Shown here piece after piece: positions 1 to 64,000 of a DNA stretch of 64,000 nucleotides (position 1 is its first letter; each line of letters starts with the position of its first letter). The translations under genes and the position numbers were made by a program. The notes under the pieces were generated by a model. It was not told where the DNA came from. It saw only the letters and a list, made by a program, of their open reading frames with translations, and ran no database searches. The stretch comes from Bacteroidota bacterium (GTDB taxonomy: Bacteria; Bacteroidota; Ignavibacteria; Kryptoniales; JAKASW01): NCBI GenBank assembly GCA_021789975.1, contig JAJYIT010000007.1:59444-123443 (forward strand), given 5' to 3'.

Positions 1-1585
1 TATGATCGCGCAGTTGTTCGACAAATCTCGCGAAGGTCCCAATCTGCGACTTATCTCTCACTTCAAGCACCAGGCCGTTCTGAAGTTTATAGCTTCGCAG
101 CCTCAGATAATCTCCCTGGAGGTTCCACTTGTTCTGCTGAAGCGGCGGCAGGACCTCGAACGGTTTTCCCGAATCGACGCTCTCATCGATCCACTCATAA
201 GGCTGAAGAGGGTACCATCCTATGAACACCTCGACAGATTTTGCAACTATCCAGCCCGACTTGTCGACAAAGAGAGTATCGAGCGTTTTCGGGAAGAAAC
301 CGTCGATGTGATCTGTATTCGTCCCGGGAGCAATATCATACAGAACGAGCAAAGTGTTTTTGTATTGGAACGTTCTTTCGAACGGAGAGCTACTTGTCCA
401 CTTGTTCGGATTATTGTAAGTCCCTTTTGAAGATGCGACGCTGGCTATCATTGTCTTTCGTTCTTCTGGAAAAAACAATCCGAGTTCATATCCGGACCAA
501 TAAGGATGTATGCTGAATATGGTAGTATACGGCTGGCCGTGAGTCAGAAACAGGCCCCAGGTATGTTGCTGGATCGGCTGGAGTATGCCACCCTGTATCG
601 AACCGATGGCATAGTCTTTCGTGATATAATCATACTTGAATACTCGCGGGTTCCGCACGGGACCGTAACGGATGATGTTCCGGACTCTTTTTGTCTCAGT
701 GTGCACGTAAGGCTTCGATCTATCATGAGCAATTTCATAAATGATTTTAGGCAGTTTGTAATTCGACAACGCGGCTATTGTTACCCATCCGGAGTGGATC
801 GGCTCCCCCTGACTGAAGTAGAGGTAAGCGTATGCATTTACATTTGCCTTAGAAGGTTCGTACACCGCGGGCTCATAAATGCGGCTGTACCCACCGACGA
901 ATTGTCCATCAAGACTCTCTGTCGCAAATTCCGCGAGGTAGTAATCCACCATCATCTTTCCCATCTGCCGCATTTGCGGGTCTTTTGCATATTCTGCGAG
1001 CAGCAACATGGGGTTGACATACTCCGGGAAGTAATCCGGAGAATCAAATTCCCCTGAACCTATAGTGGTTGTGGTTTTCATCCATGAAAGGAGGAAATCT
1101 TTTGCATCTCTCCTATTTACCGCAGAGCTACGACCGTTGTACCAATCCCTGCCGGGTAGATCAGGCCACTGCTCGGCGGCAAGTAACAAGGAAGTGTAGT
1201 ACTGAACCCAGTGGTTCTCCGTGTCGCCTCTATACGGTGTGTAAGTCTTCCAATCTTCCTGCACGGCTTTCCTGACTTCCGGGGACATCACGTTCTTTCC
1301 GTGCAGGTACATATCCATCACAGCTATCATCCAGAACATGTCGCCGGACGGATTCTTCAGCAAAAGCAACGCGTTCCTATTTGCGGTTTCTATATCAACG
1401 TGTCTCGCGTACTTCACTGCACACGCATAGTAGTCTGGACTTTTGAGTGTGTCGTACGGGGAAAGAAAAAAACCCGCTCTCTTCTTATAACCGGTTTCGT
1501 AAGTTGAGCTGCCGAGATTGCGGGCCTCGCCCGGTCCCGATATCACGAATTGGAGAGCTAACACAAATAGTACGAATGTTTTCAT
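1..1585 (-). CDS. Secreted conserved hypothetical protein, 3'-partial (runs off the left edge); possibly carbohydrate-active
   Basis: Not in the ORF track. Manual translation from ATG at 1585 gives MKTFVLFVLALQFVISGPGEARNLGS... (signal peptide) then ...YRGDTENHWVQYYTSLLLAAEQWP...GSGEFDSPDY...SIQGGILQPIQQHTW..., open to the window edge. The + strand ORFs here are antisense shadows. Confidence 0.85.
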   Translation of the reverse strand, partial: MKTFVLFVLALQFVISGPGEARNLGSSTYETGYKKRAGFFLSPYDTLKSPDYYACAVKYARHVDIETANRNALLLLKNPSGDMFWMIAVMDMYLHGKNVMSPEVRKAVQEDWKTYTPYRGDTENHWVQYYTSLLLAAEQWPDLPGRDWYNGRSSAVNRRDAKDFLLSWMKTTTTIGSGEFDSPDYFPEYVNPMLLLAEYAKDPQMRQMGKMMVDYYLAEFATESLDGQFVGGYSRIYEPAVYEPSKANVNAYAYLYFSQGEPIHSGWVTIAALSNYKLPKIIYEIAHDRSKPYVHTETKRVRNIIRYGPVRNPRVFKYDYITKDYAIGSIQGGILQPIQQHTWGLFLTHGQPYTTIFSIHPYWSGYELGLFFPEERKTMIASVASSKGTYNNPNKWTSSSPFERTFQYKNTLLVLYDIAPGTNTDHIDGFFPKTLDTLFVDKSGWIVAKSVEVFIGWYPLQPYEWIDESVDSGKPFEVLPPLQQNKWNLQGDYLRLRSYKLQNGLVLEVRDKSQIGTFARFVEQLRDH

Positions 1586-1674
1586 TTCTATTCCGACCGT
1601 TTCTGTTTGTATGACAAAATTTTATCCGGAAGTTACTCTTCCGACATGCATCACCGGAAAATCAAGTGACCGAC

Positions 1675-3054
1675 TTATTTCGAGAAAAATGTCGGATACT
1701 TTTTTCTTTCGCCGATCCGGTAGATCAACAGCGCAAGTTCCAGTGCATGATAATCTCCCCACATGGAAGCCTCTCCTGACGGATTTTTTTTGCCCGGCAG
1801 CACATAATCCCAACCCCTTGGCCTGTGATAGACGGAATGCAGAATAAGCCCCTGGTGTCTCGGATCAGAAGAAAGATACGGCTCCGAAAGGACATTACCG
1901 GCCACAGTCAAACCGGTAGCAAGATAAGTATTTCCCTTCTCGGTGTCACCGCTCCCGATCATGAAATTGCCGAGGCGAATCAAACCTTGAGCGGCGATAA
2001 CGGCCGCCGAACTGTCCACCGGTTCGTAATCGTTGAACGGATCTGCCGCGCGGTTCAAATAATCACCCAACTCCGATAATCCCGGCGCTCCGGTGTCCCA
2101 ATATGGAATTCCATCGGTAGGAGTATTGGCGATATAGAAATCGGCAACTGATTCAGCAACTCCACGATACCGTTTGAGTATCTGATCCTTCCCACCAAAA
2201 GGTTCCAGTTCAGAATTCCCAAGGTGCGTTATGAACTCCAACTCTTCCGCATACCCGCAGAGTATCCAGGCCATACCGCGAGTCCAGGTAGAAAACGGTG
2301 AGTACCCTTGCTGAGTAGAAGGACACCGGAATGTACGCGAGTCGACATTGAAGATTGCTTCATGCGCAACTCGTCCGGGGACATCGTAGATATCTCTTTC
2401 CTCCCCAAGATACACTATATAGCGCGCGGTGATTTCAGCGTGCTGGATCAGCCGCCGGAGAAGATCTATCCTTCTGCCGCGCTCGTCGATAAGTACATGA
2501 CCGAGCTGATGGGCCACAGCAAGAGAACGAAGACTTCGGATCGTATCTGCAAACAGGGAATGGCGTCCGTTAAAAGAATAAATGTAGCCGAGCTCATCGC
2601 TGAGTTCCGTCCACCTCATCGCCTGAACCGCTCCGCTGACTTTTAAAGCGAGCTTGTACGAATCTGCTTGATGGGAGATCTCATCCAGCCTACCCTCGTA
2701 TGATAAGCGCAACAAATTCCCATAAGTGCTTACAACATTGAACCCGTGATCGTGGACAGCAAAGTCGGTAAGGTAAACAGGCATCTGACTTGCTGTGCCG
2801 AGATATCCCAATTCGAGAAATTTCTTGTCGTTGTCAAAGTCATACTGCAGTAACGGCATTCCGAAGAAAAAGCCCTGAGTCCAATTGGTCCACTCCCTTG
2901 ACGTATAGGTTCCCGCTCTCGTAATCACCGGTGAACCATTCTTGAAGTTCCAGATCTTATGGAGCTCACTTATTTTTCTTGCCGAAAACACGAAGAGCCG
3001 TTCAATAATTTTTTTCAGGTCGCTTGCCTCTATATCGACGGAAGCCCGGATCAC
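1675..3054 (-). CDS. Glycoside hydrolase family 88-like (unsaturated glucuronyl hydrolase-like) protein
   Basis: Motifs WTQGFF, HDHGFN, STWTRGMAW, IPYWD, DSSAAVIAA, WGDYH. Start moved to GTG at 3054 (MIRASVDI), just after the SDR stop; the ORF-track start at 3177 overlaps the SDR. Confidence 0.75.
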   Translation of the reverse strand: MIRASVDIEASDLKKIIERLFVFSARKISELHKIWNFKNGSPVITRAGTYTSREWTNWTQGFFFGMPLLQYDFDNDKKFLELGYLGTASQMPVYLTDFAVHDHGFNVVSTYGNLLRLSYEGRLDEISHQADSYKLALKVSGAVQAMRWTELSDELGYIYSFNGRHSLFADTIRSLRSLAVAHQLGHVLIDERGRRIDLLRRLIQHAEITARYIVYLGEERDIYDVPGRVAHEAIFNVDSRTFRCPSTQQGYSPFSTWTRGMAWILCGYAEELEFITHLGNSELEPFGGKDQILKRYRGVAESVADFYIANTPTDGIPYWDTGAPGLSELGDYLNRAADPFNDYEPVDSSAAVIAAQGLIRLGNFMIGSGDTEKGNTYLATGLTVAGNVLSEPYLSSDPRHQGLILHSVYHRPRGWDYVLPGKKNPSGEASMWGDYHALELALLIYRIGERKKYPTFFSK

Positions 3055-3059
3055 TGCCT

Positions 3060-3854
3060 TCACAAGGTCTGGATGTGGAAGCCGCCGTCGACGTTTATCA
3101 CTTCGCCCGTCGAGTACGGGAAATTCCCCGCGAGTATCGATTTCACGGCTACTCCGACATCTTCTGGTTTGCCCCAACGTTTTTGAGGAACGATGCCGTC
3201 CGAAATAAGGCGGTCATACTTCGGCTTGACTTTGGTTGTCATGTCGGTATCAATGATTCCGGGCCTGACTTCAAAAACCTGGATGCCCTCTTGTGCCAAT
3301 CTTGCCGCCCAAAGCTTGGATACCATCGACAACCCTGACTTGGATATGCAATACTCCGCCCGATCAGTAGAGACCGCGTAAGCTGAGAGAGAGGTAATAA
3401 AAACAATTTTGAAACCTGCGGGAGAAAGCGGCTCAACCTCCTTACTCAACCAGTAACTGACGACGTTCTGAGTGAGAAACAACGGCCCTCCAAGATTGAC
3501 ACTCATTACCCGCATGAATGATTCTTCGCTCATCCTGGTAATATCATCCCTCACCCGCGGACCGATACCGGCATTGTTCACGAGCGCATCGATCCTGCCG
3601 AACTTTGATAGAGTCTCGGTGATAATCCGCGTTCTACCTTGGTCGGTGGCAACATCCGCCTTGACCGCAAGGAATTTCTGATACTTAGAGGTTCTCCTCT
3701 GTTCACACAAACTTACGGTCTGCTCCGCAGCCGTTTCGTTAGCTACATAGTTTATCATTACAGAAAATCCGAGTTCTGCAGCTGCCCGGGAGATGGCACG
3801 CCCTATCCCACGGCTTGCGCCGGTAACTATCACCGTTGCAACGGCATCGGTCAT
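3060..3854 (-). CDS. Short-chain dehydrogenase/reductase (3-ketoacyl-ACP-reductase-like, probably a sugar oxidoreductase)
   Basis: TGASRGIG, NNAG, YCISK catalytic motif, PGIIDTDM, VDGG. Confidence 0.92.
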   Translation of the reverse strand: MTDAVATVIVTGASRGIGRAISRAAAELGFSVMINYVANETAAEQTVSLCEQRRTSKYQKFLAVKADVATDQGRTRIITETLSKFGRIDALVNNAGIGPRVRDDITRMSEESFMRVMSVNLGGPLFLTQNVVSYWLSKEVEPLSPAGFKIVFITSLSAYAVSTDRAEYCISKSGLSMVSKLWAARLAQEGIQVFEVRPGIIDTDMTTKVKPKYDRLISDGIVPQKRWGKPEDVGVAVKSILAGNFPYSTGEVINVDGGFHIQTL

Positions 3855-3964
3855 AACATGGCTTCTAATCTTGTCGGGATTAATATACTACGAACGGGTT
3901 TAAGAGCCGCTCGTGAAAAGCAGAAATCGTGCAGTCATGTTTGAACTCTCAGGATGCGATACGG

Positions 3965-4792
3965 TTATACGTTCCACACTATCGATTCTGCCGACTTGCC
4001 TGCTTCCTCTACGCTGACGTGCTTCCGGTCCAGTCTGCCGAATCGCTGCTTGGGAATTTCCCCAACCGGATTGTCTCTGAAATTATCTTCGCCGCGGCAC
4101 ATGTATATTTTGAAGTACGGATTTATCGAAAGGTCACACTTAGCTTCCGTTCTGGAATATCGGACCGTCAATCCAACGCGTCGCCTGTCCGAAAGATTGC
4201 CCGGCGATCCGTGTACCATCTTGTCGTTGTGGAACGACACTTCACCTGCTTTGAGGAGCAGAGGTACAGCGGCGTCTTCTCTAAACTGCCCTCTTTCACA
4301 TTCAAGAGTTAATACTGAGTCGGACTCGCTTGACCTTTAGTGCTTCAATATCCCCGCGCGGTGGGACCCGGGTACGACCCTCATCGCTCCATTCTCTTCG
4401 TCGCTGTCCAGGAAAGCAATCCATGCCGTAATTGAATCCTCAGGATACAGAGGCCAGTAATACGCATCTTGATGCCACCCTACAGTCGGACTCGTATGCG
4501 GTTCTTTTATAAAGAAATTGGATCCCTCCATGAAGAAGTCCGGCCCAAGGAGACATTCAACGTAATCCAGTATTGTATCGTTCATACATATGTCGTACAG
4601 GAAGCCGCTTGTCTCATGCCATTCCCGAATTTCTTTCGGATCTTCACCGGGCCGCAGGAGCACGCGCAGGTAAGCTAATCCTTCGTTCAGTTCTTTTAAC
4701 CGATCCGGTGAAAACACTTGAGGTAGCCCGATAAGATATCCTTGCTCCTGATAGAACTTCACATGATCAGGCGTAAGACGTTTCCTATCCAT
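3965..4792 (-). pseudogene. PhyH-family Fe(II)/2-oxoglutarate dioxygenase interrupted by one in-frame TAA
   Basis: The 5' part has GWHQD and GAMRVVPGSH. After the TAA at 4337-4339 the same frame continues RSSESDSVLTLECERG...LKAGEVSFHNDKMVHGSPGNLSDRRRVG, supplying the distal His and the Arg motif. Confidence 0.85.
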
Positions 4793-5286
4793 GATGGCGT
4801 TCCAGTTTTCCTAGTTACTTGAAATGATCTTTCAAGCACAACTAAATTTGGAAATAAAACCCGGTGCGTGCTTGTCATCTGCGGGCACAGCTTCGCCACC
4901 TCACTCACAATTAACCGACGAATATCTCATCTCAAGAGTAGAGACGAACACATGGCACGCGGCGAACAACAGAATCAGCGCATTACCGCCAGCAGCTCAA
5001 CGATTCAAGTTCGTCTCGCTTTGCAGTCATCATACAGTTCCACGATCCGACACCTTTCGAAGCTATCAACTTCGTCCTTTGAAGAAAAAATGCCGGAAGA
5101 AAAGTACGGTTTTATTAGCGGAACCTCGTTTCACATATGCAATCTACAATCCTCACGTTTCTTTGTCAAGTCGACGCAGAAAAAAAACGATGGTTCTTTG
5201 TTGCGTTCGATAAGCCGGTTTAAACCGCATCGAACGCGTGGGACTTCATGGTGGGCAAAGATGTCGACAGATCTTACGACAGAAGG

Positions 5287-5919
5287 CTACTCGATCAAAT
5301 GATTTTCTACCGCATAAAGGGTCAACTCAGGGATCGTCTTCATGTCCATCTTCTGCATGATCCTGGCTTTATGGGTATTGACGGTGTGAATGCTGATCGA
5401 AAGTTTGTCGGCAATCGCCTTCACTTTCATCCCCGAAGCCAGCGCACACATAATCTGGAATTCCCTATTTGAGAGTGTCTCGTGCGGCAGGCGGGTCTGA
5501 TCCTTGTCAATTTCTATTGCCAATTTCTCAGCAAGTGAGGACGTAATGTACCTCTTTCCGGCGGCCAGCATCCTGACAGCCTTTATGATCTCCTCCGGCG
5601 CAGAGTCCTTGGTGAGATAACCCGACGCACCCGACCTGAGACTCCTCACGGCAAATCGGTCTTCAGGGTGCATGGTAAGCACCAGGACCGGCAGCTTCGG
5701 AAATTCCTTTTTCAGCTCGGCAATTATGTCGAGCGCGCTGACGCCCGGCATGGATAGATCCGTGAGGAGTACGCTTGGTTTAGTTTTCCTGACGACATCG
5801 AGTGTCTCTTGCCCGTTCGAAGCCTCGGCGACCACCTCAATGTCAATCTCTCCATCAAGGATTTCCCTCAGTCCCTTCCTTACCAAAGGATGGTCGTCGG
5901 CAATGACTATCCTAATCAT
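5287..5919 (-). CDS. NarL/LuxR-family response regulator (REC + HTH-LuxR)
   Basis: IADDHPLVRKG, DLSMPG, GYLTKD, LSNREFQI, LSISIHTVNTH. Confidence 0.95.
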   Translation of the reverse strand: MIRIVIADDHPLVRKGLREILDGEIDIEVVAEASNGQETLDVVRKTKPSVLLTDLSMPGVSALDIIAELKKEFPKLPVLVLTMHPEDRFAVRSLRSGASGYLTKDSAPEEIIKAVRMLAAGKRYITSSLAEKLAIEIDKDQTRLPHETLSNREFQIMCALASGMKVKAIADKLSISIHTVNTHKARIMQKMDMKTIPELTLYAVENHLIE

Positions 5920-5931
5920 TCAGAAATAGTT

Positions 5932-7881
5932 CTACGCAGCCCGATTTCTGGAATAAGGGATAAGTGCCTTTAGCGTTGTCCCCTTGCCAGATTCACCACG
6001 CACTTTTAGTTCACCTCCGAGAGACAAAACACGCTCGCGCATACCGATGATACCCGTTGAAGTTGGATCTTTCAATTTGTCGGGCTCTATTCCCCTACCG
6101 TTATCGGAGATTTCCAAGACGATATTCGAATCTACTACCTGCATAGAAATAGAAACTCTTGTTGCACCTGAATGTCTCATAACGTTATTCAACGTCTCCT
6201 GTAATATCCTGAACATCATTGTGGATGCGTTCGCGTCAAGGGTGATGTCATGCTGAAGTCTCTTTATCGTACAGTGTATTCCAGTACGGTTTTCGAATTC
6301 CAACACCTGCCATTGTATCGCCGTTAACAGGCCAAGTTCATCCAACACGGCAGGCCTCAAGTCGGTGATTATCTTTCTTGTCGACCTTATTGTCTTCTCA
6401 AGAATTTCGGAAATCGATGAAATTTTTTCAAGGAGCGACATACGGCTTAACGATTCCCCCACGGTGCGAGAAACCATCCTCCCCAGTACTGAGAGGTCCA
6501 TCCGTAGTGCGGTAAGCATCTGGCCGAATTCATCATGAAGGAGTCTTGCAATGTTTGCCCTTTCTTCCTCGCGTGCAGACTGTAGATGAGCGGCAAGAGA
6601 ATGTAGCTGGGCTTCGCTTTCCTTTAACTGGTCTTCCGCCAGTTTTCTAGGTCCCAAATCCTTGAGGACAACCGAATAGCCTCGCTTTATTCCGTCGGGA
6701 TCGAAAAGGGTTGTCAGGGTTAACCCGGCCCACAATCTCTCCTGATTTTTCCGAAGAAGCCAAGTTTCAAGTTCCATCCTCCCGGCTCTTTCTAAACCGC
6801 CGAGAAATGAAACAAGCCTTAATCCTTCTTCAGAACCGACGGCAAGTAGATCTGCAAGATCTGATCCTATGATCTCCGTATCCCGATAGCCCAATAGCCT
6901 TCTTACGCCTGCATTCCAGCTCTTGATTTTTCCTTCCTCGTCAAGAGTGAACAGACCATAATCTTTCACATCTTCCACAAGCGACTTGAATCCAACCCCG
7001 TAATCGCACATCTCGCAAGTGACCGGAGTCCCGAACTTCGATGTCGATTTCCGCTTTTTTTGTTGGACCTTTTTTGTAAACATCGCAATCTTCGAGTTGC
7101 CTGCGTCGCCGAGCTTGGCGGCAGTGAACTCCAATAACGCGGTACGCCCGCTGCTGGTTGTTACCCCTGAGGTAAACTTCAGCACATTATTAAGCCGTCC
7201 ATCAAGCGAGGCAATTTTGGTTTCAAACTTGTCCACATCCTTTCGAATAAATAGGGCGCCCATCGTTGTGAGCCGAAGGATTTCAGAAGCCGCATAGCCC
7301 GTCAATTCGCAGAATGCACGGTTTACATACAGAGGTCGCCCGGAAATCCCGTCCAGGACTGCAAATCCGGTACCCGCCCTGGTTTCGGCATCGAGAAATA
7401 TTTTGTAGAACTCGGAATAATCCTCCCCGTGGTTGCTGTTCCGTCGGTGGCTATTCTGCAAAGCCGCAGTCGTGGCTTTCACCAACTCCATTTTATCCGC
7501 CTTCTCCACAAAGGCTGCCGCACCTTCCCTCAAACACTTTGATTCGATTTCACGCGACGATGAATCAGAGACGACCAATAGAGGAATGTGGATGCCTCGG
7601 GTCTTCATATATCTGAGTGCTTCAACGCTGTCAAAACCTGGAAATCTATAATCGCATATCACCAGGTCGGGAGCTTCTTCGCTGACAGCTTTCACAAAGC
7701 CGGTGAATGTGGTGACCTGTTTTGGAACGAAGTCATAGCCGGACGTCTCAAGAGTTTTCCTTATGCGCGCAACTTCCGATTTGCGGGCTGAAACAACGAG
7801 CAACCTGGTTCTGGCGCTTGTTGTTTCTTTTGCCTTTGCGTCGGCAGGAGTGTCGACTTGTGCGTTAACTAAGCTCAACAA
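5932..7881 (-). CDS. Cytoplasmic histidine kinase REC-PAS-PAS-HisKA_3-HATPase
   Basis: EEERANIARLLHDEFGQ (HisKA_3), QETLNNVMRHS, DNGRG, GIIGMRER; PAS motifs YVNRAFCELTGY and WNAGVRRLLGY; N-terminal REC-like PDLVICDY; no TM segment. Confidence 0.93.
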   Translation of the reverse strand: MLSLVNAQVDTPADAKAKETTSARTRLLVVSARKSEVARIRKTLETSGYDFVPKQVTTFTGFVKAVSEEAPDLVICDYRFPGFDSVEALRYMKTRGIHIPLLVVSDSSSREIESKCLREGAAAFVEKADKMELVKATTAALQNSHRRNSNHGEDYSEFYKIFLDAETRAGTGFAVLDGISGRPLYVNRAFCELTGYAASEILRLTTMGALFIRKDVDKFETKIASLDGRLNNVLKFTSGVTTSSGRTALLEFTAAKLGDAGNSKIAMFTKKVQQKKRKSTSKFGTPVTCEMCDYGVGFKSLVEDVKDYGLFTLDEEGKIKSWNAGVRRLLGYRDTEIIGSDLADLLAVGSEEGLRLVSFLGGLERAGRMELETWLLRKNQERLWAGLTLTTLFDPDGIKRGYSVVLKDLGPRKLAEDQLKESEAQLHSLAAHLQSAREEERANIARLLHDEFGQMLTALRMDLSVLGRMVSRTVGESLSRMSLLEKISSISEILEKTIRSTRKIITDLRPAVLDELGLLTAIQWQVLEFENRTGIHCTIKRLQHDITLDANASTMMFRILQETLNNVMRHSGATRVSISMQVVDSNIVLEISDNGRGIEPDKLKDPTSTGIIGMRERVLSLGGELKVRGESGKGTTLKALIPYSRNRAA

Positions 7882-8398
7882 GATTACCCTCTCTGGTAAA
7901 GTAGTTTGCCACAGTGTATTCGGTTCCGCCTTTCCCCGCCTTCCAATTCGATAGCCACTTCAATACTTTCAATGCTTTGGTACCTTCTCGATCACATCCA
8001 AGCTCGAATCTATCTGCCACGCTTTTCGCATAATGATAATCCGCAGCAGTAGGATCGTTTGGATGCGGCTGTGCCTGATACATCCTATATCGGTCGACGG
8101 TACCACCTATGCCCCCAGCGCTTTCGGTGACTACCATCAATAATCTCTTTTTGCCATCCACACGGACCGACCGATGAGTGACCTTGCCGATCATAGCAGA
8201 AGTGAGCGCATTCCCGGCGAGACCGGAGATTATCGTCGACAATATCGTATGCCAACTTCCTCTGAAGCCGATCCTTTCGGCAAACCACCTGGTCTTTTGG
8301 CGTGCGTTCAATATATCGTGATCAGTAGCGATCAGGAGTGAGACTTCGCCTGTTATCGCTCGTACGTCGTCACTGCTTAACAAGGTGCTCTCCAGCAT
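7865..8398 (-). CDS. RsbT-like anti-sigma/switch protein, degenerate
   Basis: IATDHDILNARQKTRWFAERIGF...LSTIISGLAGNAL and C-terminal VLKWL resemble RsbT; the ATP-binding G boxes are not recognisable. Confidence 0.6.
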   Translation of the reverse strand: MLESTLLSSDDVRAITGEVSLLIATDHDILNARQKTRWFAERIGFRGSWHTILSTIISGLAGNALTSAMIGKVTHRSVRVDGKKRLLMVVTESAGGIGGTVDRYRMYQAQPHPNDPTAADYHYAKSVADRFELGCDREGTKALKVLKWLSNWKAGKGGTEYTVANYFTREGNLVELS

Positions 8399-8652
8399 TC
8401 GTCCTGCTCAATCACGTTGCATCTCACAAGTTGCAGATTACAGTAATTGGTTCGAGTTCATTTACTTTCTTGAAAGCGCCGCGTACACCCAACATTTTTT
8501 TCGACTGACCGTCGGCTACAGGGGCATGGACCGGCATCCATATTAAGGCAAGGGACAATCTCGCTCGGATCCCGGTAATCTATCCGCGAAACATGTTCAA
8601 GTATTTTCCAAACACATAAGCTTTCGGCGATCATTAAATTTCTAGGCACTCC

Positions 8653-10587
8653 TTACGCGGCCCTGGTCGTCCTAGAATTGTCGAGGTAAGCCGGTACCGT
8701 CCCCGAGGCGCTGTGCTCCACGCCGACCAGGTCAAATTTCATTTCCGACTGTTTGATAGGTATATCGTACTCGGCAGCGATTTTCTTGATCCTGTCGAGG
8801 ACTAGAGAGTTCATCTCCTGACAGGCAACTACGATTTCACCGACATCCATTTTCCGCAGAAGCCTTTCAAGTTTCCAGTGGCTGCCAAATATCGGATAGC
8901 CGTCCAGGTATTTGCCCTCAAGCCGGGGATTGTCATCCAGGAAACCCGCCGGGACAATGCCTCGGCTGTTTCCTTGCGCGAGAAGAGACTGCAGCGTGAT
9001 GAGTCCATTGCGGTCGGCTCCGTAGATAATCGACCTCTTCCCCTCGATAGTCTCTCTACGGAAAACGTAGTTCAACGCAGGGAATATGACGCGGGAACCT
9101 GCGACAAGAGTTGTGAGAAAATAGAAATCAAGAGGTACGAAGAGGCTGATCCGGCTCTCGCTCGGGAAAGGAGGAAGAATTGTGAAGGCAATTCCGGTAG
9201 CGAGCGCGCCGCCGAAAGTCGATTTGAGAATCTGCAATATGTCCCCAAATCCGAGCAGGCTGACCGTCCGCTTGTATAAGCCGCCGACCAGAAAGGCGAG
9301 GAGCTGAATTGTCGAGACCAGGACAAAGGCAAACGCCCAGTATCTCCACATGTCGGGGGCTAACCGTCCAGGCGCCGCGACCAACTGGGCAAGGATGAAC
9401 GCGGCAAACACAGAAACCGTATCGAGCACGATTTGAGGTATGGCGGATTTTAGAAACGTCCGCGAATAAACCCTGAGCAGAAGTCCGTTTCTGATAAAGG
9501 CCATCTCCCGGTATCCGAGTTTCCCAACACCGAACTCAGCCACGAGCGCCACTCCCACAAGCAGCAATGACGTACTCAGGCTTCCGGCGGTCACGAGAAA
9601 TGCACCGATTCCGAAGGCAACCGATACCAGGTAGAGTACGATGACTGCATCCCTATGAGAGAGACCCGTTGCCATCAGTTGATGGTGGATATGTCTCTTG
9701 TCAGGGACAAACATAGATCGAATTTTCTCAGTGGAAGACGGCGCCGATGATTTATTTGTCAGGAACGAGCCGAGCACGCGCCTGATCATCGCGAGGATCG
9801 TATCCATTATCGGGACTCCGAGCACTAGAATCGGAACGATCAATGAGAAGGCTGTTGAACCTTTTGTAGAACTCTCGATTGATAGAATTGCGAGCGTGAA
9901 TCCCAGGAAGAGGCTCCCGGAATCGCCGAGGAAGATCTTTGCGGGGTTGAAATTGTATCTAAGGAAACCAAACACCGCTCCCACCAACGCGAGCGAAACG
10001 GCGGCAGTCTGCACGTCGTCGTGGAAAATCGAAATTGCCGCGATGCTGAGTCCGGCTATCAGGGAAATGCCTGAGGCAAGTCCGTCGAGTCCATCTATCA
10101 GGTTGAACGCGTTGGTGATCCCTACGACCCAGAGCACCGTCAAAGGAAGCGCAAAGACCCCTAAATTGAGCAACCCCCCTCCAAAGGGATTCGTTATCTC
10201 GGAAATGCGGAATCCAGCCGCATAAACTAAAGCCCCTGCCAGCAATTGCACGAGGAACTTGCTTCCCGCTTTGAGCTGCCAAACATCGTCACAGACACCG
10301 AGTGTCAGTATGAGAACAAATGAAGCTGCCACCATCAGCCAGTTCCCCCTGGTGACTACTTCTGCCAAATCAAGATGAGGAAATAGAAAATGTGAAATCA
10401 TAAGCGTGACACCAAAACTAACGAAGGTAGCGACACCGCCCAGTCTCGGCATTAGTCGCTTGTGTATCTTCCTTTCTTCAGGCTTGTCGACCGCTCCAAT
10501 GGCGAATGCGACACGCATGACGAGCGGCGTCAGCGCCAGAGAAAGCAGAGTCGCAATCAGAAAACTCAGACAAAAGATAACCGCCAT
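8653..10587 (-). CDS. wecA: WecA/TagO-type undecaprenyl-phosphate HexNAc-1-P transferase (MraY/Glycos_transf_4) fused to a 4-TM + Rossmann (CoA_binding_3-like) domain
   Basis: MPRLGG, GVCDD, NAFNLIDGLDGLA, NFNPAKIFLGDSGS, DKRHIHH; C-terminal IIYGADRNG and GFLDDNP...G.PI.G. Confidence 0.85.
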   Translation of the reverse strand: MAVIFCLSFLIATLLSLALTPLVMRVAFAIGAVDKPEERKIHKRLMPRLGGVATFVSFGVTLMISHFLFPHLDLAEVVTRGNWLMVAASFVLILTLGVCDDVWQLKAGSKFLVQLLAGALVYAAGFRISEITNPFGGGLLNLGVFALPLTVLWVVGITNAFNLIDGLDGLASGISLIAGLSIAAISIFHDDVQTAAVSLALVGAVFGFLRYNFNPAKIFLGDSGSLFLGFTLAILSIESSTKGSTAFSLIVPILVLGVPIMDTILAMIRRVLGSFLTNKSSAPSSTEKIRSMFVPDKRHIHHQLMATGLSHRDAVIVLYLVSVAFGIGAFLVTAGSLSTSLLLVGVALVAEFGVGKLGYREMAFIRNGLLLRVYSRTFLKSAIPQIVLDTVSVFAAFILAQLVAAPGRLAPDMWRYWAFAFVLVSTIQLLAFLVGGLYKRTVSLLGFGDILQILKSTFGGALATGIAFTILPPFPSESRISLFVPLDFYFLTTLVAGSRVIFPALNYVFRRETIEGKRSIIYGADRNGLITLQSLLAQGNSRGIVPAGFLDDNPRLEGKYLDGYPIFGSHWKLERLLRKMDVGEIVVACQEMNSLVLDRIKKIAAEYDIPIKQSEMKFDLVGVEHSASGTVPAYLDNSRTTRAA

Positions 10588-10694
10588 ATAATCTCCTCAC
10601 TTCTCCTTGGTCAACGTATGGTTGCATAAATCATGTTCGGTGTAACTGACGCATCTCTCAAAATTCCGGAGGATTTCCCTTGCCATAATGCTCT

Positions 10695-11612
10695 TTATAA
10701 TTGACTCGACAATGTTAACTGCATGTACATCGCGGTGCTGCTTCCCGTTCTAACCGGGTACATTGCAGCATCCACCTGTATCGGTTCTAAATGCACTCCT
10801 AATCCGAATGTGGGTTCGTTAAGACCGCTACCGGCCACATAGCCAAACCTCACTGCCAATATCTTAATAGGGAGTAGCTCTATTCCTCCCCTGAAAATAT
10901 TGACAGATGGTTTGAAGAGTTTTTCACTCGACATTGCGATGACCAGAAAAGGCGACTGCATAGATTCAGCCGCGGGAAATTTCATGGTGGCCCCGATGGT
11001 TATCGTCGTTGGAAGGACTGTCCGAACGGCGCGCACACGATTGTTTATCATGGGGAAGGTAACATCAGAGCCCAATCCGCCGAACGTAAGACCGTAGCTG
11101 AACCCACCCGACGGCACATAGTCCACACCCATTGTGTATGAGGCCGCGGTAGTGCTGTTTATGTTGGATACCGCACCCTGACGAAACGCTATCGCTCCGC
11201 CTGCACTCAGCGTAGGAATTATCGTGTGAGCGTAGGCAATATTATAACCAAGTCCGTAGAGCCTGTAACCACCAAAAGACGCCGACCGGGAAATCTCTCC
11301 GAGGTTGTAAACCTGTGCGCTGACCGCAAGCATCTGGTCCTGACCATACAGGAGGGGAAACGCAAGGTTCTCCTGCATCTCGCGGTAATTACCCTGAGTA
11401 TGATTCAGGGCTACCGATGCGTTTCCCAAAAAAGCAATTGCCGCCGGGTTCTCGTACATCGAAGTGATATCGTGGTATTCGGACATGTTTGCGTTGCCGA
11501 GTGCAGCGTTACGCGCGCCGATGTTTAAGTCAGGAATTACCGATTGCGCCAGAGCAAGCTGAGATGTCACAGCGATTAGCACTCCTGCCGACAGCAGATT
11601 ATTTAAACTCAT
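10695..11612 (-). CDS. PorV/PorQ (UPF0164)-like outer-membrane beta-barrel protein
   Basis: Signal peptide ending ALA-Q; GARNAALGNA...MYENPAAIA N-terminal motif; alternating beta-strand pattern; LAVRFGY, FGLG. Confidence 0.7.
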   Translation of the reverse strand: MSLNNLLSAGVLIAVTSQLALAQSVIPDLNIGARNAALGNANMSEYHDITSMYENPAAIAFLGNASVALNHTQGNYREMQENLAFPLLYGQDQMLAVSAQVYNLGEISRSASFGGYRLYGLGYNIAYAHTIIPTLSAGGAIAFRQGAVSNINSTTAASYTMGVDYVPSGGFSYGLTFGGLGSDVTFPMINNRVRAVRTVLPTTITIGATMKFPAAESMQSPFLVIAMSSEKLFKPSVNIFRGGIELLPIKILAVRFGYVAGSGLNEPTFGLGVHLEPIQVDAAMYPVRTGSSTAMYMQLTLSSQL

Positions 11613-11621
11613 TTCTCTCTC

Positions 11622-12476
11622 TCAACGAATCAGGGTGAAGAATCCGAACATAAGTACAATCTCCGACGCGTAATTGGCGAATGACTGCACAAAATTCTGT
11701 TGCTCAGGGACGAACACTGTATCTCCCGGATAAATGTCGGGGATGGATCGCACGTTGCCGTTACGCAGATATTTTGTCAGGTCGACGTCCAACACATCAC
11801 GATATACTCCACCACGGTAAATCCTTATGTGCCGTAAATCGGCTGTTGGCGTGGTTCCGCCCGCTTCTGCAATGACCTCTATCAGCGATAGATCGTTGAG
11901 TGCCGGGTAGTTTCCCTGCCTGGTAACTGCTCCCATGACGCTAACTCGCTTGTCCATGCCGATGTGAGATATGGTGAGCCTTACATCTCCCTTGACATAT
12001 TCGGACAAGCGCTGCTTCAACTCTTCGCTCAACTGGTGTTCGGTCATCCCCGCTGCTATTACTTCGCCGACTAGAGGAACGGTGATTGTCCCGTAATCTT
12101 TCACGGTGGTTGTCGTGTTGAATTCCGGATAGCCCCATACTGTGATCTGAATTTGATCGCCTGGCTTTATTAAACTCTCTCCTGGGAGCGAATCTGTTGC
12201 CGCGTAGTTCGCAGTATTCACCGCGGGATTAGGTTCCGACGCTGCGTTTTGCTGCTGCGGGCTATACTGGGTTGGCTTCGTCAGTGTCTCTAATGAGCAA
12301 CCTGCCAATGCGACTGCTATCAGCGCGACAGGAAGCAACGACATAACAAACCGCCTGAACGATCGGTTGAAACCTACTTTGGTTTCCCCGGGCTCAATGG
12401 AACGATGCCCCGTGTCAGTAAGCTCTTCTTTTCGCCCTGACTTAACCTGGGCCTGCTGCAACTTCAAATACTTCAA
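11622..12476 (-). CDS. wza: Polysaccharide export lipoprotein (Wza/OPX; Poly_export + SLBB)
   Basis: Lipobox LAGC; IKPGDQIQITVWG, GTITVPLVGEVIAAG, VSVMGAVTRQG, AEAGG, PGDTVFVP; AGGAAGG upstream of the TTG start. Confidence 0.9.
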   Translation of the reverse strand: MKYLKLQQAQVKSGRKEELTDTGHRSIEPGETKVGFNRSFRRFVMSLLPVALIAVALAGCSLETLTKPTQYSPQQQNAASEPNPAVNTANYAATDSLPGESLIKPGDQIQITVWGYPEFNTTTTVKDYGTITVPLVGEVIAAGMTEHQLSEELKQRLSEYVKGDVRLTISHIGMDKRVSVMGAVTRQGNYPALNDLSLIEVIAEAGGTTPTADLRHIRIYRGGVYRDVLDVDLTKYLRNGNVRSIPDIYPGDTVFVPEQQNFVQSFANYASEIVLMFGFFTLIR

Positions 12477-12835
12477 AACTTCCTTCCTTCTAAAGCTTCC
12501 CGCTACAACTTTGCGAACTAAAATTCGGTGCGATTACTTGATCGATAAATTTGTCTCACCTTTTCACCATGATAAGCTCAACCTTCATGCCACGCAGCAG
12601 GATCACAAAAAACATTGGGAAATCCCCAAATATTGGAGGTAAGGTCGCTGATACTCTCTCTCCATAGGAGTTACGAGGGTCCCCCGACTGCTGACTGTGT
12701 ACATAGTAAACAGATACCTCGTTTACACTGGCTACATAGTACACACACGCGCTGATTGGTGTAGAAAGTATACATGAGCCGATAGGGCATTTAGCTCAAA
12801 ATCTGAATATGGAGGGGGGGCACACTTCAAATCTG

Positions 12836-12851
12836 TGGCATAGTCTTTGCG
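12836..12851 (+). promoter_or_regulatory. Putative sigma54 (-24/-12) promoter for the wzc-wzy-wzx operon
   Basis: TGGCATAGTCTTTGCG has GG-N10-GC with TGGCA and TTGC elements, about 25 nt upstream of the ATG at 12877. Confidence 0.6.
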
Positions 12852-12876
12852 CTTTATCTGGAAAAAGGCGAGCAGT

Positions 12877-14232
12877 ATGAAAAATGCGCAGTTTACTATC
12901 GAAGAGTTCCTAGCGGTCCTGAGAAGGCGAAGGGCTTCATTCATTATACCCGCGTTGATTATTATAACCGTCAGCACCATTGGGGCTTTTCTCATAACCC
13001 GACAGTACGTCTCTTCGACAACGATACTTGTCCAGAATGACGCCGTGCTCAATCCGTTCCTGAGTTATACGATGGCGATGAGTATGGAAGGGTCGGATGA
13101 CAAGCTCCGCAACTTCAATGAAATTGTTTACAGCCGTCCAACGATCGAGGCTCTAATCGATAGCCTTGGCATGCGAGCAAGGTTGAAGAACCCGATCGTG
13201 AAAGATATGTTGATCAGCCAGATATCGAAGAACATCAAGACAGACAGAAAGAGTTCGGATTCATTCACTATCTCATACTATGACTCAGTTCCCGCAATGG
13301 CACAGAGGGCTGTTAGGATTCTGTCTGAGCTCTTCATCCAAACAAGATCGAACATAGACAACCGAAAGAATAAGTTTGCTGTAACTTTCTACCAAAAGAA
13401 GCTGGATCAACTGCAGAGCAAATTTGAGAAAAGTCAGAGTGTCCTGGTAACCGCACTGAAGCAGCACGTGAACGAGTTGCCGGAAGATGAAAAGACCCTA
13501 TATACTAATATTAGTGACTACGATAAGCAGGTTAGGGTCATACAGCAGAGGCTCGACAACTACCAGCAGGCGCTTACGATCCTGGACGCTGCCTCCAAGA
13601 CAAAAGCAGGCACCCATATCGACCTAACACAATTGTATCTTATTCCACTGCTGGATGTTCCATATCAATCCGAGCTGCAAAAGGCAGTGTCTAACTATGA
13701 TCAGCTTTCTCAGCAGTACACCCAGCTTTATCCCGATGTTCAGAGTGCGCGCGCAAAGGTTATCCAGTTAATCGGCCTGGTAGCGAACGCAATCAAGGCA
13801 GAACTTGTTAGAAAGCAGGCGGAAATGTGGTCGCTCGAAAAGCTGCGAAACGACGCCATTACCTCGGTTAAGAATGCCGCGGTTGCCAAGAATCAGGACC
13901 AGGATCTTCAGACAAATTTTGGGATTTACAAAGGCTTGTACAATGAAATGAAAGTAAAATTGGAGCAAGCTCAAGCAAGTCAGGATATTGGTGAGAGCGG
14001 TGCCGAGGGGTACGTAGTAATTGACCCCGCTCAACTGCCAACCACGCCAGCCAAGCCAAACCGGGCGCTAATAATCGGCGGAGGCATGGGATTGGGACTC
14101 TTCCTCGGAATACTTGCCGCCGGACTCTCAGAGTTGCTCGATACGCGAATACGCATACCTGAAGATGTTGAAGTTTTTGAAAAGCCGATTATCGCATACT
14201 TACCTGCGCCTAGATCCTCCGACGATAAGTGA
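12877..14232 (+). CDS. Polysaccharide co-polymerase / chain-length determinant (GumC/Wzc transmembrane part)
   Basis: N-terminal TM + YVSSTTILV, long coiled coil, YPDV, VIDPAQLPTTPAKPNR + Gly-rich TM, ELLDTRIRIPEDVE; start set at ATG 12877. Confidence 0.9.
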   Translation: MKNAQFTIEEFLAVLRRRRASFIIPALIIITVSTIGAFLITRQYVSSTTILVQNDAVLNPFLSYTMAMSMEGSDDKLRNFNEIVYSRPTIEALIDSLGMRARLKNPIVKDMLISQISKNIKTDRKSSDSFTISYYDSVPAMAQRAVRILSELFIQTRSNIDNRKNKFAVTFYQKKLDQLQSKFEKSQSVLVTALKQHVNELPEDEKTLYTNISDYDKQVRVIQQRLDNYQQALTILDAASKTKAGTHIDLTQLYLIPLLDVPYQSELQKAVSNYDQLSQQYTQLYPDVQSARAKVIQLIGLVANAIKAELVRKQAEMWSLEKLRNDAITSVKNAAVAKNQDQDLQTNFGIYKGLYNEMKVKLEQAQASQDIGESGAEGYVVIDPAQLPTTPAKPNRALIIGGGMGLGLFLGILAAGLSELLDTRIRIPEDVEVFEKPIIAYLPAPRSSDDK

Positions 14233-14268
14233 AGAATCTTGAAATGAAGAAGGAAAGAGGGTATCGAA

Positions 14269-15042
14269 TTGATAGACAATTCAGGCATCTTTAACCTGAT
14301 GATGAATTCAGAGGCAAAATTTCCGGATGATCAAGGTCGCCCAAAAGACAACGATTCTTTTGCAGGACAGATTAAGGGAAGCGGCAGACAGCCGATCGAG
14401 CTCGTCCGACCAGTTAAAATCAATACGAACCCTGGAGACAGAGTCGATTCCAAGGTTATCCGGTATAATCTTTATAATTCTTTCAACTATTCCCTCTTCC
14501 TGCCTCAGGACTACAGAACTATTAAGTTGAGCCTCGGTATCACGAGTCCAAATAAAGGAGAAGGGAAAACGACGGCGGTATGCAATCTCGCCACGGCAAT
14601 ATCATTAGGCACAGGCAGAAAGACGGTGGTTGTCGATCTCAACCTGAGTAACCCGCGCATACACACCGTATTTGGAATTCCGCAGGGACCCGGACTCGGT
14701 GAAGCTCTCGTCGGCCAGGATATTTGTGTCGCGCCCACTCAAATTGAAAACTTGTTTGCTATGTCTGCGGGCAATTTGAAAGCCATTCCTCCGTCGAGAT
14801 TCCTTACTTTCAGAGAGCTGCTAGCTTCGCTCTTCAAAGAATTTGAGTTTGTTCTCATCGATATGCCTTCCGTGCAATCGAAGGATTTCCCCACATTAAT
14901 CTCAAATCAACTTACAGGCTTGATCGTTGTTGTAAAAGCAAAAAAGACAAAGAGACGGGATGTAAGTAAGTTGTTCAGGCGAGTTCGCCAGGAGACCGTT
15001 CTTGCGTTCGTCATGAATGAGGTGAACGAGAATGACTTATAA
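14269..15042 (+). CDS. CpsD/CapB-family (BY-kinase-like) P-loop ATPase, separate Wzc C-terminal part
   Basis: ITSPNKGEGKTT (Walker A), VVVDLNLSNP (A'), VLIDMPS (B), FVMN; no C-terminal Tyr cluster. Confidence 0.85.
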   Translation: MIDNSGIFNLMMNSEAKFPDDQGRPKDNDSFAGQIKGSGRQPIELVRPVKINTNPGDRVDSKVIRYNLYNSFNYSLFLPQDYRTIKLSLGITSPNKGEGKTTAVCNLATAISLGTGRKTVVVDLNLSNPRIHTVFGIPQGPGLGEALVGQDICVAPTQIENLFAMSAGNLKAIPPSRFLTFRELLASLFKEFEFVLIDMPSVQSKDFPTLISNQLTGLIVVVKAKKTKRRDVSKLFRRVRQETVLAFVMNEVNENDL

Positions 15043-15071
15043 TCACCTTTATTGTCTTAAGGCGTGAAGCT

Positions 15072-15251
15072 ATGCAGCCCCTTCTGAGCTTAATCAGCTT
15101 GATGATCGTGACCATAGTTCTCGGAAAGGGAAACTGGAGCAGCAAGTCTGTCAAGTACGCTATCGTAGTGGTTGTTGCCATGCTGCAAACAATCCTTGTG
15201 CTGATCGGCATGTTCACTATGAAAGCTCCCACTGCCCGGCTTCCATATTAA
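15072..15251 (+). CDS. Small 59-aa two-TM membrane protein (below the ORF-track length cutoff)
   Basis: MQPLLSLISLMIVTIVLGKGNWSSKSVKYAIVVVVAMLQTILVLIGMFTMKAPTARLPY*; fills the gap between the kinase and wzy, same orientation, stops 13 nt before the wzy start. Confidence 0.65.
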   Translation: MQPLLSLISLMIVTIVLGKGNWSSKSVKYAIVVVVAMLQTILVLIGMFTMKAPTARLPY

Positions 15252-15264
15252 AAGACGGGAAAAT

Positions 15265-16833
15265 ATGAGTTTTATAGAAATCAAGAGGGTCATCTCTCTC
15301 CTTAGGAAAATTCAATTTGAAAAGATAGTCTCATATTCTCTCATTGCGCTCGTGTCCCTCGCAGCGTCCTTGATTCTGGTGATGGAAAACGGGAACATCC
15401 GTGCGGCATTCGCGTTTGTAATCGTGCTCGCAGTGGTGCTGATTACTTTTTTCAGGGTGGACTGGGGTTTTTATATATTCTTCGGGATGGTCCTCCTCTT
15501 CGATCAGTTCGGCATACCCGGTTTCGATCCTATCACTTACAATGTCCACTATTTCTGGAACCTCAAGCAGATTCCCTACATACCGCATTTCTCAGCGGGA
15601 GTTATGAACCCGCTCGAGCTCCAGCTATTGCTCCTCTTCATTTCATGGTTCATGGCAGTCAGCTCCCGGAGACGAAACAAAGTTCAAGGAGTATATAACT
15701 GGGGCATTGCACTGATATTTCTGACGGCGGTAGCAGCTTCGCTCGCTTACGGCATGAAAAACGGAGGGGAGTTCCTCAGAGCACTTTGGGAAGTGCGCGC
15801 ATTTTTCTACCTCGGCTTCGTGTTCTTCCTCGTCCCGCAAATAATACAAACTAAAGAACAGATAAGGATCCTTTTATGGATCGCTATTTTTATGATGACC
15901 ATAAAGGCGATCCAAGGGATCCTCCGATATGTGTCGCAGGGATTTAGCTTCGGGATCTACACATGCCTCACGAACCACGAGGATCCGGTCTTTATGAATG
16001 TTCTCTTCATCTTTCTGATAGGCCTGATACTTTATAATCAAAAAAACAGACAGCGGACGGCGATGCTCTGGTTGTTGGTGCCGATGCTTCTGGGATACAT
16101 GGCGGGTCAGAGGCGCGCGGCAGTTGCAGGGTTCATTGTCTCTCTGGGAGCGTTCTTTGTCCTTCTTCCGGGAGAGAAAAGACGCATGCTTCTAAAGGCG
16201 ATGGTTCCGATACTGGGACTCTTCGTGGTTTACAGTGCTGTATTCTGGAACGACTCGGGAAGGCTGGGACTACCCGTACAGATGATCAAATCCGGTATAT
16301 TCGATACCAGCAAGAGTGAATCGGGAGAAAGATACGATTCTAACCTGTATCGAGTAGAAGAAGACTATGATCTTGCGGTCACCATACGTCACTCCGCATT
16401 AAAGGGAATCGGCTTCGGGAATAAGTATGAACAGCCTCTCATTCTCCCACCCATCCCCTTCCCTCTACGTGATTGGATACCCCATAACGAAATACTATGG
16501 GTGATGGTGAAGATGGGCGTGATCGGTTTCTTCGTCTTTGCCCTGTTCATGGATATGGTGGTATTCAAGGGCGTTACCGTCTTTCATGAGATCGACGATC
16601 CGTATTTGAAGGCTGTCTGCGCCGCAGTCATCATTGCTGTCATCAACCAGATGGTGGTTTCATATTTCGATCTCCAGCTGACTTTTTATCGGAACATGAT
16701 ATTCCTGGGCACGCTTGCCGGCTTCCTTCCAACTATCAGTGCTGTGGGTAAGCAAGGAAAGAAAGATGTAGTCACCATAAACCAGAGGCCGATCGAGGAA
16801 GCTGTCGCTGGTGATCCCCGGAGTATGCGATGA
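15265..16833 (+). CDS. O-antigen ligase/polymerase family protein (probable Wzy)
   Basis: Multi-TM; GQRRAA, SNLYR, GIGFGN, PHNEILWVMVKMGVIG (Wzy_C motif). Confidence 0.85.
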   Translation: MSFIEIKRVISLLRKIQFEKIVSYSLIALVSLAASLILVMENGNIRAAFAFVIVLAVVLITFFRVDWGFYIFFGMVLLFDQFGIPGFDPITYNVHYFWNLKQIPYIPHFSAGVMNPLELQLLLLFISWFMAVSSRRRNKVQGVYNWGIALIFLTAVAASLAYGMKNGGEFLRALWEVRAFFYLGFVFFLVPQIIQTKEQIRILLWIAIFMMTIKAIQGILRYVSQGFSFGIYTCLTNHEDPVFMNVLFIFLIGLILYNQKNRQRTAMLWLLVPMLLGYMAGQRRAAVAGFIVSLGAFFVLLPGEKRRMLLKAMVPILGLFVVYSAVFWNDSGRLGLPVQMIKSGIFDTSKSESGERYDSNLYRVEEDYDLAVTIRHSALKGIGFGNKYEQPLILPPIPFPLRDWIPHNEILWVMVKMGVIGFFVFALFMDMVVFKGVTVFHEIDDPYLKAVCAAVIIAVINQMVVSYFDLQLTFYRNMIFLGTLAGFLPTISAVGKQGKKDVVTINQRPIEEAVAGDPRSMR

Positions 16834-16897
16834 GCAGTCAGGATAATGCCTATGACCTCAAGTACGCCTGCGTAACAAGTGCTGTAAGCGATTAGCT

Positions 16898-18397
16898 ATG
16901 TCTTATTCGATTGCCAAATCGCTATTCAAGAACACTGCTACGATGATGGCTGCCCAGATCGTAACTTGGGTCTGCGGGCTCATCACTTTCATACTTATAC
17001 CGCGCTTTTTAGGCAGCGCCGCATACGGAAGAGTCTACCTGGCATTATCGATCCAGATGATACTGAGCAGCCTGATCGACTATGGTGCGAGCTTCCTCAT
17101 TACGAAGGAGATTTCCCGAGACAGATCGAATGCTTCGGGCACCATGAGCCATGCGGTAGTCCTGAGAACTTTCCTATGGGTGTTATCGGTTTTTCTTGCT
17201 TACCTGATCTGCGTAGTCGCACATTACCCACCGTCTGTTACTGTGCTCGTCATGATATTGGCTGTCGCAAATGCCTGGGTGAACATGACAAAGCTTTTGC
17301 GATATTGCTACCTCGGATTTGAGGAAATAAAGTACCCATCTGTTGGCGCAGTGGTCGAGCGAGGGTTCATGATGGTTTCGGTGACGGTTGCCCTGCTCCT
17401 CGGTGCTAAAGAAGAAGTGGTTGTCATACTTATCGCCATCAGCACACTAATGAGTTTCGCAATTTCCGTGAAGTATTCCAGGAGCATGTTCAAGCTGAAT
17501 CTTTCCGTACATCTCGAGACTTTCAGGAGAATGATCCGGTCCGGCGTCCCATACTTCCTATGGGCTATCTTCGGAATAATCTATTTTAGGATAGACGCGG
17601 TTTTGCTTTCTCTTTTTGCGCCCGACTCAGTTGTCGGTTGGTATGGAGCGGCTTACCGATTCTTCGATGTGCTCATGTTCCTGCCGTCCATATTCACTCA
17701 GGCACTTTACCCTATTGTTACACGATTGAGCAAGGATGAACCGGAATCCATGGTCACAACAACGCGGAGAAGCATAGAGCTGTTATTTCTCACCTCCCTA
17801 CCGATCGCCATAGGGATGATATTGTTTGCCAGGCCTATAGTTCAGTTGCTTCTCGGGCTGCCGGCTTTTGAACCCTCGATTTCGGTTTTACAGCTCCTTT
17901 CTTTTGGGACCGTTTTAGTATATGTAGACTTTGTTCTCGGGAATTCAGTGATGGCGTTGGATAAACAGAAGACCTGGGCTCTGGTCGGATTCGCGGCTAT
18001 GATTTTGAATGTTGGTCTTAACTTGATCTTAATCAAACATTTTCAATCTTTGATTGGAAACGGCGGAGTAGGTTCGGCGATAGCCACGGACCTCACTGAG
18101 CTTTTCGTCATGCTTTCTGCTGCCGCACTCATGCCGAGAAAACTTTTCAACGCGAGCCTGTGGAAGGTGGTAGCAAAAGGGGTCTTGTCGGGATCGGTGA
18201 TGGTGCTTCTCATCTTCGGCGGCATGGAAATAGGTATTCCATGGGCGCTTCTTGCCGTCTTCAGCATCATTGTTTATGGGGGCATACTCGTCGTGATCGG
18301 AGCTGTAGACCAAAGAGTTCTGGAGTTTCTGACAAATACGATCTCGGCGAGGGGCATCAGGAGATTCTTGGCAGAAAGGCGGGGAGCAAACGCATGA
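16898..18397 (+). CDS. wzx: Wzx flippase
   Basis: PRFLGSAAYG, RIDAVLL, VGWYGAAYR, LYPIVTR, NVGLNLILI...GSAIAT; many TM segments. Confidence 0.9.
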   Translation: MSYSIAKSLFKNTATMMAAQIVTWVCGLITFILIPRFLGSAAYGRVYLALSIQMILSSLIDYGASFLITKEISRDRSNASGTMSHAVVLRTFLWVLSVFLAYLICVVAHYPPSVTVLVMILAVANAWVNMTKLLRYCYLGFEEIKYPSVGAVVERGFMMVSVTVALLLGAKEEVVVILIAISTLMSFAISVKYSRSMFKLNLSVHLETFRRMIRSGVPYFLWAIFGIIYFRIDAVLLSLFAPDSVVGWYGAAYRFFDVLMFLPSIFTQALYPIVTRLSKDEPESMVTTTRRSIELLFLTSLPIAIGMILFARPIVQLLLGLPAFEPSISVLQLLSFGTVLVYVDFVLGNSVMALDKQKTWALVGFAAMILNVGLNLILIKHFQSLIGNGGVGSAIATDLTELFVMLSAAALMPRKLFNASLWKVVAKGVLSGSVMVLLIFGGMEIGIPWALLAVFSIIVYGGILVVIGAVDQRVLEFLTNTISARGIRRFLAERRGANA

Positions 18398-19650
18398 AGA
18401 TTCTTCACCTCGCTCCATATTCCCCAGTCCCTCCAATTTTCGGCGGAGCTCTCAGAGTTTATCATATACTCAAGGGACTGTCCCGTCACCATGATGTCAC
18501 GTTTATGACAATAGGCACCGACGAAGACAGGAAGCTCCTCAACTCGCACTTTGGAGAGACGGTCAGAAAGATTCACGTGATCCCGTCGGTTGGCACCCCA
18601 TTCATGCGGCCGTGGAAACTTGTAACGGGAGCAATACTCCACGGCAGAAGCATGATGTTGCAGAATGCATGGGACAATAACGTCAAAGACGCCCTGGAAA
18701 GATTGTTGAAGAGAGAGAAATTCGACATTCAACTGGCTGAGTTTCCAGGGATGGCGCAGTTTGACGCGCCGAGCGATACCGTTACAATTCTCGATGAGCA
18801 TAACGTCGAATTCAGTAACCTTGAACGGATGTATAAAGGCGCCCATTTCCCGCCCCGCAGACTTCTCTACTATCGAGAATTCCGCAAACTTCAGCATGAT
18901 GAACTAGAAGTCTGCAAACGTGTAGATTCGATTTTCGCCACATCAGAAAACGATGCGAGGCTGCTGGACCAGATGCTGCCCAATAAGCCAAAGTATGTAA
19001 TACCTAACGGTGTCGACACAAGCTATTTTGTGCCGTCAGATATGAGCCTCGAGCCGTACTCGATGGTTTTCACCGGGACTATGGACTATTTCCCGAACCA
19101 CGACGCGATGAAATATTTTATCGACTCGATATTTCCGATTGTGAAAAAGCACTTCCCACAAGCCAAAATATATGTCGTCGGGAAGAATCCGGATCTGAGC
19201 CTAAAGCGCCGGGCAAGTAGGGATATCATTGTCACCGGTTATGTCTCTGACGTGAGACCGTATGCTCTCAAGGCCTCCGTTTATGTGGTTCCTCTCAGGA
19301 TGGGAAGCGGAACTCGGTTGAAGATCCTGGAAGCTCTCGCGATGAAGAAAGCCGTCGTAACCACGACCATCGGTTGCGAAGGAATAGATGTCGAAGACGG
19401 AGTTAATGTAGATGTGGCAGACAGCCCTTCCTCTTTCGCTGAAAGAATAATAGATCTCTTCAATAATAGAAAACGCGCCACAGAGCTTGGTGAGCGCGGT
19501 TATCAACTGGTAAGGGAGCGATATGACTGGAAGGTAGTCGAGAACCAGATGGAGGCAGCAATAAGCGCGGTTGTCGAGCGAAGAACCAGTTCCGCGCTCT
19601 CAGTTACCAATGCACCCGCGAGGGGGGGAGAAAATTACAATGACGCTTAG
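18394..19650 (+). CDS. Glycosyltransferase family 4
   Basis: MKILHLAPY..GGALRVY, DEHNVE, VIPNGVD, FTGTMDYFPN, GSGTRLKILEALA; start ATG 18394 overlaps the wzx stop (ATGA). Confidence 0.9.
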   Translation: MKILHLAPYSPVPPIFGGALRVYHILKGLSRHHDVTFMTIGTDEDRKLLNSHFGETVRKIHVIPSVGTPFMRPWKLVTGAILHGRSMMLQNAWDNNVKDALERLLKREKFDIQLAEFPGMAQFDAPSDTVTILDEHNVEFSNLERMYKGAHFPPRRLLYYREFRKLQHDELEVCKRVDSIFATSENDARLLDQMLPNKPKYVIPNGVDTSYFVPSDMSLEPYSMVFTGTMDYFPNHDAMKYFIDSIFPIVKKHFPQAKIYVVGKNPDLSLKRRASRDIIVTGYVSDVRPYALKASVYVVPLRMGSGTRLKILEALAMKKAVVTTTIGCEGIDVEDGVNVDVADSPSSFAERIIDLFNNRKRATELGERGYQLVRERYDWKVVENQMEAAISAVVERRTSSALSVTNAPARGGENYNDA

Positions 19651-20443
19651 AGATAGTGTGACTCAGACAGACTCAAAAACCGCGGTCAAAGTCCTTATGT
19701 ACCATCGAGTCGTCGGAGACCAGGACCACACACCTGGTTATGCCTGGACTGTTTCGCAGTCACAGCTTCGAAGACAACTTGAGATGTTGGACAAGTGGGG
19801 ACACACATGTATCAGTTTCCAGGACTATTCCCTGGCAAGAATTGGCAAGCTCACCTTGCCACGAAAACCTGTTATCCTGACATTTGATGACGGATATGAC
19901 GACGTGTACCGATTTGCTCTACCGATCCTGAAGGAATTCGGAGTCAGGGGAACAATATTCTTACTTGGGGACCGTCACGTAAAATCCAATTCCTGGGAAG
20001 ACGAGCCACTCAGGGGCGCGCAGCTCCTTAACGAGGGACAAATCCGAGAGATGTACGAGGCGGGCTTCGAAATAGGATCACATTCATTGACACACGCGTG
20101 TCTGACAAAACTGTCGCGAGATGGAGCATGGGAAGAAATCTCCACCTCCAAAATGAGATTGGAGGAACTCCTCGACGGACCGATCACCGTATTCGCGTAT
20201 CCCTTCGGCGCAGTCAGCCCCGAGCTTGAGAGAATGGTGAGAAGTGCCGGCTATGACTACGGGTGCGGGTCTTATACTGGACCTCCGAGATTCGAGGAAA
20301 ATCTTTTCAACATAAGGCGAATACCGATTACAAGTTCGACAAAGGCGGTTGATTTTGCAGTAAAGATGCTTACTCCATACGAATACTATGCATGGCTGAG
20401 ATGGAAGACGCACAAGAGCCTGATGCCTTCCGTCTCAAGATAG
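19640..20443 (+). CDS. Polysaccharide deacetylase (CE4, IcaB/NodB-like)
   Basis: VLMYHRV, LTFDDGY, IGSHSLTH, FAYPFG; start ATG 19640. Confidence 0.92.
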   Translation: MTLRDSVTQTDSKTAVKVLMYHRVVGDQDHTPGYAWTVSQSQLRRQLEMLDKWGHTCISFQDYSLARIGKLTLPRKPVILTFDDGYDDVYRFALPILKEFGVRGTIFLLGDRHVKSNSWEDEPLRGAQLLNEGQIREMYEAGFEIGSHSLTHACLTKLSRDGAWEEISTSKMRLEELLDGPITVFAYPFGAVSPELERMVRSAGYDYGCGSYTGPPRFEENLFNIRRIPITSSTKAVDFAVKMLTPYEYYAWLRWKTHKSLMPSVSR

Positions 20444-20479
20444 CGATGTAATAGGCAGGGAGGAAAGGAGACTCTGTCA

Positions 20480-21889
20480 ATGAATACGCAAATATACGAG
20501 GCGACCGAAGTTCTCGCTGTTGAGACTCAAAACGAATCCCCATTTATAAGCACGGAGATTACAACCGAGGAAAGCGCCTTCCTCTCGTTGGCTGCTGACT
20601 GGGACAAGCTTGCAGCCAGGTCATCGGCAACATTCTTTCAAACCTTCGACTGGCAATTCCTCTGGTGGAAACATTTCGGAAGGCGAACGCATCACCATCT
20701 CCTGATCGTACAGGTAAGAGAAGGCGGGCGCCTCATAGGGCTCGCCCCTTTTTTCCTTCAGACACATACTTTGTTGGGATTCAGGATATTCAGACAACTT
20801 AAGCTCCTTGGATCGGGCCTAATGTCGGAGTACTCACCTATTCTATCGCTCGAAAAAGAAGGCCCGGCAGACTATCTGGATATAATTGCAGAAACTGGAT
20901 ATGAAGATTCAGTTGCAACGAAGATCGCGGAATTCCTGACTGAGAACAATTACCTGTGGGACGAAGTAGACCTTCAGGATCTCCCTGAAGACGGATTCAT
21001 AATCAGTCATTTGTTGCCGCGTCTTCGGCCTTCCGAATTTGAGGTCACGAAGTCGGCAAGCGATGTCTGCCCGAAAGTTAATCTCCCGGATTCCATCGAC
21101 CAGTATCTCGCATCACTGCGTACCAACATCAAAAGAAGTTTTCGCCGTGCTTACAGGACTTACGTCGAGAGTTCCGATTTCAATATTGAGCATTTAGGGC
21201 CAGATGGAAATACGGAGAGTGCCTTCCAGGCTCTGACGCAATTACACCAGAAACGGTGGAACAGCATAGGTTACCCCGGTCTTTTCGCAGATAAGCGCTT
21301 TGCCGCGATGCAGCACGATTTGATCAAGGCATTAAGCGGACGGGATAGATTGTGGATCATGGTCCTGCGCCATCAGGAGAAACCGGTCGCAGCCCGCCTC
21401 GGCTTCGCATTCAACGGAAGGTTCTACGATTATCTGAGCGGCATCGAACAAGACAACACCCGCCCCGGGATGCACCAGTACTCCGGGGCAGGGATGGCAT
21501 TGATCTTTACATCTATGGACCGAGCATTGAAAAGCGGTGCTCACGTGTTTGATCTTCTCCGGGGAGACGAAGCTTACAAATTTGATTTGGCAACTGATGT
21601 ACCAAATAATTACCGCGCCACGATCGTATCTAAGATGGCTCGCAGGAGAAAGTGGAAGCTTTTCTATCGCATTCATTCTGCAGGATACGCCTATTCAATG
21701 AGGGTTGTCTGCGAATCCGCGATCTTTAGAGTGATCGCAGGTGAAAACGGAACCGGCAATGCCGTTCCGAAATATCTATCGCATTTGTTCAGGCGAATGA
21801 CAAGATCCCGATCCTACGCATCCGCTTCAGTCAAGAGCCCCAAACGGACTGTGACACGGGACTCGAACGAGAAAAATAGCGATGCTTAA
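20480..21889 (+). CDS. CelD/BcsL-family GNAT (Acetyltransf_6) protein
   Basis: FFQTFDWQFLWWKHF, LIGLAPF, ADYLDII, LHQKRW, FDLLRGDEAYK. Confidence 0.88.
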   Translation: MNTQIYEATEVLAVETQNESPFISTEITTEESAFLSLAADWDKLAARSSATFFQTFDWQFLWWKHFGRRTHHHLLIVQVREGGRLIGLAPFFLQTHTLLGFRIFRQLKLLGSGLMSEYSPILSLEKEGPADYLDIIAETGYEDSVATKIAEFLTENNYLWDEVDLQDLPEDGFIISHLLPRLRPSEFEVTKSASDVCPKVNLPDSIDQYLASLRTNIKRSFRRAYRTYVESSDFNIEHLGPDGNTESAFQALTQLHQKRWNSIGYPGLFADKRFAAMQHDLIKALSGRDRLWIMVLRHQEKPVAARLGFAFNGRFYDYLSGIEQDNTRPGMHQYSGAGMALIFTSMDRALKSGAHVFDLLRGDEAYKFDLATDVPNNYRATIVSKMARRRKWKLFYRIHSAGYAYSMRVVCESAIFRVIAGENGTGNAVPKYLSHLFRRMTRSRSYASASVKSPKRTVTRDSNEKNSDA

Positions 21890-22772
21890 CAATCTCAGGA
21901 AGAGAGTGGTACATACGATCGCATCGAGACATATCGCGGGACGCGAAATAGGAGACGCCCTTCGTGTTTGCCGATGGGCACAGACGAACGCATACCGTGT
22001 GATACTTTCTCCGTGGCGGTCTCCTGATGATTCGGCAAAGAATATGATCGCGAGATACAAAGAAGCCATGCGCGTCATCTCAGATGAAAGGCTCGACGGC
22101 TACGTGTCACTTAAACTGAATGCAATCGATAGCGACATGGGAATGTTCCGCGAACTGGTAAGTATGGCACGGTCTGCAAATGTCAGGCTCCACCTCGACT
22201 CTCTCGGCCCCGATTCTGCGAATGCCAGCTTCGAATTCCTGGAAGACGCGGTGTCTGACTATCGAAATATCGGAACGACTCTCCCTGCCCGATGGAGACG
22301 CAGCCTTGAAGATGCAGACAGAGTTTATGAGCTCGGAATCCCGGTCAGGATAGTCAAGGGACAATGGCCGGACCTTGACGATCCAAGACTAGATTGCCGT
22401 AAGAACTATTTAGACATTGCACATAGATTTGCCGGCAGGGGAATCCATGTGGGCATAGCGACGCACGATTACTCACTCGCCTCCAGGACTTCGTCTTTGT
22501 TCAAAGAGTCTGGGACTTCATTTGAGCTGGAGCAATTTTTCAGTCTGCCGCTTAACACGAGCTCTCTCGCGAATAGGATTGGTTGCGGGTACCGGCTCTA
22601 TGTCGCTTACGGATACCCCGAGGTACCATACAACGTCCGATTTGGAATTTCGCGTCCGGGGATAATCGGCTGGGTAGTAAAAGATTTTGCAGTAAGAAAC
22701 AGAAAACCGTGGGAGAAATCTCCGTCATCCATTCATGAGGTAGCCGATACAACTGACCGAACCGTCTCTTAA
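21882..22772 (+). CDS. Proline-dehydrogenase-fold flavoprotein (divergent)
   Basis: RHIAG, YVSLKL, RLHLD, VRIVKG, IATHD, LYVAYG match monofunctional PRODH motifs; overlaps the upstream GNAT stop. Confidence 0.75.
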   Translation: MLNNLRKRVVHTIASRHIAGREIGDALRVCRWAQTNAYRVILSPWRSPDDSAKNMIARYKEAMRVISDERLDGYVSLKLNAIDSDMGMFRELVSMARSANVRLHLDSLGPDSANASFEFLEDAVSDYRNIGTTLPARWRRSLEDADRVYELGIPVRIVKGQWPDLDDPRLDCRKNYLDIAHRFAGRGIHVGIATHDYSLASRTSSLFKESGTSFELEQFFSLPLNTSSLANRIGCGYRLYVAYGYPEVPYNVRFGISRPGIIGWVVKDFAVRNRKPWEKSPSSIHEVADTTDRTVS

Positions 22773-22915
22773 TTAGGGAAAATTGACATGGACTTTACTT
22801 CCCGGCGAGATCGGATTGTCGCCGAAAGCTGACTGTTCTGGACATTGATACTCGTACACGACTAACACTTATGAATGGTGATATTATGGTTAAGTAAATA
22901 GATAGCATTGAAGAG

Positions 22916-24001
22916 ATGGATTTCCTGATCGACAGATGGACTGAGCTGGAAAAGAGATTCGGTTCTCCGGTTATGAGCCCAGAATGGTTTCGCGCGGGGG
23001 CCGCGACGCTATGCCCTCCATATGACTTAAAGCTCGCAGTGAGAGAGAAAGATGGAGCGCTGGACGGGGTAGCCCCCATCGGGAGACTGAAGCACTTCAT
23101 GAGCAGACTTGAGGTCCTCGGAACTACTCTCCTGACCGAAGAGGGCGGGTTCCTCTATTCGAATACCGACGCGCTCATGGAGATGGTTGAGGCAATTATT
23201 CAGTTGGACAAACCCGTGTTCCTGCGGCGGGTGAGGATGTACTCTGAAGAGGCAAAAATCTGGGAAAAGGAAATTTGCGCGAGGGGTTTGCGTTGCCTGG
23301 TCCGGGAAGAACGGCTTCCGTGGGTGGCAGTCCGCAGCGATTGGAAGAGTTTCGAGAAACAACAAATATCGTCGAGCCGGAGATCTATCTTCAGAAGACT
23401 GCAACGGTTGGCAGAACAGAAAGGTGAATTCAAGTTCGAAGCTGTTGTTCCCACCTTTGAGAATCTGGATCAATACCTGGACGAAGCGTTCGAGGTCGAA
23501 GTCTCTAACTGGAAGGCCCGACGGCGAACTGCAATGAAGTATAACGAAAGGCTGGGCGGCTTCTTCCGCGAATATGCCAGGCTTGCTACGGAATCGGGCG
23601 AGCTCAGGTTGTTTTTTCTACGAGTCAACGAGGAGCCGATTGCGGTCGAACTCACGACTTTACATGGCAACAGGATCTGGATACTTAAGATTGGACACAA
23701 CGAGGCATGGTGGAGGTGCTCTCCCGGAATTCTCCTAATGCATAACGTAATCAGGTTTTGCTTCGAGAATGGCCTTGAAGGCTGCGAGTTCGGCGGAACT
23801 GATGAACCATGGCTTCACATTTGGGCCAACGAGTCCCATAGCGCTTGGACCTACAGAATATATCCGGGTTCGGTTAAAGGCATGTTTCAACTCGGCGTTG
23901 ATCTCCTTCAGTTAACAGGTGGAAAGATACACACAGTGGCAGCCACACTAAAAGCTAGAAAGAATTCGCACAATGAAACCGGTCAGGCACAAAACAATTA
24001 G
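22916..24001 (+). CDS. CelD/BcsL-family GNAT (Acetyltransf_6) protein; probable true start at 22871/22886 is interrupted by an in-frame TAA at 22895-22897
   Basis: SPEWF, GVAPI, EVEVSNWK, LRLFFLRVN, KIGHNEAW.RCSPGILL, EFGGTDEPW; the upstream in-frame MNGDIMVK*IDSIEEM aligns with the N-termini of the two paralogs. Confidence 0.8.
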   Translation: MDFLIDRWTELEKRFGSPVMSPEWFRAGAATLCPPYDLKLAVREKDGALDGVAPIGRLKHFMSRLEVLGTTLLTEEGGFLYSNTDALMEMVEAIIQLDKPVFLRRVRMYSEEAKIWEKEICARGLRCLVREERLPWVAVRSDWKSFEKQQISSSRRSIFRRLQRLAEQKGEFKFEAVVPTFENLDQYLDEAFEVEVSNWKARRRTAMKYNERLGGFFREYARLATESGELRLFFLRVNEEPIAVELTTLHGNRIWILKIGHNEAWWRCSPGILLMHNVIRFCFENGLEGCEFGGTDEPWLHIWANESHSAWTYRIYPGSVKGMFQLGVDLLQLTGGKIHTVAATLKARKNSHNETGQAQNN

Positions 24002-24232
24002 AGACAGGTCATGAGCATGGTCAAAAGCTTTAGAAAAGATTCTCTTTTGATGAACGCTTCAGTACATTATTTGGAACAAATACTTCCCGGTGGCTCATCT
24101 AGATATCGGTGTGCCACCGATTGTTCGCAGCCGACCTGCTTAGAAGTCAAAAGAATACCAGGGACACGTCCCAAACGGTCTGAGTAGACTTGGAGATAAT
24201 CCTGAATAAGATTCCGGAATTGAATTAGACGT

Positions 24233-25453
24233 ATGAAAATTATCATCACACTGGTGGATATGCTATTTCTTGTTCCACTTGTCTTTTTCTCATTGTATCT
24301 GTCGATGCTGACGCTCCTTGCCTTGTTCAGAAAGGTCAGGCAATTCGACCGAAAGCCTGCCAATTACAGGAGATTCGCAGTATTAGTCCCTGCTCACGAT
24401 GAAGAGGCCGTGATTGAACAGACGGTTGCCAGTCTGAAGGAAATAGATTATCCGGGGGACAAATTTGATATACTCGTCATCGCCGACAACTGCACCGACA
24501 GGACTGCAGGAATATCACGGGCGATGGGGGCGAAGGTGTTCGAGAGATTTGATCAGGTCAAAAAAGGGAAAGGGTTTGCATTAAGGTGGTGCCTCGACCA
24601 GATACTAGCCTCCGTGCCACATTATGATGGATTTGTTGTCGTTGACGCAGACACGGTCGTTTCCAAGAACTTTCTGAGCGTGATGAACCACTACCTTTAT
24701 GAAGGAGCAGAATGCATACAGAGCAGCGATATGGTGGTTCCACAACCTGGTTCCTGGAGCCCGGAGATGACGCGGGTGGCGTTCATACTTCATAATTATG
24801 TCAGACCGCTCGGAAAGCTTACGCTCGGCTGCAGCTCCGGGTTGAACGGCAACGGAATGTGCTTTTCACGGAAGCTGATCGAGACTATGCCATGGAACGC
24901 TTACTCAAGAGTAGAAGATCTTGAGCACTCCCTTCAACTTGCAATCGACAACATTAGGGTTCAATTTGCTCCCGAGGCAGTTGTGCGAGCGATCATGCCG
25001 AGCGATTCGAAAAACGCAGAGACACAACGGAGAAGATGGGAGATGGGACGCTTTCCACTCATCTTGAAGTATACAAAACCTCTTATCTTGGAGGCGTTTC
25101 GCAAAAGATCCATCATGATCCTCGACATGCTCGTCGAGCTCGTCACACCGGCCTTCCTCAACATATTTCTGCTTACCTTGATAATGACAGGGGTTAACAT
25201 GGGAGCGCTCCTCATCGGAGCATCGTGGCTTTTTCCGATTGCGGCTATCTGGACCGTGGCATTGCTCCTTGAAATATTCCATGTACTTGGGGGGCTTAAA
25301 GCGGCGCGGGCGGACAGAGGAACTTACCTTGTTCTTATGAAGCTTCCGAAATATGCCGCCTGGAAGCTCGGTTTATATTTCAAGACATGGCTCAGAGGCG
25401 ATGAAAAACAGTGGGTGAGAACGGCAAGGGACGGCACGAATTCTAAGCATTAG
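24233..25453 (+). CDS. Glycosyltransferase family 2 (cellulose synthase/PNAG-like, membrane-anchored)
   Basis: VPAHDEE, ADNCTD, GKGFAL, VDAD, GNGM, VEDLE, QRRRW, WVRT. Confidence 0.92.
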   Translation: MKIIITLVDMLFLVPLVFFSLYLSMLTLLALFRKVRQFDRKPANYRRFAVLVPAHDEEAVIEQTVASLKEIDYPGDKFDILVIADNCTDRTAGISRAMGAKVFERFDQVKKGKGFALRWCLDQILASVPHYDGFVVVDADTVVSKNFLSVMNHYLYEGAECIQSSDMVVPQPGSWSPEMTRVAFILHNYVRPLGKLTLGCSSGLNGNGMCFSRKLIETMPWNAYSRVEDLEHSLQLAIDNIRVQFAPEAVVRAIMPSDSKNAETQRRRWEMGRFPLILKYTKPLILEAFRKRSIMILDMLVELVTPAFLNIFLLTLIMTGVNMGALLIGASWLFPIAAIWTVALLLEIFHVLGGLKAARADRGTYLVLMKLPKYAAWKLGLYFKTWLRGDEKQWVRTARDGTNSKH

Positions 25454-26585
25454 TCCGATTAGCTCTCCTTCGCTCGTTTTCCACCGTGTCGATCACAATA
25501 TTCTTGATGTTATCTACAAACTGATCCCAGGTGAATTTCTCCTCTATCCTCTTCCTTCCTTCCCTTCCCATCTCTTCTGCGACCGCAGGATTTTCCCATA
25601 GATACTTAATAGCTTCTCTCAGGGCGACCGGATCTCCCTGAGGTACGAAAATGCCGGTCTTACCATCGATGATAACATCGACCTGACCTTTTGTACGCGA
25701 GCAGATCACGGCCTTACCCATCGCCATCGCCTCAAGAATAGCCGTAAGACCGTTATCTGAGTCTGTCGGCAGTAGCGGAGTTACGACGAATCGGGAACGC
25801 GCGTACAGGTTGCGAAGCTCATTCATCGGGACTAGTCCGACAGTGAGATTTGGCGGCAGTTCAGGCTCGCGATAGATGGCTTTGACCGTATCCTGAAGAA
25901 ACCCGCGCGTCATTCCGGCTGCGATGTGGCATTTTATATCAAGGCCGCGCATCGCTTTTATCAGGGTCGGATAGTCGCGCATTTCGACACCCACAGAACA
26001 AATCCGATCGGTTTCACGCGGCATCGGGCGGAAGAATTTGTGATCTACGTAGTAGGTTATGAACCTGATTTTTTCGGGTGGAATGCCCAGATGGTTTATG
26101 GCAAAGTCGCGATGAGTTGAAGTCCATAAGATCATCGTCGAAATATGCGAGTGGACTCGCTTTAGTATCGCTGCCTTCCTGGGTTTGGAAATCCAGAACA
26201 TCAAGGCAACATGCGGGAACTTCGTGTGGGTAAGTTTCAGGAGTGAAGCAAACAGAAGCCCGTTTTTATCCGACCATGATATGACGACATCGAATTTCTT
26301 CCTGACAAGGTAAGTCTCGATAGCCATGGAGATTGAGGCCGGAAGTATCTTGTAGATTCCTCTGCGCCACCATGGAGACTTGGACAGAGACGTTTCGTCC
26401 AGCGTCACCGTCTTCAGTGTGCGCTCGTACAGCGAACTCCGCGGAAGCTCATCGCTTTGTTCTTTGTCCGGGTCGTTCCGTCTTATCCCGCTGGAAACTA
26501 AGGTCAAGGACCGGATGCCGTGCATGACATTCTTTTCGTTGGCATTCACCGATGCCTTGTCTCCGGAATCTACCTGCATAGTCAT
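25443..26585 (-). CDS. Glycosyltransferase family 4
   Basis: VDHKFF, SVGVEMRDYPTL, GLTAILEAMAMGKAVI, TGIFVPQGD. Confidence 0.9.
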   Translation of the reverse strand: MTMQVDSGDKASVNANEKNVMHGIRSLTLVSSGIRRNDPDKEQSDELPRSSLYERTLKTVTLDETSLSKSPWWRRGIYKILPASISMAIETYLVRKKFDVVISWSDKNGLLFASLLKLTHTKFPHVALMFWISKPRKAAILKRVHSHISTMILWTSTHRDFAINHLGIPPEKIRFITYYVDHKFFRPMPRETDRICSVGVEMRDYPTLIKAMRGLDIKCHIAAGMTRGFLQDTVKAIYREPELPPNLTVGLVPMNELRNLYARSRFVVTPLLPTDSDNGLTAILEAMAMGKAVICSRTKGQVDVIIDGKTGIFVPQGDPVALREAIKYLWENPAVAEEMGREGRKRIEEKFTWDQFVDNIKNIVIDTVENERRRANRTNA

Positions 26586-26955
26586 AGCTCACATTTCTGC
26601 TTTCATTGCATCTTCAACCGGCGGCGGGACTACAACTTCATAATCAACGAGCATTTTCGGACTGGAGTTCCGCTAAACCCAAGTCAATCCGGAGAATCGC
26701 GTAGAATGGTTTGATTTCAGTCCTATGACTCATTTGAAATTTAATGGAGATTGAGTAGACTATCAAGTCGTTATGAATCGCGTTCATGGAACACAAGGAG
26801 AGGTATTTTCAACATGGAGACATGGAGTTCACCGAGAAGAGCAAACTTATAGAATCTTTTTGTGCTTAGGGCTTTCACGGTTGATCCTGTTGATTTCGGC
26901 CGTGCCGAATTAGGAATTAATGAATACCCGGTGATGTTACTGCTAATGTAAGCAG

Positions 26956-27555
26956 ATGGCTAATTCAGAATTCATCCGCCGCGTGAGGTGGCGATTATCG
27001 AATCATTCAGTGTGGGAACACTTGAGGGGCCTGTGGTTTGCGCGGAAGATGACTAGGCACGGCATCATCGTCGTGACAGGTGGCCGACCTTCTCCGAAGA
27101 TTATCAACAAAGGCGGAAAAATCATCGTACAGAACTGTCAGTTTTACGAAGGCGTGCGATTTGACGTCGGCAAGAACGCAACCGTATTGGTCGGCAACGG
27201 TACCTATCTTAACCGGAATACAAACATTGTCGCACAAGACAGAGTGGAAATCGGTCGCAACTGCAAAATAGCCTGGGACGTTGTAATAATGGATACGGAC
27301 CTGCACGCAGTTGACGGAACCGTTTTGGAGAACAAGCCCGTGGTAATAGAGGATAATGTCTGGATAGGATGCAGGTGCATCATCCTCAAAGGTGTCAGGG
27401 TTGGCACCGGTGCGATCATCGCGGCAGGTTCGGTGGTTACAAAAAACGTTCCGCCGAATTCAATTGCAGCCGGAGTGCCTGCACGAGTCATCCTGGAACG
27501 AGCGCGTCATGCAGAATTAGAAAAAAAAATTCCAATTGACGATCCAGAGAAATAG
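26956..27555 (+). CDS. Left-handed beta-helix (hexapeptide) acyltransferase, WcaF/maltose O-acetyltransferase-like
   Basis: DTDLH, PVVIEDNVWIG, ILKGVRVGTGAIIAAGSVVTK, AGVPAR. Confidence 0.92.
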   Translation: MANSEFIRRVRWRLSNHSVWEHLRGLWFARKMTRHGIIVVTGGRPSPKIINKGGKIIVQNCQFYEGVRFDVGKNATVLVGNGTYLNRNTNIVAQDRVEIGRNCKIAWDVVIMDTDLHAVDGTVLENKPVVIEDNVWIGCRCIILKGVRVGTGAIIAAGSVVTKNVPPNSIAAGVPARVILERARHAELEKKIPIDDPEK

Positions 27556-27666
27556 TAGAAGTTCCTTGCAGGACGCGGTCCGGCAGTTGCAAATCAGGGT
27601 TCAACTTCTACAGGAACTTATGATGTCGCTTCAACGTCATGAAAGTTAAAGATCCTCTATTAGTTT

Positions 27667-28420
27667 CTACTTCCCGGACAAGACGTCCACGACTTGCATC
27701 TCTTCGATCAACTTCACATGCTGGTCGCCTTCAACAAATGAGTGGCGACCGTTTTCATCGAGTGATTCTCGGACTTTACTCTTTATGAAACCCTGTTCAC
27801 AAGTCAGAGGTTTTAAGTTGCCGATGACGTCTTTCCCGACAAAGAACGCGTTTTCGCCGCCGCCATCGGAGCCTATAAAGTAATAACATTTGTTCTCTGC
27901 GAGAACGCAAAGCGCCTTGAGCGATGCACCCAAACAAAGCCGCGAGTAATACGCCTTAGTTCGCACAAAGTCGGGAGTATACGGAATGCTCATTGTGTCT
28001 CCCGCCCCAAGAAGGTTATTATATTCACAAACCACAATCTTCTGTAAACTTGTATCGATTTTCTCCTACACCCAGTAGTCGTTCCCGTCGATGTCTACGC
28101 GAAGTAAGCCGATGTCGCCGCTGAATCCGGCACCATTAATAAGCTCGTTCCTGTTATCGCCGTTGATAAACGCGCAGATCGCAATAATGTCATGACTCCA
28201 GCAAAGAAATTATTTCCTGATCCGGTCTACATTGACCGGGTCACCGTCGGTCACCGACCCTCGCCAGTTGTTGTTCATGAGAAGGAATCGCGTATTGGAT
28301 TGGCAATAATCTTCAACTCCGAATTCTACGAAGACCTCTTTTCCGGCATTCTCGAGAAGAAAAATTGAATTATGCCATTTTCTCTGTTTTGTGAAAACGC
28401 CTGAACCCTCTCGACGACAA
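27667..28420 (-). pseudogene. Degraded FkbM-like/Methyltransf_21-type polysaccharide methyltransferase
   Basis: Reconstructed as FSQNRENGIIQ [frameshift near 28340-28360] VFVEFGVEDYCQSNTRFLLMNNNW...K*...DIDGNDYWV*...VVCEYN...GASLKAL...NAFFV; in-frame stops at 28210-28212 (TAA) and 28066-28068 (TAG). Confidence 0.75.
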
Positions 28421-28513
28421 ATCGTTCTTTCGGGAATCGGTCAGCATATCTCGCATGTACAGTCTGGCTAACAGGATCCGATTCTGCCCCACGGAATCAA
28501 CCAGTGGGTCGAA

Positions 28514-29263
28514 TCAAATTCGCTCAGTTGCCTCCACTTGTTTTCTCCCAAGAAAAATCGAAATCAGGATCGTAACCGGGAATCTGACGGTCGCAGTAAA
28601 GATTCTATTGATCCTCTGCGGTTGTTTAATAAGTCTGTAAAGCCACTCAATGCCTGCGGAGCGCATCCATGCCGGCGCCCGCGGGACAACTCCGGCAATA
28701 AAGTCAAACGTCCCACCCACGCTCATAGCGATCTTAGGAGTCAACCTGTTCTTGTTCTCGTAAACAAATTTTTCCTGCTTTGGTACGCCAAAAGCTACAA
28801 GGAGAATGTCTGCTTCCGAATTGTTGATCCGGTCGACAAGGCCGTTTTCATTTGGGGTACCGGAGTAAGTGCCGGCGATTCTAAGTGCAGGATAGGCTTT
28901 CTTGAGACGCTCTGCCGCCTTAGCTGCTATCCCTTCTGCAGCTCCAAGAAAAAAGATCGAGTACGAATTGTCAGAGGCAATCTTCGCCACCTCCCACGTG
29001 AGATCGACACCCGGAATTCTCCGCCCTACTTCAATGCGGAGGACTTTGGCAGCAAAACGCAGCCCGACCCCGTCCGGTATGGTGAGATCGGCTGCATTTG
29101 AAATTTTCAGAAGTTCCGAGTCGTGACGCGTCGCCATAATGAACTCCGGATTTACCGGTATCACATGATGAAGTTTCTCACTCGTCAGGAATGTCTTGAG
29201 CCTGGAAATGACCTCGTCGTAACTAAGCCCGTCCAGTCTGACCGAAAGTATCTCCGCCGCCAT
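28514..29263 (-). CDS. WecB/TagA/CpsF-family glycosyltransferase (GT26)
   Basis: NPEF, PDGVG, RIPGVDL, FFLGA, VAFGVPKQE, VGGTFDFIAG, RAPAWM, EWLYRL..QPQR. Confidence 0.93.
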   Translation of the reverse strand: MAAEILSVRLDGLSYDEVISRLKTFLTSEKLHHVIPVNPEFIMATRHDSELLKISNAADLTIPDGVGLRFAAKVLRIEVGRRIPGVDLTWEVAKIASDNSYSIFFLGAAEGIAAKAAERLKKAYPALRIAGTYSGTPNENGLVDRINNSEADILLVAFGVPKQEKFVYENKNRLTPKIAMSVGGTFDFIAGVVPRAPAWMRSAGIEWLYRLIKQPQRINRIFTATVRFPVTILISIFLGRKQVEATERI

Positions 29264-29266
29264 CTC

Positions 29267-32146
29267 TTAGTTCACGCCCGGGCCGAGCCGGTTGAAGAAG
29301 AGGAGCGAGGCCGCCCTCTTGTACCGGGGAAAATCTGCCAAGGTAAGCAGGTCAACTATAAGGGACTCGAGTGAATCAGGAGGGAACTCCCTGAGAAGCT
29401 GCACTTTGCCTTCGGATCTGTTTGCGCGTGTGAGTAGCTGGACAGCACTTAGAAGTCCTGACTGAATGTTCCCCTGGACTACTTTCACTTTCTCCTGTCT
29501 TGCCAGGTCCCTGATTCTTGTAGAACAGTTTCCGGGTGAGAATGCTATATTCACCTTCTCGAGCATCGGAATGTCTTCGTCGGAATCTCCCATTGCGATC
29601 GTTTGCCCTGTGAATTTCTTTAAGTACTCTTTGTAAGAAGCTACTGCATTCCCCTTATCGTTCCTGATGCCAACGAGGTAGGTGTCAGCGCCGTGAACAA
29701 TCGCCTTTAATGATTTGACACCTGCTCTCTTAATGACGGATTCCGCCTCTTCACTCGTAAGTCCAGATATTCCGTGTTTCGCATACTTGAATACCCTGAG
29801 TGCGTACTTGTAATCGGGATCGATGAAGACACCGTCGGAATTGCCAATGACCTCCCGGCAGGCGTTAAGAGCGGCATTGACGTCATCATCAATCAGAGGA
29901 ATTTCTGTCTTACGCTCATTGTCGTAGATAACGCTACCGTACTCGCCGATACCGGCGACAAATCCGTAAGCATTGCAATAGTTTTTGATATGCTCCACAC
30001 TTCTGCCCGTATTCGGTATCACCGAAATGTCGTCCGAACGCAGCAGCGAAAGCGCTTTCAAACCGTTTTTCGTGGTATGAGGAAAACCAAGGAACTCAGC
30101 ATCAAACACGCCGTCCAGATCCATGAAGAAGATCGTCGAATCTGTTGAGAGTGATCGGCTGCATTTTTCCGTCAAGAGTCCGGCAGCAAACTCAGCCATC
30201 GCATAGACCCTGAAGTTCCACCCGTGCAAAAAACGTCTGTGGAAATATTCGGCATCGTCGCTTTCCCTTCTGTGAAGGATGCGGTGAAACATTCGGTCAG
30301 ACTCAGCCGCTCCATACAAAAGCTTGTAGAGAAACACCCTTTCAGATAATGTCCTTACGTCTCCACTTTCCCTGGAGTATTTATTGACCAGGTTTTCCTC
30401 ATCATGAACATCCAGTGAAAATTCGAACGATGAGATTGCAAGATCGTAGGCCGGGTCCACTACGTCAAGTTCGGGAGCACCAAAATTATGGTGTTCGAAA
30501 TCGGTCTTTACCATGCCGGTTTCCGTTTTAAGCCATTCATCAGGCATCATTTTCCCGTCCACCAGTGCGTGAGGCGAATAGAGCGATCTCTTCAAACGCT
30601 TGAGCAGGACGCCGTTCTTGGGATAACCCATGAAGTTTCCATATACTCTTCTCAGAAGTGCAAGGATCTCAAGCCATCCCCATCCAAGATAGCGTGGATC
30701 GCCTTTCGGATCTTCGTCGAGTGAAAGTCTTTGGTTCCTTGCAGCCAGATAGGCTGCCATTTCATCGAGTGCCTTTTCTGTCAGATCCTCTCTTGTCAAC
30801 GGTGTGCCGTCCACCCACTCAGTAAAAAGGATCCCTCTCCTTAAGGTGATTAGTTTGGGAACGAATTCTTCCAGCGCCAATCCGGCAAAAAAAGAATGGT
30901 AACCGAGCCATCCGAGCCCGACCGCTTTACCAATTATCCTTTTCGCCTCAATCGTACCATCTTCCCTGATCACTTCCATGTCATAGACTCTTTTCAGCCG
31001 CACCTGGTAACTATCGGCATAGTGGCTCCAGAGTTTCCGGTTGATTTCACGGGTCCCCGGGTCCTCAAAGACTGAAACAGCGCGCGCACCGTATCTCTCA
31101 AAATGTTCCCGCATGATGCTCTCGACGTTTGCCGGCTCAAACAATTTCTTCATAAAGAGATCATCCTGGTTCAACGTCAGGACCATAACTCTGTTGTCGG
31201 AAGGAATCTGTCCGACCGGTTTGTGTGGATGGATGGGGGCCAGGATTACTATGTTCTTTGCCGGGATGCCAAAACCTTTGACAATTTCCTCAAGCATGCG
31301 GAAAGTCCCGCCGGTATTCGAAAAGTCGTCGATTAAAATAACGCTCGTTCCGTTGGTAAGCTTTTGCGCAAGCCACTTCCGTTCGAACTCATGAATCCCG
31401 AATTTCGGTCGAACAGCGATCCAGGAAACATCACGAATCCCTTTCGTTCCGAGATACGCCTTCAGCAAAGGACCCAGGTAACTTCCTGCAGTTCTAGATC
31501 CGACAATTACAATCTTTTGCTTCTTGTTAGGCATGGCGTCCAGGAATTTATCTCCAAGCGCAAATACATCGTGGTACGACATATCCTGGCACCGAAAGCC
31601 CTCGTTAATCTTCATTCGCGCGACGCGGGCACCCCCCGGTAGGACCAAATTCCGGTAACTGTTCAACGACTCCCGCATCGCGGATACTTCATCTCGTGTG
31701 AGAGTTCTCGATTCAACCAAGAGTCTGCAAACAAGGTCAAGTCTCTCTTCCCATTCCGATTTCCACCGGAAGAGCTTCCTGTAGCGCATATCCCCGATTA
31801 GTGACGGAATGAAGTTGAGAAACCTCTCAGCCTTCCCTGAGATTCCCCTGAACTCTGGAAAATGGTTTGCCAGAGGCCTGATATAGAAGGGACGTCTGAG
31901 TAGATAATCGTCCAGGGTGCAGCTTATGGCAGATGAGAATATATATAGGTTTATTCTCGATTCCTCTTGTTGCCAACCGGCTTGGGATCTCTCGTGCATC
32001 TTGAGTTCCGCATCCAAACGGTTAATCAACTCATCGAGCTTCAGAAAGGGATTCAGAGACCAACGATAATTGGAATAGAAAAGGTATTCAATTGTATCTA
32101 TGTCCGGCACAGGCGTCGTTTCCACACCCGGGGTGTCGTTACTCAT
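29267..32146 (-). CDS. 959-aa multidomain protein: type I PRTase-like + APH/protein-kinase-like + HAD-IIB phosphatase
   Basis: PRPP-loop-like VILIDDFSNTGGTF and IVIVGSRTAG; kinase-like ..IIGK..LFTEWVDG..VDGKMMPDEWL..VKTDFEH..DPAYDLA; HAD motifs DLDGV, NTGRS, DKG, GDSDED. Confidence 0.75.
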   Translation of the reverse strand: MSNDTPGVETTPVPDIDTIEYLFYSNYRWSLNPFLKLDELINRLDAELKMHERSQAGWQQEESRINLYIFSSAISCTLDDYLLRRPFYIRPLANHFPEFRGISGKAERFLNFIPSLIGDMRYRKLFRWKSEWEERLDLVCRLLVESRTLTRDEVSAMRESLNSYRNLVLPGGARVARMKINEGFRCQDMSYHDVFALGDKFLDAMPNKKQKIVIVGSRTAGSYLGPLLKAYLGTKGIRDVSWIAVRPKFGIHEFERKWLAQKLTNGTSVILIDDFSNTGGTFRMLEEIVKGFGIPAKNIVILAPIHPHKPVGQIPSDNRVMVLTLNQDDLFMKKLFEPANVESIMREHFERYGARAVSVFEDPGTREINRKLWSHYADSYQVRLKRVYDMEVIREDGTIEAKRIIGKAVGLGWLGYHSFFAGLALEEFVPKLITLRRGILFTEWVDGTPLTREDLTEKALDEMAAYLAARNQRLSLDEDPKGDPRYLGWGWLEILALLRRVYGNFMGYPKNGVLLKRLKRSLYSPHALVDGKMMPDEWLKTETGMVKTDFEHHNFGAPELDVVDPAYDLAISSFEFSLDVHDEENLVNKYSRESGDVRTLSERVFLYKLLYGAAESDRMFHRILHRRESDDAEYFHRRFLHGWNFRVYAMAEFAAGLLTEKCSRSLSTDSTIFFMDLDGVFDAEFLGFPHTTKNGLKALSLLRSDDISVIPNTGRSVEHIKNYCNAYGFVAGIGEYGSVIYDNERKTEIPLIDDDVNAALNACREVIGNSDGVFIDPDYKYALRVFKYAKHGISGLTSEEAESVIKRAGVKSLKAIVHGADTYLVGIRNDKGNAVASYKEYLKKFTGQTIAMGDSDEDIPMLEKVNIAFSPGNCSTRIRDLARQEKVKVVQGNIQSGLLSAVQLLTRANRSEGKVQLLREFPPDSLESLIVDLLTLADFPRYKRAASLLFFNRLGPGVN

Positions 32147-32643
32147 CGATCCTCCTTCATCGAGTCAGCCCTCGATGGCATAGTTATATATAACGCTCTC
32201 GGTGACAATCATTAAAGATCGGTAGAAACCCTTGTACCGATCGAATCCAGCGTATGAAGAAATCTCGATGACATAATTAGGCTTTCGGAAATTTCCAATT
32301 AAGTTCAGCCCGTTGCGTCTATATAAGGCGACGAGACAGGTGTCTCCGTCAATCGCCATCAGCTGCCTGTATACGCTCAAACCGAAAGACTGAGTCTAAA
32401 TGCACAAAAGACCAAAGAAGTAACCATGAACGTCTTCGCGCCATCATTTTGACAACTCTCCCTCATCGCTAAACGGCGAGTAGTTCATAGGACCCTTGCT
32501 GGGGAAATCTCCCCCTCCAACCGACAGGCTCTCAATATATGTAAACTGGTTTCTCGTTCAACCGGTTCCAAATCACGCGTTTTGGGAGGCACAGATTCTT
32601 CTCGCTTTCCGTGGCGAGAGCCGAAAATGGGAGCTTGGAGGCA

Positions 32644-33984
32644 TCATTCCTGCCGCGAGTCTTCCTTTACTGGCTTGGCTGATCTGCTCAGAGATTTTGA
32701 GAAGTAAGAAACGCCAAATTTCGCCAGATCTTTAATTTTGTTTCCGAGGAACTTGAACATCATGGCAGAGGAGGGCTTCTCGGTAATCAAGTACCTCTTG
32801 AATTCGTGGTATTCTCTGTTCACTCGAATCGGGACCTTCCTGGCAAACTCCAACAATATGAAAAGTCTGAACCTTATGTTGCCGGAAGCGCTCGGATAAT
32901 AGATCCGCGCCATCGTATTCGAGGTCTGGACGCACTTGAAATCCTTATACTTGTATGCCTCCTTACCGCGCAACATATCGTAAATCTGTGCGCCCTCTTC
33001 TATTCCCTTCTTGATCGCCTGCGAGTGCAAAACATAGCCGGGGCTGTATCTCATCGCTTCACCGGAACCGTTGGCATTTGCCTGATAAACATAGATACGG
33101 TTGTGAAAGACGAAGCTAAAATTCACAGCCACCCTCTTCCCGTTCAACTTCAGAAAATATATTTGCAGCCAACCGCGAGACGCAAATTTTTCGGCAACCT
33201 GTATGTGAAAATCGAGGTGCTCGGGGTTATCGAACGCACTTTCATAGCCAAGCCCTTTCCAGCGTCCACCGTGAATTGAAGCGAAGGTCTCAACCGCCGC
33301 TCCCACATCTGTCACCTGCTCGCCGAACTTCTCTACTTCAAATTTGAAGTTCTCCATCAACTTCTCAGTCTTTCTCTTCAGCTCGTGTCTTGCATGTCGC
33401 CCAAGCTGCTGTAAGAAACCATCCCATGTCTGAGGAAGTGGCACATGCGAGCAAAGAGTCCCTTGGTACTCCCGAACGGAGCAACTGGTATTCCTGAGGC
33501 GATCTACTAACTCGCGGGAGAGCGGAGTGAATACATTCACATCCGACATTTCAAAAATATCCCAATGTTTCCTATTGCGATCCAGATGTTCGAGGACAAC
33601 CCGGACGAACGATTCTTCGTATCCGGGCATTATAATCGGCTCAAGATAATCGGATAGACCCGTGCCGATGTATCGCAGCCATGTCGCAACCTTGACCCCC
33701 AGGAAGTTTACGCTCTGTTTGAACAATGGCAGGATTCCGATTATCCGACCACCATCTGTCCCGACAAGAATATAGAGCTTCCTGTTTCCCCCCAGATACT
33801 TCCACCAGGTTCGCTGCCATTCATAGGTTTGGAATATCGTTACCTGAGCTTCCTCGACAAGCGCCTTCCAGACTTCTTCCATCCCATCGAAGCTGTCTTC
33901 AGTGTCTATGACCGAGACACGCAATTGCCTTTCCTGGTCAACCAGGAGAGGGGGATTCAACTTATTTGAATCAACAGTCATCAC
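32644..33984 (-). CDS. CelD/BcsL-family GNAT (Acetyltransf_6) protein
   Basis: IFQTYEWQRTWWKY, IGILPL, SDYLEPI, IHGGRW, YSPGYVL, YDMLRGKEAYK. Confidence 0.88.
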   Translation of the reverse strand: MMTVDSNKLNPPLLVDQERQLRVSVIDTEDSFDGMEEVWKALVEEAQVTIFQTYEWQRTWWKYLGGNRKLYILVGTDGGRIIGILPLFKQSVNFLGVKVATWLRYIGTGLSDYLEPIIMPGYEESFVRVVLEHLDRNRKHWDIFEMSDVNVFTPLSRELVDRLRNTSCSVREYQGTLCSHVPLPQTWDGFLQQLGRHARHELKRKTEKLMENFKFEVEKFGEQVTDVGAAVETFASIHGGRWKGLGYESAFDNPEHLDFHIQVAEKFASRGWLQIYFLKLNGKRVAVNFSFVFHNRIYVYQANANGSGEAMRYSPGYVLHSQAIKKGIEEGAQIYDMLRGKEAYKYKDFKCVQTSNTMARIYYPSASGNIRFRLFILLEFARKVPIRVNREYHEFKRYLITEKPSSAMMFKFLGNKIKDLAKFGVSYFSKSLSRSAKPVKEDSRQE

Positions 33985-34320
33985 CGTTTATCTCCTTTCG
34001 CGGCGCGCGATTTTCATTTTCCGCACTATCTCTCGATACAAACAAAACCAGAAGAAGATACCGAAGAGAAAACGCGGAAGCAATTGTAATAATACACTTT
34101 ACTTGTAAATAACAACTTTGCGAAGGCATGGCAAGTTCCAAACGATCATGACTACGTGACCTGAAACACTCTGCTGGCGAGTGCGGCTCGAATCGATATG
34201 GCCCATTGTTTATATTTGTACCGGTCCTATGAGTATAAGTCGGATCTGCAGGGGACGGAAGTCGCTGCATCGTAGATAATCGAATAGGTTGCGTAGTTCA
34301 ATAAAATCAGGGCTAAGACG

Positions 34321-35277
34321 TTGGCAGGCGTGAATATTATCAAAAAGGCCGTGGGGCAATTGCAGCAGGTACGCTCCATAGATGACGCAAAAATATATGC
34401 CAGGAAAATCTCTGACGCTGCAATCCATGGTGTCACAAATTACTTGGGACGTCCATCACCGCCGCAACTTCAAATAGAACCCACAAACATATGCAACGCA
34501 GACTGCATCAGTTGCCCTACTAATCGGGCCCGTCGGAAACGAGGGTATATGCCGATGGAATTGTTTAAGAAGATAATTGACGATGCAGCCAATATGCGGG
34601 TGAGGAGCGTGGCATTATACATGCACGGCGAGCCTCTTCTGCACCCGCATTTCGGGGACATGCTCTCTTATGTCAAAGAAAAAGGAATTGCTTTCTACAT
34701 ACGGACAAATGGATCCGCTCTGTCGGGAAGGAAAGCTGAAGAGATCTTGAGTGCCGGCGCAGATTTCACTGACCATGTCATTGTTTCCATCCTCGGATTA
34801 TCAAAGGACGTTCACGAACTGGTGATGGGGAACGTCCAGCATGAAAGGGTCGTAAATAATGTACTGAAGTTAGTTGAGACGCGAAACTCCAGAGGTCTCA
34901 GGGGGCCGGTCATCGAAGTAATCTTCTACGAAATGGCAGAGAATACACATGAGAAACAAGCCTTCCTTGATTACTGGTCAGGAAAAGTGGACCGAGTATT
35001 CATGGGCGAAACGTCCGTTTCCTTTGCAAACTACAACTTAGCGGAGCAGCCGGCAATCGTCAGAACTCATTCATGTGCGGAGATACATCACATGTGGGTC
35101 TTCTGGAATGGAGACGTTACACTTTGCGGGCAAGACATCAACGGAGAATACATCTTCGGCAATCTGGAGCATCAGACCATAAGCGATGTTTGGAACTCAG
35201 AGGGGTTGATGAACATCCGCAAAATTCATAAGCGGAATGAATTCGGTAAGATTCCGATTTGCTCGAACTGCGGATAG
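34321..35277 (+). CDS. Radical SAM / SPASM-domain protein
   Basis: CNADCISC (CxxxCxxC), GEPLLHP, TNG, C-terminal C..(VFWNGDVTLCGQD)..FGNL..W..CSNC. Confidence 0.9.
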   Translation: MAGVNIIKKAVGQLQQVRSIDDAKIYARKISDAAIHGVTNYLGRPSPPQLQIEPTNICNADCISCPTNRARRKRGYMPMELFKKIIDDAANMRVRSVALYMHGEPLLHPHFGDMLSYVKEKGIAFYIRTNGSALSGRKAEEILSAGADFTDHVIVSILGLSKDVHELVMGNVQHERVVNNVLKLVETRNSRGLRGPVIEVIFYEMAENTHEKQAFLDYWSGKVDRVFMGETSVSFANYNLAEQPAIVRTHSCAEIHHMWVFWNGDVTLCGQDINGEYIFGNLEHQTISDVWNSEGLMNIRKIHKRNEFGKIPICSNCG

Positions 35278-35502
35278 CATGCTTGAAGAGGGGACTGTGT
35301 TGCACGGCCCGGTGGCTTGGCACTCGAGTCTCCGCCGGTGGTTACAATTTCCTGCCGGTAGTAATTCTTACCTGAATACCAAGACAAGTGGGTTGTAACC
35401 GTCAGATGCAGAGCATAAACATGTGCTTTCGTATCCACTGAACGGCAGATAAGCCTGCGTTTACCTGTTGCGCCCGGCACGCCACTTGAACCCGATGCCA
35501 CT

Positions 35503-36450
35503 GTGGCTGTGCCAAGATTATATTACTATTCGAAATCGGAAGTCCGCTTCAAAGAGATCAGCTTCCCGCGATTTGTCCTAGCAACTTGCGCATTCATAGC
35601 TGCCCTTTCTTTCATGACAGTTGCCGCGGCGCAGATCGGAATCGATCCTCTTCACTTCAGAGATTTCCAGTACAGAGGTATTGCTCTGAGAAACGCCGGA
35701 TTGAAAGCTGAGCTCGCCTCGTTCGCCGACAAGCTGAACTCCTGTGAGAAAACAATGGGCCGATTGACGGGTAGCAACGACCTGCTCAGGACTGTAGTTA
35801 ACCTCCCACCCATCCCCCGCGGAGTTAGGGAAGTTGGTATCGGAGGTGTGAAAGAGAACTTCGACTACGGGGTTTCAACTCGCGCAAATGCGCTCATAGC
35901 CTCTGCAACTCTGAAGCTCCAGTCATTATATAGAGATGCACGATTACAGCGCCGAAGCTACGATGCCATCCGGCGCCAATACAAAATGGACGAGCAGCTA
36001 TACCGTGATCTGCCGGCAATCGATCCGGTAACAAGCGATTTGGTATCGAGCCCATTCGGCATGAGGTTTCACCCAATACTCCACATCATGTTGATGCACG
36101 AGGGGATGGATTTTGCGGTGAACGTCGGAACAAAAGTACACGCCACTGGTCACGGAACAGTGGAGTATGTCGGTAGAGAAGGAGGCTACGGCAACGTTGT
36201 TGAGATAAAGAACGGTTTCGGTTATACGACATTATTTGCTCACCTCGAGAAAGCACTGGTCAGGGTTGGCCAGAGAGTGGAGAGGGGACAGGTGATCGCG
36301 CTTAGTGGAGACACGGGTCTTTCAACAGGCCCGCATCTTCACTACGAAGTAAGAAAGAACGGCATCCATGTCAATCCGGCAGGATATTTCTTTTCATCGA
36401 AACAATTCCGCAGAAAGATTCTCTTCAAAGAGATCGCTAGCATTAAATGA
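35503..36450 (+). CDS. M23-family metallopeptidase with N-terminal TM and coiled coil
   Basis: FGMRFHPI, HEGMDF (HxxxD), GYGN, TLFAHL, TGLSTGPHLHYEV (HxH). Confidence 0.93.
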   Translation: MAVPRLYYYSKSEVRFKEISFPRFVLATCAFIAALSFMTVAAAQIGIDPLHFRDFQYRGIALRNAGLKAELASFADKLNSCEKTMGRLTGSNDLLRTVVNLPPIPRGVREVGIGGVKENFDYGVSTRANALIASATLKLQSLYRDARLQRRSYDAIRRQYKMDEQLYRDLPAIDPVTSDLVSSPFGMRFHPILHIMLMHEGMDFAVNVGTKVHATGHGTVEYVGREGGYGNVVEIKNGFGYTTLFAHLEKALVRVGQRVERGQVIALSGDTGLSTGPHLHYEVRKNGIHVNPAGYFFSSKQFRRKILFKEIASIK

Positions 36451-37222
36451 TCGTTACCAGCGTTTGAGCATTTTTTTCGCTGGAGCCGACTGCGTCAGGT
36501 CTTCACAGACGCGCGGTCCCGGTAGAGGATTGAGCTCACCTCCGCAGTCTCAGTGTCGCACCGCGAACATCTGATTCCTCGGATCTTGAACCCTCCGGTA
36601 GAACACTCACAAAAATTCCGAGATTGTCTTTATCAGGAAGTGAGGCGACGCCTATCGGTATGACCTCGTCTGCGTGCTACCAAGAAGAATCAATTGATCC
36701 TACAGGTATTTATTAACAGGCAAATTACCTTACAGACCTATCCATATGATCAAGGGTATGAAAAGTGTCAGTCTCTTCTTAGCAGACAGGTTGGCTCTCG
36801 TCTGGCGCGCGAGTGAGATTGACTCGAGACTGATCGCTCAAGGGGTATTTCCGGAGACGAGGATGTGCCCCGTAGAGAAAGCCTGCCATGACTAACCCAA
36901 AGCCAGTCTAGAGGACCGAAGCAGTAAACCTTTTCGACTTATCAGAAGACGCAATCATGGATCCCAACTCCGTTTGACGGATGGCAGCTTAGAAGTTTGA
37001 AGGTGTTTGAGACGATCTTCTTGTTTTCTCATCCGTCGAGTCATCCATTTACAGATCGATTGCTTGTCAGAGTTTGTCACTTAGGGGATTCAGGCAGAAA
37101 AGTCCAGGATGGCAGAAGATTGTGAAACCGATGAGCCTTTCGCGGGTTCAACAAGCTCATCAAAATAAACATCCTCGTGGCAAGCCGAAAGGTATTCGTC
37201 GAAACGCCGAAAAGGCCCGGGG

Positions 37223-37316
37223 TGTCATTCCCGAATGACCCTATCGGGAATCCACCCCCCTGAACCAGATTCCCGCTGAGAGCCTGCCTGCCGGACAGCC
37301 AGGCACGCGGGAATGT
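37223..37316. repeat. REP/RPE-like palindromic element (GTCATTCCCG...CGGGAATCC type) with a nested CCTGCCTGCCGG..CAGG mini-palindrome
   Basis: ATTCCCGA/TCGGGAAT arms at 37227-37251, ATTCCCGC/GCGGGAAT arms at 37269-37314, inner TGCCTG/CAGGCA at 37285-37305. Confidence 0.6.
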
Positions 37317-37398
37317 ATCCCCACGTGATTCAAGAAAATGTCATCTCGATTATGAGACCTGGGCTAGCCGGAGAACAGTCGTTTCCATCTCGACGGCG

Positions 37399-39741
37399 TT
37401 ACATATTCTCCGTACTCTTCCTGAGTGTCATACAAGTTTCGTAGAACTCAGGGAGACTCATCGATCTGAGGAATACGAATCCTCGTGTTGCGCGTATGAG
37501 CGGGCTCGTATGGTCGTTAAAGAACTCGCGTCCTAAACAGACCTTCAACATCTGGTACTGTTCCACCTGTATTTTCTGTGCAAGGTCTGAGAAAGGTCCA
37601 TCCAGTTCGTAGCTTGGAAATGACGCGCCTCTTTGCGAAGCGAAAGCGTTCATGAAGGAATTGCCCATCACGGCGAACATGTTGAGCGACACAGGAACAT
37701 ACACATTCGTCTCTGCTGGGTGGAACCGGTACCATATATTCCTGTAGCCGATTACCCTGATATCGGTTCTTCCGGATTCCTGTTCGTACATTCTCAGAGC
37801 TTCCGCCATAACCTGGAGCACTTTGTAGTGAGTGTCCGGTCCGCTTGCTTCCGGGTCGAGCGCTACCCCGACAACGTCGGGATTCACGTGTCTGAGGATT
37901 TCCAGCACCGGAACGACGTCGCGCTCCACCTTGGGTTCTTCAGTGAATATGTCACCCTTGTAAAAACCGAGGCGGCCCTGAATGATCGAGGGCGAATTGA
38001 AGCCGAAGTATCCCCACAGGCACTCGACTTCCCATTCCCTCGTCATTCCCTTTAGCTGCTGGATATGCGGCGGGTCTTTGGCGCCAGGATACTGCTTTTC
38101 AAAATACTGAATGAGCTCGTCTATCCGATCATATATTTCCGTCCGCTCTTGAACCTGGTAGACGGCAAGCAGGTTTCTCATCAAACGCCTCGCTTCTCCG
38201 TCCCTCTGGGTGCGCGCATTCTTCTCGGCAACCCCGTCAAGGTACCTCCAAACATCGCGGTTGCGTTTTTTATGATCATTCTGTGCAAAGTAGTCCTGTG
38301 CAAACAGCCTTTCGAAGGCCCCGTGTCTAAGAAAGTACCTTAGGTTGGTAAGTTGCTCCAACATATGTGCGTTACTAACTGAATTAAACCCGCTTGTCAG
38401 AGTCAAGAAGGTGTGCTTGTTTGATGCCTCCCTGGAGCGACGAACAACGTAGGCAAGATATCCCAGCATGACGTCGTCATGGTGTGGCTCAGTATGAAGA
38501 AAGACCGTATTTACTTCAGGATTGCTCCCTCTTTCTATTCTATCGACGAGTTTCCGCTCGATGGAGTGCGCCATTTGTTCTCTAGTCTCGGACCTTTTCT
38601 TGAGTAGCTCCGCAGTAAATCTGTTCCCCTCGAAGTCAGCGTCCGTAAGGTCCCTCAACTTCTTACGTTTTTCCAACGCAAGGTCGATAACGATCCTCTC
38701 CATCTCAACATCTGAAACCTCTTTCTCTCGAAGGAATGCATTGTATTGTCTCTCCTTGAGAAGCTTCGCGGCTCCTTCCGTAAGATAGAACCTTGCGTTC
38801 TTCAGAGTCTGAAGGACGGTAGCGGGATAGATGACATGTTTATCTTCTTGAATTGCTGCTGCAACGACCGGTGCCTTTGCTTCACCGGCGGCCATCACAA
38901 TCGCCGTGCACGACGAATTATAAGTGATGGTGCTCAGACCGATGGTAATAACATGCCTGTTGCGTGAGGTCTCGATCCCACCGAGGTCAGTTGCCGCGGC
39001 TGCCTGCGTTTCGTAATTCGTAGGCGTGAGTCGTGTGGTTGAGTTGAGATCCGAACCACGGATATTAAAACCGATATGTCCGTCAGGACCAATTCCGCCC
39101 AGAAAGAACCCGATTCCGCCAAGACTCCGAATCTTCTCTTCGTAATCGGCACACCACTGATCAATGTTTGCCAGTACCTCCTGTTGTAGTTGTTCCTGTG
39201 CATTTTTGGCCTGCCTGAACCTCAGTGTCAGATCCACTTTGTTGTCCGGCCAGACGTCTTCGAGGGTCATTCCTTCTTCAAGTCCAATCTCATCACAGTT
39301 GATGAAGTTGGCCTTCTTCTTGTCGAACCCGAAACCCTGCATGTAAAACTTGTTGACGTAAAAGAAGAAGCTGTTTTCCTGTTGAGGGTTTATAGGATAG
39401 AACTCGTCGATTTGAGCAAAGTGAAGCGATTGAATATCGGGTTTGACAACGGGATCGATCCCGTTAGACTCGAGATCTTCCTTCACAGATTTGTCAGACC
39501 AGTTGTTCACGTAGTGCGTGACCCACTTGATGAAATGCTCCGGTGTCTTCCCGGTGGGTAGAGAGACCACCCCGCCACGGTTCTGCTGCACCCACTCTAT
39601 GAACCTTAGAGCAGTTAGCTTGCCGAGCATAGGAAAATTATCTACTACTATGACCCCTATCTTCTCGGCAGGAGGGTAGAAAAGCTTGTCGCCCGACGCG
39701 GTAAGTGTCTTTTGTTCTACTTTAGATGATATATCTTTCAT
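37399..39741 (-). CDS. nagB: Glucosamine-6-phosphate deaminase fused to a C-terminal PIG-L/LmbE-like domain
   Basis: SLPTGKTP, QIDEFYP, GGIGPDGHIGFN, ITIGLSTI, AGEAKA; C-terminal PHHDDVMLG and GPDTH. Confidence 0.88.
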   Translation of the reverse strand: MKDISSKVEQKTLTASGDKLFYPPAEKIGVIVVDNFPMLGKLTALRFIEWVQQNRGGVVSLPTGKTPEHFIKWVTHYVNNWSDKSVKEDLESNGIDPVVKPDIQSLHFAQIDEFYPINPQQENSFFFYVNKFYMQGFGFDKKKANFINCDEIGLEEGMTLEDVWPDNKVDLTLRFRQAKNAQEQLQQEVLANIDQWCADYEEKIRSLGGIGFFLGGIGPDGHIGFNIRGSDLNSTTRLTPTNYETQAAAATDLGGIETSRNRHVITIGLSTITYNSSCTAIVMAAGEAKAPVVAAAIQEDKHVIYPATVLQTLKNARFYLTEGAAKLLKERQYNAFLREKEVSDVEMERIVIDLALEKRKKLRDLTDADFEGNRFTAELLKKRSETREQMAHSIERKLVDRIERGSNPEVNTVFLHTEPHHDDVMLGYLAYVVRRSREASNKHTFLTLTSGFNSVSNAHMLEQLTNLRYFLRHGAFERLFAQDYFAQNDHKKRNRDVWRYLDGVAEKNARTQRDGEARRLMRNLLAVYQVQERTEIYDRIDELIQYFEKQYPGAKDPPHIQQLKGMTREWEVECLWGYFGFNSPSIIQGRLGFYKGDIFTEEPKVERDVVPVLEILRHVNPDVVGVALDPEASGPDTHYKVLQVMAEALRMYEQESGRTDIRVIGYRNIWYRFHPAETNVYVPVSLNMFAVMGNSFMNAFASQRGASFPSYELDGPFSDLAQKIQVEQYQMLKVCLGREFFNDHTSPLIRATRGFVFLRSMSLPEFYETCMTLRKSTENM

Positions 39742-39988
39742 TTTCTTCTTTTTCGATTATTGAAGTTGATTGTAATTTAATCATCGAGCAAGAAATGTCC
39801 GATGAAATGGTCTGTAACAAATCTGTGACGATGCCTCATCATTCGGCTCAATGTACCACCCCTTTTCTCGGGATGCCCCCCGAATGCCCACCTCCGCCTC
39901 CGAGTGCATTTATGCCGCCGATTTTTTGCAAAATTCCATGAAGCATCGGGCACGGGGTACCCGTCCGGGAGGCGCGTCGCAATCATCG

Positions 39989-41380
39989 TCACCGGACATA
40001 AACTCTCAGCTTAATTGGCCCAACCGAGGTACCGTTGGCAGTTGCTGTCCATGTTATAACTTGCCAATGTGATCGAACCGTTCGTGGGGCAACGAGTCGC
40101 AAGCGGACGGGGAAATAATCATGCATCGAAACCATAAACCGGCTTACGGAGATCGCGTGATGAGCATACTGGGCTGAGCTGCTACCAACGGACCAACCTG
40201 GCGCCAGATGAGTATGCAGTTCGAAAGTCACCGAACTGTCCGTATGATTGTGAAGTAACAGGGGTATGGAAAAGTCCTGACCTCCGTCCACTCCGATTTC
40301 CGGCGGAAGAAGTTCCGGCATAGACGCAAGATCGTGGGCAGAATAAAAGCGTTTATAGAACGCCCATCCCCCTCCGAGCTCCATCCCATAACTTCTATTG
40401 GAAACAGATGGCCGGTATCCGTGAACAGGCGCAAACGGTATCGGACCGAGAATCACGCCCTGGAAAACACCACCCGTCACCGATCCACCCACAAGGGATT
40501 TTCCCAATATTAGCGTAACCGGTTGATCGTATTCGCCAAGTTTACCGGATGCAAGATCCTTTGCAGGTGTGCCATCATACTGAGTCTCATGGAAAGAAAT
40601 CTCTCTTGCTGCGAGGATGGCATAGGACACATGCTGCGAAGGTGAAATTGCAGTCATTGAATACTCGGGGCCCTTGCCTTTCACAAAACCAAGCTGAGAG
40701 GCGTCCGTAAAATAGTAGAGCTTTTCCGGTTGCCATGTATGGAGTCCCTCCATCAGATTAGCAAACCACAGCCTGTCCTCGGGCGCCGCGACTTGTTCCG
40801 GAAACCATGTCGGGTCGCCTGCAATGTCGAACGCTTCGGTGGCAATAACCCCCGCAGCCTGGTGGTCCTCATGGTTTTCGCCTACAACCACATCCGGCAA
40901 CATCGTGACGACTACTTCCGGTCTGGTCAGCCTTATGAAACGTACGACTTCCTCCAGCACATTCCCGTGATTCCATGCTTCAAGCGATCGCAGCACGTCA
41001 GGGAGGTCTTGCCACGGTGTATCGGGTGCCCAGAGAAACCACACCTCATGGATGCCAATTGATGCAAGTGCATCTCTCGCCTCCATCTCACGAATCTCAG
41101 CTAGCGACCGGTCTTGCTCATAACCCACAAGATTTTGTCCTGCATTTCCCCGGGTTGCAAAAACAACTGCAACACGCTTATGTTCGTCAAGGACTTTCCT
41201 GGCCAGAAAGCCGGCTATCATTGACTCATCATCAGGATGCGCGACAAACACCAACATATCCGCCTTGAAGCGGGCATCAGGCGGCGGACTGACGGCAGGC
41301 TGCTGGGCAAAGAGAGGGCTTGAGAATGACGACAGCAGGAAGCAAATGGCAAATGAGAGTATCCGATTATGTCTAATCAT
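39989..41380 (-). CDS. Secreted PIG-L/LmbE-family de-N-acetylase (CE14-like) with a C-terminal beta-rich domain
   Basis: Signal peptide from ATG 41380 (GAAGGAGG upstream); AHPDDE, TRGNAG, REMEA, RPEVVVT, HEDH. Confidence 0.85.
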   Translation of the reverse strand: MIRHNRILSFAICFLLSSFSSPLFAQQPAVSPPPDARFKADMLVFVAHPDDESMIAGFLARKVLDEHKRVAVVFATRGNAGQNLVGYEQDRSLAEIREMEARDALASIGIHEVWFLWAPDTPWQDLPDVLRSLEAWNHGNVLEEVVRFIRLTRPEVVVTMLPDVVVGENHEDHQAAGVIATEAFDIAGDPTWFPEQVAAPEDRLWFANLMEGLHTWQPEKLYYFTDASQLGFVKGKGPEYSMTAISPSQHVSYAILAAREISFHETQYDGTPAKDLASGKLGEYDQPVTLILGKSLVGGSVTGGVFQGVILGPIPFAPVHGYRPSVSNRSYGMELGGGWAFYKRFYSAHDLASMPELLPPEIGVDGGQDFSIPLLLHNHTDSSVTFELHTHLAPGWSVGSSSAQYAHHAISVSRFMVSMHDYFPVRLRLVAPRTVRSHWQVITWTATANGTSVGPIKLRVYVR

Positions 41381-41562
41381 GGCGACTCCTCCTTCAAAAC
41401 TTCCGAAAGGCACTATCCAACAGGGAGGAAGGACTAATAGGCGATGATTCTGAGCACCAAGCCTTGATATCGGCTTCGCGCACTAAGTCCTTGGAACTCC
41501 CGACTTTCCATACTTTAAATCAGTAACCAGGATGCTGGTGAGCAATCACCCTGGTTTGGCTC

Positions 41563-43965
41563 CTATTTCCCCATCAACACTTCAACTTCATTTGTAGATC
41601 CGGCGGACTGAATGGGTATCTTTCCGGATACCGGTCTTCCGTTGAGCTTGATCTCCTTTACACCTTTCTGAGCTCCGTCGGGATTTTTCACAACGATGTG
41701 ATATGATGCACCCCGCCATTTCCTTATGACTTCGAAGCCATTCCAGTCGGCAGGGATGGATGGGTCGATAACAAGGCCATCATAAGAGGGCCTAACTCCG
41801 AGGATGTATTTTGTAGCTGCGGTATAAAACCAGCCCGACGATCCCGTAAGCCACGGATGTCTAGCTCTTCCGAATGCGGTGTGGTCTCTTCCCATAATGA
41901 ACTGGCAGTATGCGTATGGCTCTGACTGGCGAATCTCTATCTTGTCGTTCTGGTTGTAAGGTAGAATGTCGTTGTAGTACTCCATGGCACGGTCACCGCG
42001 TCCGAGCTTGCATTCGGCTATCACTGCCCATGGATTCGGATGGGAAAAAATCGAGCCGTTCTCTTTTACTCCTCGGTAAACTCTGGTGATATATCCGATT
42101 TCATCATTTGGCTCTGTATACGTCGGCCAAGTTAAATGGATTCCGTATTCGGATGAAAGATACTTATGCACAGAGTCCATCGCGGTGCGGGCACGTTCCG
42201 GTGAGACGGCCTCCGAGAGTCCCGCCCAACTATTGCTTTCCAGAAAGATCTTACCTTCTTCATTCCCCTTGACACCGATCTTCTTCCCGCTCCGCGTAAC
42301 GCCTCTGGCATACCACTCTCCATCCCACAATTCACGCTCGATTGCCTGGCGAACTCTCTCCGCCAGCACGGAATACCTGGTCACGTCCTCTTTGTGGCTG
42401 ATGAAGTCTGCGGCCTCCACAAGATATTTTATGGCCCAGTAGTGCATAAAAGATACCGTGGCGCTCTGGCCACCGCCGAGATTAAGACAGTCGTTCCAAT
42501 CGGCACGAAGACCAAGTGCGATTCCGTTTTCGGCGGTCTGCCGGGTTGTAAAATCCACCGACCTGGTCAGATGTTCATAAACGGTCGCTTCCCCCTTGTC
42601 GGCGAAGGGGACGATCTCGTCAAAGAATCCTGTGTCGCCGGTCTCTTTGACATATTCGCAGACCGATCCGACAATCCAGAGAGCGTCGTCCGAACAGACA
42701 TCTTCCATACCGTGGATAATTGACGCCGCAGACGGAGTCGGAACCACTGTCGGAAGTTTGACCCCGGGCAATTTATCCTCCTGGGGACGAAAGACTTCGG
42801 GATCAAAAAGGTGGAGGCCGTACCCGGCGCTTACCTGCCCGTGAAGCAGCTCCAGAAGACGTTCTTTCACTTTCGCCGCGTTGGTGTGCGGAACCGACAT
42901 GGCGTCCTGTGAAGTGTCGCGATACCCAAGTCCGGTTCTTCCTCCAACCTCGATGAATGATGCAAATCTTGACCACACGACGCACGTTTCCGCCTGATAT
43001 AGATTCCATATGTTGATGGAGGTATTCAAACCTTCGTTCGGCGTCTTGCATTGGAAGACAGAAGTCTTACGATCCCAATATTTTCTCAGCTCTCCGAATG
43101 CGTCGTCGACGTTTTTCAGCACTGAATATTTGCTCTTGATTTTCCTCCCCTTCTCGTCGCGCGAGCCGACGCCGAGCATGAAAATTAACCTCGCTTCCTC
43201 GCCCGGTTTCAGTTCAACCCTCTTATGGAGAGTTCCGCAGTGATTCCCTCCGAGCTCGGAGCTGTTGCTGCAAGTGCCGCGCTCAACAGCCGCCGGGTTC
43301 GATTCAGATCTATAATTGCCGATGAAGACATCCCGCACACAGTCGTAACTGTCGGGGTCGAAATTTGAACCGAAGAAATGATAGGTCCATGGCTCGTAGA
43401 AGAAGTCATACTCTATGATGCCGTCCTTGTAATTCGATCCGCTTGCATAAAGACTCATCTGAAAATTCTGATTGTCAATTTCTACGTGATGAAACGAAAA
43501 CTCGACATAAGAAAAAACACTCAGGTTTCGTACCTTCTCACCCTTGTTCTTGATCCTCACATCCCAAAGTTCCACGTCGTCGCCGATCGGTATGAACACC
43601 AGTTGATCGGCATCGATATCCTTATAGTCGCACTGAAACCGCGAATAAGATAGCCCATGCCTGCAGACATATTTTGCCCGGTCAAAATCTTTACCCACCG
43701 GTTGCCATGAAACGGACCAATACTCACCTGTTTCGTCATCTCGGATGTAGACATAGTGGCCAGGACGATCCATTGGAACCCCGTTGGGACGGAACCGTGT
43801 AACCCGGTGATGTTCAGTCGATTTGTAAAACGTATAACCGCTGGCATTATGCGAAATTACCGTGCACAGATCGTTTACTCCAAGATAGTTCGTCCATGAA
43901 ACGGGAACATCAGGACGATCTATAACATATTCTCTTTCTTTGTTGTCAAAATAACCGTATCTCAT
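41563..43965 (-). CDS. chbP: N,N'-diacetylchitobiose phosphorylase (GH94)
   Basis: MRYGYFDN..EYVIDRPDVPVSWTNYLG, WSRFASFIEVGGRTGLGYRDT, GLRADWNDCLNLGGG, KENGSIFSHPNPWA, HPWLTG; 800 aa from ATG 43965, like Vibrio ChbP. Confidence 0.9.
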   Translation of the reverse strand: MRYGYFDNKEREYVIDRPDVPVSWTNYLGVNDLCTVISHNASGYTFYKSTEHHRVTRFRPNGVPMDRPGHYVYIRDDETGEYWSVSWQPVGKDFDRAKYVCRHGLSYSRFQCDYKDIDADQLVFIPIGDDVELWDVRIKNKGEKVRNLSVFSYVEFSFHHVEIDNQNFQMSLYASGSNYKDGIIEYDFFYEPWTYHFFGSNFDPDSYDCVRDVFIGNYRSESNPAAVERGTCSNSSELGGNHCGTLHKRVELKPGEEARLIFMLGVGSRDEKGRKIKSKYSVLKNVDDAFGELRKYWDRKTSVFQCKTPNEGLNTSINIWNLYQAETCVVWSRFASFIEVGGRTGLGYRDTSQDAMSVPHTNAAKVKERLLELLHGQVSAGYGLHLFDPEVFRPQEDKLPGVKLPTVVPTPSAASIIHGMEDVCSDDALWIVGSVCEYVKETGDTGFFDEIVPFADKGEATVYEHLTRSVDFTTRQTAENGIALGLRADWNDCLNLGGGQSATVSFMHYWAIKYLVEAADFISHKEDVTRYSVLAERVRQAIERELWDGEWYARGVTRSGKKIGVKGNEEGKIFLESNSWAGLSEAVSPERARTAMDSVHKYLSSEYGIHLTWPTYTEPNDEIGYITRVYRGVKENGSIFSHPNPWAVIAECKLGRGDRAMEYYNDILPYNQNDKIEIRQSEPYAYCQFIMGRDHTAFGRARHPWLTGSSGWFYTAATKYILGVRPSYDGLVIDPSIPADWNGFEVIRKWRGASYHIVVKNPDGAQKGVKEIKLNGRPVSGKIPIQSAGSTNEVEVLMGK

Positions 43966-44167
43966 CTTTATGATTCTCGATCCTAAATTTTGAATAATTG
44001 ACTTATTTGGATATCGTTGGTCATGTACCAATGCCTGGTATCAGCAGAGCCCGAACCGAATTTCATCTTAGAATCGTAGACAAACCATCATACCGAAGGC
44101 ATTAAAGCATGGGACCAAAATCACATTCCGGAAGGAAGCCGAGAGTGATCACGCCCATCGGACCTCC

Positions 44168-45475
44168 TCACATCCCCTCTTCTGCTAACGCGGGCTTAGC
44201 CCCATCTAACTCTTCTTCTACATGTCGGAACGGGACCAGCCATGTCACCAGGAAAGAAGGGATAGTGGAAATCAATACCCAGACGAAGAAGTGTTTGTAC
44301 CCGAGAAAGTCACTGACAAATCCGCTTAAGGCGGACGGGATCATAAGGCCCAGATTCATAACGCCCGTCGCGAAGGCATAGTGTGCCATCTTGTACTTTC
44401 CAGGGGCAATCTGTTGCATCATGAACAGAGTCAACCCGATGAACCCGAAGCCATACCCGAAGTACTCGAAGACCGTCGCCGTGCCGATTGCGACCAGGCT
44501 CGTCGGAGTTGTAAAGGCAAGAATAGTATAGACGGCAAATGGAATGTTGAAGAATGCACAGAGGACTATCAGAGATTTCCTGAGTCCGTGTTTGGCAGTG
44601 AAGTAACCGGCAAGAATGGAACCGAAAATGAAAGCAATAGGCGGGAAGATTCCATAGACAATCCCGATTTGCGACATCGAGAGTCCCAGACCACCGGACT
44701 CGCGACTCGCCTTGAAAAATAGGGGAACAATCTTCATCGCCTGACCTTCGGCAAACCGATACAGTATTATGAACGCAATTCCCCACCCGATGTATTTCTT
44801 CCGAAAAAAAGTTCTCACAACGTCCCAGAAAGTTCCGAAGGCCTCCTTCGCAGTTTTTACTTGTCCGGCAGCACCACCAGTAGGCAGCATCCTGGAATGA
44901 TAGATGCTGAGGAGAACCATGATGCCGCCGAACAAGCCCATAACGATCATCCATGCATGAACAACTCCGACCGAATGCTCAAGTTGGCCCGCCAAAAAAA
45001 CGAAAGCACCTTGCGAAAGGACCTTTGCAACGTTGTAGAAAGCACCTTGCCATCCGACATACTTCGCCTGACCCTGTCGGTCCAGGGCATTTATATAGAC
45101 ACCATCGGCAGCGATATCGTGGGTCGCCCCGTTAAAGGCAATAATTGCGAGAAGAGCGAGCGAATACTGAAAGAAGCTTGGGAGCTTCAACGTCAAAGCG
45201 AGGAGACCAAATCCGATACCGCTTACGAACTGTGTGATAAGGACGAAATATTTCTTCGTCTTGAACATCTCGAGCACCGGCCCCCACAGCGGCTTCAAGG
45301 TCCACGGAAGGAGGACAAGTGTCGTAAAGAGGGCTATCTCTGCGTCGGACACTCCAAGAGATTTGTACATCAAAACGGAAACGACATTTATTACAACAAA
45401 GGGAAGGCCTTCAGCAAAATAGAGTGTGGGCACCCAGAACGCAGGACTTCTCAGCTCAGAATCACTCGTTTTCAT
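44168..45475 (-). CDS. AmpG-like MFS transporter
   Basis: WVPTLYFAEGLP, LPWTLKPLW.P, ATHDIAADG.Y, YRFAEG, AHYAFATG; start ATG 45475 overlaps the nagA stop. Confidence 0.88.
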   Translation of the reverse strand: MKTSDSELRSPAFWVPTLYFAEGLPFVVINVVSVLMYKSLGVSDAEIALFTTLVLLPWTLKPLWGPVLEMFKTKKYFVLITQFVSGIGFGLLALTLKLPSFFQYSLALLAIIAFNGATHDIAADGVYINALDRQGQAKYVGWQGAFYNVAKVLSQGAFVFLAGQLEHSVGVVHAWMIVMGLFGGIMVLLSIYHSRMLPTGGAAGQVKTAKEAFGTFWDVVRTFFRKKYIGWGIAFIILYRFAEGQAMKIVPLFFKASRESGGLGLSMSQIGIVYGIFPPIAFIFGSILAGYFTAKHGLRKSLIVLCAFFNIPFAVYTILAFTTPTSLVAIGTATVFEYFGYGFGFIGLTLFMMQQIAPGKYKMAHYAFATGVMNLGLMIPSALSGFVSDFLGYKHFFVWVLISTIPSFLVTWLVPFRHVEEELDGAKPALAEEGM

Positions 45476-46674
45476 GCCGTCTTCCCTGCCACCGGACGCT
45501 CGGCAATTGTAGTATACCGGACCGTCCCCCGGTGAATCGTCATCCACACGTTGAATTCCTTGTCCAACACAACTAGATCTGCTGCTTTTCCCGTCTCAAT
45601 GCTACCCGTCAAATGATCAATCCCCAGCGAATGGGCGGGAGTCAGTGACGCCATCCGCGATACCGAGGGAAGGTCGATACCAACCTCCTCGACCATCAAT
45701 TTAACAGCCTTCTCAAAAACGAGTGTACTTCCTGCAATGGTATTATCCCTCAATTTAGAAATTCCGTTCTCGACTCTGACCTGGTTCCCAGCAACGGTAT
45801 ACTCGCCGTCACCAAGTTGAGCAGCTCTGATTGAGTCGGTGATAAGCATAATATGATCGGGCCCTTTCAACCTGGAAACTAATTTCAACACTTGTGGATG
45901 AACATGTATTCCGTCAGCAATCAGTTGGGTATCAATCTTGTCCGAGAGGAGCGCTTCGGTGAGAATCCCTGGTTTGCGGTGATGGAGCTGGGGCATTGCA
46001 TTGAAAAGATGGGTAACCTGGGTCGCTCCCATTTCAATAGCTTCAGATGCTGACTTCTCGTTTGCACTTGAATGTCCAAGCGACACTACTATCTTCTCCT
46101 CAATTGCCGATTTTATCACGGGCGCAACGTCCGGCAATTCCGGAGCAATGGTAACTACTCTTATATTTCCGGCGCCTGCGCGCAAGATATTTTCCCATGA
46201 ATCGAGATCAGGATTCTCGATATAGGATTCAGAGTTTGCTCCCCGCTGAGCTCTGTTAAGAAATGGCCCCTCCGTATGAATCCCGATGACATTCGAAGAG
46301 CCATCGCTTTCGCGACAGAACGCAGCAAGCCTTTTCAGCGCAGGTATAAGGAGCTTCATGGGGAGCGAATGAAGCGTGGCCAAAAGTGTTGTTGTACCGT
46401 GCCTGTAGTAATACCTGGACAATTGTCTGGCTGTGTCCGGATCTTCGTCGGCGAAATCAAGTCCGACTCCGCCGTGAGTATGGACGTCGACGAAACCCGG
46501 CATTATGATTTTGTCCTGACAATTAATCCGGTTCAGGCTGCTGTTGATGTGTCTCGACATTCTATCGGATACACCGGTAATCACACCGTCTTCAAGCTCG
46601 ACGACGCCGTCTTCGATCAGCCGGTCCGGTGCGACAATGTCTCCTCCTATCAGAACTAAGTTTCTGGGTATCAT
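45472..46674 (-). CDS. nagA: N-acetylglucosamine-6-phosphate deacetylase
   Basis: PGFVDVHTHG, GIHTEGPFL, TIAPE, SLGHS, THLFNAM, DGIHVHP, ITDS, IAGS. Confidence 0.95.
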   Translation of the reverse strand: MIPRNLVLIGGDIVAPDRLIEDGVVELEDGVITGVSDRMSRHINSSLNRINCQDKIIMPGFVDVHTHGGVGLDFADEDPDTARQLSRYYYRHGTTTLLATLHSLPMKLLIPALKRLAAFCRESDGSSNVIGIHTEGPFLNRAQRGANSESYIENPDLDSWENILRAGAGNIRVVTIAPELPDVAPVIKSAIEEKIVVSLGHSSANEKSASEAIEMGATQVTHLFNAMPQLHHRKPGILTEALLSDKIDTQLIADGIHVHPQVLKLVSRLKGPDHIMLITDSIRAAQLGDGEYTVAGNQVRVENGISKLRDNTIAGSTLVFEKAVKLMVEEVGIDLPSVSRMASLTPAHSLGIDHLTGSIETGKAADLVVLDKEFNVWMTIHRGTVRYTTIAERPVAGKTA

Positions 46675-46678
46675 GGCA

Positions 46679-48124
46679 CTACTTCAACAGGACCATCTTC
46701 TTAACAGAGACTTCCGTTCCTTCTTTCAAGACGGAGAAATATACCCCGCTGGCGAGGCCGTCAGCATTAAACGTCACTTCATGCTCGCCAGGAGAAAGCC
46801 TCCCATCAATCAGTGTTCTCACCTCTTGTCCCAGCACATCATAAACAGTGAGCCTTACGAGACCTTCCTTTGGCATGGAGAAATTGATCGTCGTTGATGG
46901 ATTGAACGGGTTTGGATAGTTGTTATAGAGCGCAAAATCTGATGCCTCGTCGGGTTTCCTAACGATCGGGGTCAGACTTTTCATCGTCGCAGTAATCGCT
47001 TCCAAAAGAGGTTGGCTCCCATTCGACAACACATCCTGGCTTAACTCCCAGATCATAATGCCGCCGAGACTGTCCCTTTTCGCAAACTCTGCCTTGTCTC
47101 TGACTGAATTCGTGTCCTCATAAGTGATAAATTGCGTATTGCTGCTGTTCATCAGGTACGGTTCTCTCGCTGGTTCGTACCAGTGGTAGGTCCAGCCCGT
47201 ATTGAGATTGTTGATTATATCTGAATATCTTGTATTCGTAACAGTTGAGTTCGTCAACCGCTGATAGAAACCCACAGCGCTAAAGCTGTCGCCATAAAAC
47301 GGGACACCTATCACAAGCTTGCTCTTAGGTATGTCCACGTGAACCAGTTGCCGATTGTGATAATAAGTCCCCCTTGATAACCAATAGGCAATGGCGGTAA
47401 AATCAGATCCGGCCTGGTTCGGATCGTTCGGAGTCTGGTAAAGCGGTGAATCAAATCCCGAATAAGTGGACCATGATCCGACAAAGTCATAACACATTAT
47501 GTTGAACCAATCTACTTTGTTGATGAGATAGACAAAGTCGAAGTCCCCACCGCCGTAGTTTGACGCAGGGACTGCCATTGTAATCAGCCAGCTTGAATCC
47601 AACTTGTCGAACTCTTCCCGCATTTCGCCGATGAGCGAATCGAGATTAGCAGTTTGAGCTGAGTTGGACGGTGTCTCCCAATCGATGTCTACTCCGTCGT
47701 AGCGATTAACCTGCAGAAAACTGATCATACTGGAGATAAGCGTTGCCCGAAGAGCCGAGTCCTGAGTGGCAGCGGAAAAAGCCGCTCCACTCCCCGCTCC
47801 ACCCAAGGAAATAAGGACTTTTACACCGGCCGCGTGAGCGTCCGAGACAAGCTGCGGGAAAGGAATGCCGCTATTATATGTGATCGAGCCATTCGCATCC
47901 GGGGTCCCGAAGGCAACAATGATATCGCTAAGATTGGAATACTCGACCTGATTGTAAGGTAGATTGCTGGAGTTCCAGCTTGCATAATAGCCGACTATCC
48001 TTCCGTTTTGCAACTCATTTATGTTTTGAGCAAAGGCATTGACACTCAGCAACCATAACAACCCAGGAAGAAATGCCGAGCAAACAGAGAGGTTGCTTGA
48101 TGTCGATTGCTGAAAGAGTGCCAT
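46679..48124 (-). CDS. GH18 chitinase with T9SS C-terminal sorting domain
   Basis: Signal peptide, ISLGG, DGVDIDWE catalytic motif, MCYDF, GVPFYG, ITYED, GGIMIWELSQD, NYPNPFNPSTTINF...KKMVLLK. Confidence 0.93.
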   Translation of the reverse strand: MALFQQSTSSNLSVCSAFLPGLLWLLSVNAFAQNINELQNGRIVGYYASWNSSNLPYNQVEYSNLSDIIVAFGTPDANGSITYNSGIPFPQLVSDAHAAGVKVLISLGGAGSGAAFSAATQDSALRATLISSMISFLQVNRYDGVDIDWETPSNSAQTANLDSLIGEMREEFDKLDSSWLITMAVPASNYGGGDFDFVYLINKVDWFNIMCYDFVGSWSTYSGFDSPLYQTPNDPNQAGSDFTAIAYWLSRGTYYHNRQLVHVDIPKSKLVIGVPFYGDSFSAVGFYQRLTNSTVTNTRYSDIINNLNTGWTYHWYEPAREPYLMNSSNTQFITYEDTNSVRDKAEFAKRDSLGGIMIWELSQDVLSNGSQPLLEAITATMKSLTPIVRKPDEASDFALYNNYPNPFNPSTTINFSMPKEGLVRLTVYDVLGQEVRTLIDGRLSPGEHEVTFNADGLASGVYFSVLKEGTEVSVKKMVLLK

Positions 48125-48153
48125 GCCTTTGTCAAGAGGAGAAAGTTTTAGAA

Positions 48154-48199
48154 GAAGGTTACCTTCAGCCTGGTTTGGCCAGAGAAGAAGGCAACCTTC
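48154..48199 (-). terminator. Stem-loop after the T9SS-protein gene (partial terminator or mRNA-stabilising hairpin)
   Basis: GAAGGTTACCTTC (48154-48166) and GAAGGCAACCTTC (48187-48199) form a 13-bp inverted repeat with one mismatch; pyrimidine-rich tail on the minus strand. Confidence 0.5.
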
Positions 48200-48213
48200 A
48201 ACGCAGCGTACAG

Positions 48214-49965
48214 TTACTTAAGGAGGATCATTTTCTTTGTCAGAATATTGGAGCCTTGCTGGAGTGTATAGAAGTAGACTCCGCTGGCAAACCTGTCCAT
48301 GCTCACGTCGTAAGTGTAGCTCTGGTGAGCCTGTGCCATCCCTTGATAGACCGTCATCACCGTCTGCCCAAGCACGTTAAAGATCTTGAGGCTGGTAGGT
48401 CCGTTCTTCGCCACGGTGAAGTTGATCGTCGTGGAGGGATTGAACGGGTTCGGGTAATTGTTGCTAAGCTCGAACTTTGCGGGGACTCCGCTCGGCAAAG
48501 CCTTTATTCCATCTGCCGTTCCATAGAACCAATAGAGATCACCGACCGGTTTACCATCCGTTGATGCCGTCATCAAAGTAGTGTTGCTATATTTCAGGTC
48601 ATTCGCCTCAGGTAGCGGCCATGGCGGCATATAATTGCCGGGTATTGGCTGAGGAACGTCAGTGATCTGACATCCGTAAGTCTGAGTGGTACCGGTTCCG
48701 CCTCTAACGGCAGTGAAGTACCCTTCAAGACCGTCAGCATAACCTGTCCCTGAAGTGAGGGATGCGTCGATGGAAGGTCCGAAACCGGGATCGAGATTCT
48801 GATTTCCGGATTGTACAAAACCCGGCCAGACTGTCGAATTGCTGAACATAGCCGCGGTCTCAGAATTCATGAATACCGGAGTGTAAACGGAATCCAACCC
48901 CACTCCTGCATGTGCCGTGTCGTTCCAGCTCTTGTAGAACCCGGTCAGCCCGGAAGAATAATACCAATCATTGTTCATCACTTCAATCTTCCTCATTGCC
49001 TCCGCTGCAAGAGAATCTGTCGCGCCATTTCTTGCATGACCGAGGAGCATGGCGGCGCTCGCCGAATCAAGAGGTACGAAATCGATCAACGACGGAAGAG
49101 CGCTCGGTCTAAATGAATCCCATCCTCCTGAATATTCGGTATAGTTGGTTCCACCCGCATATGCATTGTAGAAGAGATTATTATTGATCTTAGCGTTCAC
49201 AGCTCTGCCGAGGAAAAACGGATTCTTGAAGGTATTTACTATATCGCAATGGCTGCATTCGAAATATTTTGTTATAGGTGTGGTCGCAGCGCATACGTAT
49301 GCAGCGACACAGTTCAGCGTGCAGTCCTTGATAACAATCGAATCAGTCTGCCACGATCCGGCCCCGTTCTGATCACGAATGAATTCACCTTCATAGTAGT
49401 CGGAAACCGAATTAATCGAGTTCCTCATGGCGCAGTTTGTGATGAACAGGTTATCGTTGTTTGATTGATAACTGAAGGCATCACCGGTAATATCATCGAA
49501 CACGAGATTGTTTGCGTTGATGGTAATATTATCGGCCAGAATCGAAAGGCCGACTCCGTAACCGACAGTGTTCTGGATTGATAAACCGAGGAAGTAGACG
49601 TTGCTCACGTTATTAGTCGTTCCCTGCCCGCTGAACTGGAAGAAAGTTCCAGGTATCGAACCGTCTGAAAGAACGTCAGGCTGAATTGTCGGGAGCTGTC
49701 CACTGGCGGCGGGTACGCCGACGATCGATACCGACGACTTGAACGTCATGGTAGCATCGAATATGTAAGTCGTGTCGGTAGAAACGAGCTGGTACACGCT
49801 GTGATTCTGGAGTCCCGAGTTCGTAGTGTCTGCCCCGATTATGGTATCGAGGGGACCCTGGCTCGCATAAACGACCTTCGTACCGCTTTGCGCAAACGAA
49901 TGACGCGGTAAGGCCAGCAGGGCCAGCATCGCGACAATTGCTGAAGCGGTAAATAGCTTTCTCAT
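48214..49965 (-). CDS. Secreted protein with T9SS C-terminal sorting domain; Asn/Ser/Thr-rich, probably beta-helix
   Basis: AAGGAG then ATG 49965 MRKLFTASAIVAMLALLALPRHSFA-Q; repeated beta-solenoid-like segments; DGKPVGDLYW; NYPNPFNPSTTINF...KKMILLK. Confidence 0.88.
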   Translation of the reverse strand: MRKLFTASAIVAMLALLALPRHSFAQSGTKVVYASQGPLDTIIGADTTNSGLQNHSVYQLVSTDTTYIFDATMTFKSSVSIVGVPAASGQLPTIQPDVLSDGSIPGTFFQFSGQGTTNNVSNVYFLGLSIQNTVGYGVGLSILADNITINANNLVFDDITGDAFSYQSNNDNLFITNCAMRNSINSVSDYYEGEFIRDQNGAGSWQTDSIVIKDCTLNCVAAYVCAATTPITKYFECSHCDIVNTFKNPFFLGRAVNAKINNNLFYNAYAGGTNYTEYSGGWDSFRPSALPSLIDFVPLDSASAAMLLGHARNGATDSLAAEAMRKIEVMNNDWYYSSGLTGFYKSWNDTAHAGVGLDSVYTPVFMNSETAAMFSNSTVWPGFVQSGNQNLDPGFGPSIDASLTSGTGYADGLEGYFTAVRGGTGTTQTYGCQITDVPQPIPGNYMPPWPLPEANDLKYSNTTLMTASTDGKPVGDLYWFYGTADGIKALPSGVPAKFELSNNYPNPFNPSTTINFTVAKNGPTSLKIFNVLGQTVMTVYQGMAQAHQSYTYDVSMDRFASGVYFYTLQQGSNILTKKMILLK

Positions 49966-50085
49966 TTTACTTCTCCTTCTTGTTAGTTTTGACCGTTTTG
50001 AAAAACTGAACCGGGTTGGTGTTCCAAGAAACAACTAAAACTTTTATCTCCTCACCTCCTCCTTCCGAAAATGGTTTGATATGTC

Positions 50086-53000
50086 CTAGAAATTCACTCT
50101 GAGCCCGAGGTCAGCAGTCATGCCGTAGTCTGATTCAGATTGTGGCACACCAGTCGCGGCCTGGATTACATAAACATCGTTTTCGCTGTTGATATTGCTG
50201 AGGTCACCGTAGAGCTGTAATCCATACCAAGGCAGATCCTGCTTGGCAGAAAGATCCCATCTGGTATATGCAGATTCCGTAGTTCTGAGCTGAGGCCAAA
50301 AGTTTGGTCCGTTAAATCTGTTGCTATAATATTCCATCGAAACTCGGACTGAAAAACCTTTATAATCGTAGCCGAGCGCCAGATTCACTACGTTATCCGG
50401 CTGATAGAGGAGTCTGTCTGTATATGAAGTATCGACGGGGGTTATGTTCCGGCCAATTTTCTGCAAGGTCGTATACGGATATACTTCTTTTGAGAAGTTA
50501 CGAGTGTAATTAACATCCAGAATCAACCCGTTAAATGGCGCAGGCAAATACCAGAAATGAGTTTCCCAGTCGAACTCTATGCCATAGTCCGTAGCACGGT
50601 TGGGATCGTTGACATAAGTGGCAATGGAATAAACACCCGAAGGTGTCTTCGTCGGCCTGTATCTCGCAGGATAATAGTTTAACAACTGAGCTCCCTGAGG
50701 ATAGAAACTCCAGGGATAAATCAGGTCGTAAATGTGCTTTAAGAAGCCGCCGAGAGTCACTAGCCCGATTGAGTTGTCATAAGCAGAAAAATAGAGGTCA
50801 TAGTTCGTCGATCGAGAAGGGACAAGTCCGGTATTGTTCCACGAAATCGTCCCTCCGACCGTCGCAGGCACATCTATTCTCGGTATTATAGAAACGAAAT
50901 CGGGATAGGCCAGAGTATGGGTATAGGATAGACGAACGTCAAACCAGGAAAGAGGTTTATACCTCACCGACACGTCCGGTAACCAGTACCCATGATTTTC
51001 AGCTACAGTCGTATCGTATTGAGTGATCCATGGCCCGCCAAGTGCAGCCTGAGTATTCTCCTGCCCCTGGTTGCCGGTGTAGGTCGTCTGGAGATTTTGA
51101 TAGCGGACGCCACCGATCACAGTGAATTGTGGCCCGAAGTTAACTGTCGCCATCGCATAGCCGGCGGATTGACCTTCACGGCCATTATAATTATTGGTAG
51201 TGGATCCGATCTGGTCACGTGAATATGTGATCGCATCGCTGTTCTGGGCGATCACCCCGATGCTATTATCAAGATAGCTCGCCATGTCTGAAAGCATGCC
51301 GAAATTCAGCGGGTACATTATCGGATAACTACCGCCAAGAAAAGTGCCGTAGCTGTAGTTTGGATCCATAAACGGAATCATTCTGATGCTGGTGCCGGAA
51401 TAGATATACTGAGAAGGGATATTGAAGTGAGAGATGATCAGGTTATCAACGTAGGTGGCACTAGCGAGTCCCAAACCGTCGCCTCGTGTCTGGCCGTACA
51501 GATATTTTCTCGTTTCATACCTGTACACTCCGCCGAATTTTATCACCGAAGTTACGAAATCCGAGAAGTTCAAATTCGTCTCAAGATCCAGGGATGCCGT
51601 CAGAGCCCGGGCTCCCGAAAAACTGTTGAAAGTCTGCAGAGAGTTCAAATAGGTTTGAGTAGTATCGTAGTTGGCGGCTTTTGGCACTGCATGTGGGTCC
51701 AGATTCGCCTGGTTGATAAGCCCTCCGAGGCCCGCGGAGCCTTGTTGGAATGCAACCGTCCAATCGTGCGGGTCCTTTGTCTCTGTATAAGAATGAGAAA
51801 GTTCCGCGTTCACGTGGAAAACGGGAAGCTGGTACTCCAGATGCAGCGCATCGGTTATCACGCTAAGCGTGCTGTTGGAGTAATTGATTGAGTAAGTGTT
51901 GGTATTATTAGGAACACTAAACGCCTCACCCCTATTCGTAACTGCAGTGATGCCTGTGCTGAAGAAATTTGAAAACTTGATCATTCCTTTTGGCAACCTG
52001 TAATCGAGAACCAACGCTCCATCATACCGCCGGCGGTCTCTCGGGATATTGCCCAGGTTAAGACTAGAGGTAAGGTATTGGGTCAGGCTGTTTCCGAGGT
52101 TTGTATAAGAGGCGCCAAGCTCATTCGAGGAAAGGTTTACCCGTTCCACATCCCCCTGGACGAAGACACCAAATTTGTCGTCGAAGAACCTGTCCTCGAT
52201 ACTGCCGACATATTTGTAATTGTTCGTTTTGTTGTACGCATCAGAAAGTGCATTATATCCGCCCTGCACGAGCAGCCCGAATACCGGTACCCCTGGAGTT
52301 TTGACATGGGCCTCGCGTAATTGGAGGTTCACGGTTCCGCCAATCACATCTGCATCCATGTCGGGAGTTACCGTCTTCTTTACCTCCATCCCTTCCAGCA
52401 TGTTGGAAGAAATCATACTGAGGTCCACGCTCGCGTCGTTTGGGTTCGTAGAAGTTACTTGTACTCCGTTTATCAAGATGCGATTGTACTTTGGGGCTAT
52501 GCCACGAATAACTACTTCGTTTGCCTCGCCGCCGCTTCTTAAAACCGACATGCCCGGCAATCTTCCGAGCGCCTCGGCGGCATTGGCGTCCGGCAGCTCC
52601 TGGATTCGCGCGGCAGATACGACGTTTACGATATTTGAAGACGACAACTGCTGGTTGATCGCCTGGTTCTGACCGTTTGCCTGTGCTGTAACGACAACCT
52701 CTTTTCCCTGGATGCCGACGGCCTCGAGTCTGATATTGACTCTCACCGTTGCGCCTTCACCCACATTCACCTTCGTGTCTTTCGCCTTGTAACCTACATA
52801 CGTCGCACGAAGAGTGTAAGTGGCAGGTGGCACATCCCGGATCGTAAAATTACCGTTCAGATCCGTCGATGCACCAAAGCTCGTACCAACCAGAAGCACG
52901 TTTGCTCCTGGTAGCGGCTCACCAGTCTGGGCATCTCTCACAGATCCGGTGACGCTTGCACTGGCAGCCAATGCCGAGCTTGCGAGCGACATGATTGTCG

Positions 53001-53109
53001 CCATAATAAAAGAGACAAAGAAAAGATTGACTACTTTGTTTGAGGTGTCCGCAAGCGAATTGCGGCGGACGCGTCGATCGGTTGGACAATTGATGATAGA
53101 AAGGGGCAT
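50086..53109 (-). CDS. TonB-dependent receptor with N-terminal CarboxypepD_reg-like domain
   Basis: TGEPLPGANV..GASTDLNG.F, ELPDANAAEALGRLPG, VKKTVTPDMDADVIGG, terminal LGLRVNF; AAGGAGG RBS. Confidence 0.95.
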   Translation of the reverse strand: MPLSIINCPTDRRVRRNSLADTSNKVVNLFFVSFIMATIMSLASSALAASASVTGSVRDAQTGEPLPGANVLLVGTSFGASTDLNGNFTIRDVPPATYTLRATYVGYKAKDTKVNVGEGATVRVNIRLEAVGIQGKEVVVTAQANGQNQAINQQLSSSNIVNVVSAARIQELPDANAAEALGRLPGMSVLRSGGEANEVVIRGIAPKYNRILINGVQVTSTNPNDASVDLSMISSNMLEGMEVKKTVTPDMDADVIGGTVNLQLREAHVKTPGVPVFGLLVQGGYNALSDAYNKTNNYKYVGSIEDRFFDDKFGVFVQGDVERVNLSSNELGASYTNLGNSLTQYLTSSLNLGNIPRDRRRYDGALVLDYRLPKGMIKFSNFFSTGITAVTNRGEAFSVPNNTNTYSINYSNSTLSVITDALHLEYQLPVFHVNAELSHSYTETKDPHDWTVAFQQGSAGLGGLINQANLDPHAVPKAANYDTTQTYLNSLQTFNSFSGARALTASLDLETNLNFSDFVTSVIKFGGVYRYETRKYLYGQTRGDGLGLASATYVDNLIISHFNIPSQYIYSGTSIRMIPFMDPNYSYGTFLGGSYPIMYPLNFGMLSDMASYLDNSIGVIAQNSDAITYSRDQIGSTTNNYNGREGQSAGYAMATVNFGPQFTVIGGVRYQNLQTTYTGNQGQENTQAALGGPWITQYDTTVAENHGYWLPDVSVRYKPLSWFDVRLSYTHTLAYPDFVSIIPRIDVPATVGGTISWNNTGLVPSRSTNYDLYFSAYDNSIGLVTLGGFLKHIYDLIYPWSFYPQGAQLLNYYPARYRPTKTPSGVYSIATYVNDPNRATDYGIEFDWETHFWYLPAPFNGLILDVNYTRNFSKEVYPYTTLQKIGRNITPVDTSYTDRLLYQPDNVVNLALGYDYKGFSVRVSMEYYSNRFNGPNFWPQLRTTESAYTRWDLSAKQDLPWYGLQLYGDLSNINSENDVYVIQAATGVPQSESDYGMTADLGLRVNF

Positions 53110-53330
53110 TCCCGATTCCTCCTTCTTGTGAAGAATTACGTATCCTTATGCATATATCTCAAGAGGATCCACCACGTTATGCCGATATGGGATAACGCGA
53201 ATTGATCCATGTGTCCGCGATGTTCAGAAGTGGGTCTTGGTGAAAATCAGATAGGTGATTTCGCGATAGCATATTTGCAAAAGTTCAAGTCTCCTCTCTT
53301 TAAGTTCAGTGAGCTTGCTTTGACTCGCAC

Positions 53331-53359
53331 AATCTAACTTCCCTGCAGTTTATTGTCAA
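53331..53359 (-). promoter_or_regulatory. sigma70-type promoter for the TBDR-chitin operon
   Basis: Minus strand TTGACA (53359-53354), 17-nt spacer, TAGATT (53336-53331). Confidence 0.7.
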
Positions 53360-53362
53360 GCT

Positions 53363-53385
53363 GAATTTTCAGAAGCAAATAGAAT
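53363..53385. promoter_or_regulatory. Candidate ROK (NagC/Mlc-type) operator abutting the -35 box
   Basis: GAATTTTCAGAAGCAAATAGAAT has TT-N9-AA geometry and shares GCAAATA with the 55120 palindrome. Confidence 0.45.
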
Positions 53386-53800
53386 ACCAAGTATTCGCAC
53401 ATAGGTCGGATTACCCCAAAAAATCGATAATCCCGAAGGGCTTCAGTCGTTTCCCATAGAAGCGGCGTGAAACATCTGGTGTGTTTGTATTAAACAAAAA
53501 TATTCCCCCTTTTCCCTTCTAGGCGAGCTGCATACATCCGATTCGCCGCCACCGAGTGAAAGGGTAGCGTCTGAATGTAAAAAGTCGTTCCTTAGAAGCG
53601 CGGTCGACACAACAGAATTCCTACTACACGCTGACGAACCGGGAATGAAAATTCTTTGTGGAACTTTGATCCCGCCAAAGAGTTGCGATCAGATCTCTTC
53701 GGAACTTTTCACTAGGATTTTGTTGAGGCTGTCCTATGTGTCGCGTCTTTCTCTTATCCGTCCAACAATTCCGCACACTAACCTTTGCGGATTCATGACA

Positions 53801-55003
53801 CTAATCTTCTTCCAACGTCTCTTCACTTCCATTGACAAGTCTGACAGTTGGCACCCGAAAGTATTCGCTGAGCACGAGGCACGCAGCACCGGTGGCGACC
53901 GAATAATGTCCGTGAGAGCTCGTTACCATCTTCACCGCCTCACTCGTTACCGCGAGGAGCTCCATGTCCATCACGCTCTTTACTGGAGCCACGATAACAT
54001 CTCCCAGCTCCGCAACGTCTCCCGATAGGACCAGCATATCCGGGTTGAACGCCGCTACAACTCTGCTGATGTTTCTTCCGATCTGGTAGCCGAGTCTCTC
54101 GAAGAACGTTAGTGCGATCTTGTCACCTTTCTTGGCAGCGTCAATCAAGATGTCGATGCTTATATCCTTTGGAGATTGATCGTATGCCTTCAGCACTTCT
54201 CCGTCGGTGAGGTGTGTCCTGACGTTCAATAGCATGTCGTGCAAGTCGGACATCGAAGGGTTGATTTCTCCAGCCGAGAAAGATGAACCACGATACAATT
54301 CTTCGTTCACAAGGAACCCGATGCCGATTGCACCGACTCCTTCGTCGACTTCGATCAGCACGTTGAGACAATTCCTGCTCTCCTTCGCAACGCCGATCCA
54401 CTTGTCTCCTACCACCGACGCGTTGGCATTGTTCTCAAGCATTACGGGGTACGGCAACGCCTTGCCAAGTGTTTCAAGCAGGGGAACATTGACTTCCTGC
54501 AGCACATCCGTCATAACCAGGACACCTGAATTGCTGTTGACAATACCGGCGACCGCAACACCGATCCCTAATATGTTGGCTGGATCAAGGTTTGATTCTC
54601 GGATGATGTCGTTTACTACCCTGACCATTTCCTGTACGAGCTCATCGACATTCTTGAAGTTCGCTATCTTGTACACTTTTTTCTTAATTATCTCAGAGCT
54701 GAAATCAAGTATCACCGCAGTTACCTGACCAATTTCGAGATCGATCCCGATAGCATAAGCAGCTTCGCGGTTCAGGCCCCACAAAAATGGTTTCTTTCCC
54801 CCTTTGTCCGTAGAGTCGCCCTTCCCGAGATTTAGAACGAGGGAGTTGTTTGTCAGATCCTTTAAGATGTTGAAGATCGTCGAAGGCTGCATCCCGGTTA
54901 CGCGGACGAGGTCCGAGCTTGAAATGATCCTGTTCAGCCTGACCAGGTTAAGGACTAGCCTCTGGTTGATGTTTTTTAGGAGCCTATGATCACCCGTTTG
55001 CAT
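53801..55003 (-). CDS. ROK-family transcriptional regulator (NagC/XylR-like)
   Basis: N-terminal HTH (INQRLVLNLVR...ISSSDLVRVTGMQPSTI), KGGKKP, IGIDLE, LGIGVAVAGIV, LENNANA, SAGEI. Confidence 0.92.
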   Translation of the reverse strand: MQTGDHRLLKNINQRLVLNLVRLNRIISSSDLVRVTGMQPSTIFNILKDLTNNSLVLNLGKGDSTDKGGKKPFLWGLNREAAYAIGIDLEIGQVTAVILDFSSEIIKKKVYKIANFKNVDELVQEMVRVVNDIIRESNLDPANILGIGVAVAGIVNSNSGVLVMTDVLQEVNVPLLETLGKALPYPVMLENNANASVVGDKWIGVAKESRNCLNVLIEVDEGVGAIGIGFLVNEELYRGSSFSAGEINPSMSDLHDMLLNVRTHLTDGEVLKAYDQSPKDISIDILIDAAKKGDKIALTFFERLGYQIGRNISRVVAAFNPDMLVLSGDVAELGDVIVAPVKSVMDMELLAVTSEAVKMVTSSHGHYSVATGAACLVLSEYFRVPTVRLVNGSEETLEED

Positions 55004-55119
55004 CTTTATTCCTACCGCTTCTTTTAGTCCAATGGAACTATCTATTTCGGCAGACTCCGCTTGTTTCGAGTCACCGGTACCATGAAATTATAATCAAATC
55101 GCATGTATACTTACAATTT

Positions 55120-55142
55120 GAATATTTTTGTTGCAAATATTC
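55120..55142. promoter_or_regulatory. 23-bp palindrome, candidate ROK operator between divergent promoters
   Basis: GAATATTT-TTGTTGC-AAATATTC; overlaps + strand TTGCAA-N17-TATCGT (55131-55159) and adjoins minus-strand TTGTAA-N18-TATAAT (55116-55087). Confidence 0.6.
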
Positions 55143-55387
55143 TCCCCTTTGCTTATCGTTCAAATGATTCAAGGTTAGCTGGCAGGCTATGTGATTCACG
55201 ATATCATAGTTCGCCTCAGTCCCGGAACAGCACGAATTCACGTCTCGATGTGTTCATATAACATACCTTGCTGGTACATGGGACGGTATTTCAACTCCCT
55301 ATATATTTCATTTTGTTTAAGAAGCACCATTGACAACTTTCATCAAGAATCCAACCACTCATTAGATTTATCCTGGAGACAATTCCA

Positions 55388-58366
55388 ATGAAATTTCTCG
55401 CGCAGTCGCTAACGCTCATTCTCTTATTGATGCAAGTTCAAGTCACCCTGGCGCAGGAGCAGGATTTGACAAAGTACGTCGATCCTTTCATAGGAACCGC
55501 TCAACACGGGCACGTCTTCCTTGGAGCTGAGATGCCTTTCGGGATGGTACAACTGGGTCCGGACGAGAGAACTTCCGGTTGGGACTGGTGCTCGGGCTAC
55601 AACTATTCCTCGACCTCGATTATGGGCTTTAGCCACACACACCTCAGCGGAACAGGCGCCTCCGACTACGGTGACATCCTCCTGATGCCGACTGTTGGGA
55701 AAGTGCGTGTTGTACCCGGTACCCGTTCTAATCCCTTCGCTGGTTACCGATCGGCATTTAGCCACTCCACAGAAAAAGCATCGCCTGGATTCTACAGTGT
55801 TTTGCTCCAACGATACAATGTACGCGTCAACCTTACGGCAACCGACCGATGCGGGATGCACGAGTATGTTTTTCCGAGGTCTGACAGTTCCAACGTGATC
55901 ATAGACCTTCAGCATGGCATCGGCAACTTCTGCACCGGCGGATGGGTAAGGATTATTGGTAACCGGTGGGTGGAAGGCATGAGACGCTCTCAAGGATGGG
56001 CCAGAGTCAGATACATTTATTTTGCGGCTGAGTTTTCAAAACCTTTCAGAAGTTTTGGAACTGCAGAAGGAGGCACGATAGATGCAGGGACAAGGCGAGC
56101 GAAAGGCGACAGCGTCAAAGCTTTCGTCACATTCTCAACCAAGAAAGGCGAGGCCATTCTCGTTAGAGTTGGCCTTTCGGGAGTCAGTCTGAGTGGTGCC
56201 AGAAAGAATTTGGCGGCAGAGATGCCCGATTTCGATTTTAACAAGTACCGCGAACGAGCCAACGCAGCGTGGAACAGTGAACTGAATAAGATCCAGGTTG
56301 AGGGTGGCACACATGCCGAGAAAGTATCGTTCTATACCGCATTATACCATACAATGATCGCTCCGAACATTTTTGAGGACGTCGACGGAAAATATTTTGG
56401 AATGGATCACAAGATTCATGTCGCCAGAGGTTTCAATAATTATTCGGTGTTTTCGGTGTGGGATATTTGGCGCGCGGACATGCCCCTGGTTTCGATAATC
56501 CATCCGAAGAGATACGAGGATTTTGTGAGATCCCTGCTCGAGGAATACCGGCAGGACGGCATACTCCCTCTTTGGCCTCTCTGGGGAAACGAGACGTACG
56601 AAATGATCGGATATCCTACCGTGCCTATCCTGTTCGATGCATACATGAAAGGCTATCTGCCAAAAATGCCGCTGCCTGGCTTCACTCTGGATTCAGTTTT
56701 TGCTGCAATGAAACATAGTGCCGACCTTGATTGGCAGGGCTTGCGATATTACAAAGATGAGGGTTTCATCCCGGTCGATAAGCAACCCCAGTCTGTCTCA
56801 AAATCATTGGAGTACTCGTTTGAAGACTGGTGTATTGCCCAGATGGCCAAGAGATTAGGAAAGAGGGACGATTACAGGAACTTCAACCAGCGATCTCTCT
56901 TTTACCAAAACGTGTTCGACAATTCTATTGGGTTCATGCGCGGTAAGATGTCGAACGGAGAATGGGCCACCCCCTTCGACCCGTTCGCCGTCGGTAACGA
57001 ATTTACAGAAGCTAACGCATGGCAGTATACTTTTTTCGTACCGCAGGACGTCGGCGGCCTCATCGATTTATTCGGCGGCAAACAGAGATTCGCTGACAAG
57101 CTGGATTCGCTGTTCAACGCACCCAGCACTCTTACGGGTACTTTCGATCCGGATATAACAGGCATGATCGGTCAGGACGCACAGGGTGACGAGCAAAGCA
57201 ATCAGATCCCTTATCTATACGATTACGCGGGTGAACCTTGGAAGACACAATTCTATGTCAGGAAAATAATGACGGAGCTGTATCCCGACAGCGTGGATGG
57301 CCTTCCGGGTAATGATGATTGTGGACAAATATCTGCATGGTACGTTCTTAGTGCCATGGGTTTTTACCAGGTAACGCCCGGACAAAACACTTTCGCAATC
57401 GGAAGTCCTGTATTCAGGAAAGTCACGATCAGACTCGGCAAGGGCCGCAAATTCGTGATTGAGGGCGTCCGTGCGTCCGATTCGAACATCTATGTAGATC
57501 GCGCTGAGTTGAACGGCAAACCTTACGACCATGCCTATTTTACTTGGCGCGATCTGGAAAGCGGTGGAGCGCTCAAGTTTAGCATGTCAGAAACTCCGAA
57601 TAGGCAATGGGGAATAGACAACCCTGGACTCTTCGCTATGGCACCTGACCATAATGTGGTCCCGATGGTTTCGTTCCAGTCCACCGGAGGTATCTTTTTT
57701 GACTCAGCAAAAGTAAACCTGTCGTGCCCGGATCCTAACGCGGCCATCCATTACACAGTTGACGGCAGTACGCCGAGAATAACATCTTCTGAATACCGCG
57801 ACCGACCTATCGTGCTCCGGAAGGCGTGCACGTTGAAAGCAGCTGCATTTATCGGCACAAGAGAGAGCATGACTACGGAGACGAATTTCGTCGAATCATC
57901 ATATCCTCCCGCAAAATATCGCTACCCTTTCAGCGACAGGTACAGCGGCGGCGGCCCAATGGCACTGACAGACGGGCTACTTGGAACTACAAATTACCAG
58001 GATGGGAGATGGCAAGGGTTCCATGGCAAGGACCTCGATGTAACCATCGACCTTGAGAAGGAGACCAGGCTTCATGAAATCACGACGGGTTGTTTGCAGG
58101 ACACACCCGCCTGGATATTTCTTCCGAAATCTGTCACTTATTATGTGTCGCAAAACGGGAAAGACTTCAGACGGGCGGCAGAAGTTGAGAACGGCGTCAA
58201 CTCACAAAGAGTAAGTATCCTCGTGAAGGGATTCACGGCACATTTCAATAATATTGAAGCAAGATACATCCGTGTAGTTGCTAAAAACATAGGGGTCTGT
58301 CCGCCATGGCATCCGGGCGCGGGAAACAAGGCTTGGCTGTTCGTAGACGAGGTCACTATAAGGTAG
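55388..58366 (+). CDS. GH92 alpha-mannosidase with C-terminal Fn3-associated and F5/8-type domains
   Basis: YVDPFIGT, PFGMVQLGPD, GFSHTHLSGTG, SVWDIWRA, FTEANAWQY, PGNDDCGQISAWYV, IHYTVDGSTP, WLFVDEV. Confidence 0.93.
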   Translation: MKFLAQSLTLILLLMQVQVTLAQEQDLTKYVDPFIGTAQHGHVFLGAEMPFGMVQLGPDERTSGWDWCSGYNYSSTSIMGFSHTHLSGTGASDYGDILLMPTVGKVRVVPGTRSNPFAGYRSAFSHSTEKASPGFYSVLLQRYNVRVNLTATDRCGMHEYVFPRSDSSNVIIDLQHGIGNFCTGGWVRIIGNRWVEGMRRSQGWARVRYIYFAAEFSKPFRSFGTAEGGTIDAGTRRAKGDSVKAFVTFSTKKGEAILVRVGLSGVSLSGARKNLAAEMPDFDFNKYRERANAAWNSELNKIQVEGGTHAEKVSFYTALYHTMIAPNIFEDVDGKYFGMDHKIHVARGFNNYSVFSVWDIWRADMPLVSIIHPKRYEDFVRSLLEEYRQDGILPLWPLWGNETYEMIGYPTVPILFDAYMKGYLPKMPLPGFTLDSVFAAMKHSADLDWQGLRYYKDEGFIPVDKQPQSVSKSLEYSFEDWCIAQMAKRLGKRDDYRNFNQRSLFYQNVFDNSIGFMRGKMSNGEWATPFDPFAVGNEFTEANAWQYTFFVPQDVGGLIDLFGGKQRFADKLDSLFNAPSTLTGTFDPDITGMIGQDAQGDEQSNQIPYLYDYAGEPWKTQFYVRKIMTELYPDSVDGLPGNDDCGQISAWYVLSAMGFYQVTPGQNTFAIGSPVFRKVTIRLGKGRKFVIEGVRASDSNIYVDRAELNGKPYDHAYFTWRDLESGGALKFSMSETPNRQWGIDNPGLFAMAPDHNVVPMVSFQSTGGIFFDSAKVNLSCPDPNAAIHYTVDGSTPRITSSEYRDRPIVLRKACTLKAAAFIGTRESMTTETNFVESSYPPAKYRYPFSDRYSGGGPMALTDGLLGTTNYQDGRWQGFHGKDLDVTIDLEKETRLHEITTGCLQDTPAWIFLPKSVTYYVSQNGKDFRRAAEVENGVNSQRVSILVKGFTAHFNNIEARYIRVVAKNIGVCPPWHPGAGNKAWLFVDEVTIR

Positions 58367-58453
58367 CACACCCCGCTCGATTAAGCTTACGATTGTGATT
58401 GGAGGAAATACCTCCGAGCCGAAGCAGACGAACAAGTAAAGGAGCAAGTACAC

Positions 58454-61027
58454 ATGAAATTCAACCTCACCGTGACGGGGGCAATTGCTGCCCTTGTTAT
58501 GCTGGCATCTTGCGGAACCCTGTTTGCTCAGGGAACGATGCCGGAGACTTTGAATCACGGGATATTCCTTCACACGTTCTCCAGCGAGACGGGACCAGCT
58601 GATCCTGTTATCGAAAGAATTATAGATGGCAAAACGATTCATGCGTCGCCCGGGAAAGCTGTCCGGTTTGAAAATGGAAAAGTGGAAGATTGGACTACCC
58701 ACGCTGCCGATTCCACCGGCTGGTTCCGCGGGGACTACATCCAGAGCGGATATGGGCTCTTCAATGTGAAATCGGACAAGGATCAAGCCTGTCTTCTCGA
58801 ATCCAGAGGGAATGACCTCGTTTACGTTAACGGTGTCCCCCGGCAAGGAAATAAGTACGCCTACAAGGACAGGTACCCCAGGTGGGAGCCGAATTTTAAT
58901 TACCCTATGATTCCAATCGATCTTCGAAAAGGGAACAACCAGATTCTTTTTGTTTGCAGCAGGGGTATGCTGGAAGTGACGCTGCAAAAAAATTTTCGCG
59001 GCGAAATGTTAAACGTAAAACATCCGACACTCCCGAACTTCCTTGTCGGCATACCGGTGAACTATTATGCAGCCGTAACTGTCATCAACGCTACAAAGAG
59101 ACCTTTGAGAGGTGCATATCTCAGGGCCTACAACGACAGCGGTTTCGATGCCGAGTCAAAAGTCCCGTTAATACAGAAAATGAGCTTGCGGAAAGTCGGG
59201 TTCAAACTTATCGGGCCTGCGCCTTCCGGCATTGGTGTAACGACGGTTGATCTCGAATTGATGGAGGGACCTGGACCACACGCAAAGGTATTGGCAAGTG
59301 CCGAAATTCACGTAACAACAGTCCAGCCAACAGCCACTCACAATGTCACCTTCATCAGCTCCATCGATTCCAGTGTGCAGTACTACGCGATCGTACCGCC
59401 GAGAGGTCCCGACAACGGCAAGCCAAAAGCGCTCTTCTTCTCCCTCCACGGTGCAGACGTGATAGCAACGAACCAGGCCAACTCATATTATCCCAAAAAG
59501 TGGGGATACATCGTTTGTCCCACTAACGGCGGTCCATACGGCTATGATTGGGAGGACTGGGGACGACTGGATGCACTTCAGGTTCTTCACATCGCCAGAA
59601 CAACACTAAACATTAATCCAAGCCGGGTGTATTTGACGGGTCACTCGATGGGCGGTCACGGTACATGGATCATCGGGGCACAGTACCCGGACCAATTCGG
59701 AGCAATCGGGCCTAGCGCAGGCTGGATCACGTGGTGGAGCTATGTATTCAAGAATTCCACTCCCGAAACCCCAATGGGCAAGATGCTGAGACGTGCAACA
59801 AATGAAGTTAACACATATTCACTTGACCACAACTTCAAACAGTTGGGCGTATATATTCTACAGGGAAGCAAGGACGACAACGTGCCGGTCACCGAGTCCA
59901 TTGATATGTCCGACTCACTGAGAACTTTCGATCACGATTTCATATTTCACGAAGAGATGGGGATGGGACACTGGTGGTCCCTGAACGACGAAGCCGGGGC
60001 TGATTGCGTCGATTGGCCGCCGATGTACGATTTCTTTGCACGACACGCAAGGCCGGGAGAGCAGCGAATAAAGATAATTAACTTCACAACATGCAATCCT
60101 GGTGTGTCGGCCCGGGATTACTGGCTCACGATCTATTCACAAGAAAAACAACTTGAGCCCAGCCAGGCGAAAATCAAATTCATCCCTTCAAGGAATCGCT
60201 TTGTCGGTACTACTAAAAACGTAGAGTTGATGTCGTTCAATCTTAACATAACCGAGAAGGCCGAGCCCATCACCGTAGATATCGACAGCACTAACTTGAG
60301 TAAACTCCTTCCGCCTCAAGGTGCAAAGCACATCTGGCTTGAAATGAAGTTCGGCAAATGGCAAATGATAACCAGGCCGCCGGCGGGAGACAAAGGTCCG
60401 GTGAGATATGGTACATTCAAAGACGCCTTTCGACATGGCATGGTTTTCGTTTACGGCACCCACGGAAGCAAGGAAGAAAACGAGTGGGCATTTGACAGAG
60501 CGCGCTTCGATGCAGAGTACTTCTGGTACCAGGGCGGTGGGTCTATCGAAATCCTTTCTGATAAAGAGTTTGAGCCGGCGAAATACCCCGGCAGGAACGT
60601 TATCCTGTACGGCAATGAGCGGACAAACTCGGCATGGAACGAAGTACTGGGGAAATCTCCTGTTGAGGTCACCCAAGACAGATTGACGTTCGGAGATAAA
60701 GTAATCAAAGGCGGAAACTATGCATGTTTCATGGTGAGACCGAGAAAAGGAAGCAGCACTGCCAGCGTGGGCATCGTGGCCGGCACCGGCATAAAGGGGA
60801 TGAGACTTACCTATATTGTTCCTTACTTGCAGCCCTGGTTTTCTCTTCCCGATGTAACTATAATGAACACCTCGATGTTCTCTAACAGCTCCGGGGACAA
60901 GGAGAGAGGCGGATTCTTCGGGCAAAAGAATGGAGGGCAGATCGGCTTCGGAAAGAGAGGGGTAAAAATCGCAGGTTTCTTCGGACTTAACTGGTCCATT
61001 AAGAACGGAGAGTTTGTTGAACGATGA
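58454..61027 (+). CDS. Secreted alpha/beta hydrolase (esterase/S9-like)
   Basis: Signal peptide; SLHGA, RVYLTGHSMGGHG (nucleophile elbow), QGSKDDNVP, MGHWW. Confidence 0.85.
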   Translation: MKFNLTVTGAIAALVMLASCGTLFAQGTMPETLNHGIFLHTFSSETGPADPVIERIIDGKTIHASPGKAVRFENGKVEDWTTHAADSTGWFRGDYIQSGYGLFNVKSDKDQACLLESRGNDLVYVNGVPRQGNKYAYKDRYPRWEPNFNYPMIPIDLRKGNNQILFVCSRGMLEVTLQKNFRGEMLNVKHPTLPNFLVGIPVNYYAAVTVINATKRPLRGAYLRAYNDSGFDAESKVPLIQKMSLRKVGFKLIGPAPSGIGVTTVDLELMEGPGPHAKVLASAEIHVTTVQPTATHNVTFISSIDSSVQYYAIVPPRGPDNGKPKALFFSLHGADVIATNQANSYYPKKWGYIVCPTNGGPYGYDWEDWGRLDALQVLHIARTTLNINPSRVYLTGHSMGGHGTWIIGAQYPDQFGAIGPSAGWITWWSYVFKNSTPETPMGKMLRRATNEVNTYSLDHNFKQLGVYILQGSKDDNVPVTESIDMSDSLRTFDHDFIFHEEMGMGHWWSLNDEAGADCVDWPPMYDFFARHARPGEQRIKIINFTTCNPGVSARDYWLTIYSQEKQLEPSQAKIKFIPSRNRFVGTTKNVELMSFNLNITEKAEPITVDIDSTNLSKLLPPQGAKHIWLEMKFGKWQMITRPPAGDKGPVRYGTFKDAFRHGMVFVYGTHGSKEENEWAFDRARFDAEYFWYQGGGSIEILSDKEFEPAKYPGRNVILYGNERTNSAWNEVLGKSPVEVTQDRLTFGDKVIKGGNYACFMVRPRKGSSTASVGIVAGTGIKGMRLTYIVPYLQPWFSLPDVTIMNTSMFSNSSGDKERGGFFGQKNGGQIGFGKRGVKIAGFFGLNWSIKNGEFVER

Positions 61028-62178
61028 CATTGGAGAAAAAAATGAAATACTCAGCAGTGATCTTACTAATCCTGTTTTCCACCATATACGCCCAAGTCCC
61101 TTCTGGACAAACAAGTTTCCCTGTTCCGAAGATTCCTTTCTCACCGAAACACTATGTCTGTTATCGAGCATCCGGGCCTGTAATGATGGACGACAACTTG
61201 AATGAAGGTTCCTGGAAATACGCGGCATGGACGGATTATTTTGTCGACATCCAGGGCGATCTGAAGCCGAACCCGCGGTACAAAACCAGAGTCAAAATGC
61301 TCTGGGACAATAAATATCTGTACGTTGGAGCAGAGTTGCAGGAGCCCCACCTGTGGGCCACACTGAGACAGAGGGACACGGTTATTTTCGACAACAACGA
61401 CTTCGAAGTTTTCATCGATCCCAACGGATCGACACAACCCTACTATGAGACAGAGATAAACGCACTTGGCACCGTGTGGGATCTCTTGCTGAGAGAACCA
61501 TATCGTGACGGCGACAAAGTTGCGGTCAACGCGTGGGACATAACCGGATTGAAAGTCGCAGTCAAGCTTCACGGTAAGCTGGACGATCCTGCCGAAACGG
61601 ACACCGGCTGGACGGTTGAGGTAGCGTTTCCATGGAGCGTCCTCGGTCAGTGTGCGTTCAAAGGTGCGCCTCCGAAGCCAGGGTCGCAGTGGAGAATCAA
61701 CTTCTCCCGTGTCGAGTGGCATCTGATCGTGAAGGATGGTGCCTATCGGAGAGAGCGCGACAGATCTACGGGACAACTTCTTCCTGAAGATAACTGGGTG
61801 TGGTCGCCGCAGGGCATCATCGATATGCATTACCCTGAGATGTGGGGATTCCTACAGTTCTCCGGAAAGATTGCAGGACAAGGACACGACGCGTTCAAAT
61901 GGAATCCCGTCGAAAATGCAAAATGGGCACTTCGAGAGATTTACTACGGGGAAAGAAACTATTACACTAAACACCATTCATTCACGCGTTCGATTGGGAA
62001 ACTAGATCTACAAATGCTCGGACTTAATCTTCAAAAGGTTGACGGCTATTCATGGCCGCCTGAGATTTTTATTACTCCAGACATGTTCGAGGCAACGATC
62101 AGCGCCAATGCCGGGAACCAGATAGTTCACATAAGACAAGACGGCATGACCTGGATTACGAATTCAAACGGTCGCTGA
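61024..62178 (+). CDS. Carbohydrate-binding family 9-like (DOMON-like) secreted protein
   Basis: WTDYFVDIQG, TRVKMLWD, DNDFEVFIDP-like segment, WRINFSRVEW, EDNWVWSPQG..MHYPE.WG; ATGA overlap with the upstream gene. Confidence 0.85.
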   Translation: MTLEKKMKYSAVILLILFSTIYAQVPSGQTSFPVPKIPFSPKHYVCYRASGPVMMDDNLNEGSWKYAAWTDYFVDIQGDLKPNPRYKTRVKMLWDNKYLYVGAELQEPHLWATLRQRDTVIFDNNDFEVFIDPNGSTQPYYETEINALGTVWDLLLREPYRDGDKVAVNAWDITGLKVAVKLHGKLDDPAETDTGWTVEVAFPWSVLGQCAFKGAPPKPGSQWRINFSRVEWHLIVKDGAYRRERDRSTGQLLPEDNWVWSPQGIIDMHYPEMWGFLQFSGKIAGQGHDAFKWNPVENAKWALREIYYGERNYYTKHHSFTRSIGKLDLQMLGLNLQKVDGYSWPPEIFITPDMFEATISANAGNQIVHIRQDGMTWITNSNGR

Positions 62179-62367
62179 TTTCGCCTTACCAACCTTTTGG
62201 GTGGTGCAAGTCATTCTGAGAAGAAGGTAAAACGGTACCGAACTGAATTGAAGCATCACTGATTCGGTTGAAATCGAATTCTTTGCCGTTAGAATCCGAG
62301 GACCTCGGTTTCGTCCCGACTTTTTTGTGATAAATGGTGAAACCTATCATCCTAAGGAGTTAAGGAA

Positions 62368-63033
62368 TTGAAGCCAATATTAAATTCGCTAAGAAAAGAC
62401 ATCGTCATATGTTCCAGAAAATTGTATGATAAAGGATACGTAGCGGCTAACGACGGCAACATCAGCGCCCGGATCGACGATAGCCGTGTCCTGATAACTC
62501 CGACTCGCATGAGCAAGGGCTCGGTGACTCCTGAAGATTTGATTATCATCGACATGTCCGGGAAATTGCTGAGCGGGAAGCGGCAGCCATCTTCTGAATC
62601 AGACTTTCACCTTAAGATCTACAGAGACAGGCCGGATGTGAACGGAGTGTGCCACGCACATCCTCCATATGCCACGGGCTTTGCAGTTGCGGGAATACCA
62701 ATGGATAAGATGTTACTCCCGGAGGTCATCATCAGGCTGGGTATCGTTCCGATAGTCGGATATGGATTGCCTGGGCATCCCGATTTATACGATCAGATTC
62801 ATAAGAAGCTAAAGGGTCACGATGCATTTCTCCTGGCAAATCATGGCGCATTGACAGTCGGAGTCAGCGTCACTGACTCGTACGAAAAAATGGAGACGTT
62901 GGAGCTGGCTGCAAAGATACAATTCAACGCCCAGATGCTCGGGAACGTAAATGTTCTCATGAAAGATCAGGTAGACCAGCTCGTCCACCTCCGCGATAAA
63001 TTCGGAGCACGCAAAGACCTAAGCATGGGATGA
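62368..63033 (+). CDS. Class II aldolase/adducin family protein (fuculose-1-P aldolase-like)
   Basis: DGNISAR, ITPT, PSSE..FH, HAHPPYAT, LLANHGA; AAGGAG upstream of TTG. Confidence 0.9.
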   Translation: MKPILNSLRKDIVICSRKLYDKGYVAANDGNISARIDDSRVLITPTRMSKGSVTPEDLIIIDMSGKLLSGKRQPSSESDFHLKIYRDRPDVNGVCHAHPPYATGFAVAGIPMDKMLLPEVIIRLGIVPIVGYGLPGHPDLYDQIHKKLKGHDAFLLANHGALTVGVSVTDSYEKMETLELAAKIQFNAQMLGNVNVLMKDQVDQLVHLRDKFGARKDLSMG

Positions 63034-63244
63034 AATGTCTGATTCCGCTCGAAACCGATCTCATGCCGGATTTGAAAAAATTCGACCGAAGAGTCTCGTC
63101 ATGTGAGTATACTGCCCAGGTGCTAACCTGCCGGTAGGCGGGGTAGCCAAGCGGTAGACTGGGACGCGATGTTGGTAATTATCATAGTTATCGACGTCGC
63201 TTTTTTGCGGATCACCGGTGAGTTTCTTTCAGTAGGTGTTTCAA

Positions 63245-64000
63245 CTATTTCACAACTTCGACGGTTTTGCTCAGCCTGATGTCGCTCGACGAAGAACCCA
63301 CTTGCAATTCATATCTTCCAGGCTGAACTACGTATCTACTTTCACGCACTGAATAGTATTTGAACGATCTCACCGGCAATAAGATTGTAACCTTCTTCGT
63401 TTGCCCTTTCTTAACTGATACTCGATCAAGTCCAACCAACGACTTTACAGGCTTATCCGGAAGCGATAGCAGATCCCTCAGATAAACCTGTACCACTTCA
63501 TCTCCATCATATTTTCCGGCGTTAGTAATATCGACGGAGACTCTAAGAGTGTCGGATGGTCGTGGATTCTTTTCGCTCACCCTCAAATCCGAATAATTGA
63601 AATTAGTATAGCTCAGTCCAAAACCGAAGGGATAGAGCGGCCTGCCTTCAAAATATCGATAAGTTCTCCCCTTCATGTTGTAGTCTGTGAAAGGAGGAAG
63701 TTGTTTGACCGATTTGTAAAAAGTCACCGGCAGTCTTCCGGCAGGATCGTAGTCTCCAAACAGAACGTCAGCAACCGCGGCTCCTCCCTCTTCGCCAGGG
63801 TACCAGGCATCTAAAATGGCAGGTAGATTGTCCTCTTCCCAGTCGACAGCAAGTGCGCTCCCGCCGACAAGAACCAGGATTACCGGTTTCCCGGTTTGAT
63901 GAAGAGCTTTGAGGACATTCTCTTCGCCCTCAGGGAGCCTCAGCCTTGTGCGGTCCCCCCCTTTGAACCCGGGCAAATTGATGCGGGGATCTTCTTCGCT
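63245..64000 (-). CDS. GH3 beta-glycosidase, C-terminal part (5'-partial) with Fn3-like domain
   Basis: Frame open to the right edge (SEEDPRINLPGFKGGDRT); AWYPGEEGG, GRLPVTF, PLYPFGFGLSYT, GDEVVQVY. Confidence 0.92.
   Translation of the reverse strand, partial: SEEDPRINLPGFKGGDRTRLRLPEGEENVLKALHQTGKPVILVLVGGSALAVDWEEDNLPAILDAWYPGEEGGAAVADVLFGDYDPAGRLPVTFYKSVKQLPPFTDYNMKGRTYRYFEGRPLYPFGFGLSYTNFNYSDLRVSEKNPRPSDTLRVSVDITNAGKYDGDEVVQVYLRDLLSLPDKPVKSLVGLDRVSVKKGQTKKVTILLPVRSFKYYSVRESRYVVQPGRYELQVGSSSSDIRLSKTVEVVK

Follow-up and report, generated by a model that had tools for sequence, protein, structure and literature searches.

Proline dehydrogenases (PRODHs) have been treated as a single-function catabolic family. 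In Thermus numbering, which we use for all comparisons, Lys99 binds the proline carboxylate, Arg288 and Arg289 bind proline, and Arg288 and Glu65 form the active-site gate, according to PMC6017737; the same paper describes variants with a truncated arm, missing helices A and B, in which the reaction with N-propargylglycine is retained. The flavin phosphate is contacted by Thr226, His227, Lys187, and Asp228, as given in PMC5335563.

The Fem-like transferases are a second described system with which the locus analyzed here can be compared. In these enzymes tRNA is bound by a basic helix and the catalytic residue is a lysine (Lys305 in FemX); BD-12 Orf11 adds glycine onto an amino sugar (PMC12945691). 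For the Acetyltransf_6 GNATs that populate polysaccharide loci, the literature searched yielded no demonstrated function.

Results

An open reading frame in a polysaccharide locus

We analyzed a 64,000-nucleotide stretch of DNA from a Bacteroidota bacterium (GCA_021789975.1 JAJYIT010000007.1:59444-123443), referred to here as the window. It includes a Wzx/Wzy-type polysaccharide locus, within which lies an ATG-initiated open frame encoding a protein of 296 residues (Table 1). This frame overlaps that of the upstream GNAT, as a preliminary description had stated; the overlap measured 8 nt, and 143 nt separate the frame from the GNAT gene downstream. A pseudogene or chance ORF was ruled out by the open frame together with at least 117 homologues at 28 to 61% identity. 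No membrane span was found in the protein, its hydrophobic segments being too short, and promoter and terminator scans returned chance-level counts (10 versus 15.0 and 15 versus 12.1).

Table 1. Features of the polysaccharide locus, numbered from the first nucleotide of the window
Feature	Position	Strand
Divergent genes: Glycos_transf_4 initiating transferase, 305-aa ORF without Pfam family, Wza-type export protein	8653..12476	-
Wzz/GNVR protein, P-loop protein, Wzy-like polymerase, flippase, GT4 glycosyltransferase, polysaccharide deacetylase	12847..20443	+
Upstream Acetyltransf_6 GNAT, 469 aa, ordinary YK type, outside partner clade	20480..21889	+
PRODH-fold protein (modelled), divergent clade, 296 aa	21882..22772	+
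Dedicated partner GNAT (Acetyltransf_6, PF13480), 361 aa	22916..24001	+
GT2 (+), GT4-type (-), hexapeptide-repeat acyltransferase (+), WecG/TagA glycosyltransferase (-)	24233..29263	
959-aa protein: phosphoribosyltransferase-like, choline/ethanolamine-kinase-like, and HAD phosphatase parts	29267..32146	-
Third Acetyltransf_6 GNAT, 446 aa, ordinary YK type	32644..33984	-

The protein is modelled as a PRODH barrel

By score alone the 296-residue protein falls outside the PRODH families: it reached 23.3 bits against Pfam Pro_dh (PF01619), below the cutoff of 27, and 49.3 against NCBIfam NF045947, for which the cutoff is 500. A few other members of its clade exceed the Pfam cutoff (P0131, for example, at 38.7). 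Compared with Thermus PRODH, the single sequence gave an E value of 1.8e-5 and a 117-row profile gave 2e-28.

An AlphaFold2 model (pLDDT 91.6) had monofunctional PRODHs as its top Foldseek matches (E 3e-15, 18 to 20% identity). Aligned with VIA-align, it matched 4h6q with a Z score of 27.9 (rmsd 3.2 over 256 aligned residues) and the PRODH domains of PutA at Z 23.6 to 24.8; the best unrelated chain reached 15.2. An Atlas look-up agreed. The predicted structure of the protein thus has the (beta-alpha)8 fold of PRODH.

A clade separate from canonical PRODHs

Homologues were gathered by a word search (120 listed of 130), a profile search of cluster representatives (the best 150), and a collection of GTDB loci (the best 80 of 258). 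Deduplication left 332 family sequences, which we compared with 19 canonical PRODHs: two from the genome's own complement, 14 from relatives, and three from the word search. Profile scores were bimodal, none of the 364 full-length matches falling between 160 and 260 bits. A FastTree phylogeny of 97 sampled family rows and the 19 canonical sequences split the two along one branch with support of 100, so that the phylogenetic comparison with PRODH proposed in the preliminary description places the 296-residue protein in a clade apart from the canonical enzymes. Fourteen phylum labels were represented among the best 80 of 258 GTDB loci, three of which were unlabelled.

Flavin-phosphate residues are kept and most of the proline clamp is lost

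We mapped the active site by alignment, taking Gln163 to be a flavin-ring contact and assuming that Asp133, Arg184, Tyr275, and Tyr285 play the active-site roles they have in PRODH. Tyr250 and Pro259 of the window protein aligned with Tyr285 and Pro294 without a gap, which sets the register of helix 8: Arg253 corresponds to Arg288, Phe254 to Arg289, and Ser257 to Glu292. The second arginine and the glutamate of this helix are therefore gone, as previously claimed, and the changes are family-wide rather than private to this protein.

The motifs quoted in the preliminary description were all found in place (SLKL at residues 76 to 79, DSLG at 106 to 109, RIVKGQW at 156 to 162, ATHD at 193 to 196, YVAYG at 240 to 244, and YNVRFGISRP at 250 to 259), and the LGE loop was missing as reported, with SPWRS standing where Thermus PRODH has DLLGE. 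Two functional assignments required correction. SLKL had been read as a FAD motif, but its lysine, Lys78, corresponds to Lys99, the substrate-carboxylate residue (PMC6017737). KGAY had been read as a substrate-recognition element but lies in the flavin-phosphate site at Lys187 (PMC5335563). The alanine of KGAY is variable even in canonical PRODHs, being Ile in 12 of the 19.

Across the 332 family sequences, Lys99 (331), Asp133 (328), Arg184 (332), Lys187 (322), His227 (331), Asp228 (296), Tyr275 (321), and Tyr285 (322) were kept, and position 226 was Thr in 298 and Ser in the remaining 34. Lost were Glu65, found in only 9 sequences, Glu135 (2), Gln163 (0), Arg289 (10), and Glu292 (26). Arg288, Arg289, Glu292, Glu135, and Gln163 were present in all 19 canonical PRODHs, and Glu65 was present in 17. 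Arg288 was retained in 104 family members, including the window protein. That protein has Ser47 in the Glu65 column, and its Lys159, Thr194, His195, and Asp196 match the flavin-phosphate residues Lys187, Thr226, His227, and Asp228.

The Gln163 column is occupied by proline in 314 of the 332 sequences, and flavin binding could accordingly differ from that of PRODH. At least two Arg or Lys residues occur in the helix-8 window of 255 members which, with the first arginine still present in the window protein, makes a shifted carboxylate or anion site possible. Since arm-truncated PRODHs remain reactive, the short N terminus of the 296-residue protein need not be disabling. The clade also has six conserved residues of its own, each present in 293 to 330 of the 332 sequences: Trp264, Trp45 (296), Arg137 (316), Trp138 (330), Glu217 (321), and Asp268 (310). 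Such conservation argues for a new specificity and against decay.

The protein is probably not part of proline catabolism

The genome encodes two canonical PRODHs elsewhere, both above the Pfam cutoff and with intact motifs. One lies 2.5 kb from an aldehyde dehydrogenase gene whose product, judged by its motifs, we take to be P5C dehydrogenase. The window's contig gave zero aldehyde dehydrogenase matches, in keeping with the earlier remark that no P5C dehydrogenase is present in the window. A search of 166 family and neighbor loci with a profile built from six of the genome's own aldehyde dehydrogenases returned a single match, in locus L073, and this was ProA. With two canonical enzymes elsewhere and homologues outside put operons, the data support the original suggestion that the 296-residue protein is not the cell's proline-catabolic enzyme. 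It is PRODH-like in its predicted fold and flavin site and departs from PRODH in its proline clamp, its gate, its family scores, and its locus.

The protein might still oxidize free L-proline, hydroxyproline, or pipecolate and supply P5C/glutamate semialdehyde to a neighboring GNAT. There is a precedent for a PRODH homologue outside catabolism in CarD, which serves carbapenem synthesis. The equivalents of Lys99, Asp133, Tyr275, and Tyr285 are retained and the window protein has the first arginine; moreover, the L073 cassette includes proB and proA, whose products form this semialdehyde; they are on the same strand, with the deacetylase gene on one side and the gene of the partner GNAT described below on the other. 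We nevertheless consider this supply route unlikely. The proline-binding Arg289 occurs in 10 of the 332 sequences and the gate residue Glu65 in 9 (roles as given in PMC6017737). The proBA pair, found in one of the 166 loci and therefore rejected as a regular cassette member, is the sole copy found in its genome, and its position may be due to chance. Finally, all seven genomes that carry the family in a 301-genome sample also hold a canonical-scoring PRODH.

The genome that supplied the window has a second family member (G000:C36:20474-21346). It has unrelated neighbors and no GNAT beside it, and it lacks the equivalents of Asp133 and Tyr275.

One clade of GNATs accompanies the PRODH-like protein

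The GNAT encoded downstream of the 296-residue protein scored 98.7 bits against Pfam Acetyltransf_6 (cutoff 22), and all 52 members of its clade examined matched that family. Among the best 80 of 258 GTDB loci, 71 had a GNAT from this one cluster adjoining or fused to the family gene (67 upstream, 4 downstream, and 3 fused). Of the nine loci without a partner, one was at a contig end and several had an ordinary GNAT nearby. The partner label rests partly on a profile made from these same 80 loci, and for this reason we used three outside checks.

Fusions to an Acetyltransf_6 GNAT accounted for 20 of the 21 long homologues scanned (from the best 150 listed). Seventeen fusions entered a GNAT tree, one double-GNAT protein and two truncated ones being left out. 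FastTree grouped 16 of the 17 with 68 partners in a clade of 84 rows with support of 99, and none of the 70 other GNATs fell inside it. The 959-residue protein (Table 1) was used as the seed for a set of 80 metagenome loci, many of them near-copies yielding 35 distinct partner sequences; all 45 full-length family matches in this set had a partner within 700 nt.

Whole-genome searches, in which 5 to 8 candidates were scored per genome so that misses are possible, showed the same co-distribution. When 301 genomes from the phylum of the window were searched, the same seven held a family member and a partner, adjacent in every case. Family members scored at least 301 bits, with the next match at 150, and partners at least 399, with the next at 132; in three of the six carriers other than our own genome, all sequences differed from the training rows. 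The same three of 351 genomes in a second phylum held both genes, which in one of them lay at contig ends. Two genomes without a family member, G339 and G503, had mid-scoring GNATs of a sister type that scored higher on the ordinary-GNAT profile, and the lysine discussed below was kept in the two copies whose motif was read.

The 296-residue protein and the downstream GNAT are a portable two-gene unit. The preliminary description was right to connect the flavoprotein with GNATs, and fusions and co-distribution make that link much stronger than it had proposed. The partner is the downstream gene, however, and not the overlapping upstream one, which falls outside the partner clade, as does the third GNAT of Table 1, and is an ordinary member of the locus. 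The partner was not set apart by the correlation of distances, which had a rho of 0.68 over 67 loci: on shared pairs it gave 0.73 for the partner versus 0.49 for the ordinary GNAT, and 0.69 for the partner versus 0.80 for a GT2 gene. Because the partner's value was below that of the GT2 gene, we left this measure out of the evidence.

The partner GNAT has lost a conserved lysine

Partner GNATs share the motifs ExxxWK, WxLKIG, SPG, and GxxExW-[TLI]-xxW and lack the usual YK lysine. A lysine (mostly as YK) stands in the C-terminal motif of 66 of 73 other GNATs and of none of 69 partners, which read W-[TLI] there; it was also absent from the 35 metagenome partners and present in one of 17 fusions, the outlier in the tree. 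Invariant in the partners are Glu195, Trp199, and Lys200 (Glu195 and Lys200 in 69 of 69), and Lys258 is conserved in the clade. A basic helix is likewise kept, with Arg156 in 67, Arg160 in 67, and Arg161 in 69 of the 69 sequences.

The missing YK lysine may be the counterpart of FemX Lys305. The 361-residue partner scored 19.8 bits against FemAB, below the cutoff of 24, and similar sub-cutoff matches appeared in 12 of 52 partner sequences; ordinary GNATs matched an aminoacyl-tRNA-dependent peptide synthase weakly (E 0.08). No solved structure in the PDB matched the partner profile. The absence of a lysine found in 66 of 73 relatives weakens the case for amino-acid transfer as a step carried out by the partner.

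Both proteins lack residues kept by their relatives, and the pair might accordingly be noncatalytic, the barrel sensing the flavin redox state or a ligand and the GNAT, without its lysine, serving as its binding partner in the control of polysaccharide synthesis or of a response to stress. In keeping with such a role, stand-alone pairs lie beside anti-sigma, sigma, and PP2C genes (L055, L060, and L069) and beside Ser/Thr kinase genes (L037). We think a sensor improbable: Lys78, a residue of the substrate side and not of the flavin-phosphate site, is present in 331 of 332 sequences, both tyrosines are retained, the invariant Glu195 and Lys200 of the GNAT could substitute for the lost lysine, and the three actinomycete loci (L055, L060, and L069) are related to each other.

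The polysaccharide setting is usual but not universal

We asked how often the surroundings of the pair resemble those in the window, using the 45 loci flanked on each side by 9 kb or more (fully flanked loci). Cluster profiles detected a glycosyltransferase, flippase, polymerase, or deacetylase in 32 of them. To rescue the 13 others, 101 of 161 neighboring ORFs within 6.5 kb in 16 loci were scanned with Pfam, those dropped being mostly antisense shadows. Three of these loci gave a match (a flippase for L081, Wzi for L036, and an epimerase for L060), which rescues two or three of them and gives a polysaccharide context in 32 to 34 of the 45. In the rest, the pair sits among housekeeping, signaling, or other biosynthetic genes. 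Constant co-occurrence with wzx/wzy, an idea raised in the first description of the locus, is therefore not borne out, since about a quarter of the fully flanked loci show no polysaccharide gene. The link is strong and usual, and it is neither exclusive nor universal.

The gene for the 959-residue protein, the middle part of which matched choline/ethanolamine kinases (E ~1e-6), occurred in 29 of the best 80 of 258 GTDB loci, often directly after the pair. When this protein was the seed, the pair was present in 17 of 19 well-flanked loci, and L076 encodes the protein as a fusion with the partner GNAT. These associations, with the kinase-like match, would suit a role for the pair in the service of the 959-residue protein, the flavoprotein oxidizing or reducing a C-N bond of a PRPP-derived N-linked sugar or an amino-alcohol phosphate and the GNAT binding or acylating it. 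Nevertheless, 26 of the 45 fully flanked loci have no copy of the gene near the pair, it was found in one of the seven carrier genomes, and many of the metagenome loci are near-copies, all of which makes such service quite unlikely. The 959-residue protein is a common third component of the cassette, though an optional one.

Discussion

We propose that the 296-residue protein is a flavin amine dehydrogenase that acts with its partner GNAT on a carboxyl-blocked or tethered amino-acyl or secondary-amine group in polysaccharide tailoring, a reading to which we give a probability of roughly one-half. We call it a dehydrogenase in place of the oxidase of the preliminary description, no observation having pointed to oxygen as the acceptor. 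Tailoring of a surface polysaccharide is the most likely setting of the reaction. Loss of the arginine clamp and gate from a protein that retains its flavin site, its lysine, and its two tyrosines fits oxidation of an amine whose carboxyl group is esterified, amidated, or absent, and the fixed pairing and repeated fusion fit handover of the substrate by the GNAT.

In such an enzyme the flavin would be held by Lys159, Thr194, His195, Asp196, and Arg156, while Lys78, Asp106, Tyr240, and Tyr250 would place the amine over flavin N5 for a C-N oxidation like that of PRODH. Loss of the second arginine, its glutamate, and the Glu65 gate would leave a more open, less cationic site, suited to an ester or amide and not to a free carboxylate. 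The partner GNAT may bind or make the tethered substrate, and the imine or aldehyde product may end up on the glycan or its precursor.

A more specific and rather doubtful form of this proposal is that the two proteins have been remodelled together as one machine, in which the GNAT, having no transferase lysine and a basic helix that would bind tRNA, presents an aminoacyl ester such as prolyl-tRNA or a prolyl-glycan to the clampless PRODH barrel. If so, a tethered amino acid would be oxidized by flavin to a reactive imine or aldehyde, and exopolysaccharide would be decorated or cross-linked by this product. Oxidation of a tethered amino acid was undescribed for either fold in the literature that we searched. 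That search likewise found no description of the clade or of the GNAT pair, although tables in genome-mining papers could name the family.

The label "proline dehydrogenase" that many clade records carry at JGI is probably wrong. With its rebuilt substrate site, fixed GNAT partner, and 14 phylum labels, this cleanly separated clade defines a pair of proteins that can be assayed. The Acetyltransf_6 GNATs common in polysaccharide loci also become more approachable, since a partner can be assigned to one clade of them and its lost lysine is diagnostic.

Of the systems with which the pair can be compared, the monofunctional PRODHs of Thermus thermophilus (2g37/2ekg) and Deinococcus radiodurans (4h6q) share the predicted barrel (Z 27.9, 18 to 20% identity) and, with the clade, Lys187, Thr226, His227, Asp228, Lys99, Asp133, Arg184, Tyr275, and Tyr285. 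Unlike them, the clade has lost the Glu65 gate, Arg289, Glu292, Glu135, and Gln163, and Arg288 is variable; the N-terminal arm of the 296-residue protein is about 20 residues shorter, and the companion enzyme is a GNAT in place of P5C dehydrogenase. PutA resembles the clade in the fold of its PRODH domain and in that the clade's fusions, too, join a PRODH barrel to a second enzyme, but that enzyme is an N-terminal Acetyltransf_6 GNAT in 20 of 21 long homologues and an aldehyde dehydrogenase in none of those scanned.

The partner is likened to the Fem-like aminoacyl-tRNA-dependent GNATs (FemX, DhpH-C, and BD-12 Orf11) by weak FemAB matches and the basic helix, and it differs from them in that those matches lie below the cutoff, no solved structure matches, and the YK lysine is missing. 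The gPRT-PRP ribofuranosyltransferases, likened here by description only, share with the 959-residue protein the phosphoribosyltransferase-like and HAD phosphatase parts and a place in a polysaccharide locus, whereas the extra kinase-like part and the association with a GNAT and PRODH-like pair set the 959-residue protein apart from them.

Genes accompanying the PRODH-like gene and its partner GNAT

Locus L076 encodes the PRT-kinase-HAD protein and the partner GNAT as one 1341-aa fusion, with the PRODH-like gene coming after it. The 959-aa type of PRT-kinase-HAD gene was found in two to three tandem copies behind the PRODH-like/partner GNAT pair in metagenome loci L123, L124, L125, L126, L129, and L135.

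A ComA (phosphosulfolactate synthase)-like gene adjoins the pair in L014, L019, L040, L051, and L097. ATP-grasp genes also lie beside the pair in some of these loci, and L097 has both. A fusion of a DegT-type aminotransferase with an ordinary Acetyltransf_6 GNAT is present in pair loci L025, L030, L031, L032, L038, L041, and L046, where a GH9 gene often directly follows the PRODH-like gene. In three actinomycete loci (L055, L060, and L069), anti-sigma, PP2C, or sigma factor genes come after the pair, and we found no polysaccharide synthesis genes there except one epimerase.

Locations of individual features
Feature	Location	Context
305-aa ORF, no Pfam family	window 10695-11612	adjoins export gene
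Radical SAM/SPASM gene	window 34321-35277	locus edge
PRT-kinase-HAD/partner GNAT fusion	L076:5934-9956
Second family member	G000:C36:20474-21346 (= L091:9490-10350)	orphan, neighbors unrelated
Tandem PRODH-like genes with partner GNAT	L198:8463-11264
proB and proA	L073:6017-8544	within polysaccharide locus
Canonical PRODH cluster	G000:C73:53597-61278 (L002, L010)

Additional PRODH-like copies and proline-related genes

The window's own genome (G000) encodes a second family member, with Gly at the position of Asp133 and His at that of Tyr275 (Thermus PRODH numbering). It is possibly a decaying copy. In L198 (genome G451), a single partner GNAT precedes two PRODH-like genes, the second of which is the more divergent.

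In L073, proB and proA lie immediately ahead of the partner GNAT, and no other copy of them was found in that genome. A canonical PRODH gene of G000 adjoins a dihydrodipicolinate-synthase-like gene, an aminotransferase gene apparently divided over two ORFs, and an aldehyde dehydrogenase gene, a set that we take to resemble a hydroxyproline-use cluster.

Follow-up and report, generated by a model that had tools for sequence, protein, structure and literature searches.

What does a single protein do that joins a phosphoribosyltransferase-like (PRT), a kinase-like and a phosphatase module inside a polysaccharide locus? The question is raised by a 959-residue open reading frame, here called TRI, in the 64,000-nucleotide stretch of Bacteroidota DNA analysed here (the window). 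A first-pass annotation had read it as a candidate ribosylation or phospho-tailoring enzyme coupled to the adjoining WecB/TagA (GT26) glycosyltransferase gene. The single frame with PRT, kinase-like and HAD modules was borne out by folds, profiles and motifs, and all the motifs quoted in that annotation were located in the translation (Table 1). From the N- to the C-terminus, TRI consists of a helical bundle, a type I PRT, a ChoK/APH-like domain, a HAD-IIB domain and a C-terminal tail. The data for all three folds comprise predicted structures (pLDDT 93-95) and profile searches, and the three modules exceed chance resemblance. TRI is present as a single copy in its own genome; its full-length homologs share 34-56% identity, and the PRT and HAD residues are retained even in distant relatives (named Streptomyces longisporus and Chloroflexi) that are 24-27% identical.

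The placement of TRI inside a Wzx/Wzy locus is likewise supported by the genes around it, which encode Wzy, Wzx, Wzz/GNVR, Poly_export and a WecA-type transferase. Three bases, as had been claimed, separate the stop of TRI from the start of the WecG/TagA gene (junction ...GTG AAC TAA GAG ATG...), and GNATa shares its last 8 nt with the beginning of P296. The GC content of the window is flat (0.47-0.52) and thus gives no island signal, and a promoter and terminator scan of the window stayed at or below shuffled expectation.

Table 1. Positions of TRI, its domains and motifs, and neighbouring genes in the window
Feature	Window position	Strand	TRI residues	Basis
TRI ORF, 959 aa	29267..32146	-		ORF list and translation
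N-terminal helical bundle	31622..32095	-	~18-175	predicted model, pLDDT 93.1
Type I PRT core	31157..31591	-	~186-330	Foldseek, VIA, domain profile
IVIVGSRTAGSYL			212-224	translation
PRPP-binding loop VILIDDFSNTGGTF	31301..31342	-	269-282	translation; aligned to PRPP loop of purine PRT 1vdm
Choline-kinase/APH-like (eukaryotic-like kinase) domain	30152..31144	-	~335-665	model pLDDT 94.6, Foldseek, VIA
IIGK			404-407	translation
TEWVDG			442-447	translation
DGKMMPDEW			530-538	translation
KTDFE			547-551	translation
DPAYDLA			564-570	translation
HAD-IIB (Cof/MPGP/SPP-type) phosphatase	29432..30133	-	~672-905	Pfam, NCBIfam, PDB profile match
DLDG			676-679	translation
TGRS			713-716	translation
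DKG			830-832	translation
GDSDED			853-858	translation
WecG/TagA (GT26) glycosyltransferase, 3 nt downstream of TRI	28514..29263	-		Pfam Glyco_tran_WecG E=4.1e-58
GNATc, Acetyltransf_6 (FemAB-like), upstream of TRI, same strand	32644..33984	-		Pfam PF13480 E=2e-23
GNATb, Acetyltransf_6; type fused to TRI in other genomes	22916..24001	+		Pfam PF13480 E=4.2e-28
P296, PRODH-like 296-aa protein	21882..22772	+		NCBIfam ProDh_Thermus E=3.8e-13
GNATa, Acetyltransf_6	20480..21889	+		Pfam PF13480 E=2.6e-19
Polysaccharide deacetylase	19571..20443	+		Pfam Polysacc_deac_1 E=2.6e-28
Wzx	16898-18397
Wzy	15265-16833

Folds and conserved residues of TRI

The first-pass reading depended on a type I PRTase fold in the N-terminal third, and such a five-stranded alpha/beta core is present by both Foldseek and VIA. 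Foldseek returned 43 matches at E<=0.001, most of the rows listed being HGPRT, XGPRT, purine PRT, PurR, APRT or UPRT at probability 1.00, while VIA gave Z 10-12.4 with an rmsd of about 3 A over 120-135 residues, including UPRT 1bd3 at Z 12.4 and rmsd 3.0 over 135 residues. The PRT-domain profile matched 127 solved PRTases at E<=1; its strongest match, at 3.3e-5, falls on the PRPP loop. In VILIDDFSNTGGTF this loop shows the hydrophobic strand, the two acidic residues and the xx-x-[TS]-G-x-T pattern; across 39 aligned domains, D273 and G279 are found in all, D274 in 36 (E in the other 3), N277 in 35, T278 in 33 (S in 6) and T281 in 37. R218 of the PPi loop and R246 are kept in 39/39, and H306 and the RCQD motif at 185-188 are also invariant. 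From these features we infer PRPP use and ribose transfer by this domain. The bundle in front of it is modelled as helices 18-31, 37-53, 57-82, 97-121, 123-145 and 151-165, with W58, Q59, E62, N66, Y68, C76 and D80 invariant or nearly so; its VIA structure search yielded generic helical-bundle matches only, at Z of about 10-11, the bar for bundles being 13.

The same matches could point to regulation, with a PRT-like domain that, like PurR and PyrR, senses PRPP or (p)ppGpp and controls a kinase/phosphatase pair setting the phosphorylation of a sugar or substituent, with no ribose transfer. The best structural and sequence matches do include PurR (7rmw with ppGpp, 1o57 and 1p4a), PyrR 1w30 (Z 11.8) and the ppGpp-binding protein 5vog (Z 11.5). 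However, invariance extends beyond the PRPP loop to R218, R246, H306, the RCQD motif and many polar residues of the bundle, which together look like an acceptor site, and a kinase set against a phosphatase in one chain would form a futile cycle unless the positions acted on differ; such a sensor is considered very doubtful. A role in defence was rejected, as PADLOC gave only weak PRPP-loop matches to retron and Shosta PRTases (E ~0.005).

For the central domain, 309 Foldseek matches at E<=0.001 (TM ~0.5) are headed by ethanolamine/choline kinases and LicA, and VIA recovers the bilobal kinase fold at Z 14.5-17.2 over 243-285 residues, homoserine kinase II (Z 17.2) being tied with other small-molecule kinases. 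The best solved sequence match is LicA 4r77 (E=0.0025), confined to the C-lobe; with sequence support this weak, the predicted structure is what the probable kinase assignment depends on. The canonical Brenner motif of the catalytic loop is HxDxxxxN. In TRI it is replaced by DGxMxPx[E/D/N]W, within V-D-G-x-M-x-P-x-[E/D/N]-W, with a spacing two residues longer. Across 52 kinase-like domains, position 537 is E in 26, D in 20 and N in 6, while K385, K407, D530, K547, D549, E551, H553, D564 and D568 are invariant, so that the metal-binding Asp of the DFG/IDxE motif and the downstream DPxxDLA helix are kept in 52/52. In distant relatives, K407 is changed to R and D549 is gone in one, which suggests that the putative kinase domain may not be required or may lack catalytic activity. 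These losses and the non-canonical loop would also suit a TRI that is a non-catalytic part of an assembly complex, its domains inactive, but the would-be chemical residues are invariant in all three domains across phyla, and a mere scaffold is regarded as extremely unlikely.

The HAD domain is recognised by Pfam Hydrolase_3 (E=2.2e-10, 41.1 bits against a cut-off of 20.9), and the full-length family profile (A1) matches 3fzq of the PDB at 1.6e-13; the NCBIfam scores lie under their cut-offs (TIGR01484, 30.5 against 41.8; Cof TIGR00099, 44.7 against 137). HAD motifs I-IV (DxD, T/S, K, GDxxxD) are complete, with D676, D678, T713, K831, D854 and D858 in 31/31.

Family distribution and gene partners

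The TRI family comprises 682 representative clusters at E<=1e-30 and was surveyed in 66 genomic loci of many phyla, its carriers being soil and bog bacteria of many phyla. Public sources name its members only 'HAD hydrolase' or hypothetical. The sources searched name no characterised member, in line with the first-pass statement, and a literature search, with subscription journals outside its reach, returned no publication on the architecture or on the cassette described below. The claim that homologs lie mostly in glycan loci holds for the surveyed loci, where the neighbours among the 66 include a deacetylase ORF cluster (19), GT4 (16), GT2 (11 and 9), Wzx (8), MBOAT (6), Bac_transf (5) and Wzy (5).

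Linkage was further counted in the 46 of these loci that have at least 3 kb on both sides. P296 is the most conserved partner of TRI, occurring in 41 of the 46 and lying at most 300 bp from the TRI gene in 40/65; Acetyltransf_6 GNATs are likewise found in 41 of the 46, homologs of GNATc in 40 of all 66 loci, and the order GNATb-P296-TRI on one strand in 33/66 by manual count. The coupling to GT26 turned out to be a local arrangement, present in 6 of the 46, with GT26 adjoining TRI homologs in Bacteroidota, Kryptoniota and Alphaproteobacteria (L003, L009, L021, L027, L029 and L036). GNAT-TRI fusions occur in three database proteins, as GNATb-TRI (P0038) and TRI-GNAT (P0063 and P0148), and the GNATb of the window aligns with the N-terminal portion of P0038 over 353 residues at 37.7% identity; a further protein, P0100, is a GT4-TRI fusion.

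Separate genes for parts of TRI had also been proposed as a target of the survey, and among 8000 candidate proteins of 30-526 aa no split form was found at E<=1e-10. As a lead, the ESM Atlas holds two-domain clusters of 578-648 aa without the HAD (feature score 0.96). Short matches mostly look like contig-end fragments, and four clusters begin at profile position 532. The long forms P0092 and P0117 carry N-terminal extensions, for which no family was found.

The partners themselves narrow the chemistry that may be considered. The P296 family profile matches Thermus PRODH 2ekg at E=2.4e-28 over 260 positions, a full-length homology to monofunctional PRODH that includes the FAD-site motifs (VKG, ATH), and R156, K159, G160, T194 and H195 are present in 50/50 sequences. 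In PRODH, an Arg-Arg pair binds the carboxylate of proline. The pair of the Thermus enzyme ('PYLTRRIAERP') is not kept in P296, where, out of 50 sequences, 19 have R and 17 have S at position 253, and 32 have Q and 9 have F at position 254; this argues against free proline as the substrate. The GNATb family profile had no matches to solved structures at E<=1, so the label 'FemAB-like' reflects weak Pfam and NCBIfam matches only.

A proposed tailoring route and its alternatives

The best explanation, tentative and at somewhat less than even confidence, is that TRI works in the cytoplasm as a soluble tailoring enzyme for a Wzx/Wzy-type exopolysaccharide pathway, with three active sites for ribose-5-phosphate transfer, 5-phosphate trimming and kinase priming or capping. 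It builds on the observed folds, motif conservation, gene linkage and fusions, from which we infer that TRI uses PRPP and is active as a kinase, as well as its acceptor and the sequence of the steps. The type I PRT would bind PRPP and move ribose-5-phosphate onto a nucleophile of the lipid-linked repeat unit, with the conserved helical bundle as a putative acceptor-binding hood, and HAD-IIB would then strip the 5-phosphate, a step that has its counterpart in known PRPP-dependent ribofuranosyl transfer. The choline-kinase/APH-like domain, with ATP, would phosphorylate a hydroxyl and thereby prime the acceptor or cap the product.

P296, the GNATs and the frequent deacetylases make an amine or amino-acyl substituent a likelier acceptor than a plain sugar hydroxyl; the likeliest nucleophile would lie on or next to such a group made by the deacetylase and the FemAB-like GNATs. 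For the PRODH-like flavoprotein, it may be guessed that it acts on the same substituent by oxidising a proline-like, secondary-amine portion. In a more specific form, which is judged quite unlikely, the cassette of FemAB-like GNATs, PRODH-like flavoprotein, TRI and often a deacetylase would build an undescribed substituent, namely an amino-acyl group (perhaps prolyl-derived) on a de-N-acetylated sugar, oxidised by a PRODH paralog needing no free carboxylate and then (phospho)ribosylated from PRPP by a classical type I PRT on a glycan-bound acceptor. In this form, by analogy with DPPRS acting on decaprenyl phosphate, the kinase may first make a phosphate monoester for the PRT, in which case 5-dephosphorylation would leave a ribofuranosyl-1-phosphate diester.

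In the earlier version, the PRT would O-ribosylate a sugar hydroxyl of the repeat unit built by the adjacent GT26, the HAD remove the 5-phosphate and the kinase add a phosphate cap. The intact PRT and HAD motifs and folds suit it, as do the 3-base spacing, the recurrence of GT26 next to TRI homologs, and the precedent of gPRT-PRP and CriT/CrpP in the available text of PMC10299916 and PMC11294581. However, GT26 accompanies far fewer homologs than the PRODH-like gene and the GNATs do, and these conserved enzymes would be left without a role; moreover, TRI keeps the vicinal DD of classical N-ribosylating PRTases, whereas CriT splits the pair into D680 and E818 (PMC10299916, as excerpted). O-ribosylation is considered fairly unlikely.

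Alternatively, the substrate might be a soluble precursor: the PRT and HAD would turn a small amine or heterocycle, perhaps one that the PRODH-like enzyme makes from proline or P5C, into a riboside, with re-phosphorylation by the kinase and transfer or acylation by a GNAT. Classical type I PRTs use small N-nucleophiles, and the best matches are purine, pyrimidine and orotate PRTs, with the solved adenine phosphopsicosyltransferase 7f06 also among the PRT matches; the kinase fold matches homoserine, choline, methylthioribose, glucosamine and GlcNAc-1 kinases. In the locus L044, ProB- and ProA-like genes immediately precede GNATb-P296-TRI, and in L064 the genes downstream include one for an FMN-dependent dehydrogenase and one that weakly resembles a nucleoside hydrolase, but both are single cases. 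The GT4-TRI fusion and the strict confinement to glycan-assembly loci fit action on a glycan better, and the missing Arg-Arg pair of P296 counts against free proline, leaving this route rather improbable.

Comparison with known systems

Kelly et al. 2022 is reportedly the founding paper on gPRT-PRP ribofuranosyltransferases. A PRPP-dependent transferase together with a HAD phosphatase installs ribofuranose on glycans, according to the available portions of PMC10299916, PMC11294581 and PMC11127046. The gPRT-PRP proteins described there (the Klebsiella prototype, Salmonella STM0726 and the Thermobacillus composti structure) resemble TRI in uniting a PRPP-dependent transferase and a HAD-family phosphatase in one polypeptide encoded in polysaccharide loci, and in the logic of transferring Ribf-5-P and then removing the 5-phosphate (PMC11294581, PMC11127046). 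Their order, with an N-terminal PRP and a C-terminal gPRT in the accessible text of PMC11294581, is reversed in TRI, where a PRT is followed by a 330-residue kinase-like domain and a phosphatase of the HAD-IIB type.

Bcs3 of Haemophilus influenzae, a multi-enzyme capsule polymerase, likewise combines a PRT-like alpha/beta core flanked by helical bundles (CriT) with a HAD-like phosphatase (CrpP), as described in the sections of PMC10299916 that were available. In the same text, the two acidic residues of CriT sit on separate loops in an open active site, whereas D273-D274 of TRI are vicinal, and in CrpP a helical cap is inserted into the flap that follows strand 1, and DxD is reduced to its first Asp, whereas the HAD of TRI is of type IIB with DxD intact; Bcs3 is also without the kinase-like domain that TRI has. 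Neither CriT nor the Thermobacillus gPRT is among the listed matches of the family profile against the PDB, Foldseek, the domain profile or VIA, and TRI is therefore not visibly related to the known glycan ribosyltransferases. With the classical type I PRTases (HGPRT, XGPRT, UPRT, OPRT, APRT, PyrR and PurR), it shares the core fold, the PRPP loop and the PPi loop, at an identity of 11-22% among the first matches listed, but a 160-residue helical bundle replaces the usual hood, and TRI further differs in its fused kinase fold and phosphatase and in its location in a glycan locus.

Two further systems offer parallels for the partners. In the polyprenyl-phosphate phosphoribosyl pathway, as covered in the available part of PMC11127046, DPPRS/PPPRS, a phosphatase and DprE1/DprE2 carry PRPP to a phosphate monoester, 5-dephosphorylation and flavin-dependent oxidation. 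This parallels a kinase-primed acceptor, PRT, HAD and neighbouring flavoprotein in logic only; the transferase there belongs to the UbiA family of membrane proteins, and the oxidase, DprE1, is not of PRODH type. The GNATs and deacetylase of the TRI cassette resemble the Caulobacter holdfast pair HfsH/HfsK, a deacetylase and a FemX-like protein of tandem GNATs whose proposed role is acylation of the amines thus freed; for this pair, the available text of PMC5362036 describes no PRT-kinase-HAD or PRODH-like partner.

PRPP-dependent glycan ribosylation has been recognised recently, with two architectures so far, gPRT-PRP and CriT/CrpP. If the favoured reading is true, the TRI family would be a third, independent one that uses a classical type I PRT and an extra kinase fold, and the cassette is possibly a new decoration pathway. 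The fixed partnership of TRI with a PRODH-like flavoenzyme and FemAB-like GNATs forms a testable four-gene module, which could account for unknown non-carbohydrate decorations on exopolysaccharides from the environment and could give glycoengineering new donor and acceptor chemistry.

A soluble protein uniting three conserved catalytic folds

The fusion protein (TRI) combines three conserved catalytic folds in a single soluble chain; at the domain level, it belongs to the type I PRT, ChoK/APH-fold and HAD-IIB superfamilies. The sequence motifs quoted in the first-pass annotation are all present in the translation, at residues 212-224, 269-282, 404-407, 442-447, 530-538 and 547-551, as well as at 564-570, 676-679, 713-716, 830-832 and 853-858.

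The PRT part was modelled with AlphaFold2 as residues 1-335 from an alignment of 106 rows, yielding a model (pLDDT 93.1) in which a helical bundle spanning residues 18-175 is followed by an alpha/beta core. When searched by VIA-align against 48,161 chains, the bundle matched generic bundles only, while UPRT (Z 12.4, rmsd 3.0, 135 residues) was among the best matches of the PRT, along with PyrR, PRPP synthase, APRT, HGXPRT and OPRT. Foldseek returned 43 matches at E<=0.001, most of those listed being type I PRTases with a probability of 1.00; thus, the predicted model bears out the type I PRTase fold previously proposed for the N-terminal third. A profile of the PRT domain only (39 sequences) matched 127 solved PRTases at E<=1, with the top match (3.3e-5) falling on the PRPP loop, where D273 and G279 are conserved in all 39 aligned domains, D274 is Asp in 36 and Glu in 3, and T281 is kept in 37; R218 and R246 are likewise conserved in 39/39 each. 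Instead of a catalytic role, the PRT domain might serve as a sensor, which is considered distinctly improbable.

The kinase-like module, modelled as residues 326-670 (pLDDT 94.6), gave 309 Foldseek matches at E<=0.001, with ethanolamine kinases, choline kinases and LicA at the head of the list. By VIA, homoserine kinase II reached Z 17.2, with ChoK-family members, APH, corramycin phosphotransferase, methylthioribose kinase, glucosamine kinase, NahK and maltokinase within about 2 Z. Similarity at the sequence level is weak, the match to LicA (E=0.0025) being confined to the DPxxDLA helix, and DGxMxPx[E/D/N]W stands where the canonical HxDxxxxN is expected. Residues K385, K407, D530, D549, E551 and H553 are conserved in 52/52 sequences, and position 537 is occupied by Glu (26), Asp (20) or Asn (6). 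Judged from sequence, this pattern would fit a phosphotransferase that is active but has its catalytic loop remodelled. The HAD part is the only one recognized by Pfam (Hydrolase_3, 41.1 bits, cut-off 20.9); in NCBIfam it falls among HAD-IIB subfamilies with scores below their cut-offs, and its motifs I-IV are invariant in 31/31 aligned homologs. That TRI might act as a scaffold is regarded as highly improbable.

A word-indexed search with TRI identified 34 clusters at E<=0.001 with identities of 34-56%. Apart from four, which are either the query or shorter proteins (609, 625 and 837 aa), all are full length (889-996 aa); a precomputed PF00156 match exists in 4 of the 34. An exhaustive profile search returned 7466 proteins at E<=0.001, where HAD inflates the count; 1709 remain at 1e-10 and 682 at 1e-30. 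Relatives are named 'HAD hydrolase family protein', 'hypothetical' or by labels assigned automatically by JGI, for example hypoxanthine phosphoribosyltransferase. No characterised member was found in the sources and literature searched, nor did any publication describing this architecture or the GNAT-P296-TRI cassette turn up in that literature. In genome contigs, 66 loci were located, nearly all in MAGs, from Bacteroidota, Kryptoniota, Ignavibacteriota, Balneolales, Acidobacteriota, Gemmatimonadota, Armatimonadota, Alpha- and Betaproteobacteria, and a record titled Nevskia soli. Among 201 genomes sampled from the phylum of the window, the gene occurs in one, that of the window itself, where it is single-copy; in this survey it is absent from the same-genus genome. 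In distant relatives (24-27% identity), the residues of the PRT and HAD parts are preserved; K407 is replaced by Arg, and D549 is missing in one. P0236, a 923-aa relative with 24% identity, is attributed to a named species, Streptomyces longisporus, and may provide an experimental entry point. Additionally, two copies, either in tandem or separated by a few kb, are observed in some genomes (L002, L010, L064), and the Kryptoniota MAG Bin_42 carries at least four on three contigs (L002, L027, L050).

Genomic linkage to GNATs, a PRODH paralog, deacetylases and glycosyltransferases

By Pfam and locus annotation, a Wzx/Wzy-type polysaccharide locus spans 30 kb around TRI, comprising, besides a polysaccharide deacetylase, three Acetyltransf_6 GNATs and a 296-aa protein, P296, with a weak Pro_dh match, also a WecA-type transferase, Poly_export, Wzz/GNVR, a ParA-like protein, Wzy, Wzx, GT4, GT2, a second GT4 and a hexapeptide acyltransferase.

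Features of the window around the fusion gene
Feature	Position	Strand	Basis or remark
Wzx and GT4 ORFs	16898-19650	plus	
GT4 ORF	18160-19650	plus	GTG start
GNATa	20480-21889	plus	Acetyltransf_6
P296, 296-aa PRODH-family paralog	21882-22772	plus	adjoins TRI in most genomes
GNATb	22916-24001	plus	Acetyltransf_6
GT26 (WecG/TagA)	28514-29263	minus	Pfam E=4.1e-58
TRI, 959-aa ORF	29267-32146	minus	ORF list and translation
GNATc	32644-33984	minus	Acetyltransf_6
Radical SAM/SPASM protein, M23 peptidase	34321-36450	plus	locus border
Apparent chitin or glycan utilisation cluster	37399-53109	minus	

GNATa, P296 and GNATb are closely packed in one run (20480-24001), with an 8-nt overlap between GNATa and P296; because this run and that of GNATc, TRI and GT26 are separate, the cassette here consists of two divergent groups with about 5 kb between them. 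The listed GT4 ORF overlaps Wzx by 238 nt, and its true start probably lies further downstream. At the border, the best NCBIfam match of the radical SAM/SPASM protein is a tungsten-cofactor maturase, far below its cut-off. The cluster beyond encodes a 780-aa protein (weak glucosamine-6-P isomerase match), PIG-L, a GH94 phosphorylase, MFS, an amidohydrolase, a TonB-dependent receptor, and a GH18 and a second protein, both with T9SS sorting tails, which fit a Bacteroidota-type host.

When the locus proteins of the window were searched by tblastn in all 66 loci (coverage >=50%), P296 was matched in 53, followed by GNATb (49), GNATc (40), GNATa (38), the deacetylase (13), GT2 (12) and GT26 (6). 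In a stricter count of 65 loci, one falling below the TRI threshold, 46 had at least 3 kb on both sides; 41 of these contain P296, and 41 contain any of the three GNAT types, with P296 missing from five (L008, L027, L029, L040, L057). P296 lies within 300 bp of TRI in 40/65 loci, and the order GNATb-P296-TRI on one strand was counted manually in 33/66. Coupling of TRI to the downstream GT26 had been proposed from their spacing, and the 3-nt gap is correct (the stop TAA, then GAG, then the ATG of WecG/TagA), but GT26 occurs in just 6/46 well-flanked loci, which argues against the coupling and renders plain O-ribosylation coupled to GT26 unlikely.

Gene fusions support a functional link: P0038 joins GNATb to TRI, its N-terminal part being 37.7% identical to the window's GNATb over 353 residues, P0063 and P0148 join TRI and a GNAT, and P0100 joins GT4 and TRI. 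For the wider context, ORFs were clustered all-against-all over the loci, excluding clusters antisense to TRI, P296 or GNAT, and cluster representatives were annotated with Pfam, revealing deacetylase (19 loci), GT4 (16), GT2 (11 and 9), DUF218 (10), Wzx (8), GH9 (7), MBOAT (6), GT26 (6), Bac_transf (5), Wzy (5) and ATP-grasp (4). This polysaccharide assembly setting agrees with the anticipated linkage of homologs to glycan loci. Ten loci annotated in detail (74 ORFs) contain Wzx, Wzy, GT2, GT4, MBOAT/AlgX, Acyl_transf_3, an Asn synthase and Wzi. An NRPS is among the neighbours in a single case (L030). Downstream of the cassette in the Nevskia soli record (L064:13894-16112) lie a gene for an FMN-dependent dehydrogenase and another that weakly resembles inosine-uridine nucleoside hydrolases (32.5 bits, cut-off 34.2).

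The PRODH-like partner P296

P296 matches NCBIfam ProDh_Thermus (E=3.8e-13, far below the equivalog cut-off), and its profile (50 sequences) matches Thermus PRODH 2ekg at 2.4e-28 across the barrel. The FAD-site residues R156, K159, G160, T194 and H195 are each invariant (50/50), and T-L-P-x-R-W-x-R-S (residues 133-141) is an invariant motif specific to P296. In PRODH, an Arg-Arg pair binds the proline carboxylate; the Thermus pair, aligned at 'PYLTRRIAERP', is lost in P296 (Arg 19/Ser 17 and Gln 32/Phe 9 of 50). Because this pair is not kept, we infer a substrate other than free proline, which may be a proline-like ring with its carboxylate in an amide or ester link; P296 may represent a new subfamily of PRODH with a substrate other than proline. 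In the Acidobacteriota locus L044 (5055-7585), a glutamate-5-kinase-like gene (AA_kinase and PUA) and an aldehyde-dehydrogenase (ProA-like) gene lie immediately upstream of GNATb-P296-TRI, a single-locus hint at glutamate-semialdehyde, P5C or proline supply.

Proposed function and known ribosylating systems

Tentatively, and by analogy with the published systems described below, TRI could be an enzyme of PRPP-dependent ribosylation, dephosphorylation and phosphorylation: the PRT would transfer ribose-5-P from PRPP to an acceptor, the HAD-IIB domain would remove the 5-phosphate, and the kinase domain would phosphorylate a hydroxyl at the expense of ATP. An amine or amino-acyl substituent would be a likelier acceptor than a plain sugar hydroxyl, since the partners of TRI are amine-directed enzymes, and the vicinal DD kept in its PRT would at least allow a classical N-nucleophile. 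Alternatively, TRI might build a soluble riboside precursor, which is rather unlikely, and it is doubtful that what the GNAT-P296-TRI cassette makes is a polysaccharide substituent of a genuinely new kind.

Earlier studies describe pairs of a PRPP transferase and a HAD phosphatase that put ribofuranose on glycans (PMC10299916, PMC11294581) and on polyprenyl phosphate (PMC11127046), and, for the STM0726 D14A mutant, a trapped Rib-5-P intermediate (PMC11294581). Compared with the gPRT-PRP and CriT/CrpP systems, TRI is alike in the outline of its working but belongs to neither: among the matches listed, no similarity of either to TRI was found, and TRI is set apart by an inserted kinase fold, a domain order reversed relative to gPRT-PRP, a HAD subtype unlike that of CrpP, and a classical DD pair, whereas the vicinal DD of CriT is described as split (PMC10299916).
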